In this document: positions 1-64,000 of the stretch, in pieces | How the letters are laid out: every line of letters begins with the position of its first letter | How positions within the stretch are numbered: the stretch's first letter is position 1 | Assembly (NCBI GenBank): GCA_036558125.1 | Contig: DATBGE010000108.1 | Location: 30,813 to 94,812 of the forward strand | Source: Gemmatimonadales bacterium | GTDB taxonomy: Bacteria; Gemmatimonadota; Gemmatimonadetes; Gemmatimonadales; GWC2-71-9 | Length of the DNA: 64,000 nt | Reading direction: 5' to 3' | Position numbers and translations under genes: made by a program | Notes under the pieces: generated by a model | What the model was told of the DNA's origin: nothing | Database searches by the model: none | Seen by the model: only the letters and a program-made list of their open reading frames with translations

Positions 1-953
1 ATCTCGACAACTTCGAGGAGGTCTGGCTCAACCCGTCGGGTCACCAGGATTCACTGTCGCTCAACCTGGTGATCCGTCCCGCCCCACCCCGGCTCGCGGC
101 GCTCGGTATTGACTATGACAGCGACATTGGTGGTCGTGCGTGGGTTGGACTGCTGGATCGTGGCGCCACGCTTCCCGGCATCGAAGGATCCGCGATCGTC
201 AACATCGACGAGCTGCGGCAAGGCATCAACGCGTCGCTCCGCCCCGCGGTCGTTGGGAGCCGTCTGGTGCGGCCGGTGCTCTCCGTCAAGATCGAAGGTG
301 AATCCGTCAGGCTGTACGACTCGAGCGGGGTGCGACAGGCCTCTGTCCGAGATCGGGAAGTCAGAGGATTTCTCGGCCTGGAACACGAGTTCGGGAGCCG
401 CGGCGTGTTCGGACTGGGAGGAGTGGCGTACGTCGGGGATGCGGACGTCCCCGAACCGTCGGGCGCCGGCTTGCAGACGTACTTCGCCTCGGGGCCGCGA
501 TACCGCTCCTCCGGAGCGTTCGGCGAGTTCACCTGGACATCGGGATACACTCGCCTTCATCTCGAGGCGAAGCAACGGTTCAAGATCGGTGCAATGAACC
601 TCATCCCCGAGCTGCAATACGGGATCGGAGACGCGCTGCCGCCCCATCTCACCCTCATGCTTGGTGGCTACGATGGGTTCCCCGGATTCCATATCGGAGA
701 GCGTCGCGGCGAATGCGTCCTGATGTTCCGCCTGACCGCTTATGAAAAGCTGATTGGTCCCTTCAGTCTCCGGCTCTCTGGGGCAACAGGGCAGGTGTCC
801 GAGCCGGACGGTGGGCTTCCCCAGGGGAATTGGCTCGCTGGCGGCAGGATCGGCCTGGGTCTCGACACTCCGATCGGCGACGTGCGGGTTGAATACGGCC
901 GGAACACCGAGGACCGGGACCAGTTCTTCGTCAGGATCGGTCAGCGCTACTAA
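1..953 (+). CDS. Omp85/surface-antigen (D15)-type outer-membrane beta-barrel protein, C-terminal part (5' end outside window)
   Basis: Frame 3 is open from the window edge into the listed 69..953 ORF. Beta-strand-like alternating pattern, LGGYDGFPGF motif, C-terminal aromatic end ...FFVRIGQRY. Confidence 0.6.
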   Translation, partial: LDNFEEVWLNPSGHQDSLSLNLVIRPAPPRLAALGIDYDSDIGGRAWVGLLDRGATLPGIEGSAIVNIDELRQGINASLRPAVVGSRLVRPVLSVKIEGESVRLYDSSGVRQASVRDREVRGFLGLEHEFGSRGVFGLGGVAYVGDADVPEPSGAGLQTYFASGPRYRSSGAFGEFTWTSGYTRLHLEAKQRFKIGAMNLIPELQYGIGDALPPHLTLMLGGYDGFPGFHIGERRGECVLMFRLTAYEKLIGPFSLRLSGATGQVSEPDGGLPQGNWLAGGRIGLGLDTPIGDVRVEYGRNTEDRDQFFVRIGQRY

Positions 954-966
954 GGCGCGGTTTCCC

Positions 967-1536
967 TCAGTCCTTCTTCCCCAGCAACTTCTTCTTGAAG
1001 TCCTCTCCAGGCCCCGGCTTCGGCCCGATCCATGAACGGAACAAGGCGTCGGCGAATTCTTTACCCTCCAGTGTTCCCTTCGCAGCTCCGTTGACCTCAA
1101 TCGAAGTGCCCTGCTCGGGCAGGTAGGTAAAGATCATTTGCTGGTTCTTGTCGATGTCGTCCATGTAGCTGCACAACGTCGTGAATTTCTCCTTCACATC
1201 CGGCGAAGCTTCGGGACTGTTGTTCTCGAGGCTCTCCTTCCAGGCGCCGCACATCTTTCCCTTGTCCACTCCGCGCAGGAAATGGAGGACGATCTGGCGT
1301 GGTTCGTCGGCGCCAAGAATCGCCTCGGCGTCCGAGGTCTTTGACGGAAGGTAGAGTCCCGCCACATAGACCTTGAATACCATCTTTTTGCGAAGCGCCA
1401 TGCCATTCAACACCAGATCGATCCCGTTCACCGTCACCGTTTCCGGCATGGTGACCCCGCTCAGGGTCTGAGTAGAATCGGCGGACGACGGCGTCGAGAC
1501 CGGCGCGGCGAGGAGAAGCGTCAAGAGCGTCAGCAT
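967..1536 (-). CDS. chalcone isomerase-like family protein, secreted
   Basis: 189 aa with an N-terminal signal peptide (MLTLLTLLLAAPVS). The VFKVYVAGLYLP segment and overall layout are typical of bacterial chalcone-isomerase-like proteins. Confidence 0.7.
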   Translation of the reverse strand: MLTLLTLLLAAPVSTPSSADSTQTLSGVTMPETVTVNGIDLVLNGMALRKKMVFKVYVAGLYLPSKTSDAEAILGADEPRQIVLHFLRGVDKGKMCGAWKESLENNSPEASPDVKEKFTTLCSYMDDIDKNQQMIFTYLPEQGTSIEVNGAAKGTLEGKEFADALFRSWIGPKPGPGEDFKKKLLGKKD

Positions 1537-1625
1537 GATTCGCCTCCGGCAGTGACAGGAATTGTCAGATGCACATTACCTGCGAAGTTCCGCCTCGCGC
1601 CACCGAAGTGCAATCCCCAGGTGTC

Positions 1626-2216
1626 TCATGGCAGTGCCAGCGCGACGCTGTCCGGCCGCAGTGCCATACGCCCACCCTCAGGGATTTCCACGTAGAGATC
1701 ACGTCCCGATGACGTAAGGGCGGGGTACTGGTCTCCTACCGAGGCCATCACCGGTTGCAGCAGCGATTCGGGTACCGGCACCCCATCAATCAGAACGTTT
1801 CTCAAGCGAAAGTGGACCGCCCGAGGCCCCGCCGTCTGGAGGTCGATCTCAGCCATCAACCGTGTCTCGGGCTTGAGGAACATCACAAGCGGGCCCAGAG
1901 AGGATCGTGCCTCGCCCGGAAGGTCGGCAAGCCGGCCGCCGAAGTGAATCAGTGCGGTATCGACCCTAACCCGATATTGGAAATCGGGTGGGATCCGGTT
2001 GACGCCGAGACGGGCCATGAGGTAGGCGGTGAAGTCTCCGCCACCCACCTGGGCCCGGTTGATCTGCTTGTCCACGAAGACTGAATCGACCAGGGCCGAG
2101 GCTCGGACGACTCCTTCGGGGGTAATGGTCTGCCAGCTGGAGTCTTGTCCCGCCAATGCGGCCGGGATCAGAAAGGACACTACCAGCAGGGTAAAGACTC
2201 GGTTCATCGTCGCCAT
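1626..2216 (-). CDS. hypothetical exported protein
   Basis: Inner ATG at 2216 (MATMNRVFTLLVVSFLIPAALAGQ) gives a clean signal peptide. The longer 2456 start adds an implausible Arg/Pro-rich extension. Confidence 0.55.
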   Translation of the reverse strand: MATMNRVFTLLVVSFLIPAALAGQDSSWQTITPEGVVRASALVDSVFVDKQINRAQVGGGDFTAYLMARLGVNRIPPDFQYRVRVDTALIHFGGRLADLPGEARSSLGPLVMFLKPETRLMAEIDLQTAGPRAVHFRLRNVLIDGVPVPESLLQPVMASVGDQYPALTSSGRDLYVEIPEGGRMALRPDSVALALP

Positions 2217-2838
2217 ATCAGAATTCTGCTCCGGACAACATATTCGGCGCAAACTTACAAATGGAGGTCCCGGATGGAGTGGTCCATCATTGGGATGAAT
2301 TTCCCCTCCGCTGGCCTGGGCGTCCTCCTGATGTATGTCTCGTCCCCGCCTGTTCGACAGCCTCACACCGCAGGTGGATCTTAAGACGGAGCTCCATCGG
2401 GGTAATGTCGCGGTTGCGATGCTGGGTTCCCTCTTCATCGCCATCGCGATCATCATCGGTGGAGCGCTGAATTGATGCGTGGCATGGTCTTCCTCGTTGC
2501 ATCACTTTCTTGCGTCCTTCCCTGCCCTGCCAACGCTCAGAGTTCGCGGAATTCCGATTTCGGGTTGATCGACGACGTCGAGTGGAACATCGCCGCGGGC
2601 ATCCTCTATGATCGGCGTCTGTGGCTGCAGTGGAGAGCGAGGTGCAGGATGACTCGACGAACGCTCATGGTCGGGCATTGTCGCGACTGCTCCCGACGTG
2701 CCACGATTGAATCTGGATCTGCTCGATCATCAAGGCCGGACCCGGGTTCGATCCCACCCCTTGCCCAGAGCCACCGGCCCCGAGACCACGCCTTCCAATT
2801 GAGTGCAGAATCGATCATCTGGCGAAACCGACTCTCAC

Positions 2839-2870
2839 GCTATATCGTACGACATATCGCAAGATATAGC
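2839..2870. promoter_or_regulatory. inverted repeat GCTATATC-N16-GATATAGC, candidate PadR operator
   Basis: Perfect 8-bp arms at 2839..2846 and 2863..2870, 34 bp upstream of the PadR start in a locally AT-rich patch. Confidence 0.35.
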
Positions 2871-2903
2871 GTGATTCCAAGGCATGAATTGGGCGAGGTG
2901 AGT

Positions 2904-3521
2904 ATGTCTAAGAACAGAAAAGACTGGGACTTCGACTTCCGGGAGCTGGATCCCGCCAACTGGGGAGGCTGGTGGCGGGGCGGCTGGCACCACGCGAGGC
3001 GACGGGGTCGGCACCAGATGTTCGAGTCCGGGGAGATGAAGTTCGTGATCCTGCGGCTCATTCGAGAAAAGCCGCGCCACGGGTACGAGATCATCAAGGC
3101 GCTGGAGGAGAAGTTCGCGGGGTGCTACACCCCGTCTGCCGGAACGGTCTACCCTACCCTTCAGCTACTCGAGGACCAGGGATACATCCGCGGAATCGAG
3201 GAAGACGGCAGGAAGGTCTACCACATCACGTCAGAAGGTGAGGCGCTCCTCGATTCCCGGCGTGACGAGGTGGACGAGATCTTCGAACGGGTTCGCGACA
3301 CCATTCGCGATGTGGCCGGAGGCGGGCTAGGGGAGGTCGGCGCGGCATTTGGCCGGCTGGCTTCGGTGACCTTCAGCCGGGCCTGGCGTCGCAGCGCGGA
3401 GGATCCCGCGGTGGCCCGGGTGGTCGAGGTACTGCGTCAGGCAACTGCGGATATCGAGCGGGCTTGGAGTTCGGGGACGGAACGGCCTGATCCGGAGGCA
3501 GGGGGAAAATCCAATGGCTGA
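2904..3521 (+). CDS. PadR family transcriptional regulator
   Basis: FVILRLIREKPRHGYEIIKALEE...GTVYPTLQLLEDQGYI...KVYHITSEG is the canonical PadR winged helix. ATG at 2904 is in frame with the 2472 ORF, whose upstream part does not look coding. Confidence 0.85.
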   Translation: MSKNRKDWDFDFRELDPANWGGWWRGGWHHARRRGRHQMFESGEMKFVILRLIREKPRHGYEIIKALEEKFAGCYTPSAGTVYPTLQLLEDQGYIRGIEEDGRKVYHITSEGEALLDSRRDEVDEIFERVRDTIRDVAGGGLGEVGAAFGRLASVTFSRAWRRSAEDPAVARVVEVLRQATADIERAWSSGTERPDPEAGGKSNG

Positions 3522-3771
3522 CTGGAACGCGATGCCCCCGTGGATCTGGTTAGTGATCGTGGCCATTCTGTTCTCCGGCTTTCGGCGCGGACGCTACCGC
3601 CCAAGGAGTGAGCCGCAGGTCGTTGAGCGGGAAGATCCCAGAGTGGACGACTTGCAGGCTCGGGTCGCTGAGCTGGAGAATCGGCTGGATTTCACCGAGA
3701 GGCTGCTCTCCAGCCGCCCGACGCCTGAGCACGAAGCGACCCTCTCCGAATCGGGACGGAGAGGGTCGTAG
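3514..3771 (+). CDS. small membrane protein (one N-terminal TM helix plus coiled-coil tail)
   Basis: 8-nt overlap with the PadR stop. PPWIWLVIVAILFSGF is a TM segment, followed by DDLQARVAELENRLDFTERLL. Confidence 0.5.
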   Translation: MADWNAMPPWIWLVIVAILFSGFRRGRYRPRSEPQVVEREDPRVDDLQARVAELENRLDFTERLLSSRPTPEHEATLSESGRRGS

Positions 3772-3789
3772 GTCTTTCGGAATATCGAA

Positions 3790-4362
3790 TCAGAGCAGGC
3801 CGGTCAAAGGCGCGGCGTAGCTCTCACTGCGAGTTTCCGGCTCGCCATAGCGGCCTTCGTGCGCGTGTTGCCGGTTCCATTCCTCACGGAGACAGAAGGG
3901 ATCGAGCCCGTGCGGCCGGTCCACCGCCAGCACTCCGTCGAGATGGTCGATTTCATGCTGCAGGAGTTCGGCGCGATCCTCCTCCAGGTCCACCGTGTGC
4001 CACTCGCCCTTCACATCCTGATATCGCACCTTGATGCGGTACGCCCGTGAGACCCGGACCAGCAGGTTGGGGAACGAAAAACAGTCATCCCAGACCGTGA
4101 AGTCCTCGTTTCCGACATCGACGATCTCCGGGTTGATCAGCGCCCAGGGCTTCTCCATCTCCACGAACACGATGCGAACTGGCGCCCCGATTTGCGGCGC
4201 GGCCAGCGCTCGACCATACCCGAACCGGGACTGAAAGTCCCGCAGGGTATCCCGAAGGTCGTCTATGATCACCCGAACCGCGGCAGACCCTGGCTTCGCG
4301 ATCGGCTCGCAACGAGTACGCAGAATCGGGTCGCCCAGCATTCGGATGCGGTGAATCGTCAT
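3790..4362 (-). CDS. def: peptide deformylase
   Basis: The three deformylase motifs are present: ALAAPQIG, DDCFSFP (EGCLS-like) and QHEIDHLDG. Confidence 0.9.
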   Translation of the reverse strand: MTIHRIRMLGDPILRTRCEPIAKPGSAAVRVIIDDLRDTLRDFQSRFGYGRALAAPQIGAPVRIVFVEMEKPWALINPEIVDVGNEDFTVWDDCFSFPNLLVRVSRAYRIKVRYQDVKGEWHTVDLEEDRAELLQHEIDHLDGVLAVDRPHGLDPFCLREEWNRQHAHEGRYGEPETRSESYAAPLTGLL

Positions 4363-4568
4363 GGTTGGCGCCGGTTGGCGTGTGGTCTGAGAAGCATGGT
4401 CTAATCTGCTATTCCAAACTCAAACCCACAATAACAAGAAAGGGTTACTTGGCTCGTATAGTAGTATGTATAGCAACAGCGTTAATAGCCCGTAATAAAT
4501 TCAGGGTAAGTCAATGACTAGATGCGCCAATCCCATTCGTGCCAAAATGTTGGCGTTTACTTTGACAA
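4363..4568. promoter_or_regulatory. AT-rich divergent promoter region (def / sufR)
   Basis: About 200 bp, visibly lower in GC than anything else in the window. Contains a TTGACA hexamer, TATAAT-like elements and the short palindrome AACAGCGTT. Confidence 0.4.
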
Positions 4569-5317
4569 ATGCCGACCAAGCAACTAGGATTCCCGCCTAT
4601 AATGACCTCCCAACCTCTGTACCCATCCGCGCATAGCCTCCTGCCAACCGCCTATCACGGGCCTCGTGGGGACCTGCTCCTCGAGTTGAAGCTGGCCGGC
4701 CAACTGACGGCTCGGGACTTGGCCACCAAGCTCGAGCTGTCACTGAACGCAGTGCGGCATCACCTGAAGGAGTTAGAGGGGGAAGGCCTGATCCGGCATC
4801 GCCGGGAACAGCGCGGAGTGGGCGCTCCTACTTTCGCCTATCATCTGACGACCGAGGGCGAGGGACTGTTCCCTCAACGACAGGTGGAGTTGCTGACCGA
4901 AGTCCTGGAACGCGTCGCGGCCCAGTCGGGCCGAGGGGCCATCGTGTCCGCCATGGAAACCCGTTTTGCCGACCTTGCCCGCCAACTGCAGACCGACCTG
5001 GAGGGTGCCTCGCCCTCGCGTCGCCGAGAAGTGGTGCTGCAAGCGCTGACGGATGGCGGCTTCATGGCTGAGTGGACCGAAGGGCTCGGCGAGTACAAGC
5101 TGACCGAGCATCACTGCGCCGTTCGCGCAGTGGCCGAGCGATTTCCGGAGATCTGCGAGGCGGAAGCGAAATTTCTGCATGAGGTGCTCGCGGCCGCAGT
5201 GGAACGTGAGTCCCACATTCTTCACGGCTGCACGGCCTGTGAATACAAGGTTCGCTTTCCCGAAACCGGGGAGTTGACCGACCTTACCTGGAACCATGAG
5301 TCGCACGAGGAGTCTGC

Positions 5318-5321
<4 letters not shown>
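4569..5321 (+). CDS. sufR: SufR-like iron-sulfur cluster biosynthesis transcriptional regulator (wHTH plus Cys-rich C-terminus)
   Basis: ArsR/DeoR-type wHTH ([30 protein letters not shown]). C-terminal C-x12-C-x24-C-x2-C. ATGA overlap with sufB. Start could instead be 4602 (MTSQ). Confidence 0.7.
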
Positions 5322-6754
<1,433 letters not shown>

Positions 6755-6792
6755 GGGCGGACAGCGTTTAGCGAACCCAAGGGAGATTTACG

Positions 6793-7548
6793 GTGCTACA
6801 GGTCAACAACCTCCACGCCCAGGCGGGAGAGAAGAAGATCCTCAACGGCATCACGCTGACGGTGAACCGGGGTGAGGTGCATGCGGTCATGGGCCCGAAC
6901 GGGTCCGGAAAGAGTACGCTGGCTCAAGTCCTGGCCGGTCATCCCGCGTACGAGGTCACCGAAGGCACGGTGACCTACGACGGGCAGGATCTGCTGGACA
7001 TGGAGCCTGAAGAGCGCGCGAGGGCAGGGGTCTTCCTCGCCTTCCAGTATCCGGTGGAGATACCCGGCGTTACCAACGCCTATTTTCTCCGGGCCGCCCT
7101 GAACGAGGTGCGGAAGGCCAGAGGTGAGGAAGAGCTCGATCCCATTGATTTCATGGATCTGGCCGAGGAGCGGCTCAAGCTCGTGGATTGGGGTCCGGAG
7201 ATTTTGGGCCGAATGGTCAACGCCGGGTTCTCGGGTGGTGAGAAGAAGCGCAACGAGATTCTCCAGATGGCGATCCTGGAACCGCGCCTCGCGATCCTCG
7301 ATGAGACCGACTCGGGACTCGACATCGATGCGTTGCGCGTCGTCGCGGCCGGCGTCAACCAGCTTCGTCGCCCGGACAACGCGACGGTCGTGGTGACCCA
7401 CTACCAGCGGTTGCTCAATTACATCGTGCCCGACGTGGTACACGTCCTCGCCGCCGGCCGCATCGTGAAGTCGGGAGGTAAGGAGCTGGCCCTCGAGCTG
7501 GAGGCCAAGGGGTACGACTGGTTGACGGGAGGGCCGAGGGCAGCGTGA
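6793..7548 (+). CDS. sufC: Fe-S cluster assembly ATPase SufC
   Basis: Walker A GPNGSGKST, signature FSGGEKKR, Walker B LAILDETDSGLD. GTG start. Confidence 0.95.
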   Translation: MLQVNNLHAQAGEKKILNGITLTVNRGEVHAVMGPNGSGKSTLAQVLAGHPAYEVTEGTVTYDGQDLLDMEPEERARAGVFLAFQYPVEIPGVTNAYFLRAALNEVRKARGEEELDPIDFMDLAEERLKLVDWGPEILGRMVNAGFSGGEKKRNEILQMAILEPRLAILDETDSGLDIDALRVVAAGVNQLRRPDNATVVVTHYQRLLNYIVPDVVHVLAAGRIVKSGGKELALELEAKGYDWLTGGPRAA

Positions 7549-8855
7549 CGACTTCGTACCTGACTGACTTCGACGCGATCGCCCGGAACGGGGGTAGCAA
7601 GGCTCCCTGGTTGACCGGCCTGCGCCGTTCGGCCATTGACCGTTTTGCGGCGCAGGGCTTCCCGGGGGCCCGGGAAGAGGACTGGCGCTTCAACAACCTC
7701 GGGCCCATCACGTCGCGCAGCTTTCCGTTGGCGCCGGTCGTGGCCGCTGCGCCGACCACCCGGGATGTGGCGCGGTTTCTTTACTCTATTCCCGGCGGAA
7801 GCGCGCTGGTGTTCCTCAACGGGCGGTTCTCTCCGGAGCTCTCGACACCGGCGCCCAACGTCGATGGAGTAACGGTCTCCAATCTGGCCGCGGCGCTGGG
7901 TACCCATGGCAAGGTGCTGGGAGACCACCTGGGCCGTTACGCCAAGATCGAAAAGAGCGGGTTCACGGCACTCAACACTGCCTTCGGTCACGATGGTGTC
8001 TTTGTCCACGTGAAGGCCGGTGCCGCGATGGCCGGTCCGGTCCATGCCGTGTTCGTCTCAGACGGCTCGACTGCCGGGGCCGCGGCATATCCCCGCAACT
8101 TCATTCTGCTCGAATCCGGAGCCACCGGTGCGGTGATTGAGAGCTACGTCGCTCTTCAAGGTGGGACCTACCTCGTGAACACGGTTACCGAGGCGGTGGT
8201 CGGGGAAGGGGCCCGGCTCGAACACACCAAGATCCAGCGGGAGAGTGAGCAGGCCTACCACGTAGGGACCACCCACGTCCATCAGGAACGGGACAGTCAC
8301 TCGACCAGCTTCTCGATCAGCCTGGGGGCCGCCATCTGCCGTAACAATCTTGACGTGGTCCTTAATGGGCCGGGCATCGAAGGTCAGTTGCTCGGCCTGT
8401 ACATGGGGCGCGGGCGTCAGGAGGTGGATAACCACACCTCCATTCTGCATGCCTCGCCCAACTGCTCGACCCGTGAGGTCTACAAGGGAATTTTGGACGG
8501 TACGGCGCACGCTATCTTCAACGGCAAGGTCTACGTCACTCCCGAAGCGCAGAAGACCGACGCCAAGCAGACCAATCGGAATCTTCTGTTGTCCGATCGG
8601 GCCAAGGTCGACACCAAGCCCCAGCTCGAAATCTTCGCCGATGATGTGAAGTGCACTCACGGCGCGACCGTCGGCAATCTCGATCCGCTGGCGGCCTTCT
8701 ATCTCAAGAGCCGCGGCATCGGGCCGCTGCTGGGACGGAAGATCCTGACCTACGCCTTCGCCGCTGAAATCCTCGAGGAACTACCCTATCCTGCTGTCCG
8801 TTCGGGACTGGAAGCTCTGGTGAACGCCCGGCTCGAGGAAGGCGTCGAGGCGTGA
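7545..8855 (+). CDS. sufD: Fe-S cluster assembly protein SufD
   Basis: 436 aa. SufB/D beta-helix C-terminal region (KPQLEIFADDVKCTHGAT). GTGA overlap with sufC. Confidence 0.9.
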   Translation: MTTSYLTDFDAIARNGGSKAPWLTGLRRSAIDRFAAQGFPGAREEDWRFNNLGPITSRSFPLAPVVAAAPTTRDVARFLYSIPGGSALVFLNGRFSPELSTPAPNVDGVTVSNLAAALGTHGKVLGDHLGRYAKIEKSGFTALNTAFGHDGVFVHVKAGAAMAGPVHAVFVSDGSTAGAAAYPRNFILLESGATGAVIESYVALQGGTYLVNTVTEAVVGEGARLEHTKIQRESEQAYHVGTTHVHQERDSHSTSFSISLGAAICRNNLDVVLNGPGIEGQLLGLYMGRGRQEVDNHTSILHASPNCSTREVYKGILDGTAHAIFNGKVYVTPEAQKTDAKQTNRNLLLSDRAKVDTKPQLEIFADDVKCTHGATVGNLDPLAAFYLKSRGIGPLLGRKILTYAFAAEILEELPYPAVRSGLEALVNARLEEGVEA

Positions 8856-10123
8856 CCGCCACCGCCCGGGTCCCCGGCAATGCTGGCCCAGGCCCAGCCC
8901 CAGCCCCGTTCGACGCGGAGAGGGCGAGGAAGGACTTCCCAGGGCTCGCCGCCCGGATCCGCGGGTATCCTCTGATCTATCTCGACAACGCGGCGACCAG
9001 CCAGCGTCCGCGGCAGGTCATTGAAGCCATCAGCACCTTCGAGCTGACCCACGCCGCGAACGTACACCGCGGCGTTCACACGCTGAGCCAGCAGGCCACG
9101 GCGGCGTACGACGAAGCTCGCGAAAAGGTGCGGGCTTTCATCAACGCTGGTAATGCTTCGGAGATCATCTTCACTTCGGGCACGACGGCATCGCTCAACC
9201 TTGTCGCCGGCAGCTATGGCCGGAGATTTCTCAAGCCGGGCGACGAGATCGTCGTTACCGAGATGGAGCACCACTCCAACCTGGTGCCTTGGCAGCTGAT
9301 CGCTGAACAGACCGGTGCGGTAGTCCGTGCCCTTCCCGTGAACGATCGTGGCGAGCTGGAGCGGCAAGCCTTCGACCAGCTGATCGGACCGCGGACCCGA
9401 ATTGTTGCGCTGGCGCATGTCAGCAACGTTATGGGGACCGTCAATCCGGTTCGGGAGATCGCCGACCGGGCGCACGCACAGGGTGCTGTGGTCGTGGTGG
9501 ACGGGGCCCAGGCAGTGCCCCACCTCCCGGTGGATGTGCAGCGATTGGGGTGCGACTTTTACGCCGCATCAGCCCACAAGATGTACGGCCCCACCGGAGT
9601 CGGCTTTCTCTACGGACGGCTCGATTTGCTGGAGAGGATGCCGCCGTGGCAGGGCGGTGGGGGCATGATCGAACGGGTCGCCTTGGAAGGCACCACCTTC
9701 GCTCCGCCGCCCGCGCGATTCGAGGCGGGGACCCCGCCGATCGCCCAGGCAGTGGGTCTGGGTGCGGCGATCGACTATTTCCGGACACTCGCGGGTGAGA
9801 GCCTGGCGCACCACGAGCAGGACCTCCTTGCTTACGCGACCACCCAGGTGGGGCAACTCCCAGGCGTCCGGCTTATTGGCACGGCCAATGACAGAGTGAG
9901 CGTCCTCTCCTTCCTGGTCGAAGGGGTGCATCCGCATGATGTCGGGACGGTCCTCGACGCCCGAGGTGTCGCGGTGCGCGCCGGGCACCACTGTGCTCAA
10001 CCCCTGATGCGGCGATTCGGCGTGCAGGGCACGGTCCGCGCTTCCTTCGGACTATACAATCGACGCGAGGAAGTGGACGTCCTGGTCGATGCACTGGGTG
10101 AGGTGCGGAAGGTGTTCGGATGA
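8852..10123 (+). CDS. sufS: cysteine desulfurase SufS (class V aminotransferase fold)
   Basis: PLP lysine context SAHKMYGPTG, catalytic-loop RAGHHCAQP, operon position. Confidence 0.9.
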   Translation: MTATARVPGNAGPGPAPAPFDAERARKDFPGLAARIRGYPLIYLDNAATSQRPRQVIEAISTFELTHAANVHRGVHTLSQQATAAYDEAREKVRAFINAGNASEIIFTSGTTASLNLVAGSYGRRFLKPGDEIVVTEMEHHSNLVPWQLIAEQTGAVVRALPVNDRGELERQAFDQLIGPRTRIVALAHVSNVMGTVNPVREIADRAHAQGAVVVVDGAQAVPHLPVDVQRLGCDFYAASAHKMYGPTGVGFLYGRLDLLERMPPWQGGGGMIERVALEGTTFAPPPARFEAGTPPIAQAVGLGAAIDYFRTLAGESLAHHEQDLLAYATTQVGQLPGVRLIGTANDRVSVLSFLVEGVHPHDVGTVLDARGVAVRAGHHCAQPLMRRFGVQGTVRASFGLYNRREEVDVLVDALGEVRKVFG

Positions 10124-10572
10124 ACGGCGATCTCAGCGAGCTGTACCAGAGCCTGATTCTGGACCACAACCGCGCGCCGAGGAACTTCCGGGTGCTGGAA
10201 GGGGCCAATCGCCACGCGGATGGGTACAACCCGCTCTGCGGAGACTCTCTCTCGGTGTGGCTCAAGCTCGAAGGAGACAAGATCGTCGACGCCAGCTTCC
10301 AAGGTTCCGGCTGCGCCATCTCCAAGGCCTCGGCCTCGCTGATGACGACAGTGGTCAAGGGCAAGACCAGAGAGGAAGCCGGCGAAATCTTCGCCAACTT
10401 CCAGCGAATGGTGACCGGTCAGCCCGGCGCTTCGGACGATTTGCCGCCCCGGTTGGCTGTTTTCGCAGGAGTGCGGGAATATCCTGCGCGGGTGAAATGT
10501 GCGAGTCTACCCTGGCACGCGATGAAGGCGGCGCTGGAGGGCAGTGAAACAGAACGAGTATCCACGGAGTAG
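10120..10572 (+). CDS. sufU: SUF-system NifU/IscU-like scaffold SufU
   Basis: YNPLCGD, GSGCAISKAS and the CASLPW Cys ligand pattern. ATGA overlap with sufS. Confidence 0.85.
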   Translation: MNGDLSELYQSLILDHNRAPRNFRVLEGANRHADGYNPLCGDSLSVWLKLEGDKIVDASFQGSGCAISKASASLMTTVVKGKTREEAGEIFANFQRMVTGQPGASDDLPPRLAVFAGVREYPARVKCASLPWHAMKAALEGSETERVSTE

Positions 10573-10611
10573 CGTCGCTTGAGAACGGTGCAATCATTCA
10601 AGGAGAGCAGA

Positions 10612-11043
10612 ATGCCGTATGATCCCCGGGTATCACAGCCGATGCGCGAGGAAATGGTGCGCATGGGCGCCCAGGAGCTGAAGACCGTCGCCGAGGTGGA
10701 CGCCGCGCTCGGAGACCAGCGCGGAACCACGCTCGTATTCGTCAATTCGGTGTGCGGGTGCGCCGCTGGAAGCGCCCGGCCCGGCCTTTCGCTGGCGCTG
10801 CGCCACGGAAACCGTCCGCAACGCGTGGTCACGGTATTTGCGGGGGTCGATCTGGATGCGGCCGCCAGGGCGCGGCAGTACTTCAGCGACTACGCTCCCA
10901 GCTCCCCTTCAATCGCTCTCTTCAGCGACGGCGAGGTGGTTCACTTCGTCCATCGTCACCAAATAGAGGGCCGAGGGCCGCAGGACATCGCCCGGGACCT
11001 GGTAGCCGCGTTCGATAAGTTCTGCGCAACCAGCTCGGTTTGA
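10612..11043 (+). CDS. bacilliredoxin-like protein (BrxA/BrxB, DUF1094 family)
   Basis: TLVFVNSVCGCAAG holds the CGC redox motif in a thioredoxin-like context. AGGAG lies 6 nt before the ATG at 10612. Confidence 0.75.
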   Translation: MPYDPRVSQPMREEMVRMGAQELKTVAEVDAALGDQRGTTLVFVNSVCGCAAGSARPGLSLALRHGNRPQRVVTVFAGVDLDAAARARQYFSDYAPSSPSIALFSDGEVVHFVHRHQIEGRGPQDIARDLVAAFDKFCATSSV

Positions 11044-11044
11044 C

Positions 11045-11323
11045 GTGAGCGGTCACGTCTTTCACCCCGGTCACTCGGAGTTGCACGGCATAACTGTCGT
11101 GCTGGAGACGACGGGGGATGTACTCTACGTCGGTCGCTATCACGAGGAAACCGACCGCGGCGTCTTGCTGCACGACGTGGCGGAGCATCGAATCGAGAAT
11201 GGCGGTTTACCCCGGGAGGAGTTCATGGCGCGCACGATCAAGTTCGGAGTGCGGCCTCAACACCGGCACCTGGTGGTGCCTCGGGAAGAAGTCGGAAGAA
11301 TTTCGAAACTGGCGGAATGGTAG
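11045..11323 (+). CDS. hypothetical small protein (possible Sm-like fold)
   Basis: GTG 1 nt after the previous stop. ITVVLETTGDVLYVGRYHEETDRGVLLHDV resembles an Sm1-type beta-strand pattern (weak, by eye). Confidence 0.5.
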   Translation: MSGHVFHPGHSELHGITVVLETTGDVLYVGRYHEETDRGVLLHDVAEHRIENGGLPREEFMARTIKFGVRPQHRHLVVPREEVGRISKLAEW

Positions 11324-11350
11324 GCAACGCCGGCCCAGCCTGACGCAGTA

Positions 11351-11380
11351 AGCCCTCCGCCAATCAGCCGGGGGGCTTTC
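11351..11380. terminator. hairpin between convergent genes
   Basis: AGCCCTCCG / CGGGGGGCT stem (one G-U) with a 9-nt loop, followed by TTTC. Sits between the stops at 11323 and 11386. Confidence 0.35.
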
Positions 11381-11385
11381 TACTA

Positions 11386-11601
11386 TCAGGGCCAGGCTTG
11401 CTCGCCATAGTGGTCGATCAGAGTGATGGCGTCTACGGGGCAGGCGCGAGCGGCGTCGAGGATGCGTTTATCCCTTGCTCCCTCCGGGTCGACCACGATG
11501 CAGAAGTCCTCATCATCCAGCGCAAACACCCCCGGCGCCATGGCAACGCACTCGCCGTTACTCTCGCAAAGCTCGCGGTTGATGATGATTTCGTAGGGCA
11601 T
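11386..11601 (-). CDS. ferredoxin (single-cluster type)
   Basis: MPYEIIINRELCESNGECVAMAPGVF...AARACPVDAI. Start taken at the ATG at 11601. Confidence 0.75.
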   Translation of the reverse strand: MPYEIIINRELCESNGECVAMAPGVFALDDEDFCIVVDPEGARDKRILDAARACPVDAITLIDHYGEQAWP

Positions 11602-11738
11602 TGGCTGGTCAGAAAGGCCGTTCGCCGTATGTGGGGGCAATTATAGGAAACAAGCTGGGAATCGGCCAGAGCCCGCCGAAACCACGAAGGACGGGCGGGC
11701 GTAGAAGTGGCGCCTCTTCAACCGCGGGCAGGCGAATC

Positions 11739-12695
11739 ATGGCTGAAGCCGTCGTTACAGTCGATCGGATCACCAAACGGTTCGCGGGGCACACTGCCGT
11801 GCGCGACCTGTCCTTGAGCATTCCTGCCGGCGGAATCTTCGGCCTGTTGGGTCCCAACGGGGCCGGGAAGAGTACCACCATCCGAATGATCCTCAATATC
11901 CTGGTCCCCGATTCCGGATCTGTCCGGCTATTCGGGGATCAGGTGGCCGCGCGCGATCTCTCGGCTCGGCTCGGGTACCTGCCGGAGGAGCGGGGACTTT
12001 ACCGGAAGATGCGGGTCCTCGACCAACTGGCCTTCCTGGGGGAAATCCGTGGCCTGCGGCGCCTCGACAGCGTGCGTCGCGCGCGCACCTGGCTCGAGCG
12101 CCTGGGCTTGGGGGATTGGACCCGGAAAAAGGTCGAAGACCTGTCCAAAGGCATGCAGCAGAAAGTCCAGTTCATCGGCTCGCTGCTACACGACCCGGAA
12201 CTGGTCGTCCTCGATGAGCCGTTCAGCGGGCTCGATCCCGTCAACAGCCAGATCATGAAGGACGTGGTGGTCGAAATCGCCCGCGAGGGTCGCACCGTGC
12301 TCTTCTCCACCCACATTATGGAGCAGGCGGAACGGATGTGCGACAGGGTGGCTATCATCGCCCGGGGCGAGAAGGTTCTCGACGGAGCACTCAGCGAGGT
12401 AAAGCACGACTTCGGCACCCGGCATGTCGCACTGGTGTTCACCAGGAACCAGGCCAGCGCCGCGAAGATCCTTCGAGATCCGACACTGGTCGCCCGGGCC
12501 GATGACTATGGCGGGTCGGCCGAGGTTGAACTCCCGAGCGACGGGAACCCCGACCGGCTACTCCGGGCCCTGGTCGAGGCGGATGTTGGGCTGAGCCGGT
12601 TCGAAATCGTCGAGCCGTCCCTGCAATCCATCTTCATTGCCAAGGTCGGGGCGGAGGCCGCTGTGGCACCGGCCCGGGAGGAAGTCCATGCGTAA
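11739..12695 (+). CDS. ABC transporter ATP-binding protein (ABC-2/NatA-like)
   Basis: Walker A GPNGAGKST, signature LSKGMQQK, Walker B LVVLDEPFSGLD. ATG at 11739 (MAEAVVTVDRITKRF). Confidence 0.9.
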   Translation: MAEAVVTVDRITKRFAGHTAVRDLSLSIPAGGIFGLLGPNGAGKSTTIRMILNILVPDSGSVRLFGDQVAARDLSARLGYLPEERGLYRKMRVLDQLAFLGEIRGLRRLDSVRRARTWLERLGLGDWTRKKVEDLSKGMQQKVQFIGSLLHDPELVVLDEPFSGLDPVNSQIMKDVVVEIAREGRTVLFSTHIMEQAERMCDRVAIIARGEKVLDGALSEVKHDFGTRHVALVFTRNQASAAKILRDPTLVARADDYGGSAEVELPSDGNPDRLLRALVEADVGLSRFEIVEPSLQSIFIAKVGAEAAVAPAREEVHA

Positions 12696-14004
12696 GTTCC
12701 TCGCCGTCGTGACCCGGGAATTCCGGGAGCGGGTGCGCACCCGGGCCTTCGTGATCAGCACCGTATTGATCCCACTCTTCTTTACGCTGATGATCGCGGG
12801 CCAGATCATCCTCTCCACCCGGGGCGCCGGGACCTGGCGGATCGCCGTCGTGGATGCGGCCCAAGGGTCGTTCGGCGCGCGGGTCGAAGCGGCGCTTCGG
12901 GAGGTCAAGGTTGGAAGCGGCGCCGTCGCTCCTCAGAAATATCAGGTGGAGCGCATCAGCATCGCACCCGGTCGAATCGATGCGGTGAAGGACTCCCTGA
13001 TTCCTCTGATCGGGAAACGGGAGGAGGTCCCGGGGAAACTCGACGGGTTTCTCCTGGTGACCGAGGACGGACTCGCGTCGGGGGAGATTCCCTACTTTGG
13101 CGGCAATGTCGGGAGTCTCAGCGAAATGGATAACCTGCAGACCTCGCTTCGTCCCGTGGTGCTCACCGAGAGACTGGTACGTGAAGGCGTCGAACCCGAC
13201 GCTGTGCAGCAGGCCTCGGGCGGGGTAGAACTGGTAACCTCGAAGATTACCGACGGGAAGCTTACCGGGGAATCAGGAGAATCCTCGTTCTTTCTGGTGT
13301 ATGTCATGACGTTGATGATGTACTTCGCGCTGCTGTTCTACGGTATTCAGGTCATGAGCTCGGTGCTCGAAGAAAAGACCTCGCGTATTGTCGAGGTCCT
13401 CGCTTCGAGCGTAACCCCCTTTCAGCTGATGCTCGGCAAAGTCGTCGGGGTCGCCTCGGTTGGATTGTTCCAGCTCGGGATATGGGCCATGGCGGGATTG
13501 TACCTGACCGCCAATGTCGCGCCAATTCTCTCTATCCTGCACATGTCGAGTGATGCGGCAAAAGGCGTACAGCTCCCCACGGTCACCTTGCCGTTGTTGC
13601 TGGTCTTTCTCCTCTTCTTCGTACTGGGCTTTTTCCTCTTCTCCTCGATGTATGCTGCCGTCGGGGCCATGTGCAACAGCCAGCAGGATGCCAATCAGAC
13701 CCAGCATCCCGTCACCATCGGGATTGTGCTCGGGCTGATGACGATGTTCCCGCTGATGAATGATCCCAATAGCTCCCTGGCTCGCACGCTCAGCCTGATA
13801 CCGTTCACTGCTCCCTTTGCGACCCCAATCCGGTATTCTGTTTCGCCTTTGCCACTGCTGGAGCTCGTTCTGTCCATTCTCTCGACCATCGCCGGTGTGC
13901 TGATCATGTGCTGGATCGCTTCCCGGATCTATCGCATCGGCATTCTGGCCTACGGTAAGCGGCCCGGACTGGCAGAGCTCTGGAGGTGGGTGAGGACGGC
14001 GTAG
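12688..14004 (+). CDS. ABC-2 family transporter permease (NatB-like)
   Basis: 8-nt overlap with the ATPase. N-terminal TM, large periplasmic loop, then about 5 C-terminal TM helices. Confidence 0.8.
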   Translation: MRKFLAVVTREFRERVRTRAFVISTVLIPLFFTLMIAGQIILSTRGAGTWRIAVVDAAQGSFGARVEAALREVKVGSGAVAPQKYQVERISIAPGRIDAVKDSLIPLIGKREEVPGKLDGFLLVTEDGLASGEIPYFGGNVGSLSEMDNLQTSLRPVVLTERLVREGVEPDAVQQASGGVELVTSKITDGKLTGESGESSFFLVYVMTLMMYFALLFYGIQVMSSVLEEKTSRIVEVLASSVTPFQLMLGKVVGVASVGLFQLGIWAMAGLYLTANVAPILSILHMSSDAAKGVQLPTVTLPLLLVFLLFFVLGFFLFSSMYAAVGAMCNSQQDANQTQHPVTIGIVLGLMTMFPLMNDPNSSLARTLSLIPFTAPFATPIRYSVSPLPLLELVLSILSTIAGVLIMCWIASRIYRIGILAYGKRPGLAELWRWVRTA

Positions 14005-14007
14005 GGG

Positions 14008-14055
14008 CGGGAGAACGGGAGAACGGGTGAACGGGTGAACGGGAGAACGGGTGAG
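14008..14055 (+). repeat. tandem octamer array, 6 x CGGG[A/T]GAA
   Basis: Read directly from sequence. Starts 3 nt after the TAG stop at 14002..14004. Gives six GGG tracts spaced by 5 nt. Confidence 0.95.
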
Positions 14056-14087
14056 GGGGCGACCAGAACGGTCGCCCCTACTATTTT
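14056..14087 (+). terminator. rho-independent terminator
   Basis: GGGGCGACC-agaac-GGTCGCCCC (9-bp perfect stem) followed by TACTATTTT. Confidence 0.6.
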
Positions 14088-14094
14088 GGGGCCC

Positions 14095-15972
14095 ATGGAG
14101 CACTTCGATGTGATCGTGATCGGCGGCGGGCACGCCGGTGCCGAGGCGGCTAACGCCGCGGCTCGCCGCGGAGCGCGAACCCTGCTGTTGACCCAGAGTC
14201 TCGAGAGCATCGGTCAGATGTCCTGCAATCCGGCTATCGGGGGGATTGCGAAGGGCACCCTCGTCCGCGAGGTGGATGCGCTGGGGGGGATTATGGGGCG
14301 GGCGACCGACCTCGCCGCGATTCAGTATCGAATGCTGAACCGGTCGAAGGGACCTGCGGTGTGGTCTCCCAGGGCGCAGTGCGATCGTGGTCTCTATCGC
14401 CGTGCAGTGCGATCTCTGCTGGAGGCTCAGCCGAATCTCGAATTTCTTCAGGGCACTGTCGCGGACCTAAAGGTTCAGCGCGGAAGGGTTAGCGGGGTGG
14501 TCACCCGAGAGGGCCGGCTCCTCGAGGCGCAGTGCGTGATCCTCACCGCCGGGACCTTCCTGCGAGGCAGGATCCACCTCGGCTTGGACACACAGATTCC
14601 AGCTGGCCGCGCGGGAGACGCGCCGGCGGTGGAGATTGCAGAAGCGCTTGCGAGAGAAGGACTTACAATAGAACGCTTCAAGACTGGGACCCCTCCGCGG
14701 ATTGATGGACGGAGCCTCGACCTTGGTCGCTTTCAGCGGCAGGACGGGGAGACCGAGCCCTACTGGTTCTCCTTCTTCGATCACCCGGGACGACTGCCCC
14801 AGCTCCCGTGTTATCTCGCGTGGGCAGGACCGGAACTCAAGCGCATTATCCAGGAGCACCTGCTCCAGTCGGCCCTATATGGCGGTGCCATCAGTGGGAG
14901 AGGCCCGCGCTACTGCCCATCGATCGAAGACAAGATCGTCAAGTTCCCCGATGCGGAGCGGCACCAGGTATTCCTCGAGCCAGAGGGACTGGAGACCTCG
15001 GAGCTATACGTGAACGGTCTCTCGACCTCGCTGCCTCCGCCGGTTCAAGAGAAGTTTCTGCGCTCGATCCCCGGACTCGAAGGGGTGCGCATGACCCGTC
15101 CCGGGTATGCGATCGAGTACGACTATTTCCCACCGACGCAACTCGACCCGACTCTCGAGGTGCGAGGGATCGGCGGACTCTTCTTCGCTGGGCAGATCAA
15201 CGGAACAACCGGCTACGAGGAGGCTGCCGCGCAGGGGATTGTCGCCGGAATCAATGCCGCCGGGACAGCGTTGGGGCTGGACTCCGTTATTCTGCGGCGT
15301 GACCAGGCCATGATCGGTGTCCTGATTGACGATCTGGTGAGCCGTGGGGTGGACGAACCCTACCGGATGTTCACCTCACGAGCGGAGTTTCGACTACTCC
15401 TACGCCAGGATAACGCCCTCAGGAGGCTATCCGAGCTCGGCAGAGGCTTGGGGCTCCTGACGGACGACGAGACGAAGGAGGCCACGACTCTTCTTGAGGA
15501 ACAGGAGAAAGCCCTCGCCTTTGCGATGGAAACGGCGCTTGCTCCACAGGCCGTTAACGATCTGCTGGCGGTGAATCAGTCGGCGCCCATTGAGGAGCCG
15601 GTGCGGCTGGCGACCTTGATCCGCCGCCCTGGTATTCATTACAGGGACCTTCTGAGGGGGGAGGTCGGGCTGGATTTCTCCGATTCTGCGCTCGAGTGGG
15701 CGGAGATCGAGTTGAAATACTCGGGTTATCTGGAGAGGGAGAGGGCCGGAGCGGTACGACTCGACCGTATGGAAGCGGTGGAGCTACCGTCCGACGCCCC
15801 GTACCGGAGCTTCAAGTCGCTTTCTTACGAATCCCGGGAAAAACTCAGCACTATCCGGCCGGGGACGCTGGCGCAGGCGGGCAGGATCCCTGGCGTCTCG
15901 CCGAGCGATCTCCAGAACCTGCTCATCGAACTCGCCAAGTGGCGCCGCAGCTCCGACCCCTGTTTCACGTGA
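14095..15972 (+). CDS. mnmG: tRNA uridine-5-carboxymethylaminomethyl(34) synthesis enzyme MnmG (GidA)
   Basis: FDVIVIGGGHAGAEAA FAD motif, GPRYCPSIEDK, FFAGQINGTTGYEEAAAQG. ATG at 14095. Confidence 0.95.
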   Translation: MEHFDVIVIGGGHAGAEAANAAARRGARTLLLTQSLESIGQMSCNPAIGGIAKGTLVREVDALGGIMGRATDLAAIQYRMLNRSKGPAVWSPRAQCDRGLYRRAVRSLLEAQPNLEFLQGTVADLKVQRGRVSGVVTREGRLLEAQCVILTAGTFLRGRIHLGLDTQIPAGRAGDAPAVEIAEALAREGLTIERFKTGTPPRIDGRSLDLGRFQRQDGETEPYWFSFFDHPGRLPQLPCYLAWAGPELKRIIQEHLLQSALYGGAISGRGPRYCPSIEDKIVKFPDAERHQVFLEPEGLETSELYVNGLSTSLPPPVQEKFLRSIPGLEGVRMTRPGYAIEYDYFPPTQLDPTLEVRGIGGLFFAGQINGTTGYEEAAAQGIVAGINAAGTALGLDSVILRRDQAMIGVLIDDLVSRGVDEPYRMFTSRAEFRLLLRQDNALRRLSELGRGLGLLTDDETKEATTLLEEQEKALAFAMETALAPQAVNDLLAVNQSAPIEEPVRLATLIRRPGIHYRDLLRGEVGLDFSDSALEWAEIELKYSGYLERERAGAVRLDRMEAVELPSDAPYRSFKSLSYESREKLSTIRPGTLAQAGRIPGVSPSDLQNLLIELAKWRRSSDPCFT

Positions 15973-15976
15973 AACT
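15961..15976. other. parS: parS centromere-like site (TGTTTCACGTGAAACT)
   Basis: 15/16 match to the TGTTNCACGTGAAACA consensus. Overlaps the mnmG stop codon. Confidence 0.85.
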
Positions 15977-16032
15977 CCCGCCCGATTAGGCGGAAAGCTC
16001 TAAGCCCAGCTCAAAACCGGCCCCAGTCTACC

Positions 16033-16048
16033 CGTTTCACGTGAAACG
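16033..16048. other. parS: parS centromere-like site (CGTTTCACGTGAAACG)
   Basis: Perfect 14-bp core palindrome GTTTCACGTGAAAC, 114 bp upstream of parA. Confidence 0.85.
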
Positions 16049-16161
16049 GAGCCCATTCCATTGCTGTTAGGGCATTTGGATCTATATTCTAACTGCCGCC
16101 GCAGTATTGTATTTCCGACAGATAAATGTAACTATCTGCAATCAAATCACTTACGAGATAA

Positions 16162-16974
16162 ATGGCAAGACTCATCGCGATCGCCAACCAGAAAGGCGGG
16201 GTGGGGAAGACGACCACCGCGGTGAATCTCGCTGCGTCCCTCGCCATCGCAGAGCGGAAGACTCTGCTCGTGGATGCCGATCCCCAGGGTAACGCGACGA
16301 GCGGGATGGGGATTCGCCGGGAAACCATTCGGTACGCCCTCTACGACGCCATCGTCGAGGGACGGCCGGCCGGAGACATCATCATCAATGATCCCGCGCT
16401 ACCCTACCTGGACATTCTGCCGGCGACACAGGATCTCGTCGGTGCCGAACTCGAGTTGGTGGATCGCCGGGAGCGCGAAACAGTCCTTCGCCGGGCACTC
16501 GCGCCGATCAAGGGCTCGTACGAATTCATTTTGATCGACTGCCCGCCTTCGTTGGGACTCATCACCCTCAACGTGCTGACCGCCGCCGACGGAGTCATCA
16601 TCCCGATTCAGTGTGAGTACTACGCGCTGGAGGGAATCTCGCAGTTGCTCAACACCATCAACCTGGTGCAACAGAATTTCAATCCCACTCTCGCGATCGA
16701 TGGTGTGCTGCTCACGATGTACGATTCTCGAATCAATCTCTGCCGCCAGGTGGCGGCCGATGCGAAGGAATACTTCGGCGCCAAGATGTTCCCGACGGTC
16801 ATCCCTCGTAACGTGCGACTGGCCGAGGCGCCGAGTTTCGGCAAACCGATCCTCATGTACGACATCCAATCGGTCGGCGCGAAGAGCTACCTCGCGACTG
16901 CGCAGGAACTGGTCCGCCGCACCGAAGCATTGTCACCGACGGAGAGTCCTGCACTGCGTGAGGTGAGCGAATGA
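16162..16974 (+). CDS. parA: chromosome partitioning ATPase ParA/Soj
   Basis: Deviant Walker A NQKGGVGKTT. Full-length ParA-like sequence. Confidence 0.9.
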   Translation: MARLIAIANQKGGVGKTTTAVNLAASLAIAERKTLLVDADPQGNATSGMGIRRETIRYALYDAIVEGRPAGDIIINDPALPYLDILPATQDLVGAELELVDRRERETVLRRALAPIKGSYEFILIDCPPSLGLITLNVLTAADGVIIPIQCEYYALEGISQLLNTINLVQQNFNPTLAIDGVLLTMYDSRINLCRQVAADAKEYFGAKMFPTVIPRNVRLAEAPSFGKPILMYDIQSVGAKSYLATAQELVRRTEALSPTESPALREVSE

Positions 16975-17846
16975 GCGAGACGAAGCGACTCGGCCGGGGG
17001 CTGGAAGCCCTGTTAGGACCGGTTGCTCGGCATCAGGCCGAGCCAGAGGGCGCGATGCAGGAACTGCCGGTCGATGCGATACGGCCCAATCCATATCAGC
17101 CGCGCATCAAGGTGGACGAGGCGGCGCTGCAGGAACTAGTCACGTCGATCCAGGCCTCGGGCCTCCTGCAGCCGGTGGTCGTACGGGCACATGCCGACGG
17201 GTATCAGCTCATTGCGGGAGAGCGTCGCTGGCGGGCGGTCCAACGGCTGGGCTGGCGGCGAATTCCCGCCGTGATCAGGGAAGCAGATGATCGCACACTT
17301 CTTACGCTTGCACTGGTCGAGAATCTGCAGCGCGACAATCTCTCTCCCGTCGAGACCGCCAGGAGTTACCAGCGTCTGATCGACGAATTCCAGGCTTCTC
17401 CAGCTGAAGTCGGAGAACTCGTAGGGAAAGACCGCTCCACCGTCGCCAACGCGCTCCGTCTGCTGCGGCTGCCGTCCGAGGTGCGGGAGATGCTCGAAGA
17501 CGGAAGGCTCTCGGAAGGCCACGCGAGGGCATTGCTCGGGGTGAGCGATACCACACACATGAGTCGCCTCGCGAAGGATGCTGCCGCGAATGGCTGGACG
17601 GTGCGCGACACCGAAAGCCGGGTGCGCGAGGGACGGACTCCCCGAAATTCTCGCCGGCCCACCGGACCTCAAGAGGCCTCGGCCGAGCATCGCCGGGTGG
17701 AAGATGCGTTGCGGAAACGACTCGGAACCGATGTTCGGGTGACCGCCCGGCGCAAAGGGAGAGGTCTCATCGCGCTCAGCTATTACTCGAACGACGATCT
17801 CGCCCGTCTGCTCGAACTGCTGCTGGGAAGACCCTTCGAGGGCTGA
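16971..17846 (+). CDS. parB: chromosome partitioning protein ParB/Spo0J
   Basis: RLGRGLEALL N-terminus, QPR...LIAGERRWRA ParB box, HTH region. ATGA overlap with parA. Confidence 0.9.
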   Translation: MSETKRLGRGLEALLGPVARHQAEPEGAMQELPVDAIRPNPYQPRIKVDEAALQELVTSIQASGLLQPVVVRAHADGYQLIAGERRWRAVQRLGWRRIPAVIREADDRTLLTLALVENLQRDNLSPVETARSYQRLIDEFQASPAEVGELVGKDRSTVANALRLLRLPSEVREMLEDGRLSEGHARALLGVSDTTHMSRLAKDAAANGWTVRDTESRVREGRTPRNSRRPTGPQEASAEHRRVEDALRKRLGTDVRVTARRKGRGLIALSYYSNDDLARLLELLLGRPFEG

Positions 17847-18638
17847 GTGCCTGCGCGCCGTTCTCTGACGATCATCCTCCAACCGGACGGCGCGCTCACC
17901 TCACGCACGATCCGGATTCCTCTCTGGGCCCTTCGCGCGCTCGCCATCGCCTGTGCAGTGGTCGGTACCGGCGTGATTCTCGCCGCGGCGTTCTATCTTC
18001 CCATCTTCCGCGCGGCCGCCAGGGTTCCCGGTCTGGAGAATGAGGTAGCCCGGCTGGAGACCGAGAACGGAAGGATCCGGGAGCTGGTCGCCGCTCTCGA
18101 TTCGGCGGAGCAGCGGTACTCCAAGATCCGTCAGATGCTGGGTGCCGACATCGTGCCCGACCCGGTTTCTCTATCGACGCCACTCCCGGTAGCGCCGGCT
18201 GTACGGGCCAGAATCCCGGAAACGCCAGTACGCTTCGAGACCGGAAGCAGCATCCCACGGCACTGGCCTCTCGATGATCCGGGATACGTTACTCGGGGGC
18301 AGGTCGGCACAGGTACCGTCGACGAGGCGCATCCCGGCCTTGACATTGCAGTACCGATGGGGACCATGGTGCGTGCGTCAGGCGGCGGGACCGTGCTGCG
18401 CACTGGGACGGATGCGGAGTACGGGACTTTCGTCCTCCTGCAACACCCCGAGGGGTACCAGTCCATGTACGGGCACCTGGACCGTGCTACGGTGCAAGCT
18501 GGACGGCCGGTGAGCGCCGGCGAGGTCATAGGGCTCTCCGGCAACAGCGGACGCTCCAGCGCACCTCACCTTCATTTCGAGATACGCCTCAACGGGCAGT
18601 CGCTCGATCCAACGACTTTGGTTAAGGAGGGAAGCTGA
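17847..18638 (+). CDS. M23 family metallopeptidase (LytM-like), membrane-anchored with coiled coil
   Basis: HPGLD (HxxxD) and PHLHFE (HxH) catalytic motifs are intact. N-terminal TM helix. Confidence 0.85.
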   Translation: MPARRSLTIILQPDGALTSRTIRIPLWALRALAIACAVVGTGVILAAAFYLPIFRAAARVPGLENEVARLETENGRIRELVAALDSAEQRYSKIRQMLGADIVPDPVSLSTPLPVAPAVRARIPETPVRFETGSSIPRHWPLDDPGYVTRGQVGTGTVDEAHPGLDIAVPMGTMVRASGGGTVLRTGTDAEYGTFVLLQHPEGYQSMYGHLDRATVQAGRPVSAGEVIGLSGNSGRSSAPHLHFEIRLNGQSLDPTTLVKEGS

Positions 18639-19096
18639 TGGCCATTTTCTCGGGGTCCTCGAGGCACGCATCCGACTCTACGGGCCGCCGTTACGAGAAT
18701 GCCGGCCTGACGATCATTGCTGCGGGCACCCTGGTAGTGGGTGACGTGGCAAGTGAGGGAGTGGTCAAGGTCGAGGGCGAGGTACGGGGCTCGGTTCGGG
18801 CCGCCGGACAGATCCTCATTGCGAAGGGTGGGGTCATCCACGGAGATGCCCTGACCCGCGAAGCTGTAATCGGGGGCGAAATCGAAGGTGCTGTACGGGC
18901 CGAAGAGCGAGTCGAAATCCAGAGCGGTGCAGTCGTGAACGGTGACATCATGACCCAGCGGATCCTGATCGCGGAGGGCGGCAAGGTGAACGGTCAGCTT
19001 TCGATGGCGGCCACTGATGTCCTGATGACGGATATCGGTCACGCTGGCGGTAGTGAAGCCGATAGAGCTCTCTCCAGTGATTCCCACAATCGTTGA
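18638..19096 (+). CDS. bactofilin family cytoskeletal protein
   Basis: Repetitive beta-helix pattern (VVGDVASEGVVKVEGEVRGSVRAAGQILIAKGGVIHGD...) typical of DUF583. Start overlaps the M23 stop. Confidence 0.85.
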   Translation: MAIFSGSSRHASDSTGRRYENAGLTIIAAGTLVVGDVASEGVVKVEGEVRGSVRAAGQILIAKGGVIHGDALTREAVIGGEIEGAVRAEERVEIQSGAVVNGDIMTQRILIAEGGKVNGQLSMAATDVLMTDIGHAGGSEADRALSSDSHNR

Positions 19097-19142
19097 TAAG
19101 TCCCTACTTTGTGTGGAAATCATTCCTGTTTCTTACTTTAGA

Positions 19143-20138
19143 GTGACACCTCGGACAAGACCCAGTAGTATCACTGCTGCGATTGTGTCGCTATTGTGGC
19201 TCGGCACCAGCATTTTTGGGGTAGGGTGTGCCGGGCCCAAGTCTGCCGGAGAATTTCGGGTTGGCTTGGTCACTCCTGGCTCCATTGATGACGCCGCCTG
19301 GAATTCCGGAGCCTACCGCGGCCTTCAGCAGATCCGCGATTCCCTCCACGTTCAAATCAGCCAAGTCGAAGCGAGAACCCCCTCCGAACAGGAGGAGGCG
19401 CTCCGCACCTATGCCGCCCAAGGGTTCAGCCTGGTCTTCGCGCACGGCTTCGAGTTCCAGGGCCTGGCTGAGCGGGTTTCGGCCCGATATCCCGAGACTG
19501 TCTTCATCGTGACCTCGGGCGAGCGGGTAAGCGGGAATGTTTCACCGCTCATTTTCCGGCTCTACGAGGCGAGCTACCTGGCGGGGATTGTGGCCGGTGG
19601 GATGACCAAGACCGGAAGCATCGGCTTTGTCGGCGGGATTGAGCTTCCCCCAATCAAGGAAGCGGAAAACGCCTGGGTTGCCGGCGCCAAGTCGATCAAG
19701 CCATCGGTGGTGAGCCGTTCCGCCTACCTCAACACCTTTGATGATGTTGCTGCGGGTCGTGAGGCGGCTATTGCCCTGATTCATGCCGGCGCCGACATGT
19801 TCCATCACAACGCCGACGCCGCGGCACTCGGGGTATTTCAGGCGGTGAAGGAATCACCGAACGCCTTCATCTTCGGCGCGAATGAGGATCAGCACGCCCT
19901 TGCTCCCGAGCGAGTCCTGGGATCCGCGGTCATCGACCTGCCCAGGGCGTTCCTGACCGTCGCCCGTGAAGTACACGGCGGGACCTTTAAGCCAAGAGTC
20001 GAGTCGTTCGGGCTCAAGAGTGGGGTGATCCGGTATGAACCCAACCCCGCACTTGAGGGAACGGTTCCTGCCGCCGTCACGCAGCGGCTCAGGGCGGCCA
20101 CCGACTCCATCATCGCGCGGGATTCGGTCGCGCCGTGA
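19143..20138 (+). CDS. BMP family (PnrA-like) ABC transporter substrate-binding lipoprotein
   Basis: The GTG at 19143 yields a lipobox (LGTSIFGVGCAG). The VGLVTPGSIDDAAWN motif is typical of basic membrane protein family binders. Start is uncertain (19053 is also possible). Confidence 0.8.
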   Translation: MTPRTRPSSITAAIVSLLWLGTSIFGVGCAGPKSAGEFRVGLVTPGSIDDAAWNSGAYRGLQQIRDSLHVQISQVEARTPSEQEEALRTYAAQGFSLVFAHGFEFQGLAERVSARYPETVFIVTSGERVSGNVSPLIFRLYEASYLAGIVAGGMTKTGSIGFVGGIELPPIKEAENAWVAGAKSIKPSVVSRSAYLNTFDDVAAGREAAIALIHAGADMFHHNADAAALGVFQAVKESPNAFIFGANEDQHALAPERVLGSAVIDLPRAFLTVAREVHGGTFKPRVESFGLKSGVIRYEPNPALEGTVPAAVTQRLRAATDSIIARDSVAP

Positions 20139-20905
20139 GCAGCGACGGGCGGCTTGCCGATCTCACCGGCTATCTCGATTCCTACCTCCGAATCCGGGAG
20201 ACTCCCGACGAACCCAACGCGCAGAATGGCCTCCAGGTAGAAAACAGTGGAGCGGTTCAGCGCATCGTTGCGGCGGTGGATGCCTCTCAGCAGACGATCG
20301 ACGGGACCGGGAATGGCAGTTTCCTCCTGGTGCACCACGGTTTGTTGTGGGACGGGAATCCCCGCATCACCGGCCGGCACTACCGCCGGCTCAAGGTCCT
20401 ACTCGATCGGGATATCGCCCTGTACGCGGCCCATATTCCACTCGACGTCCATCCGGAAGTGGGAAACAACACGCTGCTGGCCAGTGCACTTGGACTCCGC
20501 GACCTGAGCTGGTTTGGCAACTATCGAGGTATCGCCTTGGGCGTGGTTGGAAAAACATCACTTCCGTCACGCACATCCCTGCAGGCGGAGGTAGAGCGCG
20601 CCGTCGGCGCGACGAGTGGGTCAGCGCGTCTGATACCGGGCGGTCCAGAGCGACCGGTTCAGGTTGGGGTCGTGACTGGAAGCGGTGGGAACATGATGGC
20701 CGCCGCTCGCGAAGCTGGGTGCGACACGCTGGTCTCGGGTGAGGGTGCGGCCCACACCTATTTCGATGCGATGGAATGGGGCCTGAACGTGGTCTATGCA
20801 GGCCACTACGCGACCGAAACCCTTGGCGTACGAGCGCTGGCCGCACACGTTGCATCCCGATTCGGCTTGAGTTGGGAGTTTCACGACCATCCTACCGGAA
20901 TGTGA
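20135..20905 (+). CDS. Nif3-like dinuclear metal centre protein (YbgI/GTP cyclohydrolase 1 type 2 family)
   Basis: NGLQVEN, FLLVHHGLLW, AAHIPLD and GHYATE motifs. GTGA overlap with the upstream gene. Confidence 0.8.
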   Translation: MSSDGRLADLTGYLDSYLRIRETPDEPNAQNGLQVENSGAVQRIVAAVDASQQTIDGTGNGSFLLVHHGLLWDGNPRITGRHYRRLKVLLDRDIALYAAHIPLDVHPEVGNNTLLASALGLRDLSWFGNYRGIALGVVGKTSLPSRTSLQAEVERAVGATSGSARLIPGGPERPVQVGVVTGSGGNMMAAAREAGCDTLVSGEGAAHTYFDAMEWGLNVVYAGHYATETLGVRALAAHVASRFGLSWEFHDHPTGM

Positions 20906-20909
20906 GCGA

Positions 20910-22373
20910 ATGGCTCCGGTTCTCGAGCTTCGAGGAATAACCAAACACTTCGGCCCCGTGCTGGCTCTCCACGGGGCCGATTTCATTCTGGAAGAGGGGG
21001 AGATCCACGCCCTGCTCGGAGAGAATGGCGCAGGGAAATCCACCCTCATGGGGGTGGCGTTTGGCCTGGTCCGGCCGGATGCCGGTCAGATTCTGGTCCG
21101 GGGGACCGCGCAGCAGATCCGGGGGCCGCTCGATGCCCGCCGTCTGGGAATCGGGATGGTGCACCAGCATTTTACTTCGGTTCCCGCGCTCACGGTTGCA
21201 GAGAACATCGGATTGGCTGCGGGTTGGCCGGTCTCGCCCGGTCCCCTGTCTCGCCGGGTCCGAGACCTCGGTGAACAAACCGGACTCCCGATCGATCCGG
21301 CCATGCGAGCCGAGGACCTTCCGGCCGTGCTCAAGCAGCGGCTCGAGGTGCTCAAGGCGCTGGCGACCGACGCGCGAATTCTCCTGCTAGATGAACCCTC
21401 CTCCGTCCTGTCCCCCCCCGAAGCTGAAGCGCTTCTGACCCGCCTTCGAGACTTCCGGTCGAGAGGCATGTCGGCAGTGCTGATCACCCACAAGCTCGAT
21501 GAAGCCATCCGGATTGCGGACCGGATCACGGTTCTGAGGCGGGGAGAGGTGGTTCACACCGGTCCGGCTGGTGCCGAATCTGCACCCCGCCTCGCCGCGC
21601 TGATGATCGGCGATCCGGCGTGGGCTCCGCACCGGCTGAGCCAATCGGCTTCGACCAGCGAGGTCCGGGTGCGGGTTCAAGGGCTAGCCGTCGAGCGGTC
21701 GGGACCCAGCGGCGTTCCGCTTCGCGAGGCCACGTTCAGCGTGAGGTCGGGTGAGGTGGTCGGAATTGCCGCGGTTGAAGGCAATGGGCAGAGAGAGTTG
21801 TTACGCGCGGTTGCCGGGCTGCTCAGGCCATCACGGGGAGATCTCGCCGTCTCGACCCCGGTGTCGTTCGTGCCGGAGGATCGGACCAGCGAAGCGTTGA
21901 TCGGCGAATTCAGTCTGGCTGAAAACCTGGTGATGGCTGAGGGCGAGAGCGGTGCGTGGATCCGAGGGCCGTGGCTCGACTGGGGATCGGTTGAGCGCCG
22001 AACCCAGGAACTGCTTGGGGAGTTTTCCGTGCGGGCGCCAGGGCCGAGGACTCCCGCCGTCGCGCTCAGTGGTGGGAACCAGCAACGAATGGTTCTGGCG
22101 ATGGCGTTGGAGCGTCAACCGACGGTCCTCGTCGCAGAGAATCCTACTCGCGGGCTGGACATCAAGGCCACCGCGGAAATTCACGCGAGACTCCGAGAAG
22201 CCGCAAGGCAGGGAGTCGCTGTGCTTTTCCATTCCAGCGACCTCGATGAAGTGGTTGAGCTGGCGGACCGCGTTCTGGTGGTCAGGGAAGGTCAGGTGAT
22301 CGAGCTCTCGCCGGGGGCGACTCGTCAGGAGATCGGCGCACGGATGCTGGTCGGGGTGCCGGGTGCGAGTTGA
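20910..22373 (+). CDS. ABC transporter ATP-binding protein, duplicated ATPase (sugar/nucleoside type)
   Basis: Two nucleotide-binding domains: GENGAGKST / LLLDEPSS and LSGGNQQR / LVAENPTRGLD. Confidence 0.9.
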   Translation: MAPVLELRGITKHFGPVLALHGADFILEEGEIHALLGENGAGKSTLMGVAFGLVRPDAGQILVRGTAQQIRGPLDARRLGIGMVHQHFTSVPALTVAENIGLAAGWPVSPGPLSRRVRDLGEQTGLPIDPAMRAEDLPAVLKQRLEVLKALATDARILLLDEPSSVLSPPEAEALLTRLRDFRSRGMSAVLITHKLDEAIRIADRITVLRRGEVVHTGPAGAESAPRLAALMIGDPAWAPHRLSQSASTSEVRVRVQGLAVERSGPSGVPLREATFSVRSGEVVGIAAVEGNGQRELLRAVAGLLRPSRGDLAVSTPVSFVPEDRTSEALIGEFSLAENLVMAEGESGAWIRGPWLDWGSVERRTQELLGEFSVRAPGPRTPAVALSGGNQQRMVLAMALERQPTVLVAENPTRGLDIKATAEIHARLREAARQGVAVLFHSSDLDEVVELADRVLVVREGQVIELSPGATRQEIGARMLVGVPGAS

Positions 22374-23388
22374 GCGATTCCTGCCGCTGGTCGCCGCGGT
22401 CCTGGCCGGCATCGCGGTTCTCGCCGTCACGCTGCTGGCCACCGGCCATGATCCGATCATCGCGATGGGTGCCATGTGGCGCGGAGCATTCGGATCGTGG
22501 GATACCATTCTCTCGGCCGTGCTTCCCCGATCGATTCCCCTGATCATCATCGGACTTGGCATTGGCCTGGCCTTCAGGGCTGGGGCGCTGAACATCGGGG
22601 CTGAAGGTCAGTTCTATGCCGGCGCCATCGCCGCAACGTGGGCGGGTCTTCACCTCAACGGATGGCCGGCTCCGCTCGCGATCGCTGCCCTGCTGATCAC
22701 TTCGATCCTGGCCGGTGTCGTATGGGTCGCGGTGCCAGTGCTGTTACGCGTTCGCTTCGGCGTACTGGAAGTGATCAGCACTCTGCTACTGAATTTCGTA
22801 GCCGACGCACTGGTGAGCTGGATGGTGCAGGGACCCCTGCAGGAGGCCAAACGGATCTATCCTCAGAGCGATCCGATCGCTGTGAGCGCCCGGCTGCCGC
22901 AGGTCCCGGGAACTCGGCTGCACCTGGGGCTGCTGCTCGCTGTAGTTCTCGCCCTGGGGCTCTGGCTGATTTATCGGCGTACGCTGTGGGGCTTCCAACT
23001 TCGGGCCACCGGAGCGGGCCCCCTCGCAGCTCGTATCGCAGGACGGATCGACACCAACCGGATGATCGCGACAGCACTGCTGCTCTCAGGGGCAATTGCC
23101 GGTCTCGCCGGGGGGACGGAGGTGTCGGGCGTCTCGTACGCGCTGTTTCAGAGTCTTTCACCCGGGTACGGCTTCACCGGGATCGCCGTGGCGTTGCTGG
23201 CGCGCCTCGATCCTTTAGGCACACTCGCAACCGGACTGCTCTTCGGGGCGCTGGAAGCGGGCGCTGGAGGTCTTCAAAGGGAGGCCGGTGTCCCGGCTGT
23301 TCTGGTTTATCTGATCGAGGCAGTGATCATCATTGTCGTACTGTTGTCCGACGCCTTTGCGCGGCGTCGCAGTGACGGGAGGTTCTGA
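22363..23388 (+). CDS. ABC transporter permease (BMP/ribose-type)
   Basis: Polytopic hydrophobic protein. Overlaps the ATPase stop. Confidence 0.85.
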   Translation: MRVERFLPLVAAVLAGIAVLAVTLLATGHDPIIAMGAMWRGAFGSWDTILSAVLPRSIPLIIIGLGIGLAFRAGALNIGAEGQFYAGAIAATWAGLHLNGWPAPLAIAALLITSILAGVVWVAVPVLLRVRFGVLEVISTLLLNFVADALVSWMVQGPLQEAKRIYPQSDPIAVSARLPQVPGTRLHLGLLLAVVLALGLWLIYRRTLWGFQLRATGAGPLAARIAGRIDTNRMIATALLLSGAIAGLAGGTEVSGVSYALFQSLSPGYGFTGIAVALLARLDPLGTLATGLLFGALEAGAGGLQREAGVPAVLVYLIEAVIIIVVLLSDAFARRRSDGRF

Positions 23389-23391
23389 GAT

Positions 23392-24300
23392 ATGGACGCG
23401 GATCTTCTCGTCTCGTTCCTGACCAGCGCGGTCCGGGTCGCGACACCGCTGCTTCTCGCTGCGCTGGGAGAAACCCTGGCGGAGCGGGGCGGGGTAATCA
23501 ATCTCGGAATCGAAGGAGTCATGCTTGCCGGGGCACTCGCCGCCGCCATCGGCTCCACCGCTGGAGGTCCCTGGGCAGGTACATTCGCCTCCGCGGCGAC
23601 GGGAGCCCTGCTTTCACTCGGGTTTGGTCTCATCGCCGTGGCCGCCGGTGCTAACCAGATCATCACCGGCACAGCAGTCACGCTGGGTGCAGTGGGGGCA
23701 ACCGGTGCCGTCTATCGGGAGGTATACGGTTCCGGGGGCGTGGGACTCAGCCTGCCGACTTTCCGAGTGGTTCCCATACCAGGGCTGGATCGAATCCCCC
23801 TACTCGGCCCTGCATTGTTCGAACAGTCAATCCTATCCTACCTCGGATACGTTGCGGTGCCGGCGATCTGGTTCCTGTTGTTCCGGACCCGGTGGGGCCT
23901 GGCACTGAGGGCGGCGGGCGAGTCAGTGGAAGCTGCGACGGCCGCCGGGGTCCGTGTCAAGCGCGTCCGCATAATCGCTCTGACTCTGGGAGGCATGTTC
24001 GCCGGTATTGCCGGAGCCAGCCTGGTGCTTGCCCAGGTGGGAACGTTCGCGGAGAAGATGACGGCAGGGCGGGGGTTCATGGCAGTCGCCATCGTCGTGC
24101 TGGGTGGCTGGCGACCTGGCCGAGTGGCCTGGGCAGCGCTCTTCTTCGGAGGGGCGATGGCGCTCCAGTTTCTCTTCCAATCGATGCTGTTGAATGTACC
24201 GTACCAGCTTTTCCTGATGCTGCCATACCTGCTGACGCTCCTCGTGCTGGTAGGAGCCGTGGGAAGGGTCAGGTCTCCGGCTGAGCTGGGACGGGGATAG
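23392..24300 (+). CDS. ABC transporter permease (BMP/ribose-type)
   Basis: Polytopic membrane protein starting 4 nt after the previous permease. Confidence 0.85.
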   Translation: MDADLLVSFLTSAVRVATPLLLAALGETLAERGGVINLGIEGVMLAGALAAAIGSTAGGPWAGTFASAATGALLSLGFGLIAVAAGANQIITGTAVTLGAVGATGAVYREVYGSGGVGLSLPTFRVVPIPGLDRIPLLGPALFEQSILSYLGYVAVPAIWFLLFRTRWGLALRAAGESVEAATAAGVRVKRVRIIALTLGGMFAGIAGASLVLAQVGTFAEKMTAGRGFMAVAIVVLGGWRPGRVAWAALFFGGAMALQFLFQSMLLNVPYQLFLMLPYLLTLLVLVGAVGRVRSPAELGRG

Positions 24301-25042
24301 CCTTCGCAGACACTTTACCGCGTTCGGCTTCGATCAGGGCCCGGACCCGGTCCCGAAGATGCTTGATATCCTTGTGCGTCAGGCCGGTCGTTTCGATCGG
24401 ATCAAGCACCTTTACGACTGCATTCACTTTTCCTACCCGCCAGTCGTGTTTGCGGAGTGCGGTGCTGGTCCCCGAAACCACGAGGGGAAGAATGGGAACG
24501 CCGGCATCGATGGCGAGCCGGAACGCGCCGTCTTTGAAGGGGAGCATCTCGCCGGTGGCCGAGCGGGTCCCCTCCGGAAAAATCACAACCGACACTTTCT
24601 TCTTCAGCACTTCCTGGCAGCGCTGCATCGCCTTCACGGCACTCCGCGCGGTCCCGCGCTCGACTGGAATATCTCCCGCCAGATACATGTCCCAGCCGAT
24701 CACCGGTATCCGCATGAGCTCAACCTTGGAAAGCCACTTCATCTCCCAGGGGAGATGGCTGATGAGGAGGATGTCGGCGAAGGACTCGTGATTGGAGACG
24801 ACGACGTAGGGACGTCGGGGATCCGCAACCTTGACTCCCGCGATGCGGAAGCGCCAGTAGGGATTCAGCGTCGAGGTGATAACAGCAACCTGTCGGAAAA
24901 AGAGCCCGGTCCAGTAACGCCCCCGGTCAAAGGGACCGAGCACGAGGCGCATCAAGGCCAGGATCGGTAGCCAGATGAGGAGCGTCCCGCCTAGGACGGT
25001 CCAGGTCCAGATTGAGACGAGGGTGGTGATCAGGCCTTCCAC
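24269..25042 (-). CDS. 1-acyl-sn-glycerol-3-phosphate acyltransferase family protein
   Basis: NHESFAD (HX4D) and FPEGTRS motifs. GTG at 25042 overlaps the upstream TAG by 1 nt; the 25156 start would overlap the VOC gene by 115 nt. Confidence 0.8.
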   Translation of the reverse strand: MEGLITTLVSIWTWTVLGGTLLIWLPILALMRLVLGPFDRGRYWTGLFFRQVAVITSTLNPYWRFRIAGVKVADPRRPYVVVSNHESFADILLISHLPWEMKWLSKVELMRIPVIGWDMYLAGDIPVERGTARSAVKAMQRCQEVLKKKVSVVIFPEGTRSATGEMLPFKDGAFRLAIDAGVPILPLVVSGTSTALRKHDWRVGKVNAVVKVLDPIETTGLTHKDIKHLRDRVRALIEAERGKVSAKAIPVPAQPET

Positions 25043-25404
25043 TACTCGGGCACCGTTTCGTCCCAGAGGGCGAAGACATTCCCGTCCGGGTCGGCAATCA
25101 TCGCCATGACGCCGAAAGATTGCCGGGTTGGCTCCGTCACGAAGCGCACCCCGCACTCGTGCAATCGCTCGCAGTACTGCAGGAGCCCCGAGACGCGGAG
25201 GGTCACCCCCGTATGGCGGCCCACCAGCGCTCGCGCGTCGGGGTGAACTGCCGGATGAACGCCGAGGCGGGTCTCTCCTTCGCAGAATTCGGCGCCGAAG
25301 CTCCCCTCCTTGATAAGCGAGAGGCCGAGGTGATCCCGATAGAAGGTCCTGGCGCGGTCGATGTCGGTGACGAAGATGGCCACGCTATAGAGGGAGGGTG
25401 GCAT
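25042..25404 (-). CDS. VOC/glyoxalase family protein
   Basis: 120 aa. VAIFVTDIDRARTFYRDHLGL ... MIADPDGNVFAL is the typical glyoxalase-fold pattern. Confidence 0.75.
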   Translation of the reverse strand: MPPSLYSVAIFVTDIDRARTFYRDHLGLSLIKEGSFGAEFCEGETRLGVHPAVHPDARALVGRHTGVTLRVSGLLQYCERLHECGVRFVTEPTRQSFGVMAMIADPDGNVFALWDETVPE

Positions 25405-25407
25405 GTT

Positions 25408-26367
25408 CTATCGGGGTTTCAGAGAACTCCAGGCTGCACGCCAGTTGCGACGCATTCGCTCCAGCCCTGGTCGCTGAAGGGGCGTGTCCCCAAAGCTCGC
25501 CGCAAAGGCAGGCTCATCCAGCTCCTCAAAGAAGTCGGGCCCGGCCTCGTCGAGGGTTGTGCGCGGCCGGAACTCCGGCACGCTCGACTCAGTGGCAAAG
25601 CGGACATTCCAGGGACAGACCTCGTTGCAGATATCGCATCCGAAGGCCCAGCCTTCGAACCGGTCGATGAGCTCAGCCGGAATGGGCCCACGATGTTCGA
25701 TGGTGAGATACGAGATGCAGCGGGTCGCGTCGAGGACTCGCGGTGCCTCAAAGGCCTGAGTCGGGCAGGCCTCGAGGCACCTGGTACAGGATCCACAGTG
25801 GTCGGTTTCGAAAGGTGGATCAAGCTCAAGTTTTAGATCGGTAAGGATGGTACCGATGAACATCCAGGATCCCTGTCCCGGACGAATGAGCATCGTGTTC
25901 TTGCCGATCCAGCCCAACCCGGCTCGCTGGGCGAGTTCGCGTTCGGCTAAGGGTCCGGAGTCGGTGTAGGCGCGAGCGGTCTGCGCGCCATTCTGGCGGA
26001 GATAATCTGCCAAGAGCTCTAGCCGCTTGAGGGTGACGGTATGGTAGTCTGTGGCTCGGGCGTACCTGGCGATCTTGGGATGGCCGGTCTGGCCTTCGTC
26101 ACCGTAGTAGTAGCTATCTAGAACAACTACTGCCCGGTTCGCAGTTCTATCCGCTACCTGTGGATTCTTCCGCTTTTTCGCTTGACGGTGGAGGTAGCGC
26201 ATGTTCCCCGCCTTCCCGCTCGCCAGCCAATGGTCGAGCTCCTCACTATGGGGGAGGGGATCGAGCGAGGTGATGGCACAAGCCGAGAATCCCAGTCGAA
26301 TTGCCTCGGTCTTGACCAGGGTTGCGGGAAGGGTCGAAGCGGGTTGTGCGGACAATTCCGGTCTCAC
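25408..26367 (-). CDS. queG: tRNA epoxyqueuosine(34) reductase QueG
   Basis: CGSCTRCLEACPT and CDICNEVCPWN ferredoxin motifs. N-terminal QueG-like region. Confidence 0.9.
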   Translation of the reverse strand: MRPELSAQPASTLPATLVKTEAIRLGFSACAITSLDPLPHSEELDHWLASGKAGNMRYLHRQAKKRKNPQVADRTANRAVVVLDSYYYGDEGQTGHPKIARYARATDYHTVTLKRLELLADYLRQNGAQTARAYTDSGPLAERELAQRAGLGWIGKNTMLIRPGQGSWMFIGTILTDLKLELDPPFETDHCGSCTRCLEACPTQAFEAPRVLDATRCISYLTIEHRGPIPAELIDRFEGWAFGCDICNEVCPWNVRFATESSVPEFRPRTTLDEAGPDFFEELDEPAFAASFGDTPLQRPGLERMRRNWRAAWSSLKPR

Positions 26368-27626
26368 TGGGCTGCGCGCCGCGGGGGCTCCTCGTAGTTG
26401 CGACTGTCTTTGAACCGGATACGCGCCGTGCTTCCAGGAGTTATTTCTCCAATGGCTTCAATCCCTCGGTCGTATCCACGATCATAGGCGACCAGGGCGC
26501 GGCGCATGAACTCCATCTCCGCGGTAATCACGTACGCTTCCTGGCCGGGCCGCCCGTTGCCGTCTCTCCTCACCAACAATTGGTCCTTCGGGTAATTCTC
26601 CTTCAACTCGAAGAGCTTGGGGAAGCCACGCTTCAATTTGGGATCAAGCGTGAAATCCCGTGACTTGATCCCAGTCGCGTCCACCCAGTGGTCTACACTC
26701 TGCCCCGTGATGGTCCGCAGCCGATCATTCATGTTGTAGCCCAGCGTCACGTCGATCGCGAGGAGCTCGAAATCGACCATACCGGAATTGAACGTCATAA
26801 CGACCTCGGACGCCAGACGCCGAGCCAGCTCGAGCGGGTAGAGGTCGATGTTGCCACCGGTGAAGTAGTCGTTTCCCCGGCGCAGCGGCTTCATGAGAAA
26901 TGGATCACGGATGGAGATTGAGGCGGCCTCGCCGACCGAGAAGTCGGTGAACACCTTAGTGTCGAGCGCGACCGCGCTGTTGGGATAGGCTTGGGCGATC
27001 GGAGACTGGAATCCCTCGATCAGCTTCGCGATCTCGGGGTCGGTGAAATAGGTCTCGTGATAGAGCTTTCGTCCCCGGCGAGGAGTCTCTATCTCGTCCG
27101 GCGTGAAAGCCGCGGTCGCACCGACCACGACGATGTGGGGATCATCAGGCCTGCGGTCTGTGAAGGACTTATGCCAGAACGGAAGCGGGATCGAGTCGTC
27201 GTCGAAGAGCGCCAGGGAGAAAAGATCGGGGACCACGTCGCTGTTGGTCTGCCAACCGGTCTGATAGCGAGAGAGTTTCCGGATCAACCGCTCGATGTCC
27301 CGAAATCCGCCGCGCTTGAGCTTGAAGGCCCGGAAAGCCTCGAGCATTGTGGGCGACTGAAGCATGGCCAGCCGCTCCGTGCGGTCCGGGATTCCGTGGA
27401 TCATCGCGCCGACCACCGCAGCGCCACAGGTCGTGATGATGACGTCGGGTTTCCAGCCTCGATCCACTAACGCGTCGTAGACCCCGAACTCGTACATGAA
27501 TTTGAAACCGCCGCCGGTAAGGACCAGTGCCCGCTGAAACGGCCTGGGTGTCGGGACGGAAAGTCCGGGCTTCGCCTGAGCCGACAGGGTACCGCCGAGG
27601 CAAGACAAGGCAAGGCCTAGCCGCAT
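26364..27626 (-). CDS. patatin-like fold protein, divergent (canonical Ser/Asp dyad positions substituted), secreted
   Basis: LVLTGGGFKFMYEFGVYDAL...PDVIITTCGAAVVGA aligns to the patatin GGGxxG...GTSAGA region, but with Cys in place of the Ser nucleophile. Signal peptide from the ATG at 27626. Confidence 0.6.
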   Translation of the reverse strand: MRLGLALSCLGGTLSAQAKPGLSVPTPRPFQRALVLTGGGFKFMYEFGVYDALVDRGWKPDVIITTCGAAVVGAMIHGIPDRTERLAMLQSPTMLEAFRAFKLKRGGFRDIERLIRKLSRYQTGWQTNSDVVPDLFSLALFDDDSIPLPFWHKSFTDRRPDDPHIVVVGATAAFTPDEIETPRRGRKLYHETYFTDPEIAKLIEGFQSPIAQAYPNSAVALDTKVFTDFSVGEAASISIRDPFLMKPLRRGNDYFTGGNIDLYPLELARRLASEVVMTFNSGMVDFELLAIDVTLGYNMNDRLRTITGQSVDHWVDATGIKSRDFTLDPKLKRGFPKLFELKENYPKDQLLVRRDGNGRPGQEAYVITAEMEFMRRALVAYDRGYDRGIEAIGEITPGSTARIRFKDSRNYEEPPRRAAQ

Positions 27627-27646
27627 CAACAGCCGGGTCGTGCGGT

Positions 27647-28936
27647 TCACAGGTCGCTCGAGCGTGGAGGAGGAAGTTGTTGTAGCGGTACCCAGGCACC
27701 GGTGATGAGTCGTGCTCCGCTCTGGTAAGTGAAGTAGGCCCAGGCCCACTGGAAGAGCACGATGACGCGATTACGAAACCCAATCAGATAGAAGATGTGA
27801 ACGAAGATCCAGATGAGCCACGCGAAAAACCCGCCGAACCGGAAGCGTCCCAGATCGGCGACGGCGCGCCCCCGACCGATGACGGCGAGCTGGCCCTTGT
27901 CCCAGTAGGAAAAGGGCACACGGGGACGACCGGCGAGGTCGCCCTGAATGGCCCGAGCTGCGTACTGGCCCATCTGAATGGCAACGGGGGAGATTGCGGG
28001 CAGAGTCTGGTCTCCCTGGTGAACGTAAGCCGCCGCATCACCGAGCACGAAGATTTCGGGGTGACCCGGTGCGGTGCAGTCCGGTTCAACCAGGACTCGG
28101 CCCTGGCGATCGAGTGGGACGTCGAGCGATTTCAGCAGCGGGCTCGCGACATTGCCGGCCGCCCAGACCACGGTTCCCGTCGGAATTGTCCATCCAGCAG
28201 CAGAGACGAAGCCGGGACGGACGTCCGTGACCATCATCGACTCCCGCACTTCGACTCCGAGCCGCCGCAACTGGTCTTTGGCGCGCTGGCTCAACTCGGG
28301 AGGGTAGGTCGGCAGAATTCGAGGCCCACCCTCCAACAACATCACGGTCGCTTCTCGTGGATCGATCCGGCGGAAGTCGCGCTTCAGCGCATAAGACCGG
28401 ATCTCGGCCAGAGCGCCGGCAACTTCCACGCCGGTGGCGCCGCCCCCGATGACGACGAAGGTGAGATGGGCGTGGCGGCGAACTGAATCCGGTTCCCGCT
28501 CGGCCCGCTCGAACGCGAGGAGGATGCGGCGGCGAATTTCGTCCGCATCCTCGAGGCTCTTGAGGCCGGGGGCCAGAATCTCCCAATCGTCGTGGCCGAA
28601 ATACGAGTGTCGGGCTCCGGCCGCAAGTATCAGGTAGTCGTAGTTAAGAATACTACTATCGTCGATGGTAACCTCGCGCTTCCCGGGACGGACTTCGGTG
28701 ACCTCGCCTAAGAGAACCTGGGTATTGGCCTGATGGCGGAGGACCGATCGTATAGGGGACGCGATGTCCGACTCGGAGAGGCCCGCAGTCGCGACCTGGT
28801 ACAGCATCGGCTGGAAGAGGTGGTGATTGTGCCGGTCCACCACCGTTATGCGGACCGGCGCACGCCCCAGACCTTTAGCGGCGTAGAGCCCGGCGAAGCC
28901 CGCACCCACGATCACCACATGGGGCGGGGGCGTCAC
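27647..28936 (-). CDS. ndh: type II NADH dehydrogenase (NDH-2) family FAD/NAD(P)-oxidoreductase
   Basis: VVIVGAGFAGL and VVIGGGATGVE dinucleotide folds, GDAA motif, C-terminal membrane-anchoring helices. Confidence 0.85.
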   Translation of the reverse strand: MTPPPHVVIVGAGFAGLYAAKGLGRAPVRITVVDRHNHHLFQPMLYQVATAGLSESDIASPIRSVLRHQANTQVLLGEVTEVRPGKREVTIDDSSILNYDYLILAAGARHSYFGHDDWEILAPGLKSLEDADEIRRRILLAFERAEREPDSVRRHAHLTFVVIGGGATGVEVAGALAEIRSYALKRDFRRIDPREATVMLLEGGPRILPTYPPELSQRAKDQLRRLGVEVRESMMVTDVRPGFVSAAGWTIPTGTVVWAAGNVASPLLKSLDVPLDRQGRVLVEPDCTAPGHPEIFVLGDAAAYVHQGDQTLPAISPVAIQMGQYAARAIQGDLAGRPRVPFSYWDKGQLAVIGRGRAVADLGRFRFGGFFAWLIWIFVHIFYLIGFRNRVIVLFQWAWAYFTYQSGARLITGAWVPLQQLPPPRSSDL

Positions 28937-29199
28937 AGCTTCAAGATCTCGCGGCGCCAGCGAGCGAACCTGATCACGTCTTCAGCAGGAGGAACGCGCC
29001 GTTCCTCGCCATAGGCGGTATGCATGCGCCACTCGAGATAGGTTCGATCGGGAACAGGAAGGAAGGGCGGTGAGGCCCACCAGCTGCGGCGCCGGAAGGC
29101 CCAGGTGAGCGTCAGCAGGTCCCACGCGATCCGCGGATTGAGCACTGCGCGACCGGCCAGCCGCGGAAGGAGGGACCACCAGGAATCCGGCGCCGCCAT
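28933..29199 (-). CDS. hypothetical Trp/Arg-rich small protein
   Basis: ATGA overlap with ndh. No recognisable motif. Confidence 0.4.
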   Translation of the reverse strand: MAAPDSWWSLLPRLAGRAVLNPRIAWDLLTLTWAFRRRSWWASPPFLPVPDRTYLEWRMHTAYGEERRVPPAEDVIRFARWRREILKL

Positions 29200-29258
29200 G
29201 GACGAAAAGATACATCGTGCCGGGCGAATCACCGAGCCCGCAGATATATTCCCCGCCC

Positions 29259-30410
29259 ATGTCCGTAGCCGCGGCCCCTGCGCACGCGCTGCTGCGATAC
29301 CGGGAGGAGTTTCCGGTGTTCGGCCACGCGAAATACCTGAACAGCTGTTCGCTGGGCGCCCTCTCGAAGCGTTCCCGCCTGCGGGTCAACGAGTACCTCG
29401 ATCTCTGGGAACAGCGGGGCGCTTCGGCGTGGTACGATCAGTGGCTGCCGGCGCTCGAGGTGCTCCGCGGCGAATACGCCTGGGTGGTGGGCGCCAGGGC
29501 GGAGGATATTTCGCTTCATCCCTCCGTGTCGTCGGTGCTCGGCGTCGTGGCCGAATCGCTCGAATATCGTGACCGGCCCAAGGTGGTGGTGACGAGCCTC
29601 GACTTCCCCACGGTCGCATATCAGTGGCTCGCCAAGCGGCAGGAGGGGATCGAGGTCGTCGTGGTAGACAGTCCCGACGGCACTCACGTCCCCCTCGAGC
29701 TGATCGAGCGAGCCGTCGATGATCGCACTGCCCTGGTGGCGACGAGCCATGTCTTCTTCACCAGCGGCGCCATTCAGGACATCGCCGCGGTCGCGGAGAT
29801 CGCCCACCGGCGGGGAGCGCTGGTCCTGATCGACGGTTATCAGGGAGCGGGCCAGCTGCCGGTTGATGTCCAAACGGCGAATGCCGATTTCTACTGTTCA
29901 GGCGGACTCAAATGGCTTCTGGGTGGTTCCGGCATCGCGTTCCTGTATGCGCGCCCTGAACTCACGAGCCGCCTGACCCCGCGGGTGACCGGGTGGTTTG
30001 CCCACGGCGATCCGTTCCGGTTCGATGTCCGGCAGTTCGAGCGCCGCCCCGGCGCCAGAGGCTTTGACATCGGGACTCCGAGCGTGGCCGCGGTCTATGC
30101 CCAGCTTGGGGGACTGGAAGTGCTGAGGGAGATCGGCCTGCCCGCGATTCGCGAAGTGACGCAGTCCTTGACCGAAGACCTGATCAACGAAGCGCGGAGT
30201 CGAGGCTTCCCGCTCCGGGTCGCGGCCCGTGCGGAGGAGCGGAGTGGGATCGTGATGTTTCCGCGCAGGACAGCCCAGGAAGACGTGCGTCGGCTCGCGT
30301 CTCAGGGATTCATCGTGGATTCGCGGCCCGGTCATGTCAGGGTCTCGCCCTACTTCTACAACACGCCCGAAGATCACCGGGCTCTGCTCGAGTGCCTGCC
30401 CCGTGAGTAA
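29259..30410 (+). CDS. aminotransferase class V-fold PLP-dependent enzyme
   Basis: Fold-type I layout with SGGLKWLLGG (PLP Lys). ATG at 29259. Confidence 0.8.
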   Translation: MSVAAAPAHALLRYREEFPVFGHAKYLNSCSLGALSKRSRLRVNEYLDLWEQRGASAWYDQWLPALEVLRGEYAWVVGARAEDISLHPSVSSVLGVVAESLEYRDRPKVVVTSLDFPTVAYQWLAKRQEGIEVVVVDSPDGTHVPLELIERAVDDRTALVATSHVFFTSGAIQDIAAVAEIAHRRGALVLIDGYQGAGQLPVDVQTANADFYCSGGLKWLLGGSGIAFLYARPELTSRLTPRVTGWFAHGDPFRFDVRQFERRPGARGFDIGTPSVAAVYAQLGGLEVLREIGLPAIREVTQSLTEDLINEARSRGFPLRVAARAEERSGIVMFPRRTAQEDVRRLASQGFIVDSRPGHVRVSPYFYNTPEDHRALLECLPRE

Positions 30411-30429
30411 ACCGCTCGATCCCCGCCTG

Positions 30430-31155
30430 ATGCACCGCGATCGACCCCGAGGACCTACCGCCGACGAGGAAATCCTCGAGAGCGCGCAGCTCCAGGAACG
30501 GCCCGACGCGCTCCGGAAGACCGATCCCTGGCGCGTGCTGCGGATCATGGGAGAGTTCGTCGAGGGCTTCGAAAAACTGGGCGACGTTCAAGACGCCGTG
30601 GCGATCTTCGGATCGGCCCGCACATCGCCGAGCGATCCCCACTATGCGGCCGCAGTGGAAACTGCCCGGCTCCTGGCCGAGGCCGGGTTCCCGATTATCA
30701 CCGGCGGCGGGCCGGGAATCATGGAGGCCGCGAACAAGGGAGCGGTCGAGGGAGATGGGCTTTCGATCGGCTGCAACATCGAGCTGCCCCACGAGCAGGG
30801 TACCAACCAGTACGTCCGTCGCAGCATGTACTTCCGCTTCTTCTTCGTGCGGAAGATGATGTTTGCGAAGTACTCCATGGCCTTTCTGGTCTTCCCGGGG
30901 GGATTTGGCACCCTCGATGAGTTATTCGAGGCCCTGACGCTGATCCAGACCGGAAAGGTCAGCAGCTTTCCGGTCGTGCTGTTCGGCTCGGCCTATTGGG
31001 AAGGTTTGATAGCGTGGCTCCGCTCTCCCATGACCGTGCAGGGCAAGATCGATCAGAACGACCTCGCCCTGCTTCATGTGACCGATGATCCGCGCGAAGT
31101 GGTCCGCATCATCGCCGCGGCGAAGGCAAACGGTACGACCAATCGTGTGGGATAA
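30430..31155 (+). CDS. LOG family / TIGR00730 Rossmann-fold nucleotide-binding protein
   Basis: GGGPGIMEAANKGA and PGGFGTLDELFE motifs. The start could instead be the GTG at 30403. Confidence 0.85.
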   Translation: MHRDRPRGPTADEEILESAQLQERPDALRKTDPWRVLRIMGEFVEGFEKLGDVQDAVAIFGSARTSPSDPHYAAAVETARLLAEAGFPIITGGGPGIMEAANKGAVEGDGLSIGCNIELPHEQGTNQYVRRSMYFRFFFVRKMMFAKYSMAFLVFPGGFGTLDELFEALTLIQTGKVSSFPVVLFGSAYWEGLIAWLRSPMTVQGKIDQNDLALLHVTDDPREVVRIIAAAKANGTTNRVG

Positions 31156-31158
31156 GCG

Positions 31159-32286
31159 ATGACCCGACCCAGCGCCCAGTACCTGCGTGGCCGCCGGATC
31201 AATCCGACCGGAATCACGGGCCATGAATCCGTGGCCGACCTTATCGATAACGCGTTCTTCGCTTACAACGCGGGCCGGCTCCGCGAAGGCTGTCTCCTGT
31301 TCATCCAGCGCATGCTGGAGCCTGAGGTGACGGTGGCGATGAGCCTTACCGGTGCCATGACCCCGGCAGGGCTCGGGATGAGCAGCCTCATCCCGCTGAT
31401 GGAGGCCGGCTTCGTGGACTGGATCATCTCCACGGGCGCCAATCTCTATCACGATGCGCATTTCGCGCTGGGTCTCGCGATGCATCAAGGGACCCCCCAC
31501 GCCGATGATGTGGAGCTCCGCGACAAAGGCGTCGTGCGGATCTACGACATCTTCTTCGACTACTCGGTGCTTCTCTCCACTGACGCCTTCGTGCGTGAAG
31601 TCTCGGCCCGGCCGGAGTTCCAGCGCTCCCTGAGCACGGCGGAGTATCACTACCTCCTGGGCGGGTACCTCCGGGAGAGGGAGAAAGCGCTTGGCCTGCA
31701 GCGACGGTCGGTGCTTTCGACGGCCTACGCGCTGGAGGTGCCGATCTATACCAGCTCGCCGGGGGACAGCTCGATCGGAATGAATGTCGCGGAGCAAGCC
31801 CTGGCCGGCAGCCAGCTTCGTTTCGACGTGAGCGCCGATGTGAACGAAACGGCAGCGATCGTCCTCCACGCGAAGCGCACCGGCGGCAAGAGCGGAGCGC
31901 TGATTGTGGGCGGCGGGAGTCCCAAGAATTTCCTACTTCAGACCGAGCCACAGATTCAGGAAGTACTCGGGATCGATGAGAAGGGGCACGACTTCTTCCT
32001 GCAACTGACCGATGCGCGGCCCGATACCGGAGGACTATCCGGTGCCACTCCGGCCGAGGCGGTGAGTTGGGGAAAAATCGATCCGACGATGCTGCCGGGG
32101 ACTGTCGTCTGCTATCTCGACAACTCGGTCGCGCTACCGCTCCTCACCAGCTACGCTCTCGCCCGGCACGAGCCCCGTCCTCCGAAGCGGCTGTACGCGA
32201 AGCGAGAGGAGATGATGGATCGGCTCACCCGCGAGTACCAGGCCGCCCTCCAGTTCCGGGACCAGCGGGCCGAGGAAGCTAAGTGA
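31159..32286 (+). CDS. deoxyhypusine synthase family protein
   Basis: GGGSPKNF and EAVSWGKI (catalytic Lys context) motifs. Confidence 0.85.
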
Positions 32287-32645
32287 CTCCGGCGTCGGTC
32301 CCCATGGCGATGGGAATACCGCGGGACGAATCGGCGGATCATGGAACCTCGCGAGTGCTGATTGGGACTGGGGTGGAATACGGGTCCCGCCCTGGGAAGA
32401 GTCACCGGGATCAGCCAGACCAACCTCCAAGGTTGGTGCCAGTCAGGGTGGCAGGTACCTGGAGCCGTCGGGCGGGGCCGCCAAGTCCGAATGGCATAAC
32501 TGCAAGCTAATGCGGCACTTACAGTACCTTCTTTCAGCCAGCCGGGGATCGTGTAGGTGGCTGGCTTGAGGCACATTGGCACGCTTCACCGATTTGAGGT
32601 CCGGGATGGCGATGGGGGGCACAAGTCCTGCACCTTTACGGGACT

Positions 32646-34244
32646 ATGTCCCAAGACGCAGCGGACTTTGCCTTTCTCTTCCCGATCCTTCACAGCCGCA
32701 ACCGGGTCCCGGACCTGGAGGCGCTGCGGACCTGGTATGAGGCCGTCTCCGATGCGCTCCAGTTCGAACTCCCGCACGATCTCTTCGCTCTGTGGGTCTA
32801 CTCACCGAGCGGAGAGCCGTCGCTCATCGCACCGGAGGAGCTCGCTGCGGACGATTTGAAAGTTCCGCATCCCGATCCATTTCTCGATCCACACGAGCTG
32901 GCCCGGATCGAAGACCGGGTGCAGTCTGCCCGCTATGGCTCGGTGGTTTGTCGCCCGATTCGCCATGGCCCTAATGACGTCGGACTCATGTTGATCGCTG
33001 GCTTCAGGCCCGATCTCTACGGGATGCGGGAAGTCGCGGTAGTCGAATCGGCCGCGGAGGCCATGGCGCCGATGCTGGCGCGCTACTCCCGGGCGGGTCA
33101 CCCTTCCGAGCCAGTCGAAGATGCGGTTGCGTCCGATGCTTCGAGTGACGCTGAGGTCCAAGCTACCAAGCTTCCCGCGGCGACGGTTTCCCTGAGCGCG
33201 GAGGAGCAGGAGGCCCATGAGCTCAACGCACTCTACAGCGCCCTCGCGGAAGCCACCACGGGCGCCGGCACGCCTAGAGATTTCATGCTCGGGGTCTCCT
33301 TCGCGATCCAGCACGTGCTCCCACATGACGGCATCGAGCTGATCATCGGGCACTCGCCGGAGGACCAGCACTACCGGCTTGGCCTTCACGGTCACGGACC
33401 GCTTTGGGCCGATCCCAGCCTGGTTCTCTCACCTGAAGCGTTTGATCCGAATCGTCTGTTCGGCGGTGTCAGCCAGGTTCTGGTCCGCGATGGGGCATCG
33501 GATGCCCGGGGCCCGATGCCGCAGTTGGCGCATGTGCTCGGGGGTGAGGAAAGGGCCCGGTCGCTGATCGGGGTGCAGCTGCGAGTCGTGGAACGGCCGG
33601 CCGGTTATCTGCTTCTCGGTAGCGCGGGGCCGGGACTTTACGAGGAGAGCGACCTGATGTTGCTCGACACGATCGGAGCGCTGATCGCGCCCCGGGTCGA
33701 TGTCTTCGTGATGGACTGGCAGCACCAGGTGCTGCGGGGCCAGTTCGACATGCTCCGTCACATCCCCATGCATCTGAGCCGCATCGCCGAGGAGCTGGCG
33801 ACGACACCGCTGCTCGGCGAAGCCACGAGGCGGTTCGTGAAATCCGCTTCGGAACTCCTGCCGATCAACGCGATCGAGTTCGCGGTGAGGCTATCCAACG
33901 AGGGCCGGGTGGCTGTGGTCAAGCCGGGCCAGGCAACTCCGCTGGCGGACCTTCCGCAGGAACCGATCGAGGGGACCGGCGTCGCGCGGGTAGTGCGAGG
34001 AGAGATTCCCTACCTGGTGAGCTCGCAGGAGTCCCCACCACTGTCGGTACTGGTGGTGCCGCTTCGGGTAGGCGGAACGATCATCGGCGCCATGGCGATG
34101 ACCTCTCCGGGGACGACTTTCGGCCGCACCGATCTCGCGGTCGCTCAGCAGCTTGCCGACCTGGTGGCGCCCCACTTCGAGGTCGCGCGCCGCGTGGCGA
34201 GCACTCCGCTATTCGTCCCCGGGTGGAAGCGGTCGACGTTCTGA
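32646..34244 (+). CDS. hypothetical protein (possibly tandem GAF-like domains)
   Basis: Long ORF with coding-like composition. No catalytic motif recognised. Confidence 0.6.
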   Translation: MSQDAADFAFLFPILHSRNRVPDLEALRTWYEAVSDALQFELPHDLFALWVYSPSGEPSLIAPEELAADDLKVPHPDPFLDPHELARIEDRVQSARYGSVVCRPIRHGPNDVGLMLIAGFRPDLYGMREVAVVESAAEAMAPMLARYSRAGHPSEPVEDAVASDASSDAEVQATKLPAATVSLSAEEQEAHELNALYSALAEATTGAGTPRDFMLGVSFAIQHVLPHDGIELIIGHSPEDQHYRLGLHGHGPLWADPSLVLSPEAFDPNRLFGGVSQVLVRDGASDARGPMPQLAHVLGGEERARSLIGVQLRVVERPAGYLLLGSAGPGLYEESDLMLLDTIGALIAPRVDVFVMDWQHQVLRGQFDMLRHIPMHLSRIAEELATTPLLGEATRRFVKSASELLPINAIEFAVRLSNEGRVAVVKPGQATPLADLPQEPIEGTGVARVVRGEIPYLVSSQESPPLSVLVVPLRVGGTIIGAMAMTSPGTTFGRTDLAVAQQLADLVAPHFEVARRVASTPLFVPGWKRSTF

Positions 34245-35198
34245 TTGAAACTGTGGTTGCTTCCCAGGAGGCTTCCCGGGTGTAGGTTGCCTTGTGTGTT
34301 TCACTCTCTCCTCGTCGCTCTTGCCCTCGTAGCCGCGCCCACGACTGTCGCGCAGGACACGACCGCCGGACCTCTCGACTGGTCGGCCGAAGATTCCACC
34401 CGAGTCAGGTTCGTCACGGCGCACGGTACGGCCCAGCGACATCACCAACTGGTGATTTGGGCTCCGACCGACTCGGTGGATGCGGGGTGGCTCGCCGCCT
34501 TCGGCGACACTCTGGACAAGGGTCTCCGCGATTTGCGGGCTCTGGTGGGTGGGCCGTATTCCTGGCAGCGGATCGGCAACCGCCCGGTGGTGTTCTTCTT
34601 CAGTCCAGGGCGCTTCGTTTCCCACGCGACGGGACGGGATACCGTCTTCATTTCCCTCAACCGGATCCGTCGAGGAGAGGCGCCATTCCTTCACGAAGCG
34701 TCGCACGAGCTGTTGACTCCCCGAGGACCGTTTTTCGCCGACGAGTACCCGGACGGCGGAGAACAGGAACGACGAGCTGCGCAGTTCCCTCAATGGCTCA
34801 GCGAAGGCCTTCCAGACTATCTCGCCCAGTCAGTGGCGAAGGCGACCGGATTCCCCGAGGGCGACGTGTTCGAGGTCGGGGGACTGGACAAAGTCGACAG
34901 CAGCTGTGCCGTCCGCCTCGCGAACAGCGCGCGGCGCGACGAGATTCTGACCAAGATCGGGGGCCAGGGGCGACTCGGTGCCTTATTTACCGAGGATCGT
35001 GAAGTCGTGGCCCCCACGTACTACGCCTGCAGCCAGTCGTTCACCAAGTACCTGGTGGATCGTATCGGGGTGAAAGCCGTCCTAGGACTGTTTCCCGAGA
35101 TTCCGGCCGGGACGTGGAACGGGAAGGTGGAACAGCTTGCTGGCGAGCCAATCGCTGCACTTCGGCGGAAGTGGATGGACCAGCTTGGTATTCGATGA
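34245..35198 (+). CDS. hypothetical secreted protein with HExxH motif (putative zinc metallopeptidase)
   Basis: Signal peptide (SLLVALALVAAPTTVAQD) and FLHEASHELL. TTG start is uncertain. Confidence 0.55.
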   Translation: MKLWLLPRRLPGCRLPCVFHSLLVALALVAAPTTVAQDTTAGPLDWSAEDSTRVRFVTAHGTAQRHHQLVIWAPTDSVDAGWLAAFGDTLDKGLRDLRALVGGPYSWQRIGNRPVVFFFSPGRFVSHATGRDTVFISLNRIRRGEAPFLHEASHELLTPRGPFFADEYPDGGEQERRAAQFPQWLSEGLPDYLAQSVAKATGFPEGDVFEVGGLDKVDSSCAVRLANSARRDEILTKIGGQGRLGALFTEDREVVAPTYYACSQSFTKYLVDRIGVKAVLGLFPEIPAGTWNGKVEQLAGEPIAALRRKWMDQLGIR

Positions 35199-35208
35199 GA
35201 GGCCTCTG

Positions 35209-35676
35209 ATGCCATCGCGTATCGCACTGAGTCTCGTCGGGCTCACCCTGGCTTGTTCAGCAGGGCGGCCGAACCCTTCGGACCCCAAGGTCCGTCAGGA
35301 GGTCGTCGCCGCGATGGACCACTACACCGCTCTGATCAAGTTGGTAGCCTCGGATTCAATCGCCGCGATGTACACCGAAGACGGTGAGCTGCTCGAAGCG
35401 GGAATGGCTCCGCTCGTCGGGCCCAAAGCGATCAGGGAGTTTCTGGCCCAATTCGATGGCAAGGTGGTGGTTGATTCGGCATCCACGGCCAGCGATGATG
35501 TCGAGGTGTTCGGAACCACGGCCTATCAGTGGGGTTCGTTCTCCCAGGTTGCGAGGGTGCAGGACCAGCCACCGGCCAAGTTTGGAGGCCGGTACGTCGC
35601 ACGCTGGCGCCGGACACCAGAAGGGCAGTGGAAGCTCACTCGGCTGCTGATGCAGCCGGCGCCGTCTGCTCAGTAA
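35209..35676 (+). CDS. SnoaL-like/DUF4440 (NTF2 superfamily) lipoprotein
   Basis: ATG at 35209 gives the lipobox LTLACSAG. NTF2-like cone pattern ending in GQWKLTRLLMQP. Confidence 0.6.
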   Translation: MPSRIALSLVGLTLACSAGRPNPSDPKVRQEVVAAMDHYTALIKLVASDSIAAMYTEDGELLEAGMAPLVGPKAIREFLAQFDGKVVVDSASTASDDVEVFGTTAYQWGSFSQVARVQDQPPAKFGGRYVARWRRTPEGQWKLTRLLMQPAPSAQ

Positions 35677-35685
35677 CTCCTCTGA

Positions 35686-37542
35686 ATGGCCACCGCGGCT
35701 CGACGAGAAGTGGTGATCGGCTCCATGATCAATGGACGGGGAAGACTGACCCGGGTGGTTTCTCCCGCGCTCGCGGCGCTCCGGATGTACCGAGGGACCG
35801 CGCTGTTACTGGCGGCGACCGGAGTCGTGATCCTCATCGCGCTGCTTCCGGTGACCTCGCTCTGGATTCCTGGCGCCAACAGTACGCGGCTCTCCTTCTC
35901 CAGCGTGCGAGGAGCCGATCTCGGCCTGCCATGGAATCCGGATGCCCGGCCACCGGTCGCGGGACAATTGGCCGCTCTCACCCAGTTGTTCCGGCTTCTC
36001 ATGGGGACCGCTGCAGCTGCGGTTGCCGCGGCCGCGCTCACCATGCTGACGCTCTCCGCCGCACGCGCTTCGGAGCGGGCGCCGGAACTTGCAGTCAGGC
36101 GCTCGGTGGGCGCCTCGCGCCGAGGCGTGCTTGCCTCTGCCTTCCTCGAGGCTGGATTGGTGGCCGCGGCCGTGCTCGTCCTTGGTGGCGCCGCTGGTGG
36201 CGTTGCGGCCAGGCTTGCTGCCCGGGGATGGCCTGGTCTACTGAGTCCCGGCGGGCCGACGATGATTCCGCTCAGTCTTTCGCTCGTCTGCGCTGCGTTG
36301 GTGCTTGCCGGAATTCTTCCTCTGGTGTTTGCCCGTCGCACCCGTCTTACCCAAGTAGAAGCACAACCGCTACCCCTGCTGGTGCCGGCGATCCAACTGG
36401 GAATCAGTCTTACCGTGCTCACCGCCGGCGTGCTGGTGGCCAGACACGCGAGCAGCATGCTGAATTCGGCGGCTCTCGAGCGTCGTGACGGGGAGGTGTA
36501 CCAGGTTGCCGTACCGAGTGCATCACCGAGTGAGCAAGCGTCGCATTTCGAAGCCTTGCTTCAGAAACTCTCGAGCGACTCCCAGCATGCCGTGATCAGC
36601 CTCAGCAGCCCGGGAACCATCGCCGGTCTGGGCACCGTGGCGGGAATCACAACCGACTGCGGGCTTTGCTCGTTTGGCGGCCTCATGGTGCCGTGGCACC
36701 AGGTACTGGCGACTCACGAAATGGTGAGCGCCGATACCTTCCGCGCCCTCGGCGTCAAGATGGTTGCCGGTCGGAGCATTGGTTCCGAAGACCGCTGGGA
36801 CGCACCACGGGTCGCCGTCGTCAATCGGGCCCTCGCGGCGCGCCACTTTCAGCACGGCGAGGCGATCGGACGGCAGTTGATGGTGGGCCTCAAGCGATCG
36901 GAATGGTACACAGTGGTGGGCATCGTGGATGATCCACCGCCGGCGGGTTTTGGAGCGGCGCTGCAACCTGAATACACCGTCTACTTAAGCGTTCTGCAGC
37001 ACCCGGTTCCCCAGATTGACCTGCTCGTTCGTGACTCGGTGAACCCGGGTGGCGCCGGCGCCGTCGCTTCAGTGATTCAGGACGAACTGGGAGTTCCATC
37101 CGGCAGTATCGCGAGCCAGAAGGAGTCGGAGTTGCTCGCCGCCGAGGCCCGACCGCTCCGCTGGTTCGGCCGATGGTTCGGGGTAGAGGGATGGATCGCG
37201 CTCATAATCGCATTGACCGGCACCTATGCCTTGATGCGGCTCTGGGTGCGCTCGCTGCACGGCGAGTTGGGATTGCGCCGGGCAGTCGGCGCTCGACGCC
37301 GGAGCGTGATTGGCTACGTGGTTGTGCGGGCGGTACTGGTCAGCCTGGTTGGAGCCGGGACTGGGATGTGGTTCGGTCCAACCCTCTGGAACATGCTCTC
37401 GGGTCTGCTGCCTGGACTGCCGGTGTGGGACTGGAAGCTTGTCCTGCAATTCACGGCACTGCTCACCGTGGCGACAGTGGTCGGCGCATTGGAGCCGGCG
37501 CTGCGAGTCATCACAGCGAAACCCTCGGAGCTGCTGGCCTGA
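35686..37542 (+). CDS. FtsX/MacB-type ABC transporter permease, orphan (no adjacent ATPase)
   Basis: N-terminal TM, a large periplasmic domain, and a C-terminal FtsX 3-TM bundle. A second partial FtsX-like block lies in the N-terminal half. Confidence 0.75.
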   Translation: MATAARREVVIGSMINGRGRLTRVVSPALAALRMYRGTALLLAATGVVILIALLPVTSLWIPGANSTRLSFSSVRGADLGLPWNPDARPPVAGQLAALTQLFRLLMGTAAAAVAAAALTMLTLSAARASERAPELAVRRSVGASRRGVLASAFLEAGLVAAAVLVLGGAAGGVAARLAARGWPGLLSPGGPTMIPLSLSLVCAALVLAGILPLVFARRTRLTQVEAQPLPLLVPAIQLGISLTVLTAGVLVARHASSMLNSAALERRDGEVYQVAVPSASPSEQASHFEALLQKLSSDSQHAVISLSSPGTIAGLGTVAGITTDCGLCSFGGLMVPWHQVLATHEMVSADTFRALGVKMVAGRSIGSEDRWDAPRVAVVNRALAARHFQHGEAIGRQLMVGLKRSEWYTVVGIVDDPPPAGFGAALQPEYTVYLSVLQHPVPQIDLLVRDSVNPGGAGAVASVIQDELGVPSGSIASQKESELLAAEARPLRWFGRWFGVEGWIALIIALTGTYALMRLWVRSLHGELGLRRAVGARRRSVIGYVVVRAVLVSLVGAGTGMWFGPTLWNMLSGLLPGLPVWDWKLVLQFTALLTVATVVGALEPALRVITAKPSELLA

Positions 37543-37550
37543 CTCGTCGG

Positions 37551-38141
37551 CTAGGGAACCTGCTCACTGTTCAAGGCCAGGAGCCGCGCGCCCGCCTCGC
37601 CGATTTCGAGAGTAGAGACTCGTAGCCGATCGGCTGGGAACTCGAACGCTTTGTCGAGTGGAACCTCGAGCACATGGCAGAGGATTGCTCTGATGCTTCC
37701 CGCGTGGGCGACGACCACGACTTCTTCGGCCGGGTTGGTGAGGCACCGAGCGTACCAGTCACGGACCCGATCTGAAAGAACGCTGAACGACTCACCGCCG
37801 GGGACTCTTTCGGTTACCCAGCTTTCCATCCAGCGCTTGAGGCGCGCGTCGTCCCCGCGCTCGAGCGCATTCCAGAAGCGCCCATCCCATTCTCCGAAGT
37901 TCATTTCTCGAAGCCGGGCATCGATCGTCGGCGTAACGCCCCAACGTCGGCCGAGCGGATCGGCCGTCTCCCGAGCGCGACGGAGATCGCTGGACCAGAT
38001 ACACCCAGGAGCTCTCGGCCACGCCGCGACAAGTCGGCCGACGTGCTCGATGCCTTCGGGAGACAATGGAGCGTCGGTATGGCCCATCGCTCGCCCGTCG
38101 GCGTCGAGGGCGGGGCCGTGCCGCACCAGGTGAAGCTTCAA
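37551..38141 (-). CDS. histidine phosphatase family protein (PGAM/CobC-like)
   Basis: LVRHG catalytic RHG motif at the N-terminus and a downstream VVAHAG. Confidence 0.8.
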   Translation of the reverse strand: MKLHLVRHGPALDADGRAMGHTDAPLSPEGIEHVGRLVAAWPRAPGCIWSSDLRRARETADPLGRRWGVTPTIDARLREMNFGEWDGRFWNALERGDDARLKRWMESWVTERVPGGESFSVLSDRVRDWYARCLTNPAEEVVVVAHAGSIRAILCHVLEVPLDKAFEFPADRLRVSTLEIGEAGARLLALNSEQVP

Positions 38142-38995
38142 GCCGTGCTTTCGGTGGCGCTGCGCTGGCCCACGCCGGGATGTACCGGATTAGAGCCGCC
38201 CGACTCGCGAGCCCAGCGGAAGAAGATCACCCCGAAGGCAAACCAGAGTGGAAGGTCGCCGATGATCTTCATGGTGAGTCCCGCGATTTGCTGATCGGAA
38301 TGGGCGGGGAGGTCCATCGCGCGGGGTGCCAGTTCGTACACGCCGTAGAGCGGGTAATCGGCGAAGGTGAGGAAAGCCGCCGGGAGAATCGGCGGCAGGG
38401 TGGCTGCGAAGAGATATCCCATCTTCAAAGGGCGGGTAAGGCGGCCGATCGGCGGGGGCGCCATGATTGCCCACCAGAGCACGATTCCACCGAGGAACCA
38501 TGCCAGGTCGATGGCGAAGGCGCCGAGCTGCGAACCCATCAGTCCGTCTACCACATCCGGAATGTGAGTGCCGATCAGGATCGCGTTGAAAACCGCGAGA
38601 GCGATGAGTGGTCGGGCCAGAATCCGTAAGACCGGCCCCACGCGCGGCGACCGGGAGCCGCTGAGCATGGCCTCACTCGGAATGCCGGCCAGGAGCAGAG
38701 GCGGGGCGATGAGGCTCAGGAGGATGTAGCTGACGGTGTGGAAGCTGACCAGGTAGCCGGTCCCCAACGGACCAATTGGCCAGTCGAGTGCGAGCCAGAC
38801 GGTGAGGAGGCCGGCCGCAAAGAAATAGGCGGCTCGGCGGCTCGGCGGCTCGGCGGCTCGGCTTCGCAGGTCGGGGCCTCGGCGGATAACCAGGAAATAC
38901 AGAACGGCAAGAAGCGCGACGAACAGCCACACGCCGGGATAGGCCTTCCAGGCCCAGGTCCATGGCTGCCCGGTTGCCGAGCACCACCAGGTCAT
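38138..38995 (-). CDS. ctaG: cytochrome c oxidase assembly protein (caa3 CtaG family)
   Basis: Polytopic membrane protein with the FHTVSYILLSLIAPPLLLAGIP and VLWWAIMAPPP patterns typical of this family. Confidence 0.7.
   Translation of the reverse strand: MTWWCSATGQPWTWAWKAYPGVWLFVALLAVLYFLVIRRGPDLRSRAAEPPSRRAAYFFAAGLLTVWLALDWPIGPLGTGYLVSFHTVSYILLSLIAPPLLLAGIPSEAMLSGSRSPRVGPVLRILARPLIALAVFNAILIGTHIPDVVDGLMGSQLGAFAIDLAWFLGGIVLWWAIMAPPPIGRLTRPLKMGYLFAATLPPILPAAFLTFADYPLYGVYELAPRAMDLPAHSDQQIAGLTMKIIGDLPLWFAFGVIFFRWARESGGSNPVHPGVGQRSATESTA
38828..38862. repeat. tandem octamer GGCGGCTC x4 (plus a partial unit) inside the ctaG-like CDS
   Basis: Read directly from sequence. Encodes SRAAEPPSRRAA in the first loop of the protein. 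Confidence 0.9.
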
Positions 38996-39441
38996 TGGTT
39001 GTAGGCCCTGACGGGGAGTTCCAGGGTGACCGTGCCGGCTCGACTGAAGACGAGAGTTACCGGCATCCGCTCACCGGGTTTGGGAAGCCGGCTGAGTTGC
39101 TCGAGCATCAGATGGGTGCCACCAGGCTTGAGTGTCACTTCTTCGCCGGGAGGAATGGGAAGCCGTTCGATCCTCGCCATCCCGGCGGCTCCTTCAGACT
39201 GCATCGTTCCGTGAATCATCGCCGACTTCGCGATGGAGGACTGGACCGACACGAGCGTATCAGGCTTGTCGCTGGTGTTGCGGATCGTGAAGTAGGCGGC
39301 ACCCGACTCCTGCGTGATCGGGGAATACGCGAACCCGCCGGTGATGCGGATGTTCCCGAACTCGGCCTTGAGGGTTGGCGGTGCCGCCTTGCCGCAGCTC
39401 CAGCCAAAGAAGAGCAATCCGGCAAATAGGCCCCGAATCAC
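38992..39441 (-). CDS. copper chaperone PCu(A)C
   Basis: SAMIHGTMQSE...GGTHLMLEQL matches the H(M)x10Mx21HxM-type Cu(I) motif. GTGA overlap with the Sco stop. Lipobox FFGWSCG. Confidence 0.8.
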   Translation of the reverse strand: MIRGLFAGLLFFGWSCGKAAPPTLKAEFGNIRITGGFAYSPITQESGAAYFTIRNTSDKPDTLVSVQSSIAKSAMIHGTMQSEGAAGMARIERLPIPPGEEVTLKPGGTHLMLEQLSRLPKPGERMPVTLVFSRAGTVTLELPVRAYNQ

Positions 39442-40064
39442 GCCGGGCCTACCATCTTCGCGAGAAGTTCCAGGTCTTTGGCCCAATCGGCCTGGCGCAC
39501 GCCGAACGGATAGACCACGTGAGCCGAATCATCCGGCGTGAAGGCAAGAACGAGGGCAGCGTGACCCACGCTGTACCCCGTGTCGGCCGGCGTCAGCTGC
39601 GGCTCTCGTGATGCCTCGCCGAGCTTGAGCCCGCGCTGGATCGCGTTGACTTCGGCGAGGCTACCGCGCAGCCCGACGAATCCGGGATCGAACTTATTCA
39701 GCCACGCGCGGATCACCTCGGGGGTATCGCGGTCGGGATCGGTGGTGACAAACACGACTTCCACCTTCCGCTGGACCTCGGGGCCAAGGGTTTGGAGTGC
39801 CGCGGCGATATTCGCGAGATGCACAGGGCAGACGTCGGGGCAATGGGTGTAACCGAAGAAGAGCAGGGTAATCTTGCCCTCGGTCTGCTGGCGGAAGTTG
39901 AACGGTGATCCGTCGGTCGCGGTCAGGGTGAAGTCAGGTTTGGGAATCGCCTGGCCGAGTGTGGGTCCCGCAAGGCCTGACGGGTTGAAGGCCGCGGGTT
40001 TCCGGTCGCAGCCGATGAGTGCGAGGACCAGCACGACCGAACGAAGGGCTCTTGCGGTAGTCAT
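39438..40064 (-). CDS. SCO family copper chaperone/thiol-disulfide oxidoreductase
   Basis: FGYTHCPDVCP CxxxC motif and a conserved downstream His (GHAALV). Confidence 0.9.
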   Translation of the reverse strand: MTTARALRSVVLVLALIGCDRKPAAFNPSGLAGPTLGQAIPKPDFTLTATDGSPFNFRQQTEGKITLLFFGYTHCPDVCPVHLANIAAALQTLGPEVQRKVEVVFVTTDPDRDTPEVIRAWLNKFDPGFVGLRGSLAEVNAIQRGLKLGEASREPQLTPADTGYSVGHAALVLAFTPDDSAHVVYPFGVRQADWAKDLELLAKMVGPA

Positions 40065-41014
40065 AGTGTGGGGGCCGGCAGAGAGACGAGGACCGCGGTG
40101 GCGACAAGTATCAGCGCCGCCAAGGTCAGCTCGATGGCCGCGGAGCCGCGAAAAGCGGAAGCGCCTTGGGCGGAATCGAGCCGGGGTGAAAGGGATTTCC
40201 AGTGATAGGCGCCGAGAGCCGCGGTGGCACTGAGCAGCACGATCTTGATCAGCAGCGTCTTCCCATACGTACTACCCCAGAAGGCTTCCAGGCTTCCCAC
40301 GTACGCCACCCCGAGCACCACGCCCGCTCCGACAACAAGCGCGGCACCGGTGAGGGCGAGGGGCGAGAACGCCCGCACCATGCGAGCCAGGAGTGCGGTG
40401 CCTTCAAAGGCTCCGCCTTCCCGCACGCCGCGAAACCCCGCCACGAAGAGCACGAAGAGAGTGCCGATCCATACTCCGGCGCCGAGCAGGTGCAGACCGT
40501 GAAGCGAGACACCGGCGAGCCGGCCCCAGGGATTCTCCATTGCGTGTCCGGTGAGCGGCGATGCAAAAGCAACCATCAACGATGCCAGAATGGCCTCGGG
40601 TGAGATGCGAGTTCCATTGTTCCGCGAGCGCCAGCGAGCCAGCCCAAGCAGGACTGCCGCGAGAATGGCCGACCCGATCTGAATCGTCCAACCGCGACCC
40701 CATGTTGTCCCGGCAACGATGGCATGGATCCCATCCGCCGTTGTGGGTTCGGCCGGTTCGAGGAAGGCCCTTGCCTGTCCGTAAAGCCGAAGCAAATGGG
40801 CGCCGATCAGTACGATCGGCGCCGCAAGGACCAGCCGCCAGATTGTCTCGCGGGCTGCGTCGAGGGCTAGGTTACTCCGACCGCCTGGTTCCGAGAATCT
40901 CCCGAGCAACCCGACGCAGACGCTGCCACCGATCGTGACCAGCGTCGCGGTGTAGGCGATCCAGCGGGCCAGGGCGTAGAGGTCGAGTGGAAGTGCGGCG
41001 ACCTGATGATCCAC
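40061..41014 (-). CDS. copD: CopD family copper resistance/import membrane protein
   Basis: About 8 TM helices and the LHGLHLLGAGVWIG motif. The GTG at 41014 avoids a 65-nt overlap with copC. Confidence 0.7.
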   Translation of the reverse strand: MDHQVAALPLDLYALARWIAYTATLVTIGGSVCVGLLGRFSEPGGRSNLALDAARETIWRLVLAAPIVLIGAHLLRLYGQARAFLEPAEPTTADGIHAIVAGTTWGRGWTIQIGSAILAAVLLGLARWRSRNNGTRISPEAILASLMVAFASPLTGHAMENPWGRLAGVSLHGLHLLGAGVWIGTLFVLFVAGFRGVREGGAFEGTALLARMVRAFSPLALTGAALVVGAGVVLGVAYVGSLEAFWGSTYGKTLLIKIVLLSATAALGAYHWKSLSPRLDSAQGASAFRGSAAIELTLAALILVATAVLVSLPAPTL

Positions 41015-41015
41015 G

Positions 41016-41402
41016 TCAATTACTGGCGCCGGTCGGAGCGGAGTAAGTGAACTTGTAGGACCCGCGTACCGGGTGGCCATCTGCGGAACCAGTTTTCCAA
41101 ATCACGATGTATCCACCGGGGGCGAGGCTCACCGGGATGGTACCGGCGACACTCAAGCTGTCGTCGGTCTTCCCAAGCGTGATCCGGGCAACCGGTGCGC
41201 TATCGCTGGAGAGCAGCGCGGCGGAGGACAACGCCACCTCGGGCCGCTCGTTGAACCACAGGCGAACCTGCTTGGGGGCCTCCGTGATCGTGCCATCCAC
41301 GGCGGGCTCGGCCTTCACCAGGTGAGTGTGGATGGCGGCTGCGCCCGATGCGGTAAGGGCGAGGACGGAGAGTAAAATCAGAGTGATACGACGTCCCGAC
41401 AT
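41016..41402 (-). CDS. copC: CopC domain periplasmic copper-binding protein
   Basis: Signal peptide, then a mature N-terminal HTHLVKAEPAVDG... (His at the mature N-terminus) and an Ig-like beta pattern. Confidence 0.8.
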   Translation of the reverse strand: MSGRRITLILLSVLALTASGAAAIHTHLVKAEPAVDGTITEAPKQVRLWFNERPEVALSSAALLSSDSAPVARITLGKTDDSLSVAGTIPVSLAPGGYIVIWKTGSADGHPVRGSYKFTYSAPTGASN

Positions 41403-41453
41403 CGGGGGTCTCCTTGGTGAAAAGGTAAGGCGCTCAATTTAGCCGGGTGGGAC

Positions 41454-41471
41454 GGGGCACAGGAGTGCCCC
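41454..41471 (-). terminator. intra-operon hairpin GGGGCAC-nnnn-GTGCCCC
   Basis: 7-bp perfect GC-rich stem between the TBDR stop (41489) and the copC start (41402). No U-tract, so it may be an attenuator or processing site rather than a terminator. Confidence 0.35.
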
Positions 41472-41488
41472 GCTCCGCAGCCGCGACC

Positions 41489-43795
41489 TCAGACTCCAAA
41501 CGTCAGCCGGAACTGGACACTGCGCGGCCGGCCCACGGATGGTCCGCTGAAGAAGGCTCCTTTCAGCAGGTACTTGTGATCGAAGATGTTGTCGACAAAT
41601 AGCTCCGGGTGAAGGACAACGGTCCCAATGGGGAAGTTGTAGCCGGCACTCGCGTTCAAGATGAAACTGGGCGAGACCTTGATCGACCGGTTGAAGTCGA
41701 ACAAGCCGGTTCCATATGTGGAGTCCGGATCGTTTCCGTTGGTGAGGCCGCTGCCGTAGATACCGGTGGTGCTCAGATACAGCCTCCGGCTGGAATAGTT
41801 GATGCTGGCGACGCCGGACAGACGCTGATCGTGGTCCAAATCGAACACCGGGACGCTCACATCAACGGGGAAGAACCCGCCGGTGATCGGACTGGTGCCG
41901 TACCCGTGGTTCAACGCCAGGTTGAGGTAGCCGGAGACCGGACCGCCGGGGCGAACTTCGAGCACGGTCTCGAGGCCAGTCACCCTGACGGTATTGAGGT
42001 TGACCGAGGTCACGATCGCAGAGCCGGGCACCGTGTTGTCGTCGATCCCCGGATCACTGTCCTTCCGGTATGCGGCGAACTTCGCGACCACACCGATGGG
42101 AAAACGGTGGACCAGCCCCACCTCGTAGAAGTTGTCGCGCTCCGGGAGGGTCGGTGTCGTGGCCACACCGCCGCTCGACGAGCTGGTGATGGCCCGAAGG
42201 TCCTCGACGTTGGTCGGGATGAACTGGCGTCCATAATAGGCGTACATCGTGGTCGCCGTACTCGGGAAGAAGTTGATGCGAATGCGCGGGCTCAGTTGGT
42301 TCTGGTTCCCGGCGAATGGAGCGTTGTGGTTGTCGAAGCGGAGCCCCGGACGAATCTCCCATCGCTCGGATGGCGAGATGGCGGCCTGGACATATACCCC
42401 GATGTCGCTGCCATTCAAATCCGAGTTGCTTGCGGGCCCCGGTTGGCCGGACGCGTCCCGGGTCTCGAAGTCCTCGTGACCCCGGGTCACTGAAGCGAGG
42501 GCTCCCGTCTTGAATTCGAGGCCGTGGTGCGGGCGCAGCGTGTAGTCAAGCTTCAAGCCCGCGGTGTTGAAGTTCCGATCCTCGCTCAGGTTGTACGGTG
42601 TCGTGTCGGGGAAGAAGATGAACTGTGGCGTGTCGTTCGGTCCGGGGGTGAAGGTCAGGCTCCCGTGCCGGTAGAGCGCGCCGAGGAACAGCTCGTCGGG
42701 GGGCCTGGTGGCGTCGCCCTTCCCGAACAGATGTTGCCAGCCCAGGTTGACGAAGCCATTCACGTCTTCCTGGTTGTCATCCGAGATCACTCCGCCGGTT
42801 GAGTCGAACGGCACCTCGAACCTGGTGCGGGACCAGTTGCCATTGAGATTGATGACGTTCCCGCGGCCAGGCGTGTACTGCACCTTGCCGAAGCCGAAGA
42901 GGTCTTCGCCGTGGTTGTGGAAGTTGACCCCGCCCGTGTTGCCTGCCGTATCGAAGACCACGGGCTCCTGCCGCATGTCGGTCTCGGACCTCTGCCCGGA
43001 GCCGAAAAATCCCCAGCGCCCGCTGTTTCCGCTGGCCGTGAACCCCTGGCCATTAGTCGAGAACGATCCACCGTAAGCGGACCCGGTGACATGCAGTCCA
43101 CCGGCCGGAATTCGCGTGCTGACATTCACAATCGCTGCGTTCTTGCCGCCGTACTCCGCGTCCCAGCCTCCGGTCACAAAGTTCATTTCGTTTACCACCG
43201 CCGGGTCGAAGAGCTCATTCAGGCTCCCTGAAACACCCGAGGGAACCGGCACGCCGTCCACGTAGTAAGTGTACTCCGCGTGCTGCCCACGGATGTGCAC
43301 TTCTCCGGTGGGTGCCCGCGCCGCACCTGCGATGGACTGCTGCAGAATTTGCGAAGTGGTGGTCGTCGGAGCCCCGTGGAACTCGTCCTGCTTGTACACT
43401 TGGTCTCCGGATCGGGTATCCACAGCGACAGGGAGCTGAGCCGCAACCGACAGTTCCTGCAACTGCACGGGCGACGGGACCATGCGAACATCGAGCGTGG
43501 TATTCGGTTGGGCACCGCCGATCTTGACCTGAGTCAGCACCGGGTGAAAGCCGATGAACCGAATCTCGGCATCGTACTGCCCGTCGGAAAGATTGTGGAT
43601 CGTGAAACGGCCGAACGCGTCGGCGGAGGTGCGCACGACCACGCGATTCGACTGGGAAAGAATGATGTCAGCCCCGGCCAGGGGGTGGCCGGACGCACTA
43701 TCGGTAACCGTGCCGGTGAGATCGCCATTCACGGTGGGAGGGGCCGCGCCGAGCAGCGCGGCGGCCAGCATGAGCGAGAACATTCGAGCCTCCAC
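41489..43795 (-). CDS. TonB-dependent receptor with N-terminal carboxypeptidase-regulatory-like domain
   Basis: Signal peptide, a CarbopepD_reg-like segment (GTVTDSASGHPLAGADIILS), a plug (GEVHIRGQHAEYTYYVDGVPV) and a long beta-barrel ending in QFRLTFGV. Confidence 0.85.
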   Translation of the reverse strand: MEARMFSLMLAAALLGAAPPTVNGDLTGTVTDSASGHPLAGADIILSQSNRVVVRTSADAFGRFTIHNLSDGQYDAEIRFIGFHPVLTQVKIGGAQPNTTLDVRMVPSPVQLQELSVAAQLPVAVDTRSGDQVYKQDEFHGAPTTTTSQILQQSIAGAARAPTGEVHIRGQHAEYTYYVDGVPVPSGVSGSLNELFDPAVVNEMNFVTGGWDAEYGGKNAAIVNVSTRIPAGGLHVTGSAYGGSFSTNGQGFTASGNSGRWGFFGSGQRSETDMRQEPVVFDTAGNTGGVNFHNHGEDLFGFGKVQYTPGRGNVINLNGNWSRTRFEVPFDSTGGVISDDNQEDVNGFVNLGWQHLFGKGDATRPPDELFLGALYRHGSLTFTPGPNDTPQFIFFPDTTPYNLSEDRNFNTAGLKLDYTLRPHHGLEFKTGALASVTRGHEDFETRDASGQPGPASNSDLNGSDIGVYVQAAISPSERWEIRPGLRFDNHNAPFAGNQNQLSPRIRINFFPSTATTMYAYYGRQFIPTNVEDLRAITSSSSGGVATTPTLPERDNFYEVGLVHRFPIGVVAKFAAYRKDSDPGIDDNTVPGSAIVTSVNLNTVRVTGLETVLEVRPGGPVSGYLNLALNHGYGTSPITGGFFPVDVSVPVFDLDHDQRLSGVASINYSSRRLYLSTTGIYGSGLTNGNDPDSTYGTGLFDFNRSIKVSPSFILNASAGYNFPIGTVVLHPELFVDNIFDHKYLLKGAFFSGPSVGRPRSVQFRLTFGV

Positions 43796-43804
43796 TACGA
43801 GGGA

Positions 43805-44212
43805 TCACGCCACACTGGAGCAGTGCGACGGAGAGTTCTTGAACCGACGGATCAGTTGGAGATCAGGCGGTGTCGGTGGAGGGGCTCGTGAGAGCTGAAG
43901 CGTTCCGGGAGGTGCGGAGGGTGGTGGAACGGAGGCGCGGGTCGGAAGGGCCGTCGCCTGCGGAGCATTGTCCGGCAATGTCGGTGCGCCGACCGCTGCA
44001 GGACCTTGAGTGGACTCGAACGCCTGAGTCAGCGCGCACTCGAGAGCATGTTCGACACCGCCCCGCGGCCTCTCCCAGCGGACCGGCCCTGCCTCGGCGG
44101 GCCGGGGGCCGTGAAAAACGATGCCGTCGACGAGCGGAAGGACGATGCCGCTCACCACCAGGCCGGTGGCGAGCAGCAGGGCTTGCATTCGGACCGCGAG
44201 CGATCGCTTCAT
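43805..44212 (-). CDS. small membrane-anchored His/Cys-motif protein, paralog 1 (leader gene of the Cu module)
   Basis: Aligns by eye with the 47647..47991 and 51539..51880 products: TM helix + LPLVDGIVFHG, VEHALEC, SRAPP. Start at the ATG at 44212 is chosen from the alignment. Confidence 0.55.
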   Translation of the reverse strand: MKRSLAVRMQALLLATGLVVSGIVLPLVDGIVFHGPRPAEAGPVRWERPRGGVEHALECALTQAFESTQGPAAVGAPTLPDNAPQATALPTRASVPPPSAPPGTLQLSRAPPPTPPDLQLIRRFKNSPSHCSSVA

Positions 44213-44410
44213 CTCTCTATGCCGCACCCCGTCGCCCTGCGAGCTTTAGTGAACGCCTTGCCCCGAAGGCCGTCCGGGGCTGGAGGCCAAACCCACAGAC
44301 GATCACCGGACCGGTTGGCAGGTCCCGCCGCAACGATGCCCAGAGTCCCGCGGATACGTGATTCATCGACTGAGTTAGGCAAGCTCGGCTGGCTCTCGTG
44401 GAGGGGAGTG

Positions 44411-44453
44411 GGTGGTGGGGTCGACGGATCGAGTCCGCCTGACCCCCACCACC
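44411..44453 (-). terminator. long GC-rich hairpin downstream of the lipoprotein gene
   Basis: GGTGGTGGGGTC ... GACCCCCACCACC (one bulge) with an inner CGGA/TCCG stem, 15 nt after the stop at 44468. No U-tract. Confidence 0.35.
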
Positions 44454-44467
44454 AGACTCGTTGGAGG

Positions 44468-45124
44468 TTACTGCACCGACACAGGGAAGTTCACCGCCAG
44501 GTCGGTATCGAAGGTGGTGCCCAAGCCGTTGCCCTTCGCCTGCTCGAAGTGATGCAGCTGAACATTCAGGGTCGTGCTCGCTGTTGTTGGCGCTGCTGCA
44601 TCGACAGTAACCGTGTAGGTGGTACCGAGCGTTTGGGGAGGGGCCTGAGTGTCGGTGTTGAGGTTGTCGATGGTGATCATCCTGGTCGGGTCGGCCGGCG
44701 GGATGTTGATGCTATCCGGGGCTGCCAGGGGGTCCGCAGTAATGGTGTAGAAGAAGCGATGGAAGTTCGCCTCGTTGACCACTTCATTAGTGATGTTGAC
44801 GATGTTGTTGGGATCGATGTCGTTCAACAGCGTGATCGTCCCGTTGTATACGGTGCCCTTGGTCAGGGCAAGCGTTGCCGAAGGCGGCTGCGGAGGATCG
44901 GGAAGCTGGGTGCCGTCGGGGTCGATGATCTCGGAGGTGACCGCAGCGCCGCCGCCCACAGGAGTCAGTGTGATGATCACATGGGAGATGTTCTCGGGAT
45001 CGCCCGCGCCTGCGGGGGGTGAGGAAGGGTCGTCTCCACAAGCGCTCCCGAGGATCCCTGCGACAAACACCAGCGCAATGGTTGAGGGACGGAAGTGCCG
45101 GAGAGAGGTTTGCGATGACGGCAT
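44468..45124 (-). CDS. TBDR-associated lipoprotein of unknown function
   Basis: Lipobox GILGSACG. Conserved-looking blocks ISHVIITLTPVGGG, NFHRFFYT and LNVQLHHFEQAKGNG. Lies immediately downstream of a TBDR. Confidence 0.6.
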   Translation of the reverse strand: MPSSQTSLRHFRPSTIALVFVAGILGSACGDDPSSPPAGAGDPENISHVIITLTPVGGGAAVTSEIIDPDGTQLPDPPQPPSATLALTKGTVYNGTITLLNDIDPNNIVNITNEVVNEANFHRFFYTITADPLAAPDSINIPPADPTRMITIDNLNTDTQAPPQTLGTTYTVTVDAAAPTTASTTLNVQLHHFEQAKGNGLGTTFDTDLAVNFPVSVQ

Positions 45125-45160
45125 ATGAGCGCTCCTGTCGGTTGAAGGTGTGCTGCGGTT

Positions 45161-47530
45161 CTATTGGGTGGCTAGCGGCGCGGAGTCGCCGAATGGCACG
45201 GCAAGACGGAGCACGATGTCGCGTCCCGGATCGTTTACGAAGAGCCGGTAGCGACTCAGGTAATCCCGGTATCTCACGTTGAGCAGATTCCGGACGGCGA
45301 GGCTTGCAGTGAGGGGTTGTCCAGCGAGATGAACGGCGCCGACCCCAACCTCGGCGTTAAGCAAGACGTATCCGTCGGTGGGCAGCTTGTAGATTGTGAC
45401 CGGCGGTACCTGGTCCTGCTCACGGACCAGGGTCGCTCCCAGCTCGAGGTAGGGATCCTTTACCGAGCCACTGCTGTGCCCGTAAAGCCGGATATTGGTG
45501 ATGATCCGGTCGGCTGGCATGTCGTACAGCGGATCGCCAGTGCCGCGATCGATCCCGCGCACCAGCGTCCCGCTGACGTAAAAGCTCCACCACCAGTCGG
45601 GGGAGAAGAGCGCCGAGGCCTCGACCCCGCGCAGTCTTGCGTTGGTGTGGTCGTAGCGGTAGCCGGGGTAAGTGCCCCGTACGGTTGAGACGTCACCGAA
45701 GGGGCGCAGGAAGATGTAATCGTTGATCCGGTTCTGATATGCGCTCACTTCGAATCGCAGCGATCGGCTGATGTGCCGCAGGGTCATGTCTACATTCAGG
45801 CCGTCCTCCCTCTGAATGGTGGAATCCCCAAGTTCGTACTGTGCCGTGCCGTGATGCACCCCGGCGCTGTGTAATTCCGCCACATTGGGGGCCCGCCAGG
45901 TCCGTCCGATACTCCCGGCAAGCGACCATCCCTGTCCCAGCTGGAATGCGCTGCTGAGCGATCCCGAGAAACCGTCCCATGTCCGCTCGTCGTCGGGGCT
46001 GATCACCACGGGGTCGCCGTACTGGTAAGCATGCTGCCAGCGGTGGTCATAGCGGAGCCCGGCGGTCAGCGTCCAGCGCTGACTGAGGCTGACCTGCTCC
46101 AGGCCATAGACGCCGCCGGCATAGAGTCGGTATTGAGGAATGAGGAACGAGCGGCCGGGAGACAGGTTTCCCTGCCGCATCCCGCTCAGCCCGAAGGTTC
46201 CCGCGAACCGGCCCATGGGGGCGTGGTGGAGCCGCAGGTCGAGGGTGTGGGTGTAGAGTTCGAGCCCGAAGGCCGGTCGGGTCGACCCGCTGGCGAAGCC
46301 GATACCGTCGTACTCGCTGCGGGTGTTGTGCTGATAGCTGTAGTTCAGCTCCAGTCGGAACTTGGGTGGGAGCACCAGTTCGGTGCGCCACGACAGGAGA
46401 TCGTGCTTTACGGTCTGATAGGGGCGCCCGATTGTGTAGGAAAAGCTGTCACTCGTGAGCGGATCTTTCATCGCCCGGTCGAGGTCGGCCTTGGTGGTCA
46501 CGTGAGCCCCGAGATACATCCCCAGGTCGGTGCCGAAGTGGGAGAAGATCAACTGGCTGGTCCCCCAGGAACGGCTCAGCCCGATTGCCGCGCTGGCGTC
46601 CTTCTCTTCAAAACCGGTATTCGGGAGGTAGTAGTCGGGCGTCTGGGCGTCTCCCGCGCGGCGCAGGGTTCCTTGCACCCGCCAGCCGAGCCGTCCGAGT
46701 ACGGGAAGCCCCAGGGAAGACCCCTCCAGCAACAGGGAGCCCGCGCCCTGATGGTTGTTGCTGAAGACGTTGGTCGAGAAGAGCCCGCCGAAATGCCCGG
46801 TTTGCGGTAGCGGCCTTGGCAGCACCCGCACTACTCCGCCGAGGGCGTCGGAGCCATAAAGAACCGTTCCACTCCCGCGGATCACTTCGACCTCGTTCGC
46901 TGCGAAAGCGTCGATCTCCGGGGCGTGTTCCTCGCCCCACTGCTGCCCTTCCTGCGGCACGTCCCCGTTCATGACCCGCACCCGCTGGGAGTGCAGCCCT
47001 CGAACGACGGGCTTCGCAATGCTTGGCCCGTACTGAATCACCGTGACTCCCGGGAGCTCTTTCAGCGTTTCACCGATGGTCTGGCCGCGGTCACGGGCGA
47101 CCTCCGCCGCCGACATGACCGCTATAGCCTGCTCGTTGTGCAGGGCGGTGGAATCGCCTCTTTCGCCACTGACGACGATGGTGTCCAGCTCGATCGGCCG
47201 AACACCGAGCAGGAGGTCTACGGTCAGGCTTCCGCGGGTGAGATCCACTCGCTGCGCCAGCGGGGCGTAGCCGATCGCCCGCACCGTCAGCAACAGGACC
47301 TCGGAAGGCAACCCGCTGATCTGGTACCGGCCTTCCTGGTCGGTCGCGACGCTTCGATTGAGGTCAGGCACGGCCACCACTGCTCCGGGAACAGGGCGCC
47401 GTGAGGCGGAATCCCGTACCCAGCCCGAGACCTGTACTGTTGTCGGCGTTTCCTGCGCCCCCGCTGCAACCGGAACGGTTGCGACGAGCGCGAGCAGGAA
47501 GGCGGCAGCCACGCCGCTTCTATGATTCAT
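45161..47530 (-). CDS. TonB-dependent receptor with N-terminal carboxypeptidase-regulatory-like domain
   Basis: ATG at 47530 gives a signal peptide. Plug region DTIVVSGER...ETLKELPGVTV, followed by a long barrel. Confidence 0.85.
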   Translation of the reverse strand: MNHRSGVAAAFLLALVATVPVAAGAQETPTTVQVSGWVRDSASRRPVPGAVVAVPDLNRSVATDQEGRYQISGLPSEVLLLTVRAIGYAPLAQRVDLTRGSLTVDLLLGVRPIELDTIVVSGERGDSTALHNEQAIAVMSAAEVARDRGQTIGETLKELPGVTVIQYGPSIAKPVVRGLHSQRVRVMNGDVPQEGQQWGEEHAPEIDAFAANEVEVIRGSGTVLYGSDALGGVVRVLPRPLPQTGHFGGLFSTNVFSNNHQGAGSLLLEGSSLGLPVLGRLGWRVQGTLRRAGDAQTPDYYLPNTGFEEKDASAAIGLSRSWGTSQLIFSHFGTDLGMYLGAHVTTKADLDRAMKDPLTSDSFSYTIGRPYQTVKHDLLSWRTELVLPPKFRLELNYSYQHNTRSEYDGIGFASGSTRPAFGLELYTHTLDLRLHHAPMGRFAGTFGLSGMRQGNLSPGRSFLIPQYRLYAGGVYGLEQVSLSQRWTLTAGLRYDHRWQHAYQYGDPVVISPDDERTWDGFSGSLSSAFQLGQGWSLAGSIGRTWRAPNVAELHSAGVHHGTAQYELGDSTIQREDGLNVDMTLRHISRSLRFEVSAYQNRINDYIFLRPFGDVSTVRGTYPGYRYDHTNARLRGVEASALFSPDWWWSFYVSGTLVRGIDRGTGDPLYDMPADRIITNIRLYGHSSGSVKDPYLELGATLVREQDQVPPVTIYKLPTDGYVLLNAEVGVGAVHLAGQPLTASLAVRNLLNVRYRDYLSRYRLFVNDPGRDIVLRLAVPFGDSAPLATQ

Positions 47531-47646
47531 CCTGGCCTCCGCAATGCATCCGGCAGCGCTAGCTGCTGGGTGCATCGCAACGCCCCGGTCAACCCGGGAA
47601 CGTCAAGGAACTGCGATTTCTATTTCGCGAGAGTGAGGAGAACAGC

Positions 47647-47991
47647 TCAGAGCGAGGCGGGAGGAGCGCGGGAGTGGCACTGCGATTGGGGTTGGTGGAC
47701 CAATAAGACTGGAGTGGCGAGCGGGCGGGTCCGTACTGCAGAGAGGAGCAGCCCGGCTATCTGCGTGGGGATCGCGGGAGTGCAGCGGCCGACATTCCGT
47801 GCCAGCGATAGAGCACAGACAGCCCCGTGGCCGACATCTCGGCCGGGTGCCGACAGGGTCTCGCCCTGTGGTTGGGAAACTCCGGGCTTGGAATGGAAGG
47901 CCAGGGCATCGAACACCGGCAAGCCGAAGCCGCCGCCCACCAGGGCAGCGAACAGGACCAGTGCCTTAAGCCGGACCCAATGCCGATTCAT
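47647..47991 (-). CDS. small membrane-anchored His/Cys-motif protein, paralog 2 (leader gene of the TBDR-lipoprotein module)
   Basis: TM helix + LPVFDALAFHS, VGHGAVC, C-terminal SRAPPASL. Confidence 0.55.
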   Translation of the reverse strand: MNRHWVRLKALVLFAALVGGGFGLPVFDALAFHSKPGVSQPQGETLSAPGRDVGHGAVCALSLARNVGRCTPAIPTQIAGLLLSAVRTRPLATPVLLVHQPQSQCHSRAPPASL

Positions 47992-48126
47992 GAGCCTAAA
48001 CTAGCACGGGCACAACAGAAAGCGAAAGCCTGCTTGGGCCTGTCGACTGGCGAGGGTCATTTCTCACCATCGTCCTGTCGGGGGAACGCCGAGCGCCGCC
48101 GTTCCAATCCATCCGATGGCAATGGG

Positions 48127-48978
48127 TTACGCATTGGAGTCTATCCCGAGCTCGACTCCCAATACCTTGCGAGCGGCATATGCAACCAGGAGCAGCAGTC
48201 CGAACACGCAGACCACGACGGGCCCGGTAGGGAGGTCATACTGGAACGAGAGCCAAAGCCCGCCGGCCGAGCAGAGGACCCCGGCAACCCAGGACAGAGC
48301 TGACAGGGGACCGGTACGACGGGTGAACTGGAATGCGATGGCAGCCGGGACCACCAGGAATGAAAAAACCAGCAGGACCCCGACGATTGGGACCGAGAAA
48401 GTGATCACCAGCCCGAAGGAGAGGTAGAACAGGAAGTCCCAGAACTTGAGGTTCCAACCATTGGCGAGCGCTATTTCGGGTTCGAAGGATATGGTGAGGA
48501 ACCTGCGCCGCAGGATCCAGTGAAACAGCCCGACGAGGACGTAGACCAAAGCCAGCCGACCGATCGCGGGCCAGCCAACCCACAAGAGACTGCCCACCAG
48601 AATGTCCTTGATGGCTTCCCCGCCCCTTGGTGAGCGATCCGCCACGAGGATGCCGGCCGCCGAGGCGACGACAAACACGATTCCGATGATCGCCTCCTGG
48701 GGCACCCGCCCATGTCGGCCGGTGCGAGTCAGGGCGAACAGCGCGGCACCCAGAGTCGTGAAGCCGAGCGCGGAGGCAAAACTGCGGGTCGAATCGGGAT
48801 CTGCACCGGCGAAGATGGCGATGGTCGATCCCAACGCGGCCATCTGCGCCAGCGAGAGATCTACGAAAATGACCTCGCGGGCGATCACATGGAGACCGAG
48901 GTAGGAATGGATCGCCACGATCACCATGCAGGCTACCAGCGGAGCAAGCCACAGGCTGTGTACCAGCTGGTCGATCAT
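48127..48978 (-). CDS. metal ABC transporter permease (ZnuB/TroC-like)
   Basis: ATG at 48978 (MIDQLVHSLWLAPLVA...) overlaps the SBP stop (TGATG). About 8 TM helices typical of the ABC-3 family. The upstream part of the 49302 ORF is a shadow of the SBP gene. Confidence 0.85.
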   Translation of the reverse strand: MIDQLVHSLWLAPLVACMVIVAIHSYLGLHVIAREVIFVDLSLAQMAALGSTIAIFAGADPDSTRSFASALGFTTLGAALFALTRTGRHGRVPQEAIIGIVFVVASAAGILVADRSPRGGEAIKDILVGSLLWVGWPAIGRLALVYVLVGLFHWILRRRFLTISFEPEIALANGWNLKFWDFLFYLSFGLVITFSVPIVGVLLVFSFLVVPAAIAFQFTRRTGPLSALSWVAGVLCSAGGLWLSFQYDLPTGPVVVCVFGLLLLVAYAARKVLGVELGIDSNA

Positions 48979-50102
48979 CAGGCGCCTCCTCCTGTGAAGC
49001 CCGCGGCGAGACTGGAGATCCAGGTATTCATGAGATCGAAGTAGGTCTCGACACCCGGGGCCCCATGGGTGTTCTCCGGAACGATCACTGCCTTCGCGCC
49101 GGTCTTGGCTGCCACCTCTCCGATTTGGTTGCGATTGAAATAGTTGGACGCAAAGAGCACCGGAATCTTCCGCTCCTTCATCAGCGCGATCACTTCTTCC
49201 ACGTGCTTCGGCGTCGGTGGGATCCCCGGCTTCGCTTCGATGAAGGTGGCGCAGACCACCTTGAACCGGTTGCTGAAATAGGCCCATTCCTTGTGGTAGC
49301 ATGCCATTTCCCGTCCGCGGAAGACCTCACCCTGCTTGAGCCACCCTCCCAGATGATCGGAGAGCGGCTTGCCTTGGTATTTCGTGCGACCGATGAAGTC
49401 GAACAGCTTGTCGGTCTTGAGCAGGTCGAACGCGGTCGCGGGAGTGAGAATGCCGACCAGCTCCTGCCCCATGGTGGCCTCGAGAATCCGCTTCTCGAAG
49501 TCCTTTTCGCGATCCGTGAAGTAACTGGCATCTCCCGGGGAGACCCGGGTCAGACCGGTCATGATATTCCGCGCGATGATGATCGCGTTCAGTGGATCGG
49601 TGTGAATGTGGGGATTGCCGTCGGCGTGAATATCTCCCTGCGCCCGATTCAGACTGGTGGGGACCTCCAGCAGCGTGATGCCGGTATAGGCGGTGACGTA
49701 CCCGGGCCCGCCCTCGGACACCTTCCGGTTGTTGGCTCGGTCGAGCAGCGCCGGGACCCAAAGCTCCAAATCGAGTCCGGTCGTCACGAACAGATCCGCG
49801 TCGCGCAGGACCGCCACGAAGCTCGGCTTGGGCTGCACGAAGTGAGGATCCTCGTCGCCCTGGGCGATCGAAGTTATCGTGCCGCGATCGCCAGCAATCT
49901 CCCGCGCGATCGCCCCATAGGTCGTCAGGCTGGTGACGATCTTGAGCGGTGCGGTCCTTAAGGACTCCCTCGCTCCCGACTCGCGCTGTCGCGCTCCTGA
50001 GGGTCGCTCGGTCGCGACTCGGCGGCTCGGCGGCTCGGCGGCATGATGACTGGGCGGCTCGGCGAACAGCCCGGAAGCGATGGTGAGGAGAGCGAGAATC
50101 AT
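48978..50102 (-). CDS. metal ABC transporter substrate-binding protein (ZnuA/TroA cluster-9 family)
   Basis: LKIVTSLTTYGAIAREI...DPHFVQPKPS...DIHADGNPHIHTDP His-rich metal-site pattern. Confidence 0.85.
   Translation of the reverse strand: MILALLTIASGLFAEPPSHHAAEPPSRRVATERPSGARQRESGARESLRTAPLKIVTSLTTYGAIAREIAGDRGTITSIAQGDEDPHFVQPKPSFVAVLRDADLFVTTGLDLELWVPALLDRANNRKVSEGGPGYVTAYTGITLLEVPTSLNRAQGDIHADGNPHIHTDPLNAIIIARNIMTGLTRVSPGDASYFTDREKDFEKRILEATMGQELVGILTPATAFDLLKTDKLFDFIGRTKYQGKPLSDHLGGWLKQGEVFRGREMACYHKEWAYFSNRFKVVCATFIEAKPGIPPTPKHVEEVIALMKERKIPVLFASNYFNRNQIGEVAAKTGAKAVIVPENTHGAPGVETYFDLMNTWISSLAAGFTGGGA
50021..50064. repeat. octamer GGCGGCTC copies (2.5 tandem plus 1.5 more after a 12-nt gap) inside the SBP CDS
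   Basis: Read directly from sequence. Encodes AEPPSHHAAEPPSRR just after the signal peptide. Same unit as in ctaG. Confidence 0.9.
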
Positions 50103-51464
50103 TTAGTAGGTCTCGTGCTTGTGGGGGCCCATGGCGAACACCGCCTGGAGCAGAACCCGGTTGTCGGTGCCGTTGACGCTGTCGTGGTGGTGCTGGCCTT
50201 CCAGTCGGAGATACACGAACTCACTCTCCCACCAGGTGATGGCAGGTGTTATTCCCCATTCATTCGTATCGGGACCCCGCGGTGTTTCGACGTAGTCGTA
50301 CCGGGCGCCCAGGATCCAGCGCTGGCTGACCCGGAATGCCGCGTCGACAAAGGCGCCGTAGCGGGTCTGGGCCAGGCCCGCCTCTTTCGAGTGGAACTGG
50401 TAGCCTTCGGCTCTCAGGGTGAGATCCTGCCGGGTCCCGGCGTTGGGCGGACGCCAGGTCAGCCGGGCATCCAGGCCCAGCACTCGGCTGGTGAGAGCGC
50501 TGTCGGAATTGTCTCCCCCGAGTGCGGTGAAGCCGATCTGGCCGTAGGTGCTGCGGCTCAGCTGCCAGAAGTTCTGCAGCCGGCCCAGAAGGGTGGTGTG
50601 CCGGTCGGTCCCGAAGAGCGGATCGCTCTCGACCGACGTCGCCTGGGCCCAGATCTCGTGAGTGCCGTGCACCAGCGAAACGGGGAGCGTGGTGTAAAGG
50701 GAGAGTCCTACACCCGACAGGCCGTCGTCGCCGAAAAACCGGCGATAGACCAGGGGGTACTCAGACTCGGGAAGGGCGTGGAGGTGCCAGCGATTGAGAT
50801 CACCGACCTGCTGCCGATAGAGTCCTACGTCGGCTCGAATCCGCCCGGGAAGACCGGTCCAGTAGAGATAGCCTTCCTCTACGCCGACCTCTTCATTCTC
50901 GAAGGTCAGGAAGACCTTTGCGGTCGAGTAGGGGTCCAAGGTGGACTGGAGGCCTACCTCAAATTCGCGAGCCTGCGCGTCGAAATGTTCAGACCCATCC
51001 TGCCCGACCAGGCGGATGTCGCCTGTGGCGCTGATCTCCGGATTCAGGGCTGAGCCGCTGCGCTGGCGCCCGACAAATTCGGTGCGACCGGCCGCCGCAG
51101 TGTCAACCGGCGCCCCAACCGGCCGGCCGGCGGCAGAGTCAGCCGCGGCGCGCAATGCTGCCAGATCGTCGCCAGCCGTGTCCGGTGCGGCTCCCAGGCA
51201 TCGCTGGGCAACCAGCTTCTCCACTCGCTGATTCAGCCGATCGAGCGCAGTGGCCAGGCTGTCCGCAGCCGGCTCACCGGTCGGATGAGCAGGCAGTCGA
51301 ACCGCTGGCCCCGCGGGGCAAAGGCCCGCTTCCAGAGTATCCAGTCGCGCATTCAACGCGTGGACTGCACTCAGGGCGGAATCGGGTACCTGTGCGCTGG
51401 CGATCTGTCCACCGGTGAACAGGAGGACGAACAGGAGGACCGCACAGTGGGAGCGGTCTGTCAT
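50103..51464 (-). CDS. putative outer-membrane beta-barrel porin with N-terminal coiled-coil region
   Basis: Signal peptide from the ATG at 51464, heptad-like segments (LNARLDTLEAG, LDRLNQRVEKL), an NPEISATGD motif, alternating beta pattern and a terminal aromatic (...HKHETY). Confidence 0.6.
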   Translation of the reverse strand: MTDRSHCAVLLFVLLFTGGQIASAQVPDSALSAVHALNARLDTLEAGLCPAGPAVRLPAHPTGEPAADSLATALDRLNQRVEKLVAQRCLGAAPDTAGDDLAALRAAADSAAGRPVGAPVDTAAAGRTEFVGRQRSGSALNPEISATGDIRLVGQDGSEHFDAQAREFEVGLQSTLDPYSTAKVFLTFENEEVGVEEGYLYWTGLPGRIRADVGLYRQQVGDLNRWHLHALPESEYPLVYRRFFGDDGLSGVGLSLYTTLPVSLVHGTHEIWAQATSVESDPLFGTDRHTTLLGRLQNFWQLSRSTYGQIGFTALGGDNSDSALTSRVLGLDARLTWRPPNAGTRQDLTLRAEGYQFHSKEAGLAQTRYGAFVDAAFRVSQRWILGARYDYVETPRGPDTNEWGITPAITWWESEFVYLRLEGQHHHDSVNGTDNRVLLQAVFAMGPHKHETY

Positions 51465-51538
51465 AGAACTCCAGAGCAAAGCCCGGCTGAGGAAGGCCGT
51501 GACCGGACTGGTTAATCAGTTGTCGAGAGCTGAGCTGA

Positions 51539-51880
51539 TCAGGCGAGATACGACGGCGGTGCTCGAGGAAGGACTGAAGTGTGAACTGGCGCGGAGAGCA
51601 GGTGAGGATTGTTGCGTGCGATGATCGCGACTCCGACGGGCATCTCGGCGTGGGTCTGCGGAGAGCTCGCTACGAGCACACGACCGCCTCGAAGTTGATC
51701 GGCCTGCGGACATTGGACTGCATGGCCGCCGCTGCTCGTCGCTTCGAGCCGGACCTCGAGCGCCGTGGCCGCACCCCGTCCGTGGAACATCACGGCGTCG
51801 GCCCCCGGGAGGATGACTCCTCCGAAGAGGCCCACCAGTAAGAGCGCGAGCGCCGGCAGGCGACGACGGAAGGAATGCAT
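51539..51880 (-). CDS. small membrane-anchored His/Cys-motif protein, paralog 3 (leader gene of the porin-ZnuAB module)
   Basis: TM helix + LPGADAVMFHG, GGHAVQC, C-terminal PRAPPSYLA. Confidence 0.55.
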   Translation of the reverse strand: MHSFRRRLPALALLLVGLFGGVILPGADAVMFHGRGAATALEVRLEATSSGGHAVQCPQADQLRGGRVLVASSPQTHAEMPVGVAIIARNNPHLLSAPVHTSVLPRAPPSYLA

Positions 51881-51921
51881 CGGGATCGAACCTAGAAGGG
51901 TGGCGGGATCGCGTCTAGTCG

Positions 51922-51958
51922 AAAAAACGGAAAGGGCGGCTTGACCGACGCCGTTTTT
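51922..51958. terminator. terminator-shaped hairpin with flanking A6/T5 tracts
   Basis: AAAAACGG ... CCGTTTTT outer stem with an inner GGCG/CGCC pairing. It lies in a divergent intergenic region, so its role is unclear. Confidence 0.3.
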
Positions 51959-51970
51959 CTCGTATCTTCA

Positions 51971-51982
51971 ATGTATATACAT
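51971..51982. promoter_or_regulatory. perfect palindrome ATGTATATACAT, candidate mazEF operator / -10 region
   Basis: 12-bp perfect palindrome 14 bp upstream of the mazE ATG. Confidence 0.35.
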
Positions 51983-51995
51983 CAGAGTTAATCAG

Positions 51996-52235
51996 ATGCG
52001 AGTTCGTATCTCGAAATGGGGTAATAGCTTGGGAATCAGGATCCCGAAGGCGTTCACCCTGGAAACGGGTTTGGCCGACGGGTCAGAGGTTGATATCAGT
52101 GTCTCTGGCGGTCGCATCGTCCTGACTCCGCTGGGCCGGGAGTATGGGCTCGAGGAACTGGCCGATCAGATCACGCCAGAAAATCGGCACGGTGAAACCG
52201 ACTGGGGAAAGCCGGTCGGGCGTGAGGTCGTGTGA
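51996..52235 (+). CDS. mazE: AbrB/MazE/SpoVT family antitoxin
   Basis: The MRVRISKWGNSLGIRIPKAF swapped-hairpin N-terminus is diagnostic. Confidence 0.8.
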   Translation: MRVRISKWGNSLGIRIPKAFTLETGLADGSEVDISVSGGRIVLTPLGREYGLEELADQITPENRHGETDWGKPVGREVV

Positions 52236-52549
52236 CGCCAGATCGGGGCGACGTGGTCTGGGTGACGGTCGAACCCGAAAACCACGGGCAGAAGGCGCGA
52301 CGTGCTGCGCTCGTTGTCTCACCCGCGCACTATAACGGCCGGGCTCGGCTGGCTCTCATGTGTGCGATCGCCCCATCGGCAAAGGGCTATCCCTTCGAGG
52401 TGCCCTTGCCTGAGAATCTCCCGGTGAGCGGCGTGGTCCTGGCCGATCATCTGCGTAGCGCCGATTGGGAGGCGCGACAGGCGGAGCTGGCATGCAGGGT
52501 CCCGGCGGGGGTAGTGGCGGAGGTGCTGGCGAAATTGAAGCCGTTGTAA
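52232..52549 (+). CDS. mazF: MazF/PemK family type II toxin (endoribonuclease)
   Basis: PDRGDVVWV...ALVVSP...CAIAPSAKGYPFEV pattern. GTGA overlap with mazE. Confidence 0.8.
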   Translation: MTPDRGDVVWVTVEPENHGQKARRAALVVSPAHYNGRARLALMCAIAPSAKGYPFEVPLPENLPVSGVVLADHLRSADWEARQAELACRVPAGVVAEVLAKLKPL

Positions 52550-52552
52550 AAA

Positions 52553-52622
52553 TGGCGGGATGGCGGGATGGCGGGATGGCGGAATGGCGGAATGGCGGAA
52601 TGACGAGAGACGAGAGACGAGG
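52553..52622 (+). repeat. compound tandem array: 3 x TGGCGGGA, 3 x TGGCGGAA, 3 x GACGAG[AG]
   Basis: Read directly from sequence. Starts 4 nt after the mazF TAA stop. Confidence 0.95.
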
Positions 52623-52651
52623 AGATTGCTGATGTTCAGGAGTGAGGCCCG

Positions 52652-53197
52652 ATGAGCATTCCGATAGTGACGCTGAATCCTTCGCTACCCAAGTGCCCGC
52701 TCTCGTTCGAGGTGAACGGAGAGACGGTGCACTGTCTCATTCCTCCTCAGAAGACCCTCCTCGAAGTCCTCCGGGAGGACCTGCAGCTCACCGGTACCAA
52801 ACACGGCTGCGAGCTCGGCGAATGCGGGACCTGCAGCGTCCTGGTCGACGGGGTTCCCATCCTTTCCTGTCTCGAGCTGGGACTCGCCTGCGAGAATCGG
52901 TCGGTCACGACGGTGGAAGGTCTCGCGGCGGGCGCCGTGCTTCATCCGTTACAACAGGCGTTCGCCGAACTGGGTGCGGCTCAGTGTGGTTACTGCACTC
53001 CGGGGATCCTGCTCACGGCCAGGGCGCTTCTCGAGGAGAACCCGTCTCCGGCGCGACCAGAAATCGTCGCCGCGCTGGGCGGCAATCTCTGCCGGTGTAC
53101 CGGATACGTGAAGATCTACGAGGCCGTGGAGCTGGCGGCCGCGCGCATGCGGGGCGAAGCGGCTGAACCGGCGCGGGAGAGTCTGTATGGCCGCTAA
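52652..53197 (+). CDS. (2Fe-2S)-binding small subunit of a xanthine dehydrogenase/CO dehydrogenase family molybdoenzyme
   Basis: Plant-type CELGECGTCSV and a second CGYCTPG...CRCTGY cluster motif. Confidence 0.9.
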   Translation: MSIPIVTLNPSLPKCPLSFEVNGETVHCLIPPQKTLLEVLREDLQLTGTKHGCELGECGTCSVLVDGVPILSCLELGLACENRSVTTVEGLAAGAVLHPLQQAFAELGAAQCGYCTPGILLTARALLEENPSPARPEIVAALGGNLCRCTGYVKIYEAVELAAARMRGEAAEPARESLYGR

Positions 53198-55634
53198 CCG
53201 GAACGGCGGGCAGGACGAGAGAGACTTCCAGGTCGTAGGGACACCGCGGCCCCGAATCGATGGTGTGGCCAAGGTGACGGGGCAGACCCGTTTTGCCGAT
53301 GATCTGATCCTGCCGCGGATGCTCTGGTGCAAGCTGTTGCGGAGCCCTCATCCGCACGCCCGAATCGTGAAGGTCGACACGTCCCGCGCTGTAGCGTTGC
53401 CCGGCGTCCACGCCGTGGTGACGGGCGCCGACTTCCCCATTCCCTTCGGCGTGCTTCCGGTCAGCCAGGACGAGCATGCGCTCTGTCCTGATATCGCGCG
53501 CTTCATCGGCGACCCAGTTGCCGCGGTGGCGGCGCGGGACGAAGACCTCGCGGCGGAAGCCTGCCGGCTGATTGACGTCACCTACGAGTCCCTCACCCCG
53601 ATCGGGTCAGTTGAAGACGCCGCCGCAACTCCGGCTCCGCAGCTTCACGAGTACGCCGACAGCGGCAACCTCCACAAACAGGTCCACCTCGAGTTCGGCG
53701 ACCTGGAAGGTGGCTTCGCGAGCGCCGACCTGATCCGTGAGGATTTCTTCTTCTACGAAGGCAACACCCACCTTCCGATGGAGCAGCACGCCGCCGTCGC
53801 GGACTACTCGGCGGCCGGGAAAGTGACCGTCTGGAGCTCGACGCAGTGTCCGCACTATGTGCACCGGGCCCTGGCAAAAGTGCTGGAGTTGCCGCCCAGC
53901 AGGATTCGGGTGATTGCGACTCCGAATGGCGGAGGCTTCGGCGGGAAGAGCGATCCGTTCAATCACGAGATCGTGGTCGCCAGGCTGGCCATGATGACCG
54001 GCCGCCCAGTCAAGATCTGCCTCACCCGGGAAGAAGTCTTCTACTGCCATCGGGGGCGGCACCCGGTCCTCATGAAGATCCGGACCGGGGTAACGAAGGA
54101 AGGCGCCATTACCGCGATGGATTTCGAATCCTATCTGGATGGCGGTGCCTACGGGTCTTACGGCGTCGCCAGTACCTACTACACCGGGGCTCTGCAGACC
54201 GTCACCTACGATATCCCCGCCTACCGGTTCAAGGGTGCCCGGGCATTTACCAACAAGCCGCCCTGCGGGCCCAAGCGGGGTCACGGGACGCCGCAACCGC
54301 GCTTCGCGCTCGAGGTTCAGCTCGACAAGATCGCGGAAGCGCTGCAGCTCGACCCCGCGGAGCTGCGGCTCAAGCACCTGGTGAAGCCGAACACGATCAC
54401 TGCGAACTGGCTCCGCGTCGGCTCTATCGGACTAGGCGAGTGCATCGAGAAAGTCGTCGCCGGCTCACGGTGGAAAGAGCGGTACGGCAAGCTGCCGTAT
54501 GGCCGCGGCATCGGGCTCGCTTGCTCCTCCTATATCACCGGCGCGGGTGTCGCGATCTACTGGAACGAGATGCCCCACTCCGGGGTGCAGATCAAATGCG
54601 ATCGGGGGGGCGGAGTAACGGTCTTCTGCGGGTCCACCGAAATCGGCCAAGGCTCGGACACGGTGCTGGCTTTGATCGTCGCGGAGATCCTGGGCATTGA
54701 GCCGGCGGACATCGCGGTCGTCACCGCCGATACCGATCTCACGCCGGTTGATCTGGGCAGCTATTCGTCGAGGGTCACGCTGATGACGGGCCAGGCGGCG
54801 ATTCAAGCGGCCGAGCGGGCGCGGGTCCAGATCGCGGAGGCGGTCGCCGCGAAGCTGAGCGCGACTCCCGAGCGCATCGTATTCGCCAAGGGCAGGGTGT
54901 TCGACGTACAGAATCCCGAACCGGGCCTCAGTTTCGCCGAGGCGGTGGTGGTGGCGGAGTCCCGCTTCGGGACGATCGGTTCAGTCGGGAGCTACGCGCC
55001 TCCCAAGCCGGCCGGGAAATACCGTGGTGCCGGTGTCGGGCCGTCGGCGGCGTACAGCTATTCGGCGGCCGTCGCTGAAGTCGAAGTGGATCCCGAAACC
55101 GGCATCGTGCGGGTTCCCACGATCTGGATCGCCCACGATATCGGTCGCAGTATCAATCCGGCGCTGGTCATGGGCCAGGTGGAGGGCAGCGTCTACATGG
55201 GTCTGGGCGAGGCGCTGATGGAGGAGATGGTGTACCGCGAGAACCGTAACGTGGTACACAAATTCCCCTCGATGCTGGAATACAAGAGCCCCACCACCTG
55301 GGAAATGCCCGAGGTGATCACCTATCTGGTCGAGGGGCCGGATTCGAACGGCCCGTTCGGAGCAAAGGAAGCAGGACAGGGCCCGTTGCTGCCGATCATG
55401 CCCGCGGTGGCCAACGCGATCTACGATGCCGTCGGCGTCCGGGTCGATGAAGTGCCGATGAGCCCGCCCAAGGTGTACAAAGCGCTGCAGGCCAAGGCCA
55501 AGGGAGCCGACCCGCGTTTCGGACCCAGCGCGACTCCCCAGATCACATGGCCGGAGCCAGTCTGCGTGCGCACCCCGGCCGAAGGTGGCGATGGCAAGGC
55601 TACGCCGCGTCCCAGGGCGGTCCCCACGGCCTGA
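53187..55634 (+). CDS. molybdopterin-binding large subunit (xanthine dehydrogenase family)
   Basis: 815 aa with the GGGFGGK and GSTEIGQG motifs typical of the MoCo subunit. Confidence 0.9.
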   Translation: MAANRNGGQDERDFQVVGTPRPRIDGVAKVTGQTRFADDLILPRMLWCKLLRSPHPHARIVKVDTSRAVALPGVHAVVTGADFPIPFGVLPVSQDEHALCPDIARFIGDPVAAVAARDEDLAAEACRLIDVTYESLTPIGSVEDAAATPAPQLHEYADSGNLHKQVHLEFGDLEGGFASADLIREDFFFYEGNTHLPMEQHAAVADYSAAGKVTVWSSTQCPHYVHRALAKVLELPPSRIRVIATPNGGGFGGKSDPFNHEIVVARLAMMTGRPVKICLTREEVFYCHRGRHPVLMKIRTGVTKEGAITAMDFESYLDGGAYGSYGVASTYYTGALQTVTYDIPAYRFKGARAFTNKPPCGPKRGHGTPQPRFALEVQLDKIAEALQLDPAELRLKHLVKPNTITANWLRVGSIGLGECIEKVVAGSRWKERYGKLPYGRGIGLACSSYITGAGVAIYWNEMPHSGVQIKCDRGGGVTVFCGSTEIGQGSDTVLALIVAEILGIEPADIAVVTADTDLTPVDLGSYSSRVTLMTGQAAIQAAERARVQIAEAVAAKLSATPERIVFAKGRVFDVQNPEPGLSFAEAVVVAESRFGTIGSVGSYAPPKPAGKYRGAGVGPSAAYSYSAAVAEVEVDPETGIVRVPTIWIAHDIGRSINPALVMGQVEGSVYMGLGEALMEEMVYRENRNVVHKFPSMLEYKSPTTWEMPEVITYLVEGPDSNGPFGAKEAGQGPLLPIMPAVANAIYDAVGVRVDEVPMSPPKVYKALQAKAKGADPRFGPSATPQITWPEPVCVRTPAEGGDGKATPRPRAVPTA

Positions 55635-55636
55635 CG

Positions 55637-56662
55637 ATGCTGCGCCTCCCGGCCTTCGCGCCCAGCTTCCCGACTTCGGTGGACGACGCGGTACGCATCA
55701 AGACCGCTCACGGCCTGGATGCGTCTTATGTCGCCGGAGGTACGGACCTCTATCCCAATATGAAGCGGCTGCAACAGACACCGCGTCATGTCATCGACAT
55801 TCGTCGCGTGCCGGAGCTGAGTCTGCTGGATCGGGGGACTGAAGGGCAGTTGAGAATTGGATCGGCGGTGACGCTGACTCGGCTGATTCACCATCCGTTG
55901 GTACGGCAGGAGTGGTCAGTCCTGTCTCGTGCGGCAGCCACGATCTCGACACCCATCCTGCAGAACATGGGAACCGTCGGCGGCAATCTGCTGCTCGACA
56001 CCCGCTGCAATTACTACGACCAGACCTATGAGTGGCGGCGGGCGATCGACTTCTGCATGAAGAAGGACGGGAAGATCTGCTGGGTGGCTCCTTCGAGTCC
56101 GCGTTGCTGGGCGGTGCAGTCGAGCGATCTCGCGCCGGTGATGGTGGCACTCGGCGCCAGTGTAGTGCTGATGGGACCCAAGGGAAGCCGTACCATCCCG
56201 GCTGCTTCGCTCTACCGGAACGACGGCATCGAATATCTCACCAAGCAGCCCGACGAGCTGTTAGTTCGAATTGAGGTGCCCGCGCTCCGGACCTCTCGCG
56301 CGGATTACCAAAAGCTGCGGCGCCGCGGGGCCTTCGATTTTCCGGTGCTGGGAGTGGCCGCGTGGGCAGATCTCGACCCGCAGGGCGTGGTTCGTGCGGC
56401 GCGGGTCGTGGTTGGTGCGGTAGGGTCCTGGCCCATGGAGAGCGAGGACGCGGCGAAGGTGCTTGTCGGGCAGCCGCTCGCCGACGAATCCATCACTGCG
56501 GCCGCAACTGCGGCGGCCCGGAGAGCCAAGCCGCTCGACAATACCGACTTCACAATCGGCTGGCGCAAGGACATGGTGCCGGTCTACGTGCGAAGGGCGC
56601 TGGTCAGTCTCCTGCGACCCTCGTCCCCGTCCGGTGCAGCGGGCCTTCCACCGGCAGGATGA
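55637..56662 (+). CDS. FAD-binding medium subunit with a four-Cys insertion (4-hydroxybenzoyl-CoA reductase beta-like)
   Basis: AGGTDLYPNMK FAD motif and GTVGGNL, followed by the inserted C-x15-C-x7-C-x8-C loop. ATG at 55637. Confidence 0.85.
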   Translation: MLRLPAFAPSFPTSVDDAVRIKTAHGLDASYVAGGTDLYPNMKRLQQTPRHVIDIRRVPELSLLDRGTEGQLRIGSAVTLTRLIHHPLVRQEWSVLSRAAATISTPILQNMGTVGGNLLLDTRCNYYDQTYEWRRAIDFCMKKDGKICWVAPSSPRCWAVQSSDLAPVMVALGASVVLMGPKGSRTIPAASLYRNDGIEYLTKQPDELLVRIEVPALRTSRADYQKLRRRGAFDFPVLGVAAWADLDPQGVVRAARVVVGAVGSWPMESEDAAKVLVGQPLADESITAAATAAARRAKPLDNTDFTIGWRKDMVPVYVRRALVSLLRPSSPSGAAGLPPAG

Positions 56663-58178
56663 ACCACATGGTAGTCCCCCGCCCGTAAACCGACTCGGCG
56701 CCGATCGTGCCGCCGTGCATCTCGACAAATTTCTTCGACAGCGCCAATCCCAGTCCCGTGCCTTGCTGAGACCGGCTGTGTGACGTATCCACCTGACTGA
56801 ATTCGTGGAACAGTTTCGGCATGTCCTCGGGCTTGATCCCCGTTCCGGTATCGCTCACTGACACCCACACCGCCTCCCGGGATACCAGGCGGGGTTTCTC
56901 GTCGTACTCGGTGGAGATGGGGAGAGGGGCGCGGGTTGAGACGGCGGAGATGCTGACGCTGCCCCGCTCCGGAGTGAACTTGGATGCGTTGGAAAGGAGG
57001 TTGAAGAGGATCTGTCTGACCCTCGTGCCATCGGCGATGATAGTGGCAGGTGCGGAACCGGCTTCCACCCGGACTTCCTGTTCCTTGCTGGTGCGGAGCG
57101 GCGCGGTGTCCGTCACCACTCCCTGGATGGCCGCGTGCAGATCGGTCGGTGCCAGGTTCAGCGTCATCCGGCCGGCTTCGATCTTGGAAAGATCCAACAC
57201 CGAGTTGATCAGGCCGAGCAGATGCTTCCCGTTGCGGAGAATGGAGGCGAGGAATTCCCGCTGCAGCTCGTTGACCGACCCCATCTCCTCGGTCAGCATC
57301 AGATCGGAGAAACCGTTGATAGCGTTGAGCGGGGTGCGGAGCTCGTGAGACATGTTCGCGAGGAACTGGCTCTTCAGGTCGGTTGATCGCTGCAGCTCCC
57401 GGTTCTTGTCCTCCAAAGCCTTCTGGTTGCGGCGGGTCTCGTCCAGCATCTGGGCGCGATCCACCCCGACGACGACTTGATCTCCCAGTGTCTTCAGAAG
57501 TTCCAGGTCGTTCTCGCCGAAAGGACGGCCGTCGCGGCGGTTGTGAACGCTCACGGTCCCGATCGCGAGCCCGCTGGATCGCAACGGGACGATCGCCGCC
57601 GTCTTCATCCGGGAGGTCAACCCCTCGACGTTGTAACTCCTCGGATCGGCCTGCATATCCTCGCTCAGAAGCGGCTCATCATGGGTCACGACCCAGCCGG
57701 TCAATGAATGGTCCACCGGAATCAGAATGCCGGTGGCCCCCTCCAGGAACCCGTCGGTCGCCACTGCCTTGAGAAAGCGCCCCTCCTCGACGACGAGCGT
57801 GATCACGCTGCCTTCGGCTTCCAGGAGCTGGGTGGTCGCCTTGGCGATTTCGCGGAACAGGTAGTTGACGTCGCTCGCGCCGAGCAGGGTGGCGGCGAGG
57901 TGGCGCAGGCCCTCGAGCTCGCGATTGCGCGCGGCCGCGCGGTCCAGCGCGAGCTGCAGGCGACGGCGCTGCTCCAGGGCAATCCGTCGCCCGCGTCTCA
58001 GCGCTATGAGCGCCAGGACACTTGCCACGAGGCAGAGAAGAAAGCCGGTCCACTGCTGACGGTAGATGAAGTAGACCCCGACCCATCCTATGATCACGGC
58101 TGCGGCGGTGATCGGTCGGGTGCTGTAGAGGCGCTGCCAGAGGGACTTGGGGGAAGTCGGCCCCCCAGGGAGGGTCAT
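56604..58178 (-). CDS. GAF domain-containing sensor histidine kinase
   Basis: Two N-terminal TM helices, a GAF-like region, H-box SHELRTPLNAI, and N/G boxes (LLSNASKFT, DTGTGI, GTGLGL). Confidence 0.85.
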   Translation of the reverse strand: MTLPGGPTSPKSLWQRLYSTRPITAAAVIIGWVGVYFIYRQQWTGFLLCLVASVLALIALRRGRRIALEQRRRLQLALDRAAARNRELEGLRHLAATLLGASDVNYLFREIAKATTQLLEAEGSVITLVVEEGRFLKAVATDGFLEGATGILIPVDHSLTGWVVTHDEPLLSEDMQADPRSYNVEGLTSRMKTAAIVPLRSSGLAIGTVSVHNRRDGRPFGENDLELLKTLGDQVVVGVDRAQMLDETRRNQKALEDKNRELQRSTDLKSQFLANMSHELRTPLNAINGFSDLMLTEEMGSVNELQREFLASILRNGKHLLGLINSVLDLSKIEAGRMTLNLAPTDLHAAIQGVVTDTAPLRTSKEQEVRVEAGSAPATIIADGTRVRQILFNLLSNASKFTPERGSVSISAVSTRAPLPISTEYDEKPRLVSREAVWVSVSDTGTGIKPEDMPKLFHEFSQVDTSHSRSQQGTGLGLALSKKFVEMHGGTIGAESVYGRGTTMWFILPVEGPLHRTGTRVAGD

Positions 58179-58182
58179 GCGT

Positions 58183-58386
58183 TCACTCCGTCAGCAGCTC
58201 GGTGAACCGAGTCTCGCCGGTGATGAGCATCCTTTTCAAGTAAGGCCGGCAGAGTCCGCAACCGTCACCACACCCCGTCTCCCGCATGACATCGTCCAGA
58301 GTCCAACCGTGCTCTCTCGCCAGGGGAAGCAGCCGGGCGAAAGGCATTTGGCGGCAGATGCAGGTGGTGATGAGGATGTGGGACAT
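58183..58386 (-). CDS. BFD-like [2Fe-2S]-binding domain protein
   Basis: 67 aa from the ATG at 58386. CxC...CGxGCGxC pattern (TTCICRQ...ETGCGDGCGLC). The upstream part of the 58515 ORF is the heptamer array. Confidence 0.7.
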   Translation of the reverse strand: MSHILITTCICRQMPFARLLPLAREHGWTLDDVMRETGCGDGCGLCRPYLKRMLITGETRFTELLTE

Positions 58387-58390
58387 GGTC

Positions 58391-58509
58391 GAGAGTCTGG
58401 AGTCTGGAGTCGGAAGTCTGGAGTCTAGAGTCTGGAGTCTAAGGTCATGAATCGCTGATGACTCCAGACTCTCGACTCCAGACTTCCGCCTCTCGAATCC
58501 AGACTTCCT
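58391..58509. repeat. inverted heptamer arrays: 8 x [TG]GGAGTC-like, 14-nt spacer, 7 x GACTCC[AG]-like
   Basis: Read directly from sequence. The reverse complement of the right arm matches the left arm at 26 of 27 positions over GGAAGTCTGGAGTC[T/G]AGAGTCTGGAGT. Confidence 0.95.
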
Positions 58510-58514
58510 CCCCA

Positions 58515-59216
58515 CTACGGATTCGTCGGCCTGATATCCAGCTCCGACACCAAGGCCCGTTCCGGGAGAGCCAGGGCCGCGAGCACCGTCTCAGCCACGT
58601 CCTCAGGCTGCAGGATGCGGTCGATGTTGGGTGAGAGCATCCCCTGGGTTCGAATCAGCGGGGTATCGACCGAACCGGGACAGATGGTGATGACACGAAC
58701 GTTGTCCTTTCGGACCTCCAGCATCAGCGATTTCGCAAAGCCGAGTACCGCGTGCTTGGAGGCGCTGTAGGCGGACCCACCGACAAATCCGTTGCGGCCG
58801 GCCAGGCTCGCAATATTGACGATGGCACCCTGCTTTCGAGTGCGCATGGCGGGCAGCACCTCACGGGTCACCAGGTACAGGCTCCGCAGGTTGGTCGCCA
58901 TCGTCGTATCCCAGTCGTCCAGCGTCAGCTCTTCGAACCGCTTGAGGGGAGCGACGCCGGCATTGTTCACCAGGACATCGATGGCTCCGAGTTCCTTGAC
59001 CAGCATTGAGACGGCGGTCTTCACGTCGGCTTCGACGCCGACGTCAGCCGGGTGAACAGCGGCGGTGACACCCGCCTCTTCCAGTCCATCCTTGAGAGCG
59101 CGGAGCCGTGAAGGGGTTCTGGCGCAGGCTCCGATCTTGTAGCCTGCCTTCCCGAGGCGGAAACAAATCGCGCGACCAATTCCTTCGGTGGCGCCGGTGA
59201 TGAGTGCGGTGGGCAT
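58515..59216 (-). CDS. SDR family oxidoreductase
   Basis: TGATEGIG cofactor motif, NNAG, YSASK catalytic tetrad. Confidence 0.9.
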   Translation of the reverse strand: MPTALITGATEGIGRAICFRLGKAGYKIGACARTPSRLRALKDGLEEAGVTAAVHPADVGVEADVKTAVSMLVKELGAIDVLVNNAGVAPLKRFEELTLDDWDTTMATNLRSLYLVTREVLPAMRTRKQGAIVNIASLAGRNGFVGGSAYSASKHAVLGFAKSLMLEVRKDNVRVITICPGSVDTPLIRTQGMLSPNIDRILQPEDVAETVLAALALPERALVSELDIRPTNP

Positions 59217-59233
59217 GGTGAAATCTAGTAATA

Positions 59234-59309
59234 GTACCGCGTACCGCGTACCGCGTACCGAGTAAAGGCCGTTGGCTGTTCACCCAACTCGGTACTCGGT
59301 ACTAGGTAC
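59234..59309. repeat. inverted heptamer arrays: 4 x GTACCG[CA], 27-nt spacer, 3 x T[CA]GGTAC
   Basis: Read directly from sequence. Fills most of the 102-bp divergent region between the SDR and ABC exporter starts. Confidence 0.95.
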
Positions 59310-59318
59310 TTTTCATAC

Positions 59319-61217
59319 ATGACGTTCCCCGGTGGTCCCGCCAGTCTCCGGCCCCGCCGCCCGCCCAAGCTCATCCAGGAAGCACCGACTTGGCGGGAAC
59401 GGATGCGGGCTACTCGCCACCTGCCTGAATTTTTCCGGCTGGTCTGGGAGACCAATCGCGGTTACAGCGTTCTCATCGTGCTGCTCCGCGCACTCCGGGC
59501 GGCGATTCCGATCGCCACTCTCTGGATCGGGAAGCTCATCATCGATGAAGTAGTGCGGCTATTGGGCGAGCCGGGAGCCGCGGCGTCAGGCCTCGAGGCC
59601 TACAGGCATCTGCTGCTGCTCGTGGCCGTCGAGTTCGGCATCGCAACCGTGGGCGAACTCCTGGCGCGGGCATCCTCCCTGCTGGAGAGCCTGCTGGGCG
59701 ACCTGTTCGCCAATCGCACCAGCGTTCAATTGATGCAGCACGCGGCGTCCCTCGATCTCCAGCAGCTGGAAGATGCCGAGGTCTACGACAAGCTGGAGCG
59801 GGCTCGGCGGCAGACGGTGGGACGGATCGGGCTCTTCACGGGAATTCTCGCCAGCCTGCAGGATTTGATCACGATGGTCTCGCTGGCGATTGCGATCACG
59901 GTCTACGTTCCCTGGTTGCTGTTGCTCCTTGCCTTGGCGGTCCTCCCCTCCTTTCTGGGCGAAACACGCTACGCCGCACTCGGCTACTCGCTGCTGTTCT
60001 CCTGGACTCAGGAGCGGCGCCAGCTCGATTACCTGCGGTACATCGGTGCGAGCGATGTCTCCGCCAAAGAAGTGAAACTGTTCGGCCTCTCCGATTACCT
60101 GGTGGGACAGTATGCCCAGCTCTCGGACGAGTTCTACGAAGCCAACCGCGATCTCGCGATTCGACGCGCGGTGGTTTCCTCCCTGCTCGCTCTGGTCGGG
60201 TCGGTCGGGTACTACGGCGCCTATGTCGCCATCATCTATCTCACAGTAACCCGCCATCAGTCGCCCGCCGGTCCCTTTACCCTGGGCGTCCTGACTTTCC
60301 TGGCCGCCTCCTTCCGGCAAAGCCGAGACCTGATCCAGCGCTTTCTGTTGTCCCTGGCCCAGCTGTTCGAGCAGGCGCTCTACCTCGAGGATCTGTTCAC
60401 CTTCTTCGATCTGCAGCCGCGGATCTCCAGCACGCCCGGTGCGGCGGTGGTGCCGACGCCCATTCGGGAGGGTTTTCAGTTCGAGAATGTCGGGTTCCGC
60501 TACCCTGGCGCTGAACGGTGGGCGGTCCGGGGGCTCGACTTCGTGCTCAAGCCGGGCGAGCGGCTGGCCTTGGTGGGAGAGAACGGTGCGGGCAAGACCA
60601 CGCTCGCCAAACTCCTCGCTCGACTCTACGACCCCAGCGAAGGACGCATCCTGCTAGATGGTCGAGATCTGCGGGAATACGACATCGAGAGCCTGCGCCG
60701 CAATGTCGGCGTGATTTTCCAGGATTTTGTGCGCTACGACTTTCCCATCAGGGAGAATATCGCTGTGGGCGACATCGGCCGGCGGGACGACCAACCGGCG
60801 CTCGAGGTGGCGGCGAGCCGAAGTCTGGCCGACAGCGTGATCGCCCGCTTCAAGGAAGGCTATGAGCAATTACTGGGGAAGCGGTTTGAGGGTGGGGCCG
60901 ATCTCTCGGGGGGCGAATGGCAGAAACTGGCTCTGGCCCGGGCCTACCTGCGAGATGCCCAGCTCCTGATTCTCGACGAGCCCACCGCCGCCCTCGATGC
61001 GCGCGCCGAGTACCAGGTCTTCCTCCGCTTTTCCGAGCTGACCCACGGGCGCATGGCGGTGCTGATCAGCCACCGTTTCAGCACGGTTCGCATGGCCGAC
61101 CGTATTCTGGTGCTCAAGGAGGGTGAGCTGGTGGAGCAGGGGACCCACGCGGAGCTGCTGGACAACAAGGGACTTTACTCGGAGTTGTTCGGGCTGCAGG
61201 CGGCGGGGTATAGGTAG
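59319..61217 (+). CDS. ABC transporter ATP-binding protein/permease (fused exporter, MsbA-like)
   Basis: Six-TM N-terminal domain. GENGAGKTT, LSGGEWQK, LLILDEPTAALD. Confidence 0.9.
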   Translation: MTFPGGPASLRPRRPPKLIQEAPTWRERMRATRHLPEFFRLVWETNRGYSVLIVLLRALRAAIPIATLWIGKLIIDEVVRLLGEPGAAASGLEAYRHLLLLVAVEFGIATVGELLARASSLLESLLGDLFANRTSVQLMQHAASLDLQQLEDAEVYDKLERARRQTVGRIGLFTGILASLQDLITMVSLAIAITVYVPWLLLLLALAVLPSFLGETRYAALGYSLLFSWTQERRQLDYLRYIGASDVSAKEVKLFGLSDYLVGQYAQLSDEFYEANRDLAIRRAVVSSLLALVGSVGYYGAYVAIIYLTVTRHQSPAGPFTLGVLTFLAASFRQSRDLIQRFLLSLAQLFEQALYLEDLFTFFDLQPRISSTPGAAVVPTPIREGFQFENVGFRYPGAERWAVRGLDFVLKPGERLALVGENGAGKTTLAKLLARLYDPSEGRILLDGRDLREYDIESLRRNVGVIFQDFVRYDFPIRENIAVGDIGRRDDQPALEVAASRSLADSVIARFKEGYEQLLGKRFEGGADLSGGEWQKLALARAYLRDAQLLILDEPTAALDARAEYQVFLRFSELTHGRMAVLISHRFSTVRMADRILVLKEGELVEQGTHAELLDNKGLYSELFGLQAAGYR

Positions 61218-61297
61218 CGGGAGACGGGAGACGGGAGACGGGAGGACGGGGGAACGGGGGAACGGGGAACGGGGAACAGGGAACAGGGAACAGGGAA
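61218..61297 (+). repeat. drifting tandem 7-8-mer array: CGGGAGA x3, CGGGAGGA, CGGGGGAA x2, CGGGGAA x2, CAGGGAA x3
   Basis: Read directly from sequence. Begins at the nucleotide after the TAG stop (61215..61217). Confidence 0.95.
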
Positions 61298-61314
61298 ATT
61301 TGCAGGTCGTGACG

Positions 61315-61692
61315 TCAGCCTTCATCGAGCGTACTACGAAGTGATCGCTTAGAGCCACCGGCCCGCATCGTTAGAAAGGCCACTCGGTAAGCCAGTTTCC
61401 TGATGACAATTGCCTCATCCGGACGAAGCCAGCCCTGAGCCTCGCCGAGGATGGCGAGCCGGTGTAACGACCCGAAACGATCCCATGCGCCCTCCCGTCC
61501 ACTCCGACGACGAAGGCGCATCAGAGTAGCTCTCAGGGCGCCCTCGGGCAGGCGGGACACTGCGTCCTCCAAGGCACGGTCCAGGGCATCCAGATAAGCA
61601 GGGAGGATTCTCTCGGCGACGAAGTGCATGGTGGCCAGCATAGGAGGAAGCTGGGAATGGCGTACCACCATTTCTTGACGGGCTGGTATCAA
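61315..61692 (-). CDS. hypothetical protein (helical, Arg/Leu/Ala-rich)
   Basis: 125-aa ORF bracketed by two repeat arrays. No motif recognised. Confidence 0.4.
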   Translation of the reverse strand: MIPARQEMVVRHSQLPPMLATMHFVAERILPAYLDALDRALEDAVSRLPEGALRATLMRLRRRSGREGAWDRFGSLHRLAILGEAQGWLRPDEAIVIRKLAYRVAFLTMRAGGSKRSLRSTLDEG

Positions 61693-61704
61693 TTCGACGC
61701 GAGG

Positions 61705-61808
61705 GGGTCTAGGGTCTAAGGTCGTGAGTCACAAGCCGGTGAAGGACGGGACTCGGCCCGAGACTCAAGACCTTCGACCCGAGACCTTCGACCTCAGACC
61801 TTAGACCC
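61705..61808. repeat. inverted heptamer arrays: 4 x [GA]GGTC-type units, 27-nt spacer, 7 x nnGACC[TC] units
   Basis: Read directly from sequence. GGGTCTAAGGTC in the left arm is the exact reverse complement of the right-arm end. Ends 3 nt before a TTGACA hexamer. Confidence 0.9.
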
Positions 61809-61873
61809 TATTTGACAACTCCCCGCCGCGTCCGCAGTATCCCCTTTCCACAAGCAGAAGGAGGCCCAGACCT

Positions 61874-63925
61874 ATGAAGGTCTATGGCTCGAACGCCATC
61901 CGAAACGTGGCCTTCGTGGGCCACGGGGCGAGCGGCAAGACCACCCTGGTTGATGCGCTCGCCTTCGTCTCCGGCTCCAGCCGGCGCCACGGTTCGGTCA
62001 AAGACGGTACCACGCTCACCGACTACACCCCCGACGAAATCGAACGCAAGCACTCCATCGGCCTCAGCGTTGCCTATGCCGAGTGGATGGATGTGAAGCT
62101 GAACCTCATCGATACTCCCGGATACCTGGACTTCTTCGGCGAGGCGGTCACCGGATTACACACGGCGGATTCGGCCGTCGTGGTTATCAGCGCGACCGGT
62201 GGCGTCGAAGTCGGAACCGAGAAGGTCTGGGAAGTGTGCGACCGGCTGCACCTGCCCCGGATCATCTTCGTGTCCCAGATGGACAAGGAGCACGCCAATT
62301 TCGAGCGGGTCTTCCAGGACATCAAAGAGCACCTCTCCCCCAAGGTCGTCCCGGTCGAGATCCCGCTGGGCGAAGGTCCGCAGTTCCGCGGGGTGGTCAA
62401 CCTCTTTTCGGGGAAGACCCACATCTACAAGAAGGGCACCAAGACCGGCGAGTACGACGAATCACCGCTTCCCGATGAATACAAGGAGCAATTCTCCCGC
62501 TACGACCAGCAGCTGACCGAGGCTGTCGCCTCCAGCGACGATAACCTGCTGGAGCGGTATCTGGGCGGAGAGGAAATCCCGAGGGAAGAAGTGCTCGGTG
62601 CCATGAAGCAGGCGATGCTTCGGGGTGAAATCGTCCCGCTCTTCTGCGGAAGCGCGGAGTTGACCTATGGTACCCGCGCGCTGCTCAACAAGATGGTGGA
62701 GCTGCTGCCGTCGCCCAACGAGATTCCGGCGCCGGCCGAGGCGCCGCTGATCGGACATGTCTTCAAGACTATCTCCGAACCGCACGTCGGTGATGTCTCC
62801 CTCTTCCGGATCTATACCGGCACCATCAAGAACGGCGACGAGGTCTGGAACGCCGAGCACAGTGTGGCTGAGAAGCTCAATCACCTGTCAGTGCAACAGG
62901 GCAAGGAACGGTTCGAGGTTCCCGAGTTGGCCGCGGGAGACATCGGATCGGTGGCCAAGCTCCGCGACACTCACACCAACGACACGTTCTGCCGCCGGGA
63001 GTCTGCGTTACAGTTGCCTCCAATCCCGTTCCCCGAGGCACTGGCGACCTCCGCCGTCGTCGTGAAGATGCGGGGCGAAGAGGACAAGCTCGCCGCGGGA
63101 CTCCACAAGCTCCACGAGGAGGATCCGACCTTCCACTTCGAGTACAGCTCGGAGCTGGGGCAGACCCTGGTTCACGGGATGGGCGAACGTCATTTCGAGA
63201 TTCTACTGGGCCGGCTGCAACGGAAGTTTGGGGTTCACGCCGAGCTGGCTCGTCCCCGGGTGGCGTATCGCGAGACGCTGAAGGGGAAGGGCGAAGGTCA
63301 GGGCAAGCACAAGAAACAGAGCGGTGGGCGGGGACAATACGGTGACTGCTGGGTGCGGTTCTCCCCGCTTCCCCGGGGCTCCGGCTACAAGTTCATCGAC
63401 AGCATCGTGGGTGGGGTCATTCCCAACCGCTACATCCCGGCGGTGGATCGTGGAATCCAGGAGTCGGCGGTACGCGGCGTTGTGGCCGGCTATCCGATGG
63501 TGGATTTCCAGGCCGAGTGCTTCGACGGCTCGTACCACGACGTCGATTCCAACGAAATGTCGTTCAAGATGGCGGGGATCCTCGCCTTCAGGAACGTCGC
63601 CCCCAAGTGCCGGCCGGTGCTGCTGGAACCACTGATGGAGGTAACGGTCTGGACCCCCGGAGAAATCCTGGGTGATGTGATGGGTGATCTCAGCTCACGG
63701 CGCGGTCAGATCCTGGGGACCGACACCGAGGGGCGGCTCACCCGGATCAAGGCGATCGTGCCCGAAGCGGAGCTTTACAAATACGCCACGACTCTGCACT
63801 CGATTACCCACGGTCGTGGCACCTTCCATTTCGACCACCACGGATACGCCGAGGCTCCGCCCGAAATCTCGGCCAAGGTGGCGGCGGAGAACAAGAGGGA
63901 TGGGAAGGAGAATGGGGACGAGTGA
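61874..63925 (+). CDS. elongation factor G paralog (EF-G II-like) with degenerate G motifs
   Basis: Five-domain EF-G length and sequence. GAAGGAGG RBS 10 nt upstream. G1 GHGASGKTT, G3 DTPGYLDF, G4 position SQMD. Confidence 0.9.
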   Translation: MKVYGSNAIRNVAFVGHGASGKTTLVDALAFVSGSSRRHGSVKDGTTLTDYTPDEIERKHSIGLSVAYAEWMDVKLNLIDTPGYLDFFGEAVTGLHTADSAVVVISATGGVEVGTEKVWEVCDRLHLPRIIFVSQMDKEHANFERVFQDIKEHLSPKVVPVEIPLGEGPQFRGVVNLFSGKTHIYKKGTKTGEYDESPLPDEYKEQFSRYDQQLTEAVASSDDNLLERYLGGEEIPREEVLGAMKQAMLRGEIVPLFCGSAELTYGTRALLNKMVELLPSPNEIPAPAEAPLIGHVFKTISEPHVGDVSLFRIYTGTIKNGDEVWNAEHSVAEKLNHLSVQQGKERFEVPELAAGDIGSVAKLRDTHTNDTFCRRESALQLPPIPFPEALATSAVVVKMRGEEDKLAAGLHKLHEEDPTFHFEYSSELGQTLVHGMGERHFEILLGRLQRKFGVHAELARPRVAYRETLKGKGEGQGKHKKQSGGRGQYGDCWVRFSPLPRGSGYKFIDSIVGGVIPNRYIPAVDRGIQESAVRGVVAGYPMVDFQAECFDGSYHDVDSNEMSFKMAGILAFRNVAPKCRPVLLEPLMEVTVWTPGEILGDVMGDLSSRRGQILGTDTEGRLTRIKAIVPEAELYKYATTLHSITHGRGTFHFDHHGYAEAPPEISAKVAAENKRDGKENGDE

Positions 63926-63926
63926 A

Positions 63927-64000
63927 ACGGGAGACAGGAGACGGGAGACGGGAGATGGGAGACGGGAGACGGTGAACGGTGAACGGTGAACGGTGAACGG
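63927..64000 (+). repeat. tandem heptamer array: ACGGGAG-type x6, then ACGGTGA x4+, running off the window
   Basis: Read directly from sequence. Starts 1 nt after the TGA stop (63923..63925). Confidence 0.95.

Follow-up and report, generated by a model that had tools for sequence, protein, structure and literature searches.

A copy number-variable G-rich octanucleotide repeat separates the stop codon of a permease gene from a conserved terminator-like hairpin in a Gemmatimonadales bacterium

We find that the array of G-rich octamers that starts 3 nt past the stop codon of an ABC-2 family transporter permease gene, in the 64,000-nucleotide stretch of Gemmatimonadales DNA analyzed here (the window), is a microsatellite (VNTR) polymorphic in copy number. 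It is a member of the class of G-rich simple sequence repeats (SSRs) known from Rehm et al. (2015), with a different unit, and the explanation that we favor and consider probable is that of a hypermutable G-rich octanucleotide SSR lying in the untranslated spacer that separates the stop codon of the permease gene from a terminator-like hairpin, which is conserved independently. Further, G-skewed arrays with units of 6-9 nt follow a rule of stop-codon and strand polarity across phyla.

The permease gene (12688..14004, + strand; Pfam ABC2_membrane_3, E 9e-32) has its true start at the ATG at 12688, and the 438-aa product is called as a gene in the metagenome contig L133; nine relatives from metagenomes have kept its C-terminal codons, and its TAG at 14002-14004 anchors the 5′ side of the array. 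The stop codon is followed by GGG (14005..14007, + strand), which precedes the first unit and adds a seventh G-tract. The array itself (14008..14055, + strand) was delimited by sequence reading and by TRF and consists of six units of the form CGGG[A/T]GA[A/G], all head-to-tail, in the order CGGGAGAA twice, CGGGTGAA twice, CGGGAGAA and CGGGTGAG. The layout and count thus agree with the six copies of CGGG[A/T]GAA given in a preliminary description of this DNA, except that the sixth octamer ends in G and not in A. TRF assigned the array a period of 8 with 5.5 copies and 94% matches, and a pattern of three consecutive units was matched five times in the window compared with no match in 100 dinucleotide-preserving shuffles. 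Over 50 nt, the focal array contains 54% G, 28% A, 12% C, and 6% T and is thus G-rich, C-poor, and T-poor.

The array runs into a GC-rich hairpin (14055..14079, + strand), detected by terminator scan and RNA folding, with the arms GGGGGCGACC and GGTCGCCCCT and the loop AGAAC. The hairpin has 10 pairs (8 of them G-C) and a loop of 5 nt, passed the terminator scan, and dominates the predicted RNA fold of the locus. Directly 3′ of it, the same scan placed the T-rich tail ACTATTTTGG (14080..14089, + strand), and hairpin and tail together, over 14055-14089 only, form by their sequence a putative intrinsic (Rho-independent) terminator, with a GC-rich stem-loop and a U-rich tract downstream of a gene. 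The preliminary description had called this structure a canonical terminator; the scan and the conservation of the hairpin bear it out, but the word canonical is slightly generous because the T-tract is interrupted. The tail may double as a −10-like element for the next gene, mnmG (gidA; 14095..15972, + strand; Pfam GIDA, E 2e-156; also called as a gene in L133), the ATG of which, at 14095, lies 15 nt downstream of the hairpin and T-rich tail.

Two open reading frames span the array, one on the plus strand with a GTG start (14035..15972) and one on the minus strand (13273..14133), and the array was considered as coding sequence and rejected as such: because the protein starting at ATG 14095 matches GIDA from residue 5 onward, because this ATG is kept in relatives, and because the gene call in L133 starts there, the array is not coding. 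A CRISPR array, defined by repeats of 23-50 nt with unique spacers, was likewise rejected, the units here being 8 nt long and joined directly head-to-tail without spacers. Searches against Rfam gave no match at the gathering threshold over the whole window and none at E ≤ 1 over 13900-14200.

The capacity of the array to form a G-quadruplex (G4), which had been noted from its sequence, is supported by prediction. The GGG-N5 spacing gives a canonical motif of four G-tracts with loops of 1-7 nt (G3N1-7 x4), there are seven G-tracts, and G4Hunter assigned a score of 1.26; RNAfold, run with G-quadruplexes allowed, placed a predicted G4 in the first tracts of the array in the minimum-free-energy structure. 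The array at 61218 scores higher (G4Hunter 1.58) and is the stronger candidate of the two, and the sister array AATGGCGG has only three GGG tracts.

The evidence that the array is hypermutable comes from contigs that are nearly identical to the window, which were found via the permease, a Fer2 protein, and a short-chain dehydrogenase (SDR); an exact-protein look-up of MnmG gave no match. Contig L133 (JGI metagenome 3300037153) is 99.92% identical to positions 2688-23996 of the window over 21,317 nt, with nine mismatches and one gap, and encodes an identical permease. The sole gap is one extra CGGGTGAA unit, so that L133 has seven units compared with six in the window. A second contig from the same sample, L130, is nearly identical to window positions 50261-53269 and differs from them in length only in the ATGGCGG array at 52550, which is longer by three units. 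In a third contig, which encodes an identical EF-G protein, the intergenic region upstream of EF-G measures 620 nt compared with 656 nt in the window; this region, 36 nt shorter in the third contig, holds the array at 61218 and a pair of inverted arrays. The preliminary description had set the arrays apart from random microsatellites, and a difference of seven versus six units between sequences that are 99.92% identical contradicts this distinction.

To follow the locus over larger distances, we used nine metagenome contigs, all close relatives from soil metagenomes, with 71-96% protein identity in the permease and 80-87% nucleotide identity, of which eight extend beyond the permease stop codon. 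In all eight, the permease-mnmG synteny and the T-rich tail are kept; among the seven distinct sequences of relatives, six retain the hairpin, and CTATTTTG is invariant among the relatives. No double-sided compensatory pairs were found among the seven sequences, and what we report for the hairpin is therefore conservation and not covariation. The spacer between stop codon and hairpin is 34-56 nt long in the relatives and unalignable. In three lineages (~86% nucleotide identity), a short heptamer array of GGGGAAC (3.4-3.9 copies) directly follows the stop codon, and GGGAGAAC equals GGGGAAC with one inserted A; the remaining relatives have decayed repeat-like sequence in the spacer, and among the relatives compared, the clean octamer occurs only in the lineage of the window. 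On these comparisons, the unit, period, and sequence of the array are not conserved among the relatives: the array sequence itself has no detectable conservation, and what is kept is the site. Its composition is also maintained, in that the spacer contains 38-54% G, 28-30% A, 67-82% purines, and 2-8% T (compared with 18.5% T genome-wide), and remains purine-rich and T-poor in all relatives down to 80% nucleotide identity. Of the seven spacers from relatives, four (L125, L126, L127, and L128) have no canonical G4 motif and no G4 in the predicted fold, so that conservation at the locus does not extend to the capacity to form a G4. A comparison with relatives, as had been suggested, thus finds the site, the hairpin, and CTATTTTG kept and the array sequence and its G4 capacity not kept; the proposal of a functional element rather than a microsatellite is not supported at this site, where unit and period change and four of the seven spacers have lost the G4 capacity.

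Three further G-rich arrays lie in the window, all on the + strand. The array at 52550..52625, which comprises 6.5 copies of (G/A)ATGGCGG followed by three of GACGAGA, starts 1 nt past the TAA of a PemK toxin gene; it is a further case, absent from the preliminary description. The array at 61218..61297 comprises CGGGAGA four times, CGGGGGAA twice, CGGGGAA twice, and CAGGGAA three times and starts 0 nt past the TAG of ORF 59319..61217, which carries the ABC transporter ATPase domain (Pfam ABC_tran). The array at 63926..64000 begins with units of the ACGGGAG type, continues with 4.6 copies of ACGGTGA, starts at or 1 nt past the TGA of an EF-G-like gene, and runs off the end of the window. The latter two arrays had been described at 61218-61297 and 63927-64000, starting 0 and 1 nt past stop codons, and we find them as described. 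All four G-rich arrays are intergenic within these 64 kb of the source genome, and all four directly follow a sense-strand stop codon, in agreement with the recurring placement that had been noted. Because all four are on the + strand, which also has a positive cumulative GC skew, orientation by transcription and orientation by replication are inseparable in the window. The occurrence of one unit family at three genes of the window was counted against the SSR explanation that we favor. A sliding scan of the whole window for G-rich, C-poor sequence was too unspecific to be of use.

We now turn to the placement of such arrays in other genomes, for which species-representative genomes were scanned for three consecutive CGGGWGA(N) units. 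At least 120 stretches matched; the source genome is not among the matches listed, and the loci from other genomes comprise 8 kb each. The phyla among the matches listed include Gemmatimonadota, Acidobacteriota, Actinomycetota, Pseudomonadota, Bacteroidota, Chloroflexota, Verrucomicrobiota, and Planctomycetota, with Latescibacterota, Spirochaetota, Armatimonadota, Myxococcota, and Cyanobacteria as further groups; the nearest locus among them to the window, from a Thermoanaerobaculia MAG (L037), has 71% nucleotide identity to positions 53267-55595 over 2.3 kb. Arrays were oriented with the G-rich strand up, and an ORF of at least 100 codons ending −12 to +10 nt from the 5′ end of the array was taken as abutting. 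Among the matches listed, a sense-strand ORF end abuts 31 of the 101 pattern-selected arrays that have enough flank; the mirror arrangement occurs at 6 of the 101 (p = 4e-5). At 8 more of the 101, a sense-strand ORF ends further inside the array. The class with negative distances is inflated because units containing TGA can end any ORF that runs into them; when the first units lack TGA, there are seven abutting cases compared with none in the mirror, again for pattern-selected arrays among the matches listed. The same loci (at least 120) hold 166 further arrays with units of 6-9 nt (109 heptamers, 40 octamers, 13 hexamers, and 4 nonamers), the units of which are diverse and in many cases unrelated. 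Among the matches listed, 35 of 84 G/C-skewed arrays outside the pattern abut a sense stop codon compared with 5 of 84 in the mirror (p = 1e-6).

The distance to the stop codon was also considered with neighbor genes assigned from stop-free, GC3-rich flanks. Among the matches listed, the median distance from a sense stop codon to the 5′ end of the array is 3 nt, with 38 of 65 at 10 nt or less, whereas the median distance from the stop codon of an antisense gene to the 3′ end of the array is 56 nt, with 5 of 43 at 10 nt or less (Fisher p = 8e-7). The strand of the flanks alone gives a modest sense bias (both flanks sense in 31 cases versus both antisense in 23; left neighbor sense in 65 versus antisense in 55). 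The signal is strong for stop-codon distance and not for a simple strand count. Of ten abutting ORFs tested, nine encode full-length Pfam-domain proteins with domains that reach the C terminus and with unrelated housekeeping functions (carboxyl transferase, PTPS, gamma-glutamyltranspeptidase, Obg, MMPL transporter, histidine kinase, and others). The placement rule is also obeyed by units without GGG, such as GATTTTG, GGTACGAA, and AGATGATG. We conclude that a polarity rule with respect to stop codon and strand holds across phyla for G-skewed arrays of 6-9-nt units. Applied to the loci of the matches listed, the proposed scan of tandem repeats for distance and strand relative to stop codons yields the expected enrichment at sense stops (median of 3 versus 56 nt in at least 120 loci), and the recurrence seen at four of four arrays in the window is strong in many phyla.

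The pairing of array and terminator does not generalize in the same way. Hairpins with a stem of at least 7 bp within 70 nt downstream were not enriched, being present after 21 of 100 arrays compared with 18-28 of 101 random positions, and because they are no commoner than at random positions, array plus terminator is not a general module. Roughly half of the hairpins found after arrays begin within 10 nt of the array end. A "treadmill," in which arrays would be extended on their 5′ side while decaying on their 3′ side, was considered and rejected, since unit-length flanks have an in-register similarity of ~0.3 on both sides with no 5′/3′ asymmetry.

The closest known repeats are those of Rehm et al. 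(2015, PLoS One; PMC4692102), with the unit GGGAATC in Xanthomonas and GGGGA(C/T)T in Nostoc. They are over-represented genome-wide in non-coding DNA with a preference for four units, lie nearer to the ORF 5′ of their G-rich strand than to the downstream ORF, whichever way the latter is oriented, adjoin genes of all functional classes, vary in length at the same site between close relatives, and fold as G4 in vitro in a K+-dependent manner; some arrays also precede an ORF by no more than 50 bp and then lie on its non-coding strand (PMC4692102). The arrays studied here have in common with this class the head-to-tail units with G-tracts, the intergenic location, the unrelated housekeeping neighbors, and the existence of inverted versions. 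Like the class, the focal array is a near-perfect repeat bearing GGG (six units, 94% matches), it lies within 50 bp past a stop codon with the G-rich strand coding (3 nt here and 0-1 nt at the sister arrays), and it varies at one site in both the number and the sequence of its repeats (seven versus six units, and GGGGAAC in relatives). The unit of the class is 7 nt long, whereas the period is 8 here and 7-8 at the sister arrays, and we therefore count the focal array as a variant of the class. The unit CGGG[A/T]GAA also differs from GGGAATC and GGGGA(C/T)T, the host differs and appears to be a soil bacterium, and G4 folding, measured for the repeats of Rehm et al., is predicted from sequence for the focal array. 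Overall, arrays of the focal type share every positional and dynamic feature of the class that was tested and differ in unit, period, and host.

The STRR (short tandemly repeated repetitive) sequences of heterocystous cyanobacteria are numerous intergenic tandem arrays of heptamers, with several unit families per genome. The preliminary description had offered them as an analogy, which is reasonable in just these respects, but the arrays here do not belong to the STRR: the units differ, the lineage differs, and the focal array is octameric. Heptanucleotide repeats of Calothrix PCC 7601 are cited for this group in PMC4692102, and the same source cites Mrazek and co-workers for the over-representation of heptamers among long SSRs. 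With prokaryotic long SSRs, the units of which have at least 5 nt (Huang and Mrazek 2014; PMC4060949), the present arrays have in common the excess of heptamers, the intergenic location, the large GC-rich genomes of non-pathogens, and a presumed origin by replication slippage, and the period spectrum in the at least 120 loci (7 >> 8 > 6 > 9) is in line with the heptamer excess of long SSRs. The surveys of long SSRs, as far as they are represented by these sources, contain neither the polarity of stop codon and strand nor the CGGG[A/T]GAA unit family. The TAACTGA direct repeats of Beggiatoaceae, cyanobacteria, and Bacteroidetes, for which a post-transcriptional binding role was proposed (MacGregor 2015; PMC4679880), are also abundant intergenic heptamer arrays found across distant phyla, but their place is before start codons, at a distance of a few nucleotides; being A/T-rich with a single fixed unit, they are a more distant analogue. 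Membership among phase-variable contingency SSRs was rejected: the array lies past a stop codon and before a hairpin, there is no promoter-like site on the + strand, and the neighbors are housekeeping genes.

In the explanation that we favor, replication slippage would make, resize, and re-homogenize the array and so give rise to the copy-number polymorphism that we observe. The array would belong to a dense population of intergenic 7- and 8-nt repeats, present both in this genome and across many phyla of soil and water, and would share with it the polarity by which the G-rich strand has its 5′ end where the neighboring ORF stops, as in the class of Rehm et al. (2015; PMC4692102). It would supply only a purine-rich, C- and U-poor, G4-capable 3′-UTR spacer of variable length, and the hairpin, not the array, would terminate transcription. 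The bias in placement most probably has two causes. Within a compact transcription unit, the spacer is presumably the single place at which a slip of 7-8 nt does no harm, so that an array would be tolerated there; in addition, there would be some transcription-linked bias or weak selection for G-rich over C-rich untranslated RNA. Tolerance alone explains neither the peak of array starts at 0-3 nt nor why abutting arrays outnumber those in the mirror arrangement 5-7-fold, and the persistence of a G/A-rich, T-poor spacer and of the heptamer at ~86% identity might speak against pure neutral decay. A specific function at the 3′ end, as had been proposed, finds neither demonstration nor good support at the focal locus.

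What else could account for the start peak, the polarity, and the purine persistence is, in our ranking, a transcription or R-loop bias, followed by a G4, a binding site, an antisense Rho site, and phase variation. As an account of the focal array as a whole, we consider it unlikely that it is a functional G4 element of the 3′-UTR, in which a G4 of RNA or of non-template DNA or hybrid would protect the 3′ end from exonucleases or slow the RNA polymerase and thereby make termination at the downstream hairpin more efficient. The seven canonical G3N5 tracts, the G4Hunter score of 1.26, and the G4 in the RNAfold -g structure are consistent with it, as are the sense-strand placement at stop codons across phyla, the G-richness of the site in all relatives, and the in vitro folding of related repeats (PMC4692102). 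It is at odds with the four of seven related spacers that have no canonical motif and no G4 in the predicted fold, with the many arrays that obey the placement rule without a GGG tract (GATTTTG, GGTACGAA, and AGATGATG), with the three GGG tracts of the sister array AATGGCGG, and with the lack of hairpin enrichment after arrays. Further, RNA G4s are reportedly depleted in general in bacterial transcripts, a finding attributed to Guo and Bartel in 2016. Distinctly unlikely, in our judgment, is a hot spot of transcription-translation uncoupling, at which ribosome-free G-rich RNA past the stop codon would escape Rho and form R-loops with the C-rich template; the R-loops would stall replication and promote slippage, and arrays would grow where translation ends, without adaptive function. 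This would account both for the abutment to stop codons (median of 3 nt) and for the strand polarity, and it fits diverse units that share only a skew of G over C as well as fast turnover with persistence of the site. It is, however, entirely inferential; many arrays do not lie behind a gene on the same strand, since the left neighbor is on the G-rich strand in 65 cases and on the opposite strand in 55 among the matches listed, and the arrays upstream of ORFs on the non-coding strand (PMC4692102) are not obviously explained by it.

The remaining alternatives seem to us still less credible. It is very doubtful that the array is a multivalent platform, on which tandem GGGAG, GGGUGA, or GGAUG would bind a protein (CsrA-like, cold-shock, or S1-type) or the anti-Shine-Dalgarno tail and thereby hold post-termination ribosomes or titrate a regulator. 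The units are predicted to pair with a generic anti-Shine-Dalgarno tail, which may not be that of the host, at −7.4 to −8.8 kcal/mol. Units containing GGA resemble CsrA sites. Similar candidates were proposed for the TAACTGA repeats (PMC4679880), but arrays of unrelated units obey the same placement rule, and the unit changes between close relatives (GGGGAAC versus GGGAGAAC). We give very little credence to an antisense shield, in which the opposite strand, (TTCTCCCG)n, would be C-rich, G-poor, and rut-like, and Rho would end antisense transcripts entering the permease gene. With 54% G and 12% C on the strand of the array, the complementary transcript would have ~54% C and 12% G over 50 nt, and the T-tract of the hairpin serves the + strand only, with no U-tract in the antisense direction; against this, the idea is pure inference, 50 nt is short for a rut site, and there is no convergent gene downstream because mnmG is co-directional. 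A phase-variation switch, in which copy number would alter regulatory spacing and toggle mnmG or the transporter, we regard as scarcely credible at all. The copy number is indeed polymorphic, and with its start only 15 nt downstream of the hairpin and T-rich tail, mnmG must depend on upstream sequence for its expression, but the array does not lie within an ORF, the + strand has no sigma-70-like promoter next to it, and such arrays adjoin diverse housekeeping genes, as in Rehm et al. (PMC4692102).

Taken by itself, the focal locus is of modest value, as a polymorphic 3′-UTR microsatellite and a convenient marker for strain typing. The polarity reported in 2015 for two genera is now extended to unrelated units in many phyla, with measurable slippage between near-identical strains, and this sharpens the question of why G-rich repeats of 7-8 nt gather exactly at the ends of translation, for which selection on 3′-UTR RNA, avoidance of Rho or R-loops, and mutational bias are candidate answers. 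It is possible, if rather unlikely, that stop-anchored, G-skewed arrays of 7-8-nt units are a selected 3′-UTR module spanning phyla, or else the footprint of a universal expansion of repeats by uncoupling and R-loops. As a module, they could be a purine-rich, C/U-poor, Rho-resistant, and G4-capable stretch that is kept where ribosomes leave the mRNA; the unit would drift while position, strand, and composition are kept, a pattern that the focal site exhibits over ~20% nucleotide divergence. Finally, we note that the arrays break short-read assemblies, and contig L131 begins inside one of them.

Directly downstream of the G-rich octamer array and its hairpin, the start of mnmG lies just 15 nt past the terminator-like T-tail (window positions 14080-14097), and a scan of the plus strand between positions 13000 and 15000 did not find a sigma-70-like promoter. 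This spacing, together with the outcome of the scan, suggests from sequence that mnmG would be expressed either by read-through from the transporter operon or from a near-leaderless mRNA started at the conserved TACTAT/TATTTT within the T-tail, where CTATTTTG shows no variation among the related metagenome contigs. After mnmG come parA, parB and the genes for an M23 peptidase and a bactofilin, according to the gene calls on the matching metagenome contig L133 (window 14095-19100, corresponding to L133 11416-16417); this is a gene cluster of the origin-proximal type. The cumulative GC skew rises monotonically over the whole window.

The final codons of the EF-G-like gene (…KRDGKENGDE*, 63890-63925) are G/A-rich and repeat-like, and its TGA stop is located in CGAGTGA, which resembles a degenerate CGGGTGA unit; the C-terminal tail may be array-derived. 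The stop codon at L026, a locus from the genome scan for consecutive units, likewise falls within a degenerate unit. A toxin-antitoxin pair, comprising PemK and a MazE/AbrB-type antitoxin (51997-52549; Pfam annotations of the genes on contig L130), directly precedes the 52550 array on its 5' side, and the array takes up most of the gap preceding a 2Fe-2S/molybdopterin dehydrogenase operon. Contig ends fall inside arrays in L131 (positions 1-30) and at several genome loci (e.g. L043, L045, L046 and L054). We therefore conclude that these arrays break up assemblies made from short reads, and that counts of them in metagenome-assembled genomes are probably too low.

Heptamer arrays also occur in the window as inverted pairs. 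Between the stop of an SDR gene (58515) and the start of the next minus-strand gene (58387), about 7 copies of GAGTCTG and about 6.6 inverted, CAGACTC-like copies (58388-58512) are together predicted to fold into a single long hairpin made of tandem repeats (-77.7 kcal/mol, z = -8.3). This array pair is unchanged in contig L132 (100% match), and array/loop/inverse-array structures resembling it are found in other phyla (e.g. at loci L040, L066, L103 and L118). Hairpins are likewise predicted for the pair GTACCGC/ACTCGGT (59228-59314; -36.3 kcal/mol, z = -3.6), located where the SDR gene and ORF 59319..61217 (Pfam ABC_tran) diverge, and for GGGTCTA/AGACCTT (61695-61812; -52.4 kcal/mol, z = -3.1), upstream of the EF-G-like gene.

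Finally, two different minus-strand ORFs carry an identical octamer, GAGCCGCC on the coding strand, with 4.4 copies at 38828-38862 (ORF 38138..38995) and about 6 copies at 50014-50064 (ORF 48978..50102). Both arrays, one of which follows a signal-peptide-like N-terminus and the other of which lies within a membrane protein, encode AAEPPSRR-like stretches. They could be contingency loci, because adding or removing a single 8-nt unit would cause a frameshift.

Follow-up and report, generated by a model that had tools for sequence, protein, structure and literature searches.

The window examined here, a 64,000-nt stretch of a Gemmatimonadales metagenome-assembled genome (MAG), contains two reverse-strand genes that share an 8-nt tandem repeat. 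The first (38138..38995, 285 amino acids) encodes a caa3-type CtaG, a cytochrome oxidase assembly factor, and the second (48978..50102, 374 amino acids) a ZnuA-family periplasmic metal-binding protein. Both assignments combine the list of open reading frames with Pfam: the ctaG frame matches Caa3_CtaG (PF09678; E 8e-42) over residues 31-263, and the znuA frame matches ZnuA (PF01297; E 2e-45) from residue 55. There are 80 loci orthologous to ctaG in Gemmatimonadales, and within its operon the gene overlaps its neighbors. Array 1 (38828..38862, reverse strand) is made up of four copies of GGCGGCTC plus GGC on the forward strand, or 4.4 copies of GAGCCGCC on the coding strand, with 100% matches in TRF. 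It occupies codons 45-56 and encodes SRAAEPPSRRAA, in the context ...LRSRAAEPPSRRAAYFF..., within the loop that joins the first and second hydrophobic segments of CtaG. Alignment places a degenerate flank beside it (38863..38886, reverse strand; CGCCGAGGCCCCGACCTGCGAAG on the coding strand).

In znuA the repeat is split. Array 2a (50018..50042, reverse strand) holds 3.1 perfect copies and encodes AAEPPSRR in the linker that follows the N-terminal hydrophobic segment; array 2b (50053..50064, reverse strand; GGCGGCTCGGCG) holds 1.5 copies and encodes AEPP. The 10 nt between them encode SHH, and together the arrays place FAEPPSHHAAEPPSRR directly after the hydrophobic segment, at codons 13-30. 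Directly adjoining array 2a is a genus-specific repeat element of approximately 62-67 nt (49953..50019, reverse strand), which reads GAGTCGCGACCGAGCGACCCTCAGGAGCGCGACAGCGCGAGTCGGGAGCGAGGGAGTCCTTAAGGACCG on the coding strand and VATERPSGARQRESGARESLRT in translation. An Rfam search of the znuA repeat region, with E values up to 1, gave no match. The original prediction had described four tandem copies and a partial one inside the ctaG-like gene, and had placed the encoded peptides in frame in the first extramembrane loop of CtaG and after the signal peptide of ZnuA; copies, frame, and peptides agree with what we find. It was also right that tandem copies in znuA are followed by 1.5 more, but the tandem part comprises 3.1 copies rather than 2.5, and the gap is 10 nt rather than 12.

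The ctaG and znuA arrays are two of about 17 arrays of one repeat family in this genome, and that family is one part of a surplus of tandem arrays with 7- or 8-nt units that runs genome-wide in Gemmatimonadales. TRF reports 624 period-7 and 157 period-8 rows, derived from few unit families. Perfect arrays of at least three copies number 245 for heptamers and 52 for octamers, and three genomes simulated with an order-3 Markov model contained none of either. Periods 7 and 8 alone stand greatly above the simulations; periods 5 and 10-12 fall at or below the simulated counts, and period 6 (9 versus 0-1) and period 9 (4 versus 0) exceed them only slightly. Members of the octamer family also lie closer together than expected, with three pairs within 2 kb where 0.13 would be expected (P = 0.001).

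How this family is distributed among relatives bears on its cause. Our sample of 41 related genomes comprised five of the window's genus and 36 Gemmatimonadales from 30 other genera. Arrays of at least three copies of the octamer unit are present in all five genomes of the genus and in a single one of the 36 others, from the same order, so that among these relatives the family is essentially confined to the window's genus. (The reversed unit is uninformative as a control in the pattern search, since rotating the original unit yields it.) One could still ask if the arrays are a chance by-product of GC-rich composition, or an artefact of assembly. As a single word the octamer is indeed unremarkable, since the window holds 14 copies of GGCGGCTC against 7.8 expected, an excess of only about twofold that 3 of 100 shuffles reach. 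Arrays of at least three copies, however, are absent from the Markov genomes and from 35 of the 36 equally related genomes of other genera, and they recur at orthologous sites across independent short-read and long-read assemblies. GC content is rejected as the cause because all five same-genus genomes carry arrays as against one of the 36 others, and the simulations together with the genus-restricted distribution refute the composition or artefact reading, whose chance of being correct we put at practically nil. The original prediction had named abundance everywhere from GC composition as an outcome that would count against it, and this was not what we observed. It was right as well that the two arrays did not come about as separate accidents: both are members of a clustered, genus-restricted family of 17 arrays linked by the 62-nt element.

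Most members of the family lie within genes. By our own gene caller, on which all such calls depend, 13 of the 17 arrays of the GAGCCGCC/GGCGGCTC unit are internal to coding sequences, three lie no more than 30 nt from the end of one, and one overlaps the lexA stop codon. By contrast, 62% of heptamer arrays are intergenic and a further 20% overlap 3' ends. At least 15 unrelated genes host the octamer arrays, in either orientation, and those that could be typed are housekeeping genes. The nine Pfam-typed hosts belong to the ABC exporter, UvrD, TrpD, DinB, LigD, PBP, ABC ATPase with TOBE domain, ETF-QO, and FtsW/RodA families; the link to metal genes that had been suggested from ctaG and znuA is not supported. 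In eight of the nine the array falls outside the matched Pfam domain envelopes, either between domains or in a terminal tail. The unit itself is stop-free in all six frames. Since three units make 24 nt, all frames of one strand give a single cyclic octapeptide, AEPPSRRA, or GGSAARRL from the other strand, and the arrays divide into about nine of the former and seven of the latter. Outside genes, where constraint is probably relaxed, arrays of the unit reach 13-17 copies: the array that follows the lexA stop counts 4.9 copies in this genome and 13 in a sister species, and two arrays of 17 copies appear intergenic, one of which is also spanned by a long open reading frame with coding-like composition.

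Comparison of orthologs indicates how the arrays turn over. Arrays in both ctaG and znuA predate the split of the sister species, and for znuA, relatives with as little as 72% protein identity have an array at the orthologous position. The right-hand boundary of the ctaG array (GAGCCGCC|T/C.T.T) is common to four sister species with 2.1-4.4 copies, and at one boundary in five species the copy numbers are 4.4, 4.4, 2.4, 2.1, and 1.4+2.4. Where other genera have no array, a single GAGCCGCC may stand at the site, as in the znuA orthologs L123 and L146 and in the ctaG ortholog L008, whose loop reads SEPPSR; the AEPP motif at the position of array 2b also occurs in ZnuA orthologs from other genera. 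Close alleles have no array, or differ by steps of 8 amino acids (three units), or show other in-frame insertions and deletions. ZnuA alleles of 346, 354, and 362 amino acids differ by 8-residue steps in the linker, and the CtaG proteins P0012 (270 amino acids) and P0006 (278 amino acids) share the flanks RAVRR and AALYY while their loops differ by 8 residues; by residue count, L189 and L025 differ by 21 nt, that is, not by 24. Array-less proteins (P0127, P0122, and P0012) fall within the same 90%-identity cluster. The claim that both genes would be closed at any other copy number was therefore too strong: a three-unit change (24 nt, 8 amino acids) keeps the frame, and natural alleles exhibit such steps.

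The original prediction had raised the possibility that the two arrays act as a slipped-strand switch. Phase-variation contingency loci are built on units whose length is not divisible by three, inside or just upstream of a coding sequence, and their hosts are typically environment-facing and dispensable, for example surface antigens, restriction-modification systems, and adhesins. Were the arrays loci of this kind, the gain or loss of one 8-nt unit would reversibly switch CtaG and ZnuA off and on in subpopulations. Unit length and position fit, for the unit is not a multiple of three, both arrays lie early in the coding sequence, near its 5' end (codons 45-56 and 13-30), and copy number changes over evolutionary time. 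The nine typed hosts, on the other hand, are not dispensable genes of this sort, and families such as TrpD, FtsW/RodA, UvrD, PBP, and LigD are implausible switch targets. The tracts are short (3-4.4 copies), unlike those of the simple-sequence contingency loci of host-adapted bacteria, and their carrier is an environmental bacterium that is uncultured and represented solely by metagenome assemblies. A frameshift in ctaG would in addition be polar, given its overlap with operon neighbors.

Apparent off-state alleles deserve separate comment. In L003 and L024 the length of the ctaG loop is 1 modulo 3, which could be taken as support for switching. Both are MAGs from nanopore reads, and frameshifted alleles were seen in nanopore MAGs only. 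In three MAGs of this series, that of L003 among them, znuA is split among 2-5 frames at positions with no repeat nearby, a sign of assembly indels, and we rejected these loops as OFF alleles for that reason; by our reading of the sequences, the frameshift of L003 lies to the left of the perfect array. In short-read assemblies all alleles are in frame (16 CtaG proteins at 79-100% identity, and full-length ZnuA proteins including six in the 90% cluster), a result biased by the inability of protein databases to yield a frameshifted allele as a complete protein; in reliable assemblies we came across no allele that was out of frame, again unlike the contingency loci of host-adapted bacteria. Scanning metagenomes for the ctaG flanks separated by a gap of variable length gave 0 matches. 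As judged from assembled sequence, then, the octamer arrays are not shown to act as an on/off switch for metal genes, the slipped-strand proposal appears unsupported, and we consider it quite improbable that they are contingency loci.

The original prediction had offered two ways in which one unit could come to lie in two genes, a seeding mechanism or selection for the encoded AEPPSRR linker. Under the second, a functional Pro/Arg-rich motif, for example, would keep the same DNA in both. An AEPP...PSR-like peptide does follow the N-terminal hydrophobic segment of ZnuA in several genera, encoded in part by degenerate DNA, and the array-less ctaG loop with SEPPSR has a similar peptide. About 7 of 16 genic arrays are reversed, however, and encode GGSAARRL; the segment is missing from P0127, P0122, and P0012, proteins of the same 90%-identity cluster; the coding DNA is perfectly periodic, with no synonymous variants; and two different reading frames are used for the nested element. 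Selection for the peptide is very improbable in our judgment, and of the two proposals it is some seeding or exchange between loci that stands. The case that such exchange is real draws on family membership, spatial clustering, genus restriction, and the shared 62-nt element.

That element, of about 62 nt and specific to the genus, is new here: it is nested between octamer arrays, in znuA in this genome and in ctaG in sister species. The znuA element and the ctaG-loop insert of the sister species are 91% identical over 57 nt. Four of five genomes of the genus carry 2-4 copies each. This genome carries three, two of them intergenic, and an nhmmer search with a profile built from 11 copies found none in this genome beyond those three. 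In the 36 other genomes there was no comparable match, the other hits being only three short partial ones with E values of 0.001-0.009. Arrays of GAGCCGCC/GGCGGCTC, or else of other octamers, flank most copies on both sides, and modules of array, core, and array occur across the genus in znuA, ctaG, uvrA, a helicase-like open reading frame on C65, a Tat-signal gene, and others. The reading frame of the element varies with its host, giving ATERPSGARQRESGARESLRT in znuA and RPSDLQEREGATRERRSPSG in ctaG of L001. In two columns A/T to G/C changes covary; we rejected a structural origin for this, as the columns lie outside any helix and descent of subfamilies explains the pattern.

We considered whether the arrays could be the footprints left by a small mobile module, non-autonomous and built of a 62-nt core with an octamer array on either side, that inserts in frame into linkers in the manner of Rickettsia palindromic elements, recombination between the flanking direct repeats then deleting the core to leave a solo array. 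Bracketing of most cores by octamer arrays is as this would require, and at orthologous array sites in ctaG, in the 1454-residue helicase-like frame on C65, and on C82 the core is present in some genomes and absent from others; it is likewise without counterpart in znuA of the sister species and in the 346-residue allele P0127. In sister species, uvrA and a Tat-signal gene hold the whole module where this genome has an empty site, with neither array nor seed, and in-situ expansion is inadequate there as an explanation. The ctaG insert is old, being found also in the 69%-identity ortholog P0015, and two non-orthologous copies in one genome differ at about 4 of 69 positions. Core remnants in ctaG of the window's own species would fit as well: the degenerate flank at 38863..38886 may be what is left of a left array and of the left part of the element that sister species carry there, its match to the element being short (CGACCT and GCGAAG). 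The CtaG allele P0001, of the same cluster, retains the right-end peptide of the element, SPSG.SRRAA, and is identical to the CtaG of the window from the second hydrophobic segment to the C terminus, with differences only in the loop and a few adjacent residues. Against a mobile module, this genome has 17 arrays for three cores, two of which are intergenic, and most arrays bear no trace of a core; the genome also holds hundreds of other arrays with 7- or 8-nt units that lack a core of this kind, and the znuA array occurs in core-less form in orthologs down to 72% identity. Alignment of 12 copies revealed no terminal inverted repeats or target-site duplications, no transposase was seen with the element, and folding of the element and its flanks as RNA, on both strands, was no better than that of shuffled sequences (z -0.80, -0.51, +0.16). 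We regard an origin of the arrays as such footprints as unlikely, at about one chance in five. To a broader form of the idea, in which a mobile or conversion-driven in-frame module colonizes linkers of essential genes in one free-living Gemmatimonadales genus, its arrays serving both as portable homology and as a frameshift-prone fuse through which single-unit slips reversibly knock out the host, we would assign a similarly low likelihood. If true, it would amount to a selfish coding insert resembling the Rickettsia elements in bacteria that are not obligately intracellular, and the process behind it would have an inherent step of 7-8 nt.

The explanation that we favor, and think probably correct with room for real doubt, is that the arrays are a stop-free octamer family that grows and shrinks by slippage, is filtered for reading frame in linkers, and exchanges sequence between loci, near-neutral rather than a switch. 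An array would probably originate from a pre-existing GAGCCGCC (Glu-Pro-Pro) seed, and replication slippage would lengthen or shorten it. In coding DNA, selection would retain only in-frame outcomes, at positions where a short segment rich in Pro, Arg, Ala, and Ser is harmless. The arrays may further act as short stretches of homology between loci, allowing sequence to move from one array to another, the 62-nt passenger element included. Most likely, the encoded peptides extend linkers with near-neutral effect, and the arrays are a mutational liability, not a regulated switch. Among the observations that run against this slippage-and-filter account is the presence in sister species of whole modules, in uvrA and a Tat-signal gene, at sites that are empty in this genome. 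Another is that a tolerance filter alone predicts more intergenic than genic arrays, yet the octamer arrays here are almost all genic, a bias that is not significant with 11% non-coding DNA and n = 17.

Several known repeat systems resemble this one in part. The heptamer families of Xanthomonas (GGGAATC) and Nostoc/Anabaena (GGGGA(C/T)T, STRR-type) are 68-93% intergenic, lie near gene 3' ends, and occur less often than expected on the coding strand (Rehm et al. 2015, PMC4692102). As in those families (PMC4692102), there are hundreds of short arrays (about 4-5 copies) of few unit families in a GC-rich genome; the arrays are specific to a lineage, change rapidly from one related species to the next, and lack a proven function. 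Unlike them, the GAGCCGCC family has an 8-nt unit, is internal to coding sequences in 13 of 17 cases, is stop-free in six frames, and has GG doublets only, with no GGG or GGGG runs. The arrays here are thus dispersed, above chance, and lineage-specific like the STRR class, a class whose units are also described as G-rich and able to form G-quadruplexes, but only the heptamers are predominantly intergenic or at 3' ends; the GAGCCGCC unit is not. Rickettsia palindromic elements measure approximately 150 bp, are palindromic, and occur in dozens of copies, each encoding a conserved peptide (reviewed in PMC10969869). With them (PMC10969869) the present system shares a repeated stretch of DNA that keeps the reading frame of unrelated housekeeping genes, lies where protein function allows it, and adds a peptide that is tolerated. 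It differs in that the core is about 62 nt, is present in 2-4 copies per genome, folds no better than shuffled sequence, is read in varying frames, and is embedded in tandem octamers; neither the palindrome, terminal inverted repeats, or target-site duplication of such elements and of MITEs nor a single conserved peptide was found. Tandem repeats in the open reading frames of Borgs have unit lengths that are all divisible by three and give rise to intrinsically disordered regions (Schoelmerich et al. 2023, PMC9879509). Like those (PMC9879509), the octamer arrays are genome-specific, fast-evolving, perfect tandem repeats within open reading frames that add low-complexity peptides, often to membrane or secreted proteins; with an 8-nt unit, however, only three-unit steps stay in frame, each single-unit slip is a frameshift, and the 8-residue period needs three units.

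These findings extend what has been described for dispersed repeats of the 7-nt class, which have so far been reported as intergenic and avoiding the coding strand. Here one such unit is almost wholly genic, despite an 8-nt period with which any slip by one unit shifts the frame. The comparative series reveals what selection passes, namely stop-free units, linker positions, and three-unit quanta, and arrays at unrelated loci are seen to exchange sequence. There is also a warning for annotation: arrays of this type can be misread as phase-variation switches, and frameshifts at arrays in nanopore MAGs can be misread as biology. The family offers a testable system for asking how protein linkers arise from short repeats and are reshaped by them, how a repeat spreads in a genome with no recognizable transposase, and which replication or repair activity lies behind the 7-8-nt step in Gemmatimonadales.

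The octamer repeat runs in tandem and in frame through both the ctaG-like and the ZnuA-like coding sequence, a point of the original prediction that is confirmed by the sequence, TRF, the open reading frames (ORFs) and Pfam. Array 1 (38828-38862) consists of four perfect tandem copies of GGCGGCTC followed by GGC (TRF, 4.4 copies, 100%) and lies in the minus-strand ORF of a caa3-type CtaG (38138..38995; PF09678, E = 8e-42). On the coding strand it reads (GAGCCGCC)n and gives the peptide SRAAEPPSRRAA between hydrophobic segments 1 and 2. The minus-strand ORF of the ZnuA-family binding protein (48978..50102; PF01297, E = 2e-45) does hold two array blocks, although not the 2.5 copies and 12-nt gap first described: array 2a (50018-50042) is a perfect periodic run of 3.1 copies, and array 2b (50053-50064; 1.5 copies) lies 10 nt from it. 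Together they encode FAEPPSHHAAEPPSRR, directly after the N-terminal hydrophobic segment. Single octamers are unremarkable in number (14 in the window vs 7.8 expected); it is the tandem arrays that are remarkable. At 50100-50105 the TAA stop of a porin-like gene immediately adjoins the znuA ATG (TACTAAATG); in relatives (loci L082:1400-1520 and L162/L084) a heptamer array, (GCCGTTA)n, of up to approximately 11 copies lies between the porin-like stop and the znuA start.

The source MAG (3.98 Mb, 64% GC, 231 contigs), whose nearest relatives are Gemmatimonadales MAGs, is rich in such repeats. In the TRF output 624 rows have period 7 and 157 have period 8, with a small number of unit families behind them, and perfect arrays of at least three copies number 245 and 52, respectively, as against 0 and 0 in three simulated order-3 Markov genomes. 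By the same comparison, periods 5 and 10-12 do not exceed the simulated counts, and the excess for periods 6 and 9 is only slight. The strong enrichment of periods 7 and 8 alone points to an intrinsic 7-8-nt step in the process behind the genome's tandem arrays. The most frequent octamer families have a common GGCGG core and three variable bases (ACC-, AAT-, CTC- and TTC-GGCGG). Seven more 7/8-nt arrays occur in the window (14008-14051, 52551-52622, 58393-58508, 59234-59310, 61218-61297, 61705-61808 and 63927-64000), with the units CGGGAGAA, AATGGCGG, GAGTCTG/GACTCC, GTACCGC, CGGGAGA/GGGGAAC, AGACCTT and ACGGGAG/ACGGTGA.

The canonical unit, AGCCGCCG, forms 17 TRF arrays in the genome, nine of them with at least two exact copies. 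When coding and intergenic placements are counted with our own simple codon-score caller (3377 genes, 88.6% coding), 13 of the 17 are internal to a coding sequence (CDS), three are no more than 30 nt away from a CDS end, and one crosses the lexA stop; heptamer arrays, in contrast, are 62% intergenic by the same caller, with 20% across 3′ ends. The nine hosts typed by Pfam are an MsbA-like ABC exporter (two arrays, opposite orientation), UvrD, TrpD, DinB, LigD, a class-A PBP with a PBP-C domain, an ABC ATPase with a TOBE domain, ETF-QO and FtsW/RodA. Eight of the nine carry their array beyond the domain envelopes matched by Pfam, either in a terminal tail or between domains, and CtaG (inter-segment loop) and ZnuA (linker ahead of the domain start at residue 55) obey the same placement rule. 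Nothing therefore ties the unit to metal genes, and a metal-gene link is not supported. The two opposite arrays of the MsbA-like exporter (contig C3:4981-5086 of the window's genome) are 44 nt apart, just 5′ of the ATPase domain, and form an inverted repeat within the CDS; their peptides are GSADGRLGASA and AEPPSRRAAE.

Since three 8-nt units span 24 nt, a strand yields the same cyclic octapeptide in each of its frames, EPPSRRAA on one strand (GAG CCG CCG AGC CGC CGA GCC GCC) and GGSAARRL on the other (GGC GGC TCG GCG GCT CGG CGG CTC). None of the six frames contains a stop, and both strands have a GC3 of 7/8. Selection for the AEPPSRR peptide had been offered as one reason for the repeats; the near-equal use of both orientations (approximately nine genic arrays one way, seven the other) argues against selection for that peptide as such, and the idea is not supported.

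We searched 41 related genomes with three units, allowing at most one mismatch. All five same-genus genomes had unit arrays, as against a single match in 36 genomes of 30 other same-order genera; beyond this sample, at least one more distant MAG (L162/L084) carries an array in znuA. GC composition does not explain the arrays, given that other-genus genomes of the same order are nearly all without them. In one sister genome unit arrays reach 13-17 copies, and the array starting directly behind the lexA stop numbers 4.9 copies in the window's genome vs 13 in that sister genome, so copy number does change in slippage-like steps where it is unconstrained. For three of the four long arrays inspected in that sister genome, there is no coding-like ORF across the array. 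Two perfect 17-copy arrays of the AGCCGCCG unit are found in sister genome G008 (C1:104024-104167 and C5:24200-24335; L184, L185). No coding-like ORF crosses one of them; the other, which adjoins further GC-rich octamer arrays (GGACGGGC and GGCGAAC types), lies within a long ORF whose composition is coding-like and is thus harder to classify.

Alignment of orthologues places arrays at the same ctaG and znuA sites in related species. The ctaG loop is a length-variable spot (YPGVW-LDWP anchor distance, 120-198 nt across 70 Gemmatimonadales orthologues), and four sister species have the array at the same position with the same right boundary (4.4, 2.4, 2.1 and 1.4+2.4 copies). The 14 genus-level CtaG proteins, mostly from short-read assemblies, are 270-298 aa long, all in frame, with differences almost confined to the loop. 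P0012 (270 aa, RAVRR-AALYY) and P0006 (278 aa, RAVRR-PAEPRSRR-AALYY) have common flanks and loops that differ by 8 aa in length; P0001 is identical to the window's CtaG from hydrophobic segment 2 to the C-terminus and differs only in the loop and a few neighbouring residues; P0122, of the same 90% cluster, is array-free. In other genera (loci L014:3091-3200, L015, L024 and L027) the loop holds octamer arrays of other units, for example AAGGCGGC x3 followed by inverse GGCCGCCT/AACCGC units, with peptides such as DRLTAWPP, which marks it as a recurrent array hotspot. In znuA, the array occupies the corresponding linker site in relatives with as little as 72% identity, and more distant orthologues have a single GAGCCGCC (A/G-E-P-P) there; a lone GAGCCGCC also occupies the ctaG site in locus L008. 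ZnuA alleles in the 90% cluster measure 346 (FAEPPSHHAAAPLKIV, array-free), 354, 362, 369 and 374 aa, with 8-aa steps between the three shortest. A lone GAGCCGCC at both sites, together with the 8-aa allele steps, suggests in-situ expansion from a GAGCCGCC seed, which would have proceeded in three-unit quanta under frame constraint.

The slipped-strand switch of the original prediction is not supported, in that all CtaG alleles from short-read assemblies are in frame. The ctaG loops of L003 and L024, both from nanopore MAGs, have lengths of 1 mod 3, and we considered and rejected them as OFF alleles. In three nanopore MAGs of the genus (G002-G004; L164-L168), including that of L003, znuA has internal stops and is fragmented into 2-5 frames far from repeats, and the L003 shift lies to the left of the perfect ctaG array; we therefore treat both shifts as assembly indels. 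Unless reads support them, frameshifts in G002-G004 should not be given a biological meaning. Scanning metagenomes with the ctaG flanks returned no matches.

In znuA a 62-nt element fills the stretch from array 2a to the first conserved strand (49953-50019); over 57 nt it shares 91% identity with an insert that a sister species carries in its ctaG loop. It is low-copy and genus-specific (three copies in the window's genome, two of them intergenic; four, two and three in sister genomes); the 36 other-genus genomes gave no comparable match, only three short partial ones (E 0.001-0.009). Most copies have octamer arrays on either side, whether of GAGCCGCC/GGCGGCTC or of another unit. The reading frame of the element differs between znuA and ctaG, it folds no better than shuffles, and it has no Rfam match. 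In ctaG it is present in L001, P0005, P0009 and P0013-15, among them an orthologue of 69% identity; the window's ctaG has a remnant at most. At a helicase-like ORF on contig C65 a sister genome has the element vs a solo array in the window's genome, and in uvrA and a Tat-signal gene sister species hold the whole module at sites that are empty in the window's genome. At another alignable site, two sister species (L170, L175) have a GAGCCGCC array and the element, and the window's genome (C188:2220-2330) has inverted AATGGCGG arrays (GGAATGGCGG... / ...CCGCCATTCC) with hairpin potential.

The AGCCGCCG arrays are also clustered in the genome (three pairs less than 2 kb apart vs 0.13 expected, P = 0.001); the 11-kb ctaG-znuA pair by itself is not significant. 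Presence and absence of the element at array sites and this spatial clustering show a connection between arrays of separate loci, and the view that those of ctaG and znuA are not independent is thereby supported. The connection could reflect conversion via shared repeats or movement of the module.

The octamer family resembles the heptamer repeats of Xanthomonas and Nostoc (PMC4692102) but is genic. Its module is similar to RPEs (PMC10969869), from which it differs in having neither a palindrome nor a fixed frame, and its arrays are similar to Borg repeats (PMC9879509), except that the octamer unit is not divisible by three. The best-supported reading is of a stop-free octamer family that, in the relatives sampled, is confined to the window's genus apart from the one other-genus match; its arrays would grow and shrink by slippage, swap sequence between loci and, in genes, persist solely as in-frame linker extensions.

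Follow-up and report, generated by a model that had tools for sequence, protein, structure and literature searches.

Small RAPP-ended proteins head metal-transport modules in Gemmatimonadota and are probable cis-acting regulatory leaders

Three small ORFs and their metal modules

The window analysed was a 64,000-nt stretch of DNA from a Gemmatimonadales bacterium (GCA_036558125.1 DATBGE010000108.1:30813-94812); all features described here lie on its minus strand. ORF read-out and alignment bore out the initial annotation of three small paralogous ORFs of 113-135 aa, designated A (43805..44212), B (47647..47991) and C (51539..51880). They had a common layout of a basic N-terminus, a hydrophobic stretch, LPxxD[GA]xxFH, H-x3-C, a Pro/Ala-rich tail and [SP]RAPP. 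Pairwise BLASTP gave E values of 1e-6 (A-B), 1.7e-7 (A-C) and 0.06 (B-C). Searching the six-frame translation of the window with the three-sequence profile revealed no fourth copy. Many overlapping antisense ORFs were seen in this 63% G+C region.

ORF A encoded 135 aa with H55-x3-C59, a 49-aa linker, RAPP at 109-112 (CGA GCC CCU CCA, 43877..43888) and an atypical 23-aa tail. ORF B encoded 114 aa with H55-x3-C59, a 48-aa linker and RAPP at 108-111 (CGC GCU CCU CCC, with CCUCC inside, 47659..47670), followed by 3 codons and the stop. ORF C encoded 113 aa with a hydrophobic N-terminal helix, D28, H33, H53-x3-C57 and a 48-aa linker. Its RAPP at 106-109 (CGA GCA CCG CCG, 51554..51565), a predicted ribosome arrest site invariant in the family, was followed by 4 codons and the stop. 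Protein C had an identical counterpart in a Gemmatimonadales MAG, and its AF2 model consisted of a helix at 3-33 with the rest as coil. A -10-like hexamer stood 6 nt before the ATG of B (TAGTTT, 47998..48003) and 8 nt before that of C (TAGGTT, 51889..51894), and no SD was seen at either. The lack of an SD suggests that ORF C is a leaderless leader ORF.

Profile matches placed TonB receptor 1 (41489..43783) after A, opening a gene run (38138..43783) with CopC (41016..41402), CopD (40061..41080), Sco (39438..40064), PCuAC (38992..39486) and Caa3_CtaG (38138..38995). After B, the gene run 44468..47530 comprised TonB-dependent receptor 2 (45161..47530) and a 218-aa putative lipoprotein (44468..45124) whose N-terminus was judged lipobox-like by eye. 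The second gene of the third module (50103..51464) encoded a 453-aa secreted protein that begins with a signal-peptide-like stretch, is helical and Cys-containing in its N-terminal part and ends in ...HETY. It was followed by genes for a ZnuA-like substrate-binding protein (48978..50102) and an ABC-3 (ZnuB-like) permease (48127..about 48990). No ATPase gene was present in this ZnuA-like/ABC-3 run (48127..50102), and the same order recurred in loci L001 and L003.

The metal-related neighbours named by the initial annotation, namely the two TonB receptors, the CopC/CopD/Sco/PCuAC/Caa3_CtaG genes and the ZnuA-like/ABC-3 genes, were thus found in their places. The porin-like barrel proposed for the second gene of module 3 was not confirmed, the 453-aa protein having no match of this or any other kind in Pfam, NCBIfam or PDB. 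Gene annotation of the window gave no regulator inside the three modules, as first noted. The leaders, carried as 'hypothetical protein', and the family of the 453-aa protein were both unannotated.

A leader family in Gemmatimonadota

An exhaustive profile search returned 273 cluster representatives at E<=1e-3, nearly all of 110-116 aa; the three paralogs therefore belong to a real, unannotated family of at least 273 sequence clusters. The members, named or in-frame, were all Gemmatimonadota except for one in-frame MAG titled only 'bacterium'. Conservation was counted in 142 members and spacing in 140. The Asp, both His and R-x-P-P were invariant and the Cys was present in 140/142, as was the complete H-x3-C. 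The F-H and H-x3-C residues on which the initial comparison relied were kept throughout the family. The likeness of A, B and C is beyond chance.

The linker between Cys and the Arg of RAPP was 47-48 residues long in 136 of the 140 members (48, 48 and 49 in the window), and its sequence was unconserved despite the fixed length. The stop followed 2-4 residues past RAPP in 133/140. RAPP was 1-7 residues from the stop, and hence within the last 15 residues, in 139/140; the exception was copy A (23 residues). The family therefore showed the Cys/His motif (a putative metal site, with the invariant Asp and His), the fixed spacing and the terminal proline motif of CruR/CutF-like upstream ORFs. Their size and export features (<150 aa, N-terminal signal or Nin-Cout helix) were matched by the 113-135 aa of the window copies and the helix modelled at 3-33.

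That the ORFs are spurious products of G+C-rich DNA, as overlapping antisense ORFs might suggest, was effectively refuted by hundreds of homologs with constant length, in-frame invariant residues and conserved gene order.

The initial annotation had pointed to DUF2946 (PF11162) as the closest concept. In the Pfam profile search, A, B and C had no match to it even at E<=10, and none of the 142 members reached its gathering threshold (23.7 bits). It was nevertheless the sole Pfam family matched recurrently, by 29/142 members at E<=1 (best 7.6e-4), always sub-threshold. Example alignments of 7-14.5 bits were colinear to the profile end at RAPP. L110, from a proteobacterium and plainly built like CruR, likewise scored only 14.4 bits, whereas Azospirillum L111 scored 38.8. 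Comparison by hhalign, made without the full seed alignment, aligned either the RAPP segment alone (probability 5.6%, E 0.007) or the H-x3-C-x-L segment with GHCPLCPL (E 0.07). As the sole family matched recurrently, DUF2946 is the nearest known one, and the initial pointer to it was apt in terms of architecture; membership itself was not upheld, and any homology is putative.

Genes downstream of the leaders

The synteny sample comprised 92 in-frame loci from species genomes, 83 of them with >=600 nt of downstream sequence. In 83/83 loci the next gene encoded a TonB receptor (39), the 453-aa protein with ZnuA/ZnuB (30) or an outer-membrane efflux factor (14), the last in the order OMF-HlyD-CusA/CzcA. 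The expected synteny of the homologs with outer-membrane transporter genes was thereby confirmed. As in CruR/CutF-like upstream ORFs, the leader was the first gene, on the same strand and 5' of metal-homeostasis genes. Nearly identical leaders preceded both TonB receptors and CusA/CzcA efflux operons; a single response sign therefore does not fit all members.

An N-terminal export signal combined with a C-terminal RAPP is also found in ApdA/ApdP, and the leaders could in principle be force-sensing arrest peptides that monitor membrane insertion or secretion capacity (SecM, MifM, VemP, ApdA/ApdP) rather than metal. We regard this as very improbable: the downstream genes were always of the metal-transport types above and never a localisation component such as Sec or YidC, and four invariant putative metal-ligand residues stood at a fixed distance from RAPP.

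RNA pairing, codon choice and base composition

In copy A, CGAGCCCCUCCAC in the RAPP codons was complementary to GUGGAGGCUCG at the start region of receptor 1, where GGAGG (43793..43789) precedes the ATG (43783..43781; region 43781..43793). Folding predicted that 0.71-0.99 of the SD pairing mass fell on the RAPP codons of A. The SD of receptor 2 after B (GGAGG, 47540..47536; ATG, 47528..47530; region 47528..47540) was mostly paired, the partner varying with the folded context and 0.17-0.63 of the mass lying on the stall footprint. After C, the SD of the 453-aa gene (GGAG, 51472..51469; ATG, 51464..51462; region 51462..51472) was predicted to be sequestered (unpaired probability 0.02-0.03). Its main predicted partner was CUCC just 3' of the start codon, and pairing with the L-P codons ahead of RAPP took only 0-0.34 of the mass. 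Within the window, robust predicted SD-to-RAPP pairing was thus confined to copy A.

Across the family, the downstream SD was predicted to be sequestered in 78/82 loci, with 58% of the pairing mass contributed by R+6..R+23. Among the 75 loci of the uptake class, the SD mass on R+3..R+23 had a mean of 0.58 and a median of 0.71, against 0.037 for equal windows upstream and 0.047 for shuffles. When RAPP was synonymously recoded to common codons, the median SD pairing mass fell to 0.09 (p=6e-7). Within each class, duplexes of an arrest site with its cognate SD were more favourable than non-cognate pairs by 2.8-4.5 kcal/mol (p<=5e-5). The first Pro codon of RAPP was the rare CCU or CCA in 65% of loci vs 15% for other Pro codons of the same loci. 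Some SD complementarity is expected anyway because RAPP is intrinsically C-rich, a bias addressed by the shifted-window, shuffle, recoding and non-cognate controls, all computational. With the footprint forbidden in silico, the mean accessibility of the SD rose no further than from 0.11 to 0.20, as this G+C-rich RNA offers other partners. These results indicate RNA-level selection on the RAPP codons; the predicted SD-to-arrest-site pairing and the rare first Pro codon are new RNA-level findings.

Family-wide, C made up 46.6% and G 27.9% of the linker-plus-RAPP RNA (in the window, 40-44% and 22-25%, respectively), while the downstream genes were balanced. Such C-richness, together with the published model for Bordetella CruR, is consistent with the same arrest peptide having Rho-dependent termination as its output instead of SD unmasking, the stalled ribosome shielding a rut site within the C-rich 3' portion (half) of the leader ORF. 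However, the spacers from leader to next gene were short (median 76-105 nt; 21-116 nt in the window) vs 162 nt in B. pertussis, a codon-supported SD/arrest-site pairing would be superfluous for a Rho-only mechanism, and the C-richness stems from Pro/Ala codons and may be unselected. A Rho output, which is compatible with the arrest-leader reading, is accordingly a plausible but less favoured possibility.

Proposed mechanism

A, B and C are probably cis-acting regulatory leaders, CruR/CutF-type upstream ORFs that gate the downstream metal-transporter genes. The initial annotation had favoured an undescribed accessory; ORFs of this kind have in fact been described as CruR (PMC9426467), CutF (PMC9973294) and in an RAPP/RGPP survey (PMC12992588). 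Its more specific suggestion of an inner-membrane-tethered chaperone or barrel partner, that is, a stable, anchored periplasmic metallochaperone, metal sensor or outer-membrane-transporter partner with RAPP as a protein-protein contact motif, would suit the invariant potential ligands (D, H, H and C), the N-terminal hydrophobic helix and the constant adjacency to outer-membrane transporter genes, and a dual role is conceivable. We consider it unlikely, and favour a cis-acting leader, because the 48-residue stretch from Cys to RAPP is fixed in length only, like a ruler rather than a folded domain, RAPP lies 2-4 codons from the stop in most members (133/140), the SD is predicted to pair with RAPP codons that are under RNA-level selection, and the AF2 model is mostly coil. 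Moreover, three unrelated kinds of outer-membrane protein follow the same leader, and mature CruR and CutF are undetectable or quickly degraded.

The analysis itself established the family with its invariant residues and fixed spacing, its synteny and codon bias and, as a prediction, the RNA pairing. From published relatives we infer arrest at RAPP, metal binding by the conserved residues and the sign of the response. The leader ORF would be translated from the 5' end of the operon, probably on a leaderless mRNA, and the N-terminal hydrophobic helix would act as an export or membrane-anchor signal. At Arg-Ala-Pro-Pro, peptide-bond formation would stall, the ribosome having the first Pro codon in its P site and the second in its A site. 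H-x3-C would then be about 51-55 residues from the peptidyl-transferase centre, just beyond the exit tunnel, and the helix-end Asp and His about 76-81 residues from it. The RAPP codons and short tail, paired with the next gene's SD in free mRNA, would be masked by the stalled ribosome, so that the SD is freed and the transporter gene translated. The same ribosome may also guard the C-rich, G-poor linker RNA from Rho. Metal on the Asp/His/His/Cys set, most likely copper and possibly zinc, would alter the stall duration; in the uptake modules it would release the stall and turn the module off.

A wider reading is more tentative and, in our judgement, rather doubtful: one sensor design may have diversified in Gemmatimonadota as a modular toolkit with arrest codons as anti-SD. 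Paralogous leaders of one locus (three here) would independently gate the delivery of copper to cytochrome oxidase, a metal route of the ZnuA/B type and a second TonB receptor, and near-identical leaders would drive efflux with an opposite sign set by RNA context and not by the sensor. If true, the design would amount to a co-translational metal switch that is general and programmable rather than a one-off device for copper.

Descriptions of copper-sensing arrest leaders date only from 2022-2025, are confined to proteobacteria and offer two conflicting models (Rho for CruR vs SD unmasking for CutF). The Gemmatimonadota clade would extend the principle to another phylum and another set of ligands (Asp/His plus H-x3-C). 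It supplies about 90 natural variants whose arrest codons apparently double as an anti-SD element, and its paralogs heading uptake and efflux operons form a natural test bed for how the response sign is set. The leaders would also account for metal modules without a classical regulator and correct their annotation.

Comparison with known systems

ApdA/ApdP (survey PMC12992588; structures PMC10951233) likewise have RAPP near the C-terminus, a localisation signal and an upstream-ORF position; they differ in preceding Sec components and in having no metal motif. The survey reported TonB-receptor and copper-related genes downstream of RAPP/RGPP upstream ORFs across phyla; no Gemmatimonadota entry was found in the supplements searched. 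SecM-secA shares a C-terminal arrest motif (RAGP) few codons from the stop and a stalled ribosome that disrupts a helix hiding the downstream SD. SecM, however, responds to secretion force rather than to metal, and its sequence family has no relation to the present one.

In CruR (Bp2923) of Bordetella pertussis, a DUF2946 protein, CXXC is followed by 45 residues, RAPP and a further 3 residues (Roy et al. 2022, PMC9426467). Mutation of RAPP abolished expression, mutation of CXXC abolished copper control, and lengthening the spacer by 5 residues impaired regulation (PMC9426467). Toeprinting showed arrest at RAPP, the P and A sites being occupied by its two Pro codons (PMC12992588), and CruR was proposed to act through Rho, with a 162-nt spacer (PMC9426467). 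Like the present leaders, it is the small first gene of a TonB-dependent-transporter operon, with an N-terminal export signal and a Cys-containing motif at a fixed distance of about 45 residues from a C-terminal RAPP that is followed by 3 residues. Some CruR family members head PCuAC/Sco/CopC operons, and the 3' region is C-rich in both. In contrast, the leaders here have H-x3-C plus the invariant helix-end Asp and His instead of CXXC, a spacing of 47-48 instead of 45 residues, 21-116 instead of 162 nt to the next gene, and an SD predicted to pair with the RAPP codons where Rho was proposed for CruR. RAPP codons are frequent in B. pertussis and rare here, and CruR is a Pfam DUF2946 member whereas these leaders stay below threshold. 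A bona fide DUF2946 protein reads H-C-x-x-C, so its His and second Cys align with H-x3-C. Gemmatimonadota were not found in the CruR homolog table.

In CutF of Rhodobacter capsulatus, stalling melts a stem-loop hiding the cutO ribosome-binding site (Ozturk et al. 2023, PMC9973294). CutF-like clusters have sites made of Cys, of His or of a mixture, and stand ahead of OEP/CusA, TonB-like and PCuAC genes (PMC9973294; bioRxiv 10.1101/2025.02.05.636593); no Gemmatimonadota clade was found in the text and supplements searched. Both systems share an exported nascent-chain metal sensor, putative here, with a proline motif at its C-terminus, a spacing of about 45 residues and an mRNA stem, predicted here, in which the downstream ribosome-binding site is buried until a stalled ribosome opens it. 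CutF differs in its CxxxC, its downstream multicopper oxidase, a proline motif other than RAPP, and stalling that is prolonged by copper; in the leaders described here, the predicted sequestering partner is the arrest-site codons themselves.

Leader ORFs and Modules in the Window

Three paralogous leader ORFs were located on the minus strand, designated as A (43805..44212, 135 aa), B (47647..47991, 114 aa) and C (51539..51880, 113 aa). The initial annotation had described three aligned ORFs with a common motif layout, and this was borne out by the coordinates, by an alignment extending end to end, with common residues including LPxxD, F-H, H-x3-C and the near-C-terminal Arg-Ala-Pro-Pro (RAPP), and by BLASTP (E 1e-6 for A-B and 1.7e-7 for A-C). 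A profile built from A, B and C found no fourth copy in the window. A metagenome-assembled genome of Gemmatimonadales encodes proteins identical to these three, annotated as hypothetical. Pfam (DUF2946 included) and NCBIfam scans of A, B and C assigned no family and gave nothing usable, the sole match, PAAR (E 0.037), being dismissed as chance.

All genes from 38138 to 51880 ran in the same direction and were grouped as three modules. Module 1 consisted of leader A, TonB receptor 1, CopC, CopD, Sco, PCuAC, and Caa3_CtaG; module 2 consisted of leader B, TonB receptor 2 and a 218-aa putative lipoprotein; module 3 consisted of leader C, a 453-aa secreted protein without known family, a ZnuA-like protein and an ABC-3 permease. 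As previously claimed, no regulator gene was found inside the three modules. Their overall theme appears to be copper supply to cytochrome oxidase, possibly with zinc as well. Two related contigs had only one leader, which preceded the 453-aa gene, ZnuA, ZnuB, CopC, CopD, Sco, PCuAC, and CtaG; the window therefore looks like this single-leader operon with two leader-plus-TonB-receptor units added.

An ABC ATPase gene was absent from the ZnuA-like/ABC-3 module (48127..50102), both in the window and in the related loci L001 and L003. Alignment of 23 homologs of the 453-aa protein (50103..51464) showed a helical N-terminal part with conserved Cys residues and a conserved C-terminal ...GPHKHETY. 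This protein had no match in Pfam, NCBIfam or PDB, profile searches of Pfam and PDB included; its single-sequence structure model (pLDDT 35) was useless for the fold, and a barrel is hypothetical.

A MazE/AbrB-like antitoxin gene (about 52000..52234) and a PemK-like toxin gene (52232..52549), both on the plus strand, were divergent from leader C; in L001 and L002, too, this pair adjoined the orthologous leader. A hairpin with a T-run, ggcg..gccgcc ctttccgtttttt (51925..51965), separated leader C from the mazE-like gene. Leader A and the 218-aa gene were separated by a long inverted repeat, GGTGGTGGGGGTC ... GACCCCACCACC (44400..44460, minus strand), a possible terminator dividing modules 2 and 1. 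The repeat was missed by the consensus promoter/terminator scan, which was uninformative. An Rfam scan of 37000..53000 matched no family.

Family Size, Motifs and Range

An exhaustive profile search covering 1.84 billion representatives yielded 273 matches at E<=1e-3, nearly all of 110-116 aa. Among 142 aligned members, the Asp, both His and R-x-P-P were invariant; the Cys was kept in 140 and the Ala of RAPP in 134, and outside the motifs the C-terminal half was practically unconserved. The interval from Cys to Arg was 47 or 48 residues in 136/140 members, and the stop was reached 2-4 residues past RAPP in 133/140.

Many members had added ligand-like residues between the helix and H-x3-C, namely H-[IVFY]-[ED], some 10 residues ahead of H-x3-C, as well as [CH]-H-x-[ED]-x-C. 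To judge from these residues, metal specificities may differ among members. The window copies were without these extra residues and had R-x-E or nothing at that position.

A degenerate DNA pattern of the family motifs, scanned over one genome per prokaryotic species, produced 103 loci, of which 92 were in frame and uninterrupted. All 92 belonged to Gemmatimonadota except for one metagenome-assembled genome titled only "bacterium", and the named protein matches were all from Gemmatimonadales. Thirteen matches in other phyla were out of frame or broken by stops and were therefore rejected as chance.

Genes Downstream of the Leaders

Synteny was counted in the 83 loci (of 92) whose downstream sequence reached 600 nt or more. 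The initial annotation had tied the leaders to outer-membrane transporters; this association held in 83/83 loci, where the next gene was always of outer-membrane type, and efflux was also included. The next gene encoded a TonB-dependent receptor in 39 loci, a homolog of the 453-aa protein in 30 (with ZnuA and ZnuB next in every locus whose sequence extended that far), and an outer-membrane efflux factor (OMF) in 14 (L008, L010, L016, L025, L035, L044, L056, L067, L080, L093, L097, L098, L104, and L106). In the loci inspected, the OMF was followed by an HlyD-type adaptor (L010) and by a CusA/CzcA-family RND heavy-metal pump (L056; score 937 bits, cut-off 701). Nearly identical leaders preceded TonB receptors and CusA/CzcA efflux operons, at times in one locus (L104).

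The spacer of the OMF-led operons inspected contained a strong G+C-rich hairpin. In L017, L066, and L068, a leader of the TonB-receptor type began a few nt past an ORF ending in ...GDRLEV*, which was also the C-terminus of the RND pump in L106.

Translation Start of the Leaders

A Shine-Dalgarno sequence (SD) was absent before 87/97 leaders (family loci L008-L109). In more than half of the leaders, a TAnnnT hexamer began 12-15 nt ahead of the ATG; it was TAGGTT (51889..51894) before leader C and TAGTTT (47998..48003) before leader B, and none was present before copy A. The prevailing lack of an SD, together with TAnnnT close to the ATG, suggests from sequence that the leader ORFs are translated from leaderless mRNAs. 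Several leaders also had GGAACC about 17 nt further upstream of the hexamer.

Predicted Pairing of the SD With the Putative Arrest Codons

Each downstream gene had a strong GGAG/GGAGG SD and a signal peptide, and the SD was sequestered in the predicted ensembles at 78/82 loci. Counting from R, the first base of the RAPP Arg codon, the segment R+6..R+23 (both Pro codons plus the short tail) took 58% of the SD pairing mass. In the 75 loci of the uptake class, the mass on R+3..R+23 had a mean of 0.58 and a median of 0.71, compared with 0.037 for equal windows further upstream and 0.047 for shuffled upstream sequence. When the four RAPP codons were recoded synonymously to the commonest codons, the median mass fell to 0.09 (Wilcoxon p=6e-7). 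Cognate duplexes of arrest site and SD were 2.8-4.5 kcal/mol more stable than non-cognate duplexes within each class (permutation p<=5e-5). The first Pro codon was CCU or CCA in 55/85 loci (65%), versus 15% of the remaining Pro codons at those loci, so that CCUCC or CCACC was formed.

A ribosome stalled on RAPP, its P and A sites occupied by the Pro codons, would keep exactly the SD-pairing segment single-stranded. When the footprint was constrained unpaired in silico, mean SD accessibility increased from 0.11 to only 0.20; thus, the thermodynamic model alone gives no demonstration of switching. A Rho component as in CruR, the published copper-sensing leader, possibly acts alongside SD pairing, given that the linker RNA was C-rich and G-poor (46.6% C vs 27.9% G).

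In copy A, the predicted pairing of CGAGCCCCUCCAC with GUGGAGGCUCG was explicit and robust (0.71-0.99 of the mass). In copy B, the mass on the arrest site varied from 0.17 to 0.63 with the folded context. In copy C, arrest-site pairing was a minority state, and the main predicted partner of the SD was a CUCC immediately past the start codon. Copy A carried a 23-residue tail beyond RAPP (43805..43876), seen in 1/140 members, and its stop codon lay 12 nt upstream of the GGAGG of TonB receptor 1. A terminating ribosome would thus occupy the SD of receptor 1, and termination-reinitiation coupling between the two genes is possible.

At efflux loci, where start codons are uncertain, the stall footprint took little of the predicted SD pairing (median 0.01, n=8); in several, the arrest codons were predicted to pair with the start region instead. 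An efflux class with inverted RNA logic was considered from these predictions, subject to the same uncertainty of start codons. Both signs of metal response exist in published leaders, since metal releases the stall of CruR and prolongs that of CutF (PMC9426467; PMC9973294; bioRxiv 10.1101/2025.02.05.636593).

Relation to DUF2946

DUF2946, the Pfam family of CruR, had been named as the nearest concept. It was the only recurrent Pfam match (29/142 members, any other family matching at most 2), but formal membership did not stand, all matches among the 142 members being below threshold (best E 7.6e-4). Sample alignments were colinear and ended at RAPP, with 7-14.5 bits against a cut-off of 23.7 bits. 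Two plasmid proteins were used for comparison: a bona fide DUF2946 protein of Azospirillum (upstream of PCuAC) scored 38.8 bits, while a CruR-like protein of Rhizobium with CXXC, 45 residues and RAPP (upstream of PepSY/Sco) scored 14.4 bits, indicating that the Pfam model under-covers the superfamily. A protein search from the rhizobial CruR-like seed returned 18 close relatives, none with a Pfam label. Profile-profile comparison with CruR-like/DUF2946 plasmid sequences aligned the RAPP segment only (E 0.007, probability 5.6%) or, alternatively, a short segment with H-x3-C-x-L against GHCPLCPL (E 0.07). Common descent of the Gemmatimonadota leaders with DUF2946 is plausible.

Comparison With CruR and CutF

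CruR of Bordetella pertussis belongs to DUF2946 and has CXXC, a 45-residue spacer, RAPP and a final 3 residues; its RAPP is needed to express the downstream TonB-dependent transporter, its CXXC is needed for repression by copper, and adding 5 residues to the spacer impairs control (PMC9426467). Toeprinting later mapped the arrest of CruR to RAPP, the P and A sites being occupied by its two Pro codons, and a survey across phyla in the same study placed RAPP/RGPP upstream ORFs before TonB-receptor, PCuAC, YcnI, and PepSY genes (PMC12992588). In the related CutF, the nascent chain senses periplasmic copper and the stalled ribosome opens a stem-loop hiding the downstream ribosome-binding site; "CutF-like" clusters, whose sites are of the Cys, His or mixed type, stand ahead of OEP/CusA, TonB-like, and PCuAC genes (PMC9973294; bioRxiv 10.1101/2025.02.05.636593).

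The Gemmatimonadota leaders resemble CruR in combining an export signal and a metal motif with an unconserved, fixed-length linker and with RAPP within a few codons of the stop, and both stand first in a metal-transport operon. The spacing is 45 residues with CXXC in CruR, whereas it is 47-48 with H-x3-C in the Gemmatimonadota family. The AF2 model of leader C (142-sequence alignment; mean pLDDT 75, pTM 0.36) had a helix at 3-33, with D28 and H33 at its end, and a short helix past C57, the remainder being coil; this prediction of mostly coil agrees with CruR, which is reported to be unstructured. At the stall, some 51 residues would separate C57 of leader C from the P site, which is the geometry discussed for CutF. 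The architecture is the same as that of the CruR/DUF2946 type, and by analogy the mechanism is probably likewise. The reading of the leaders as an undescribed accessory should be replaced: A, B, and C are likely to be CruR/CutF-like metal-sensing arrest leader peptides.

Gemmatimonadota were absent from the CruR homolog table and from the accessible supplements to the CutF paper and the RAPP survey, and no paper among those searched tied the phylum to CruR/CutF/RAPP-type leaders. With CruR and CutF as precedents, the type of element itself is already known. What is new here is a Gemmatimonadota-specific clade with Asp/His and H-x3-C as a putative metal site, the arrest codons serving as a predicted anti-SD with supporting codon bias, leader ORFs that are themselves apparently leaderless, and the tandem deployment of leaders over three modules in one window.
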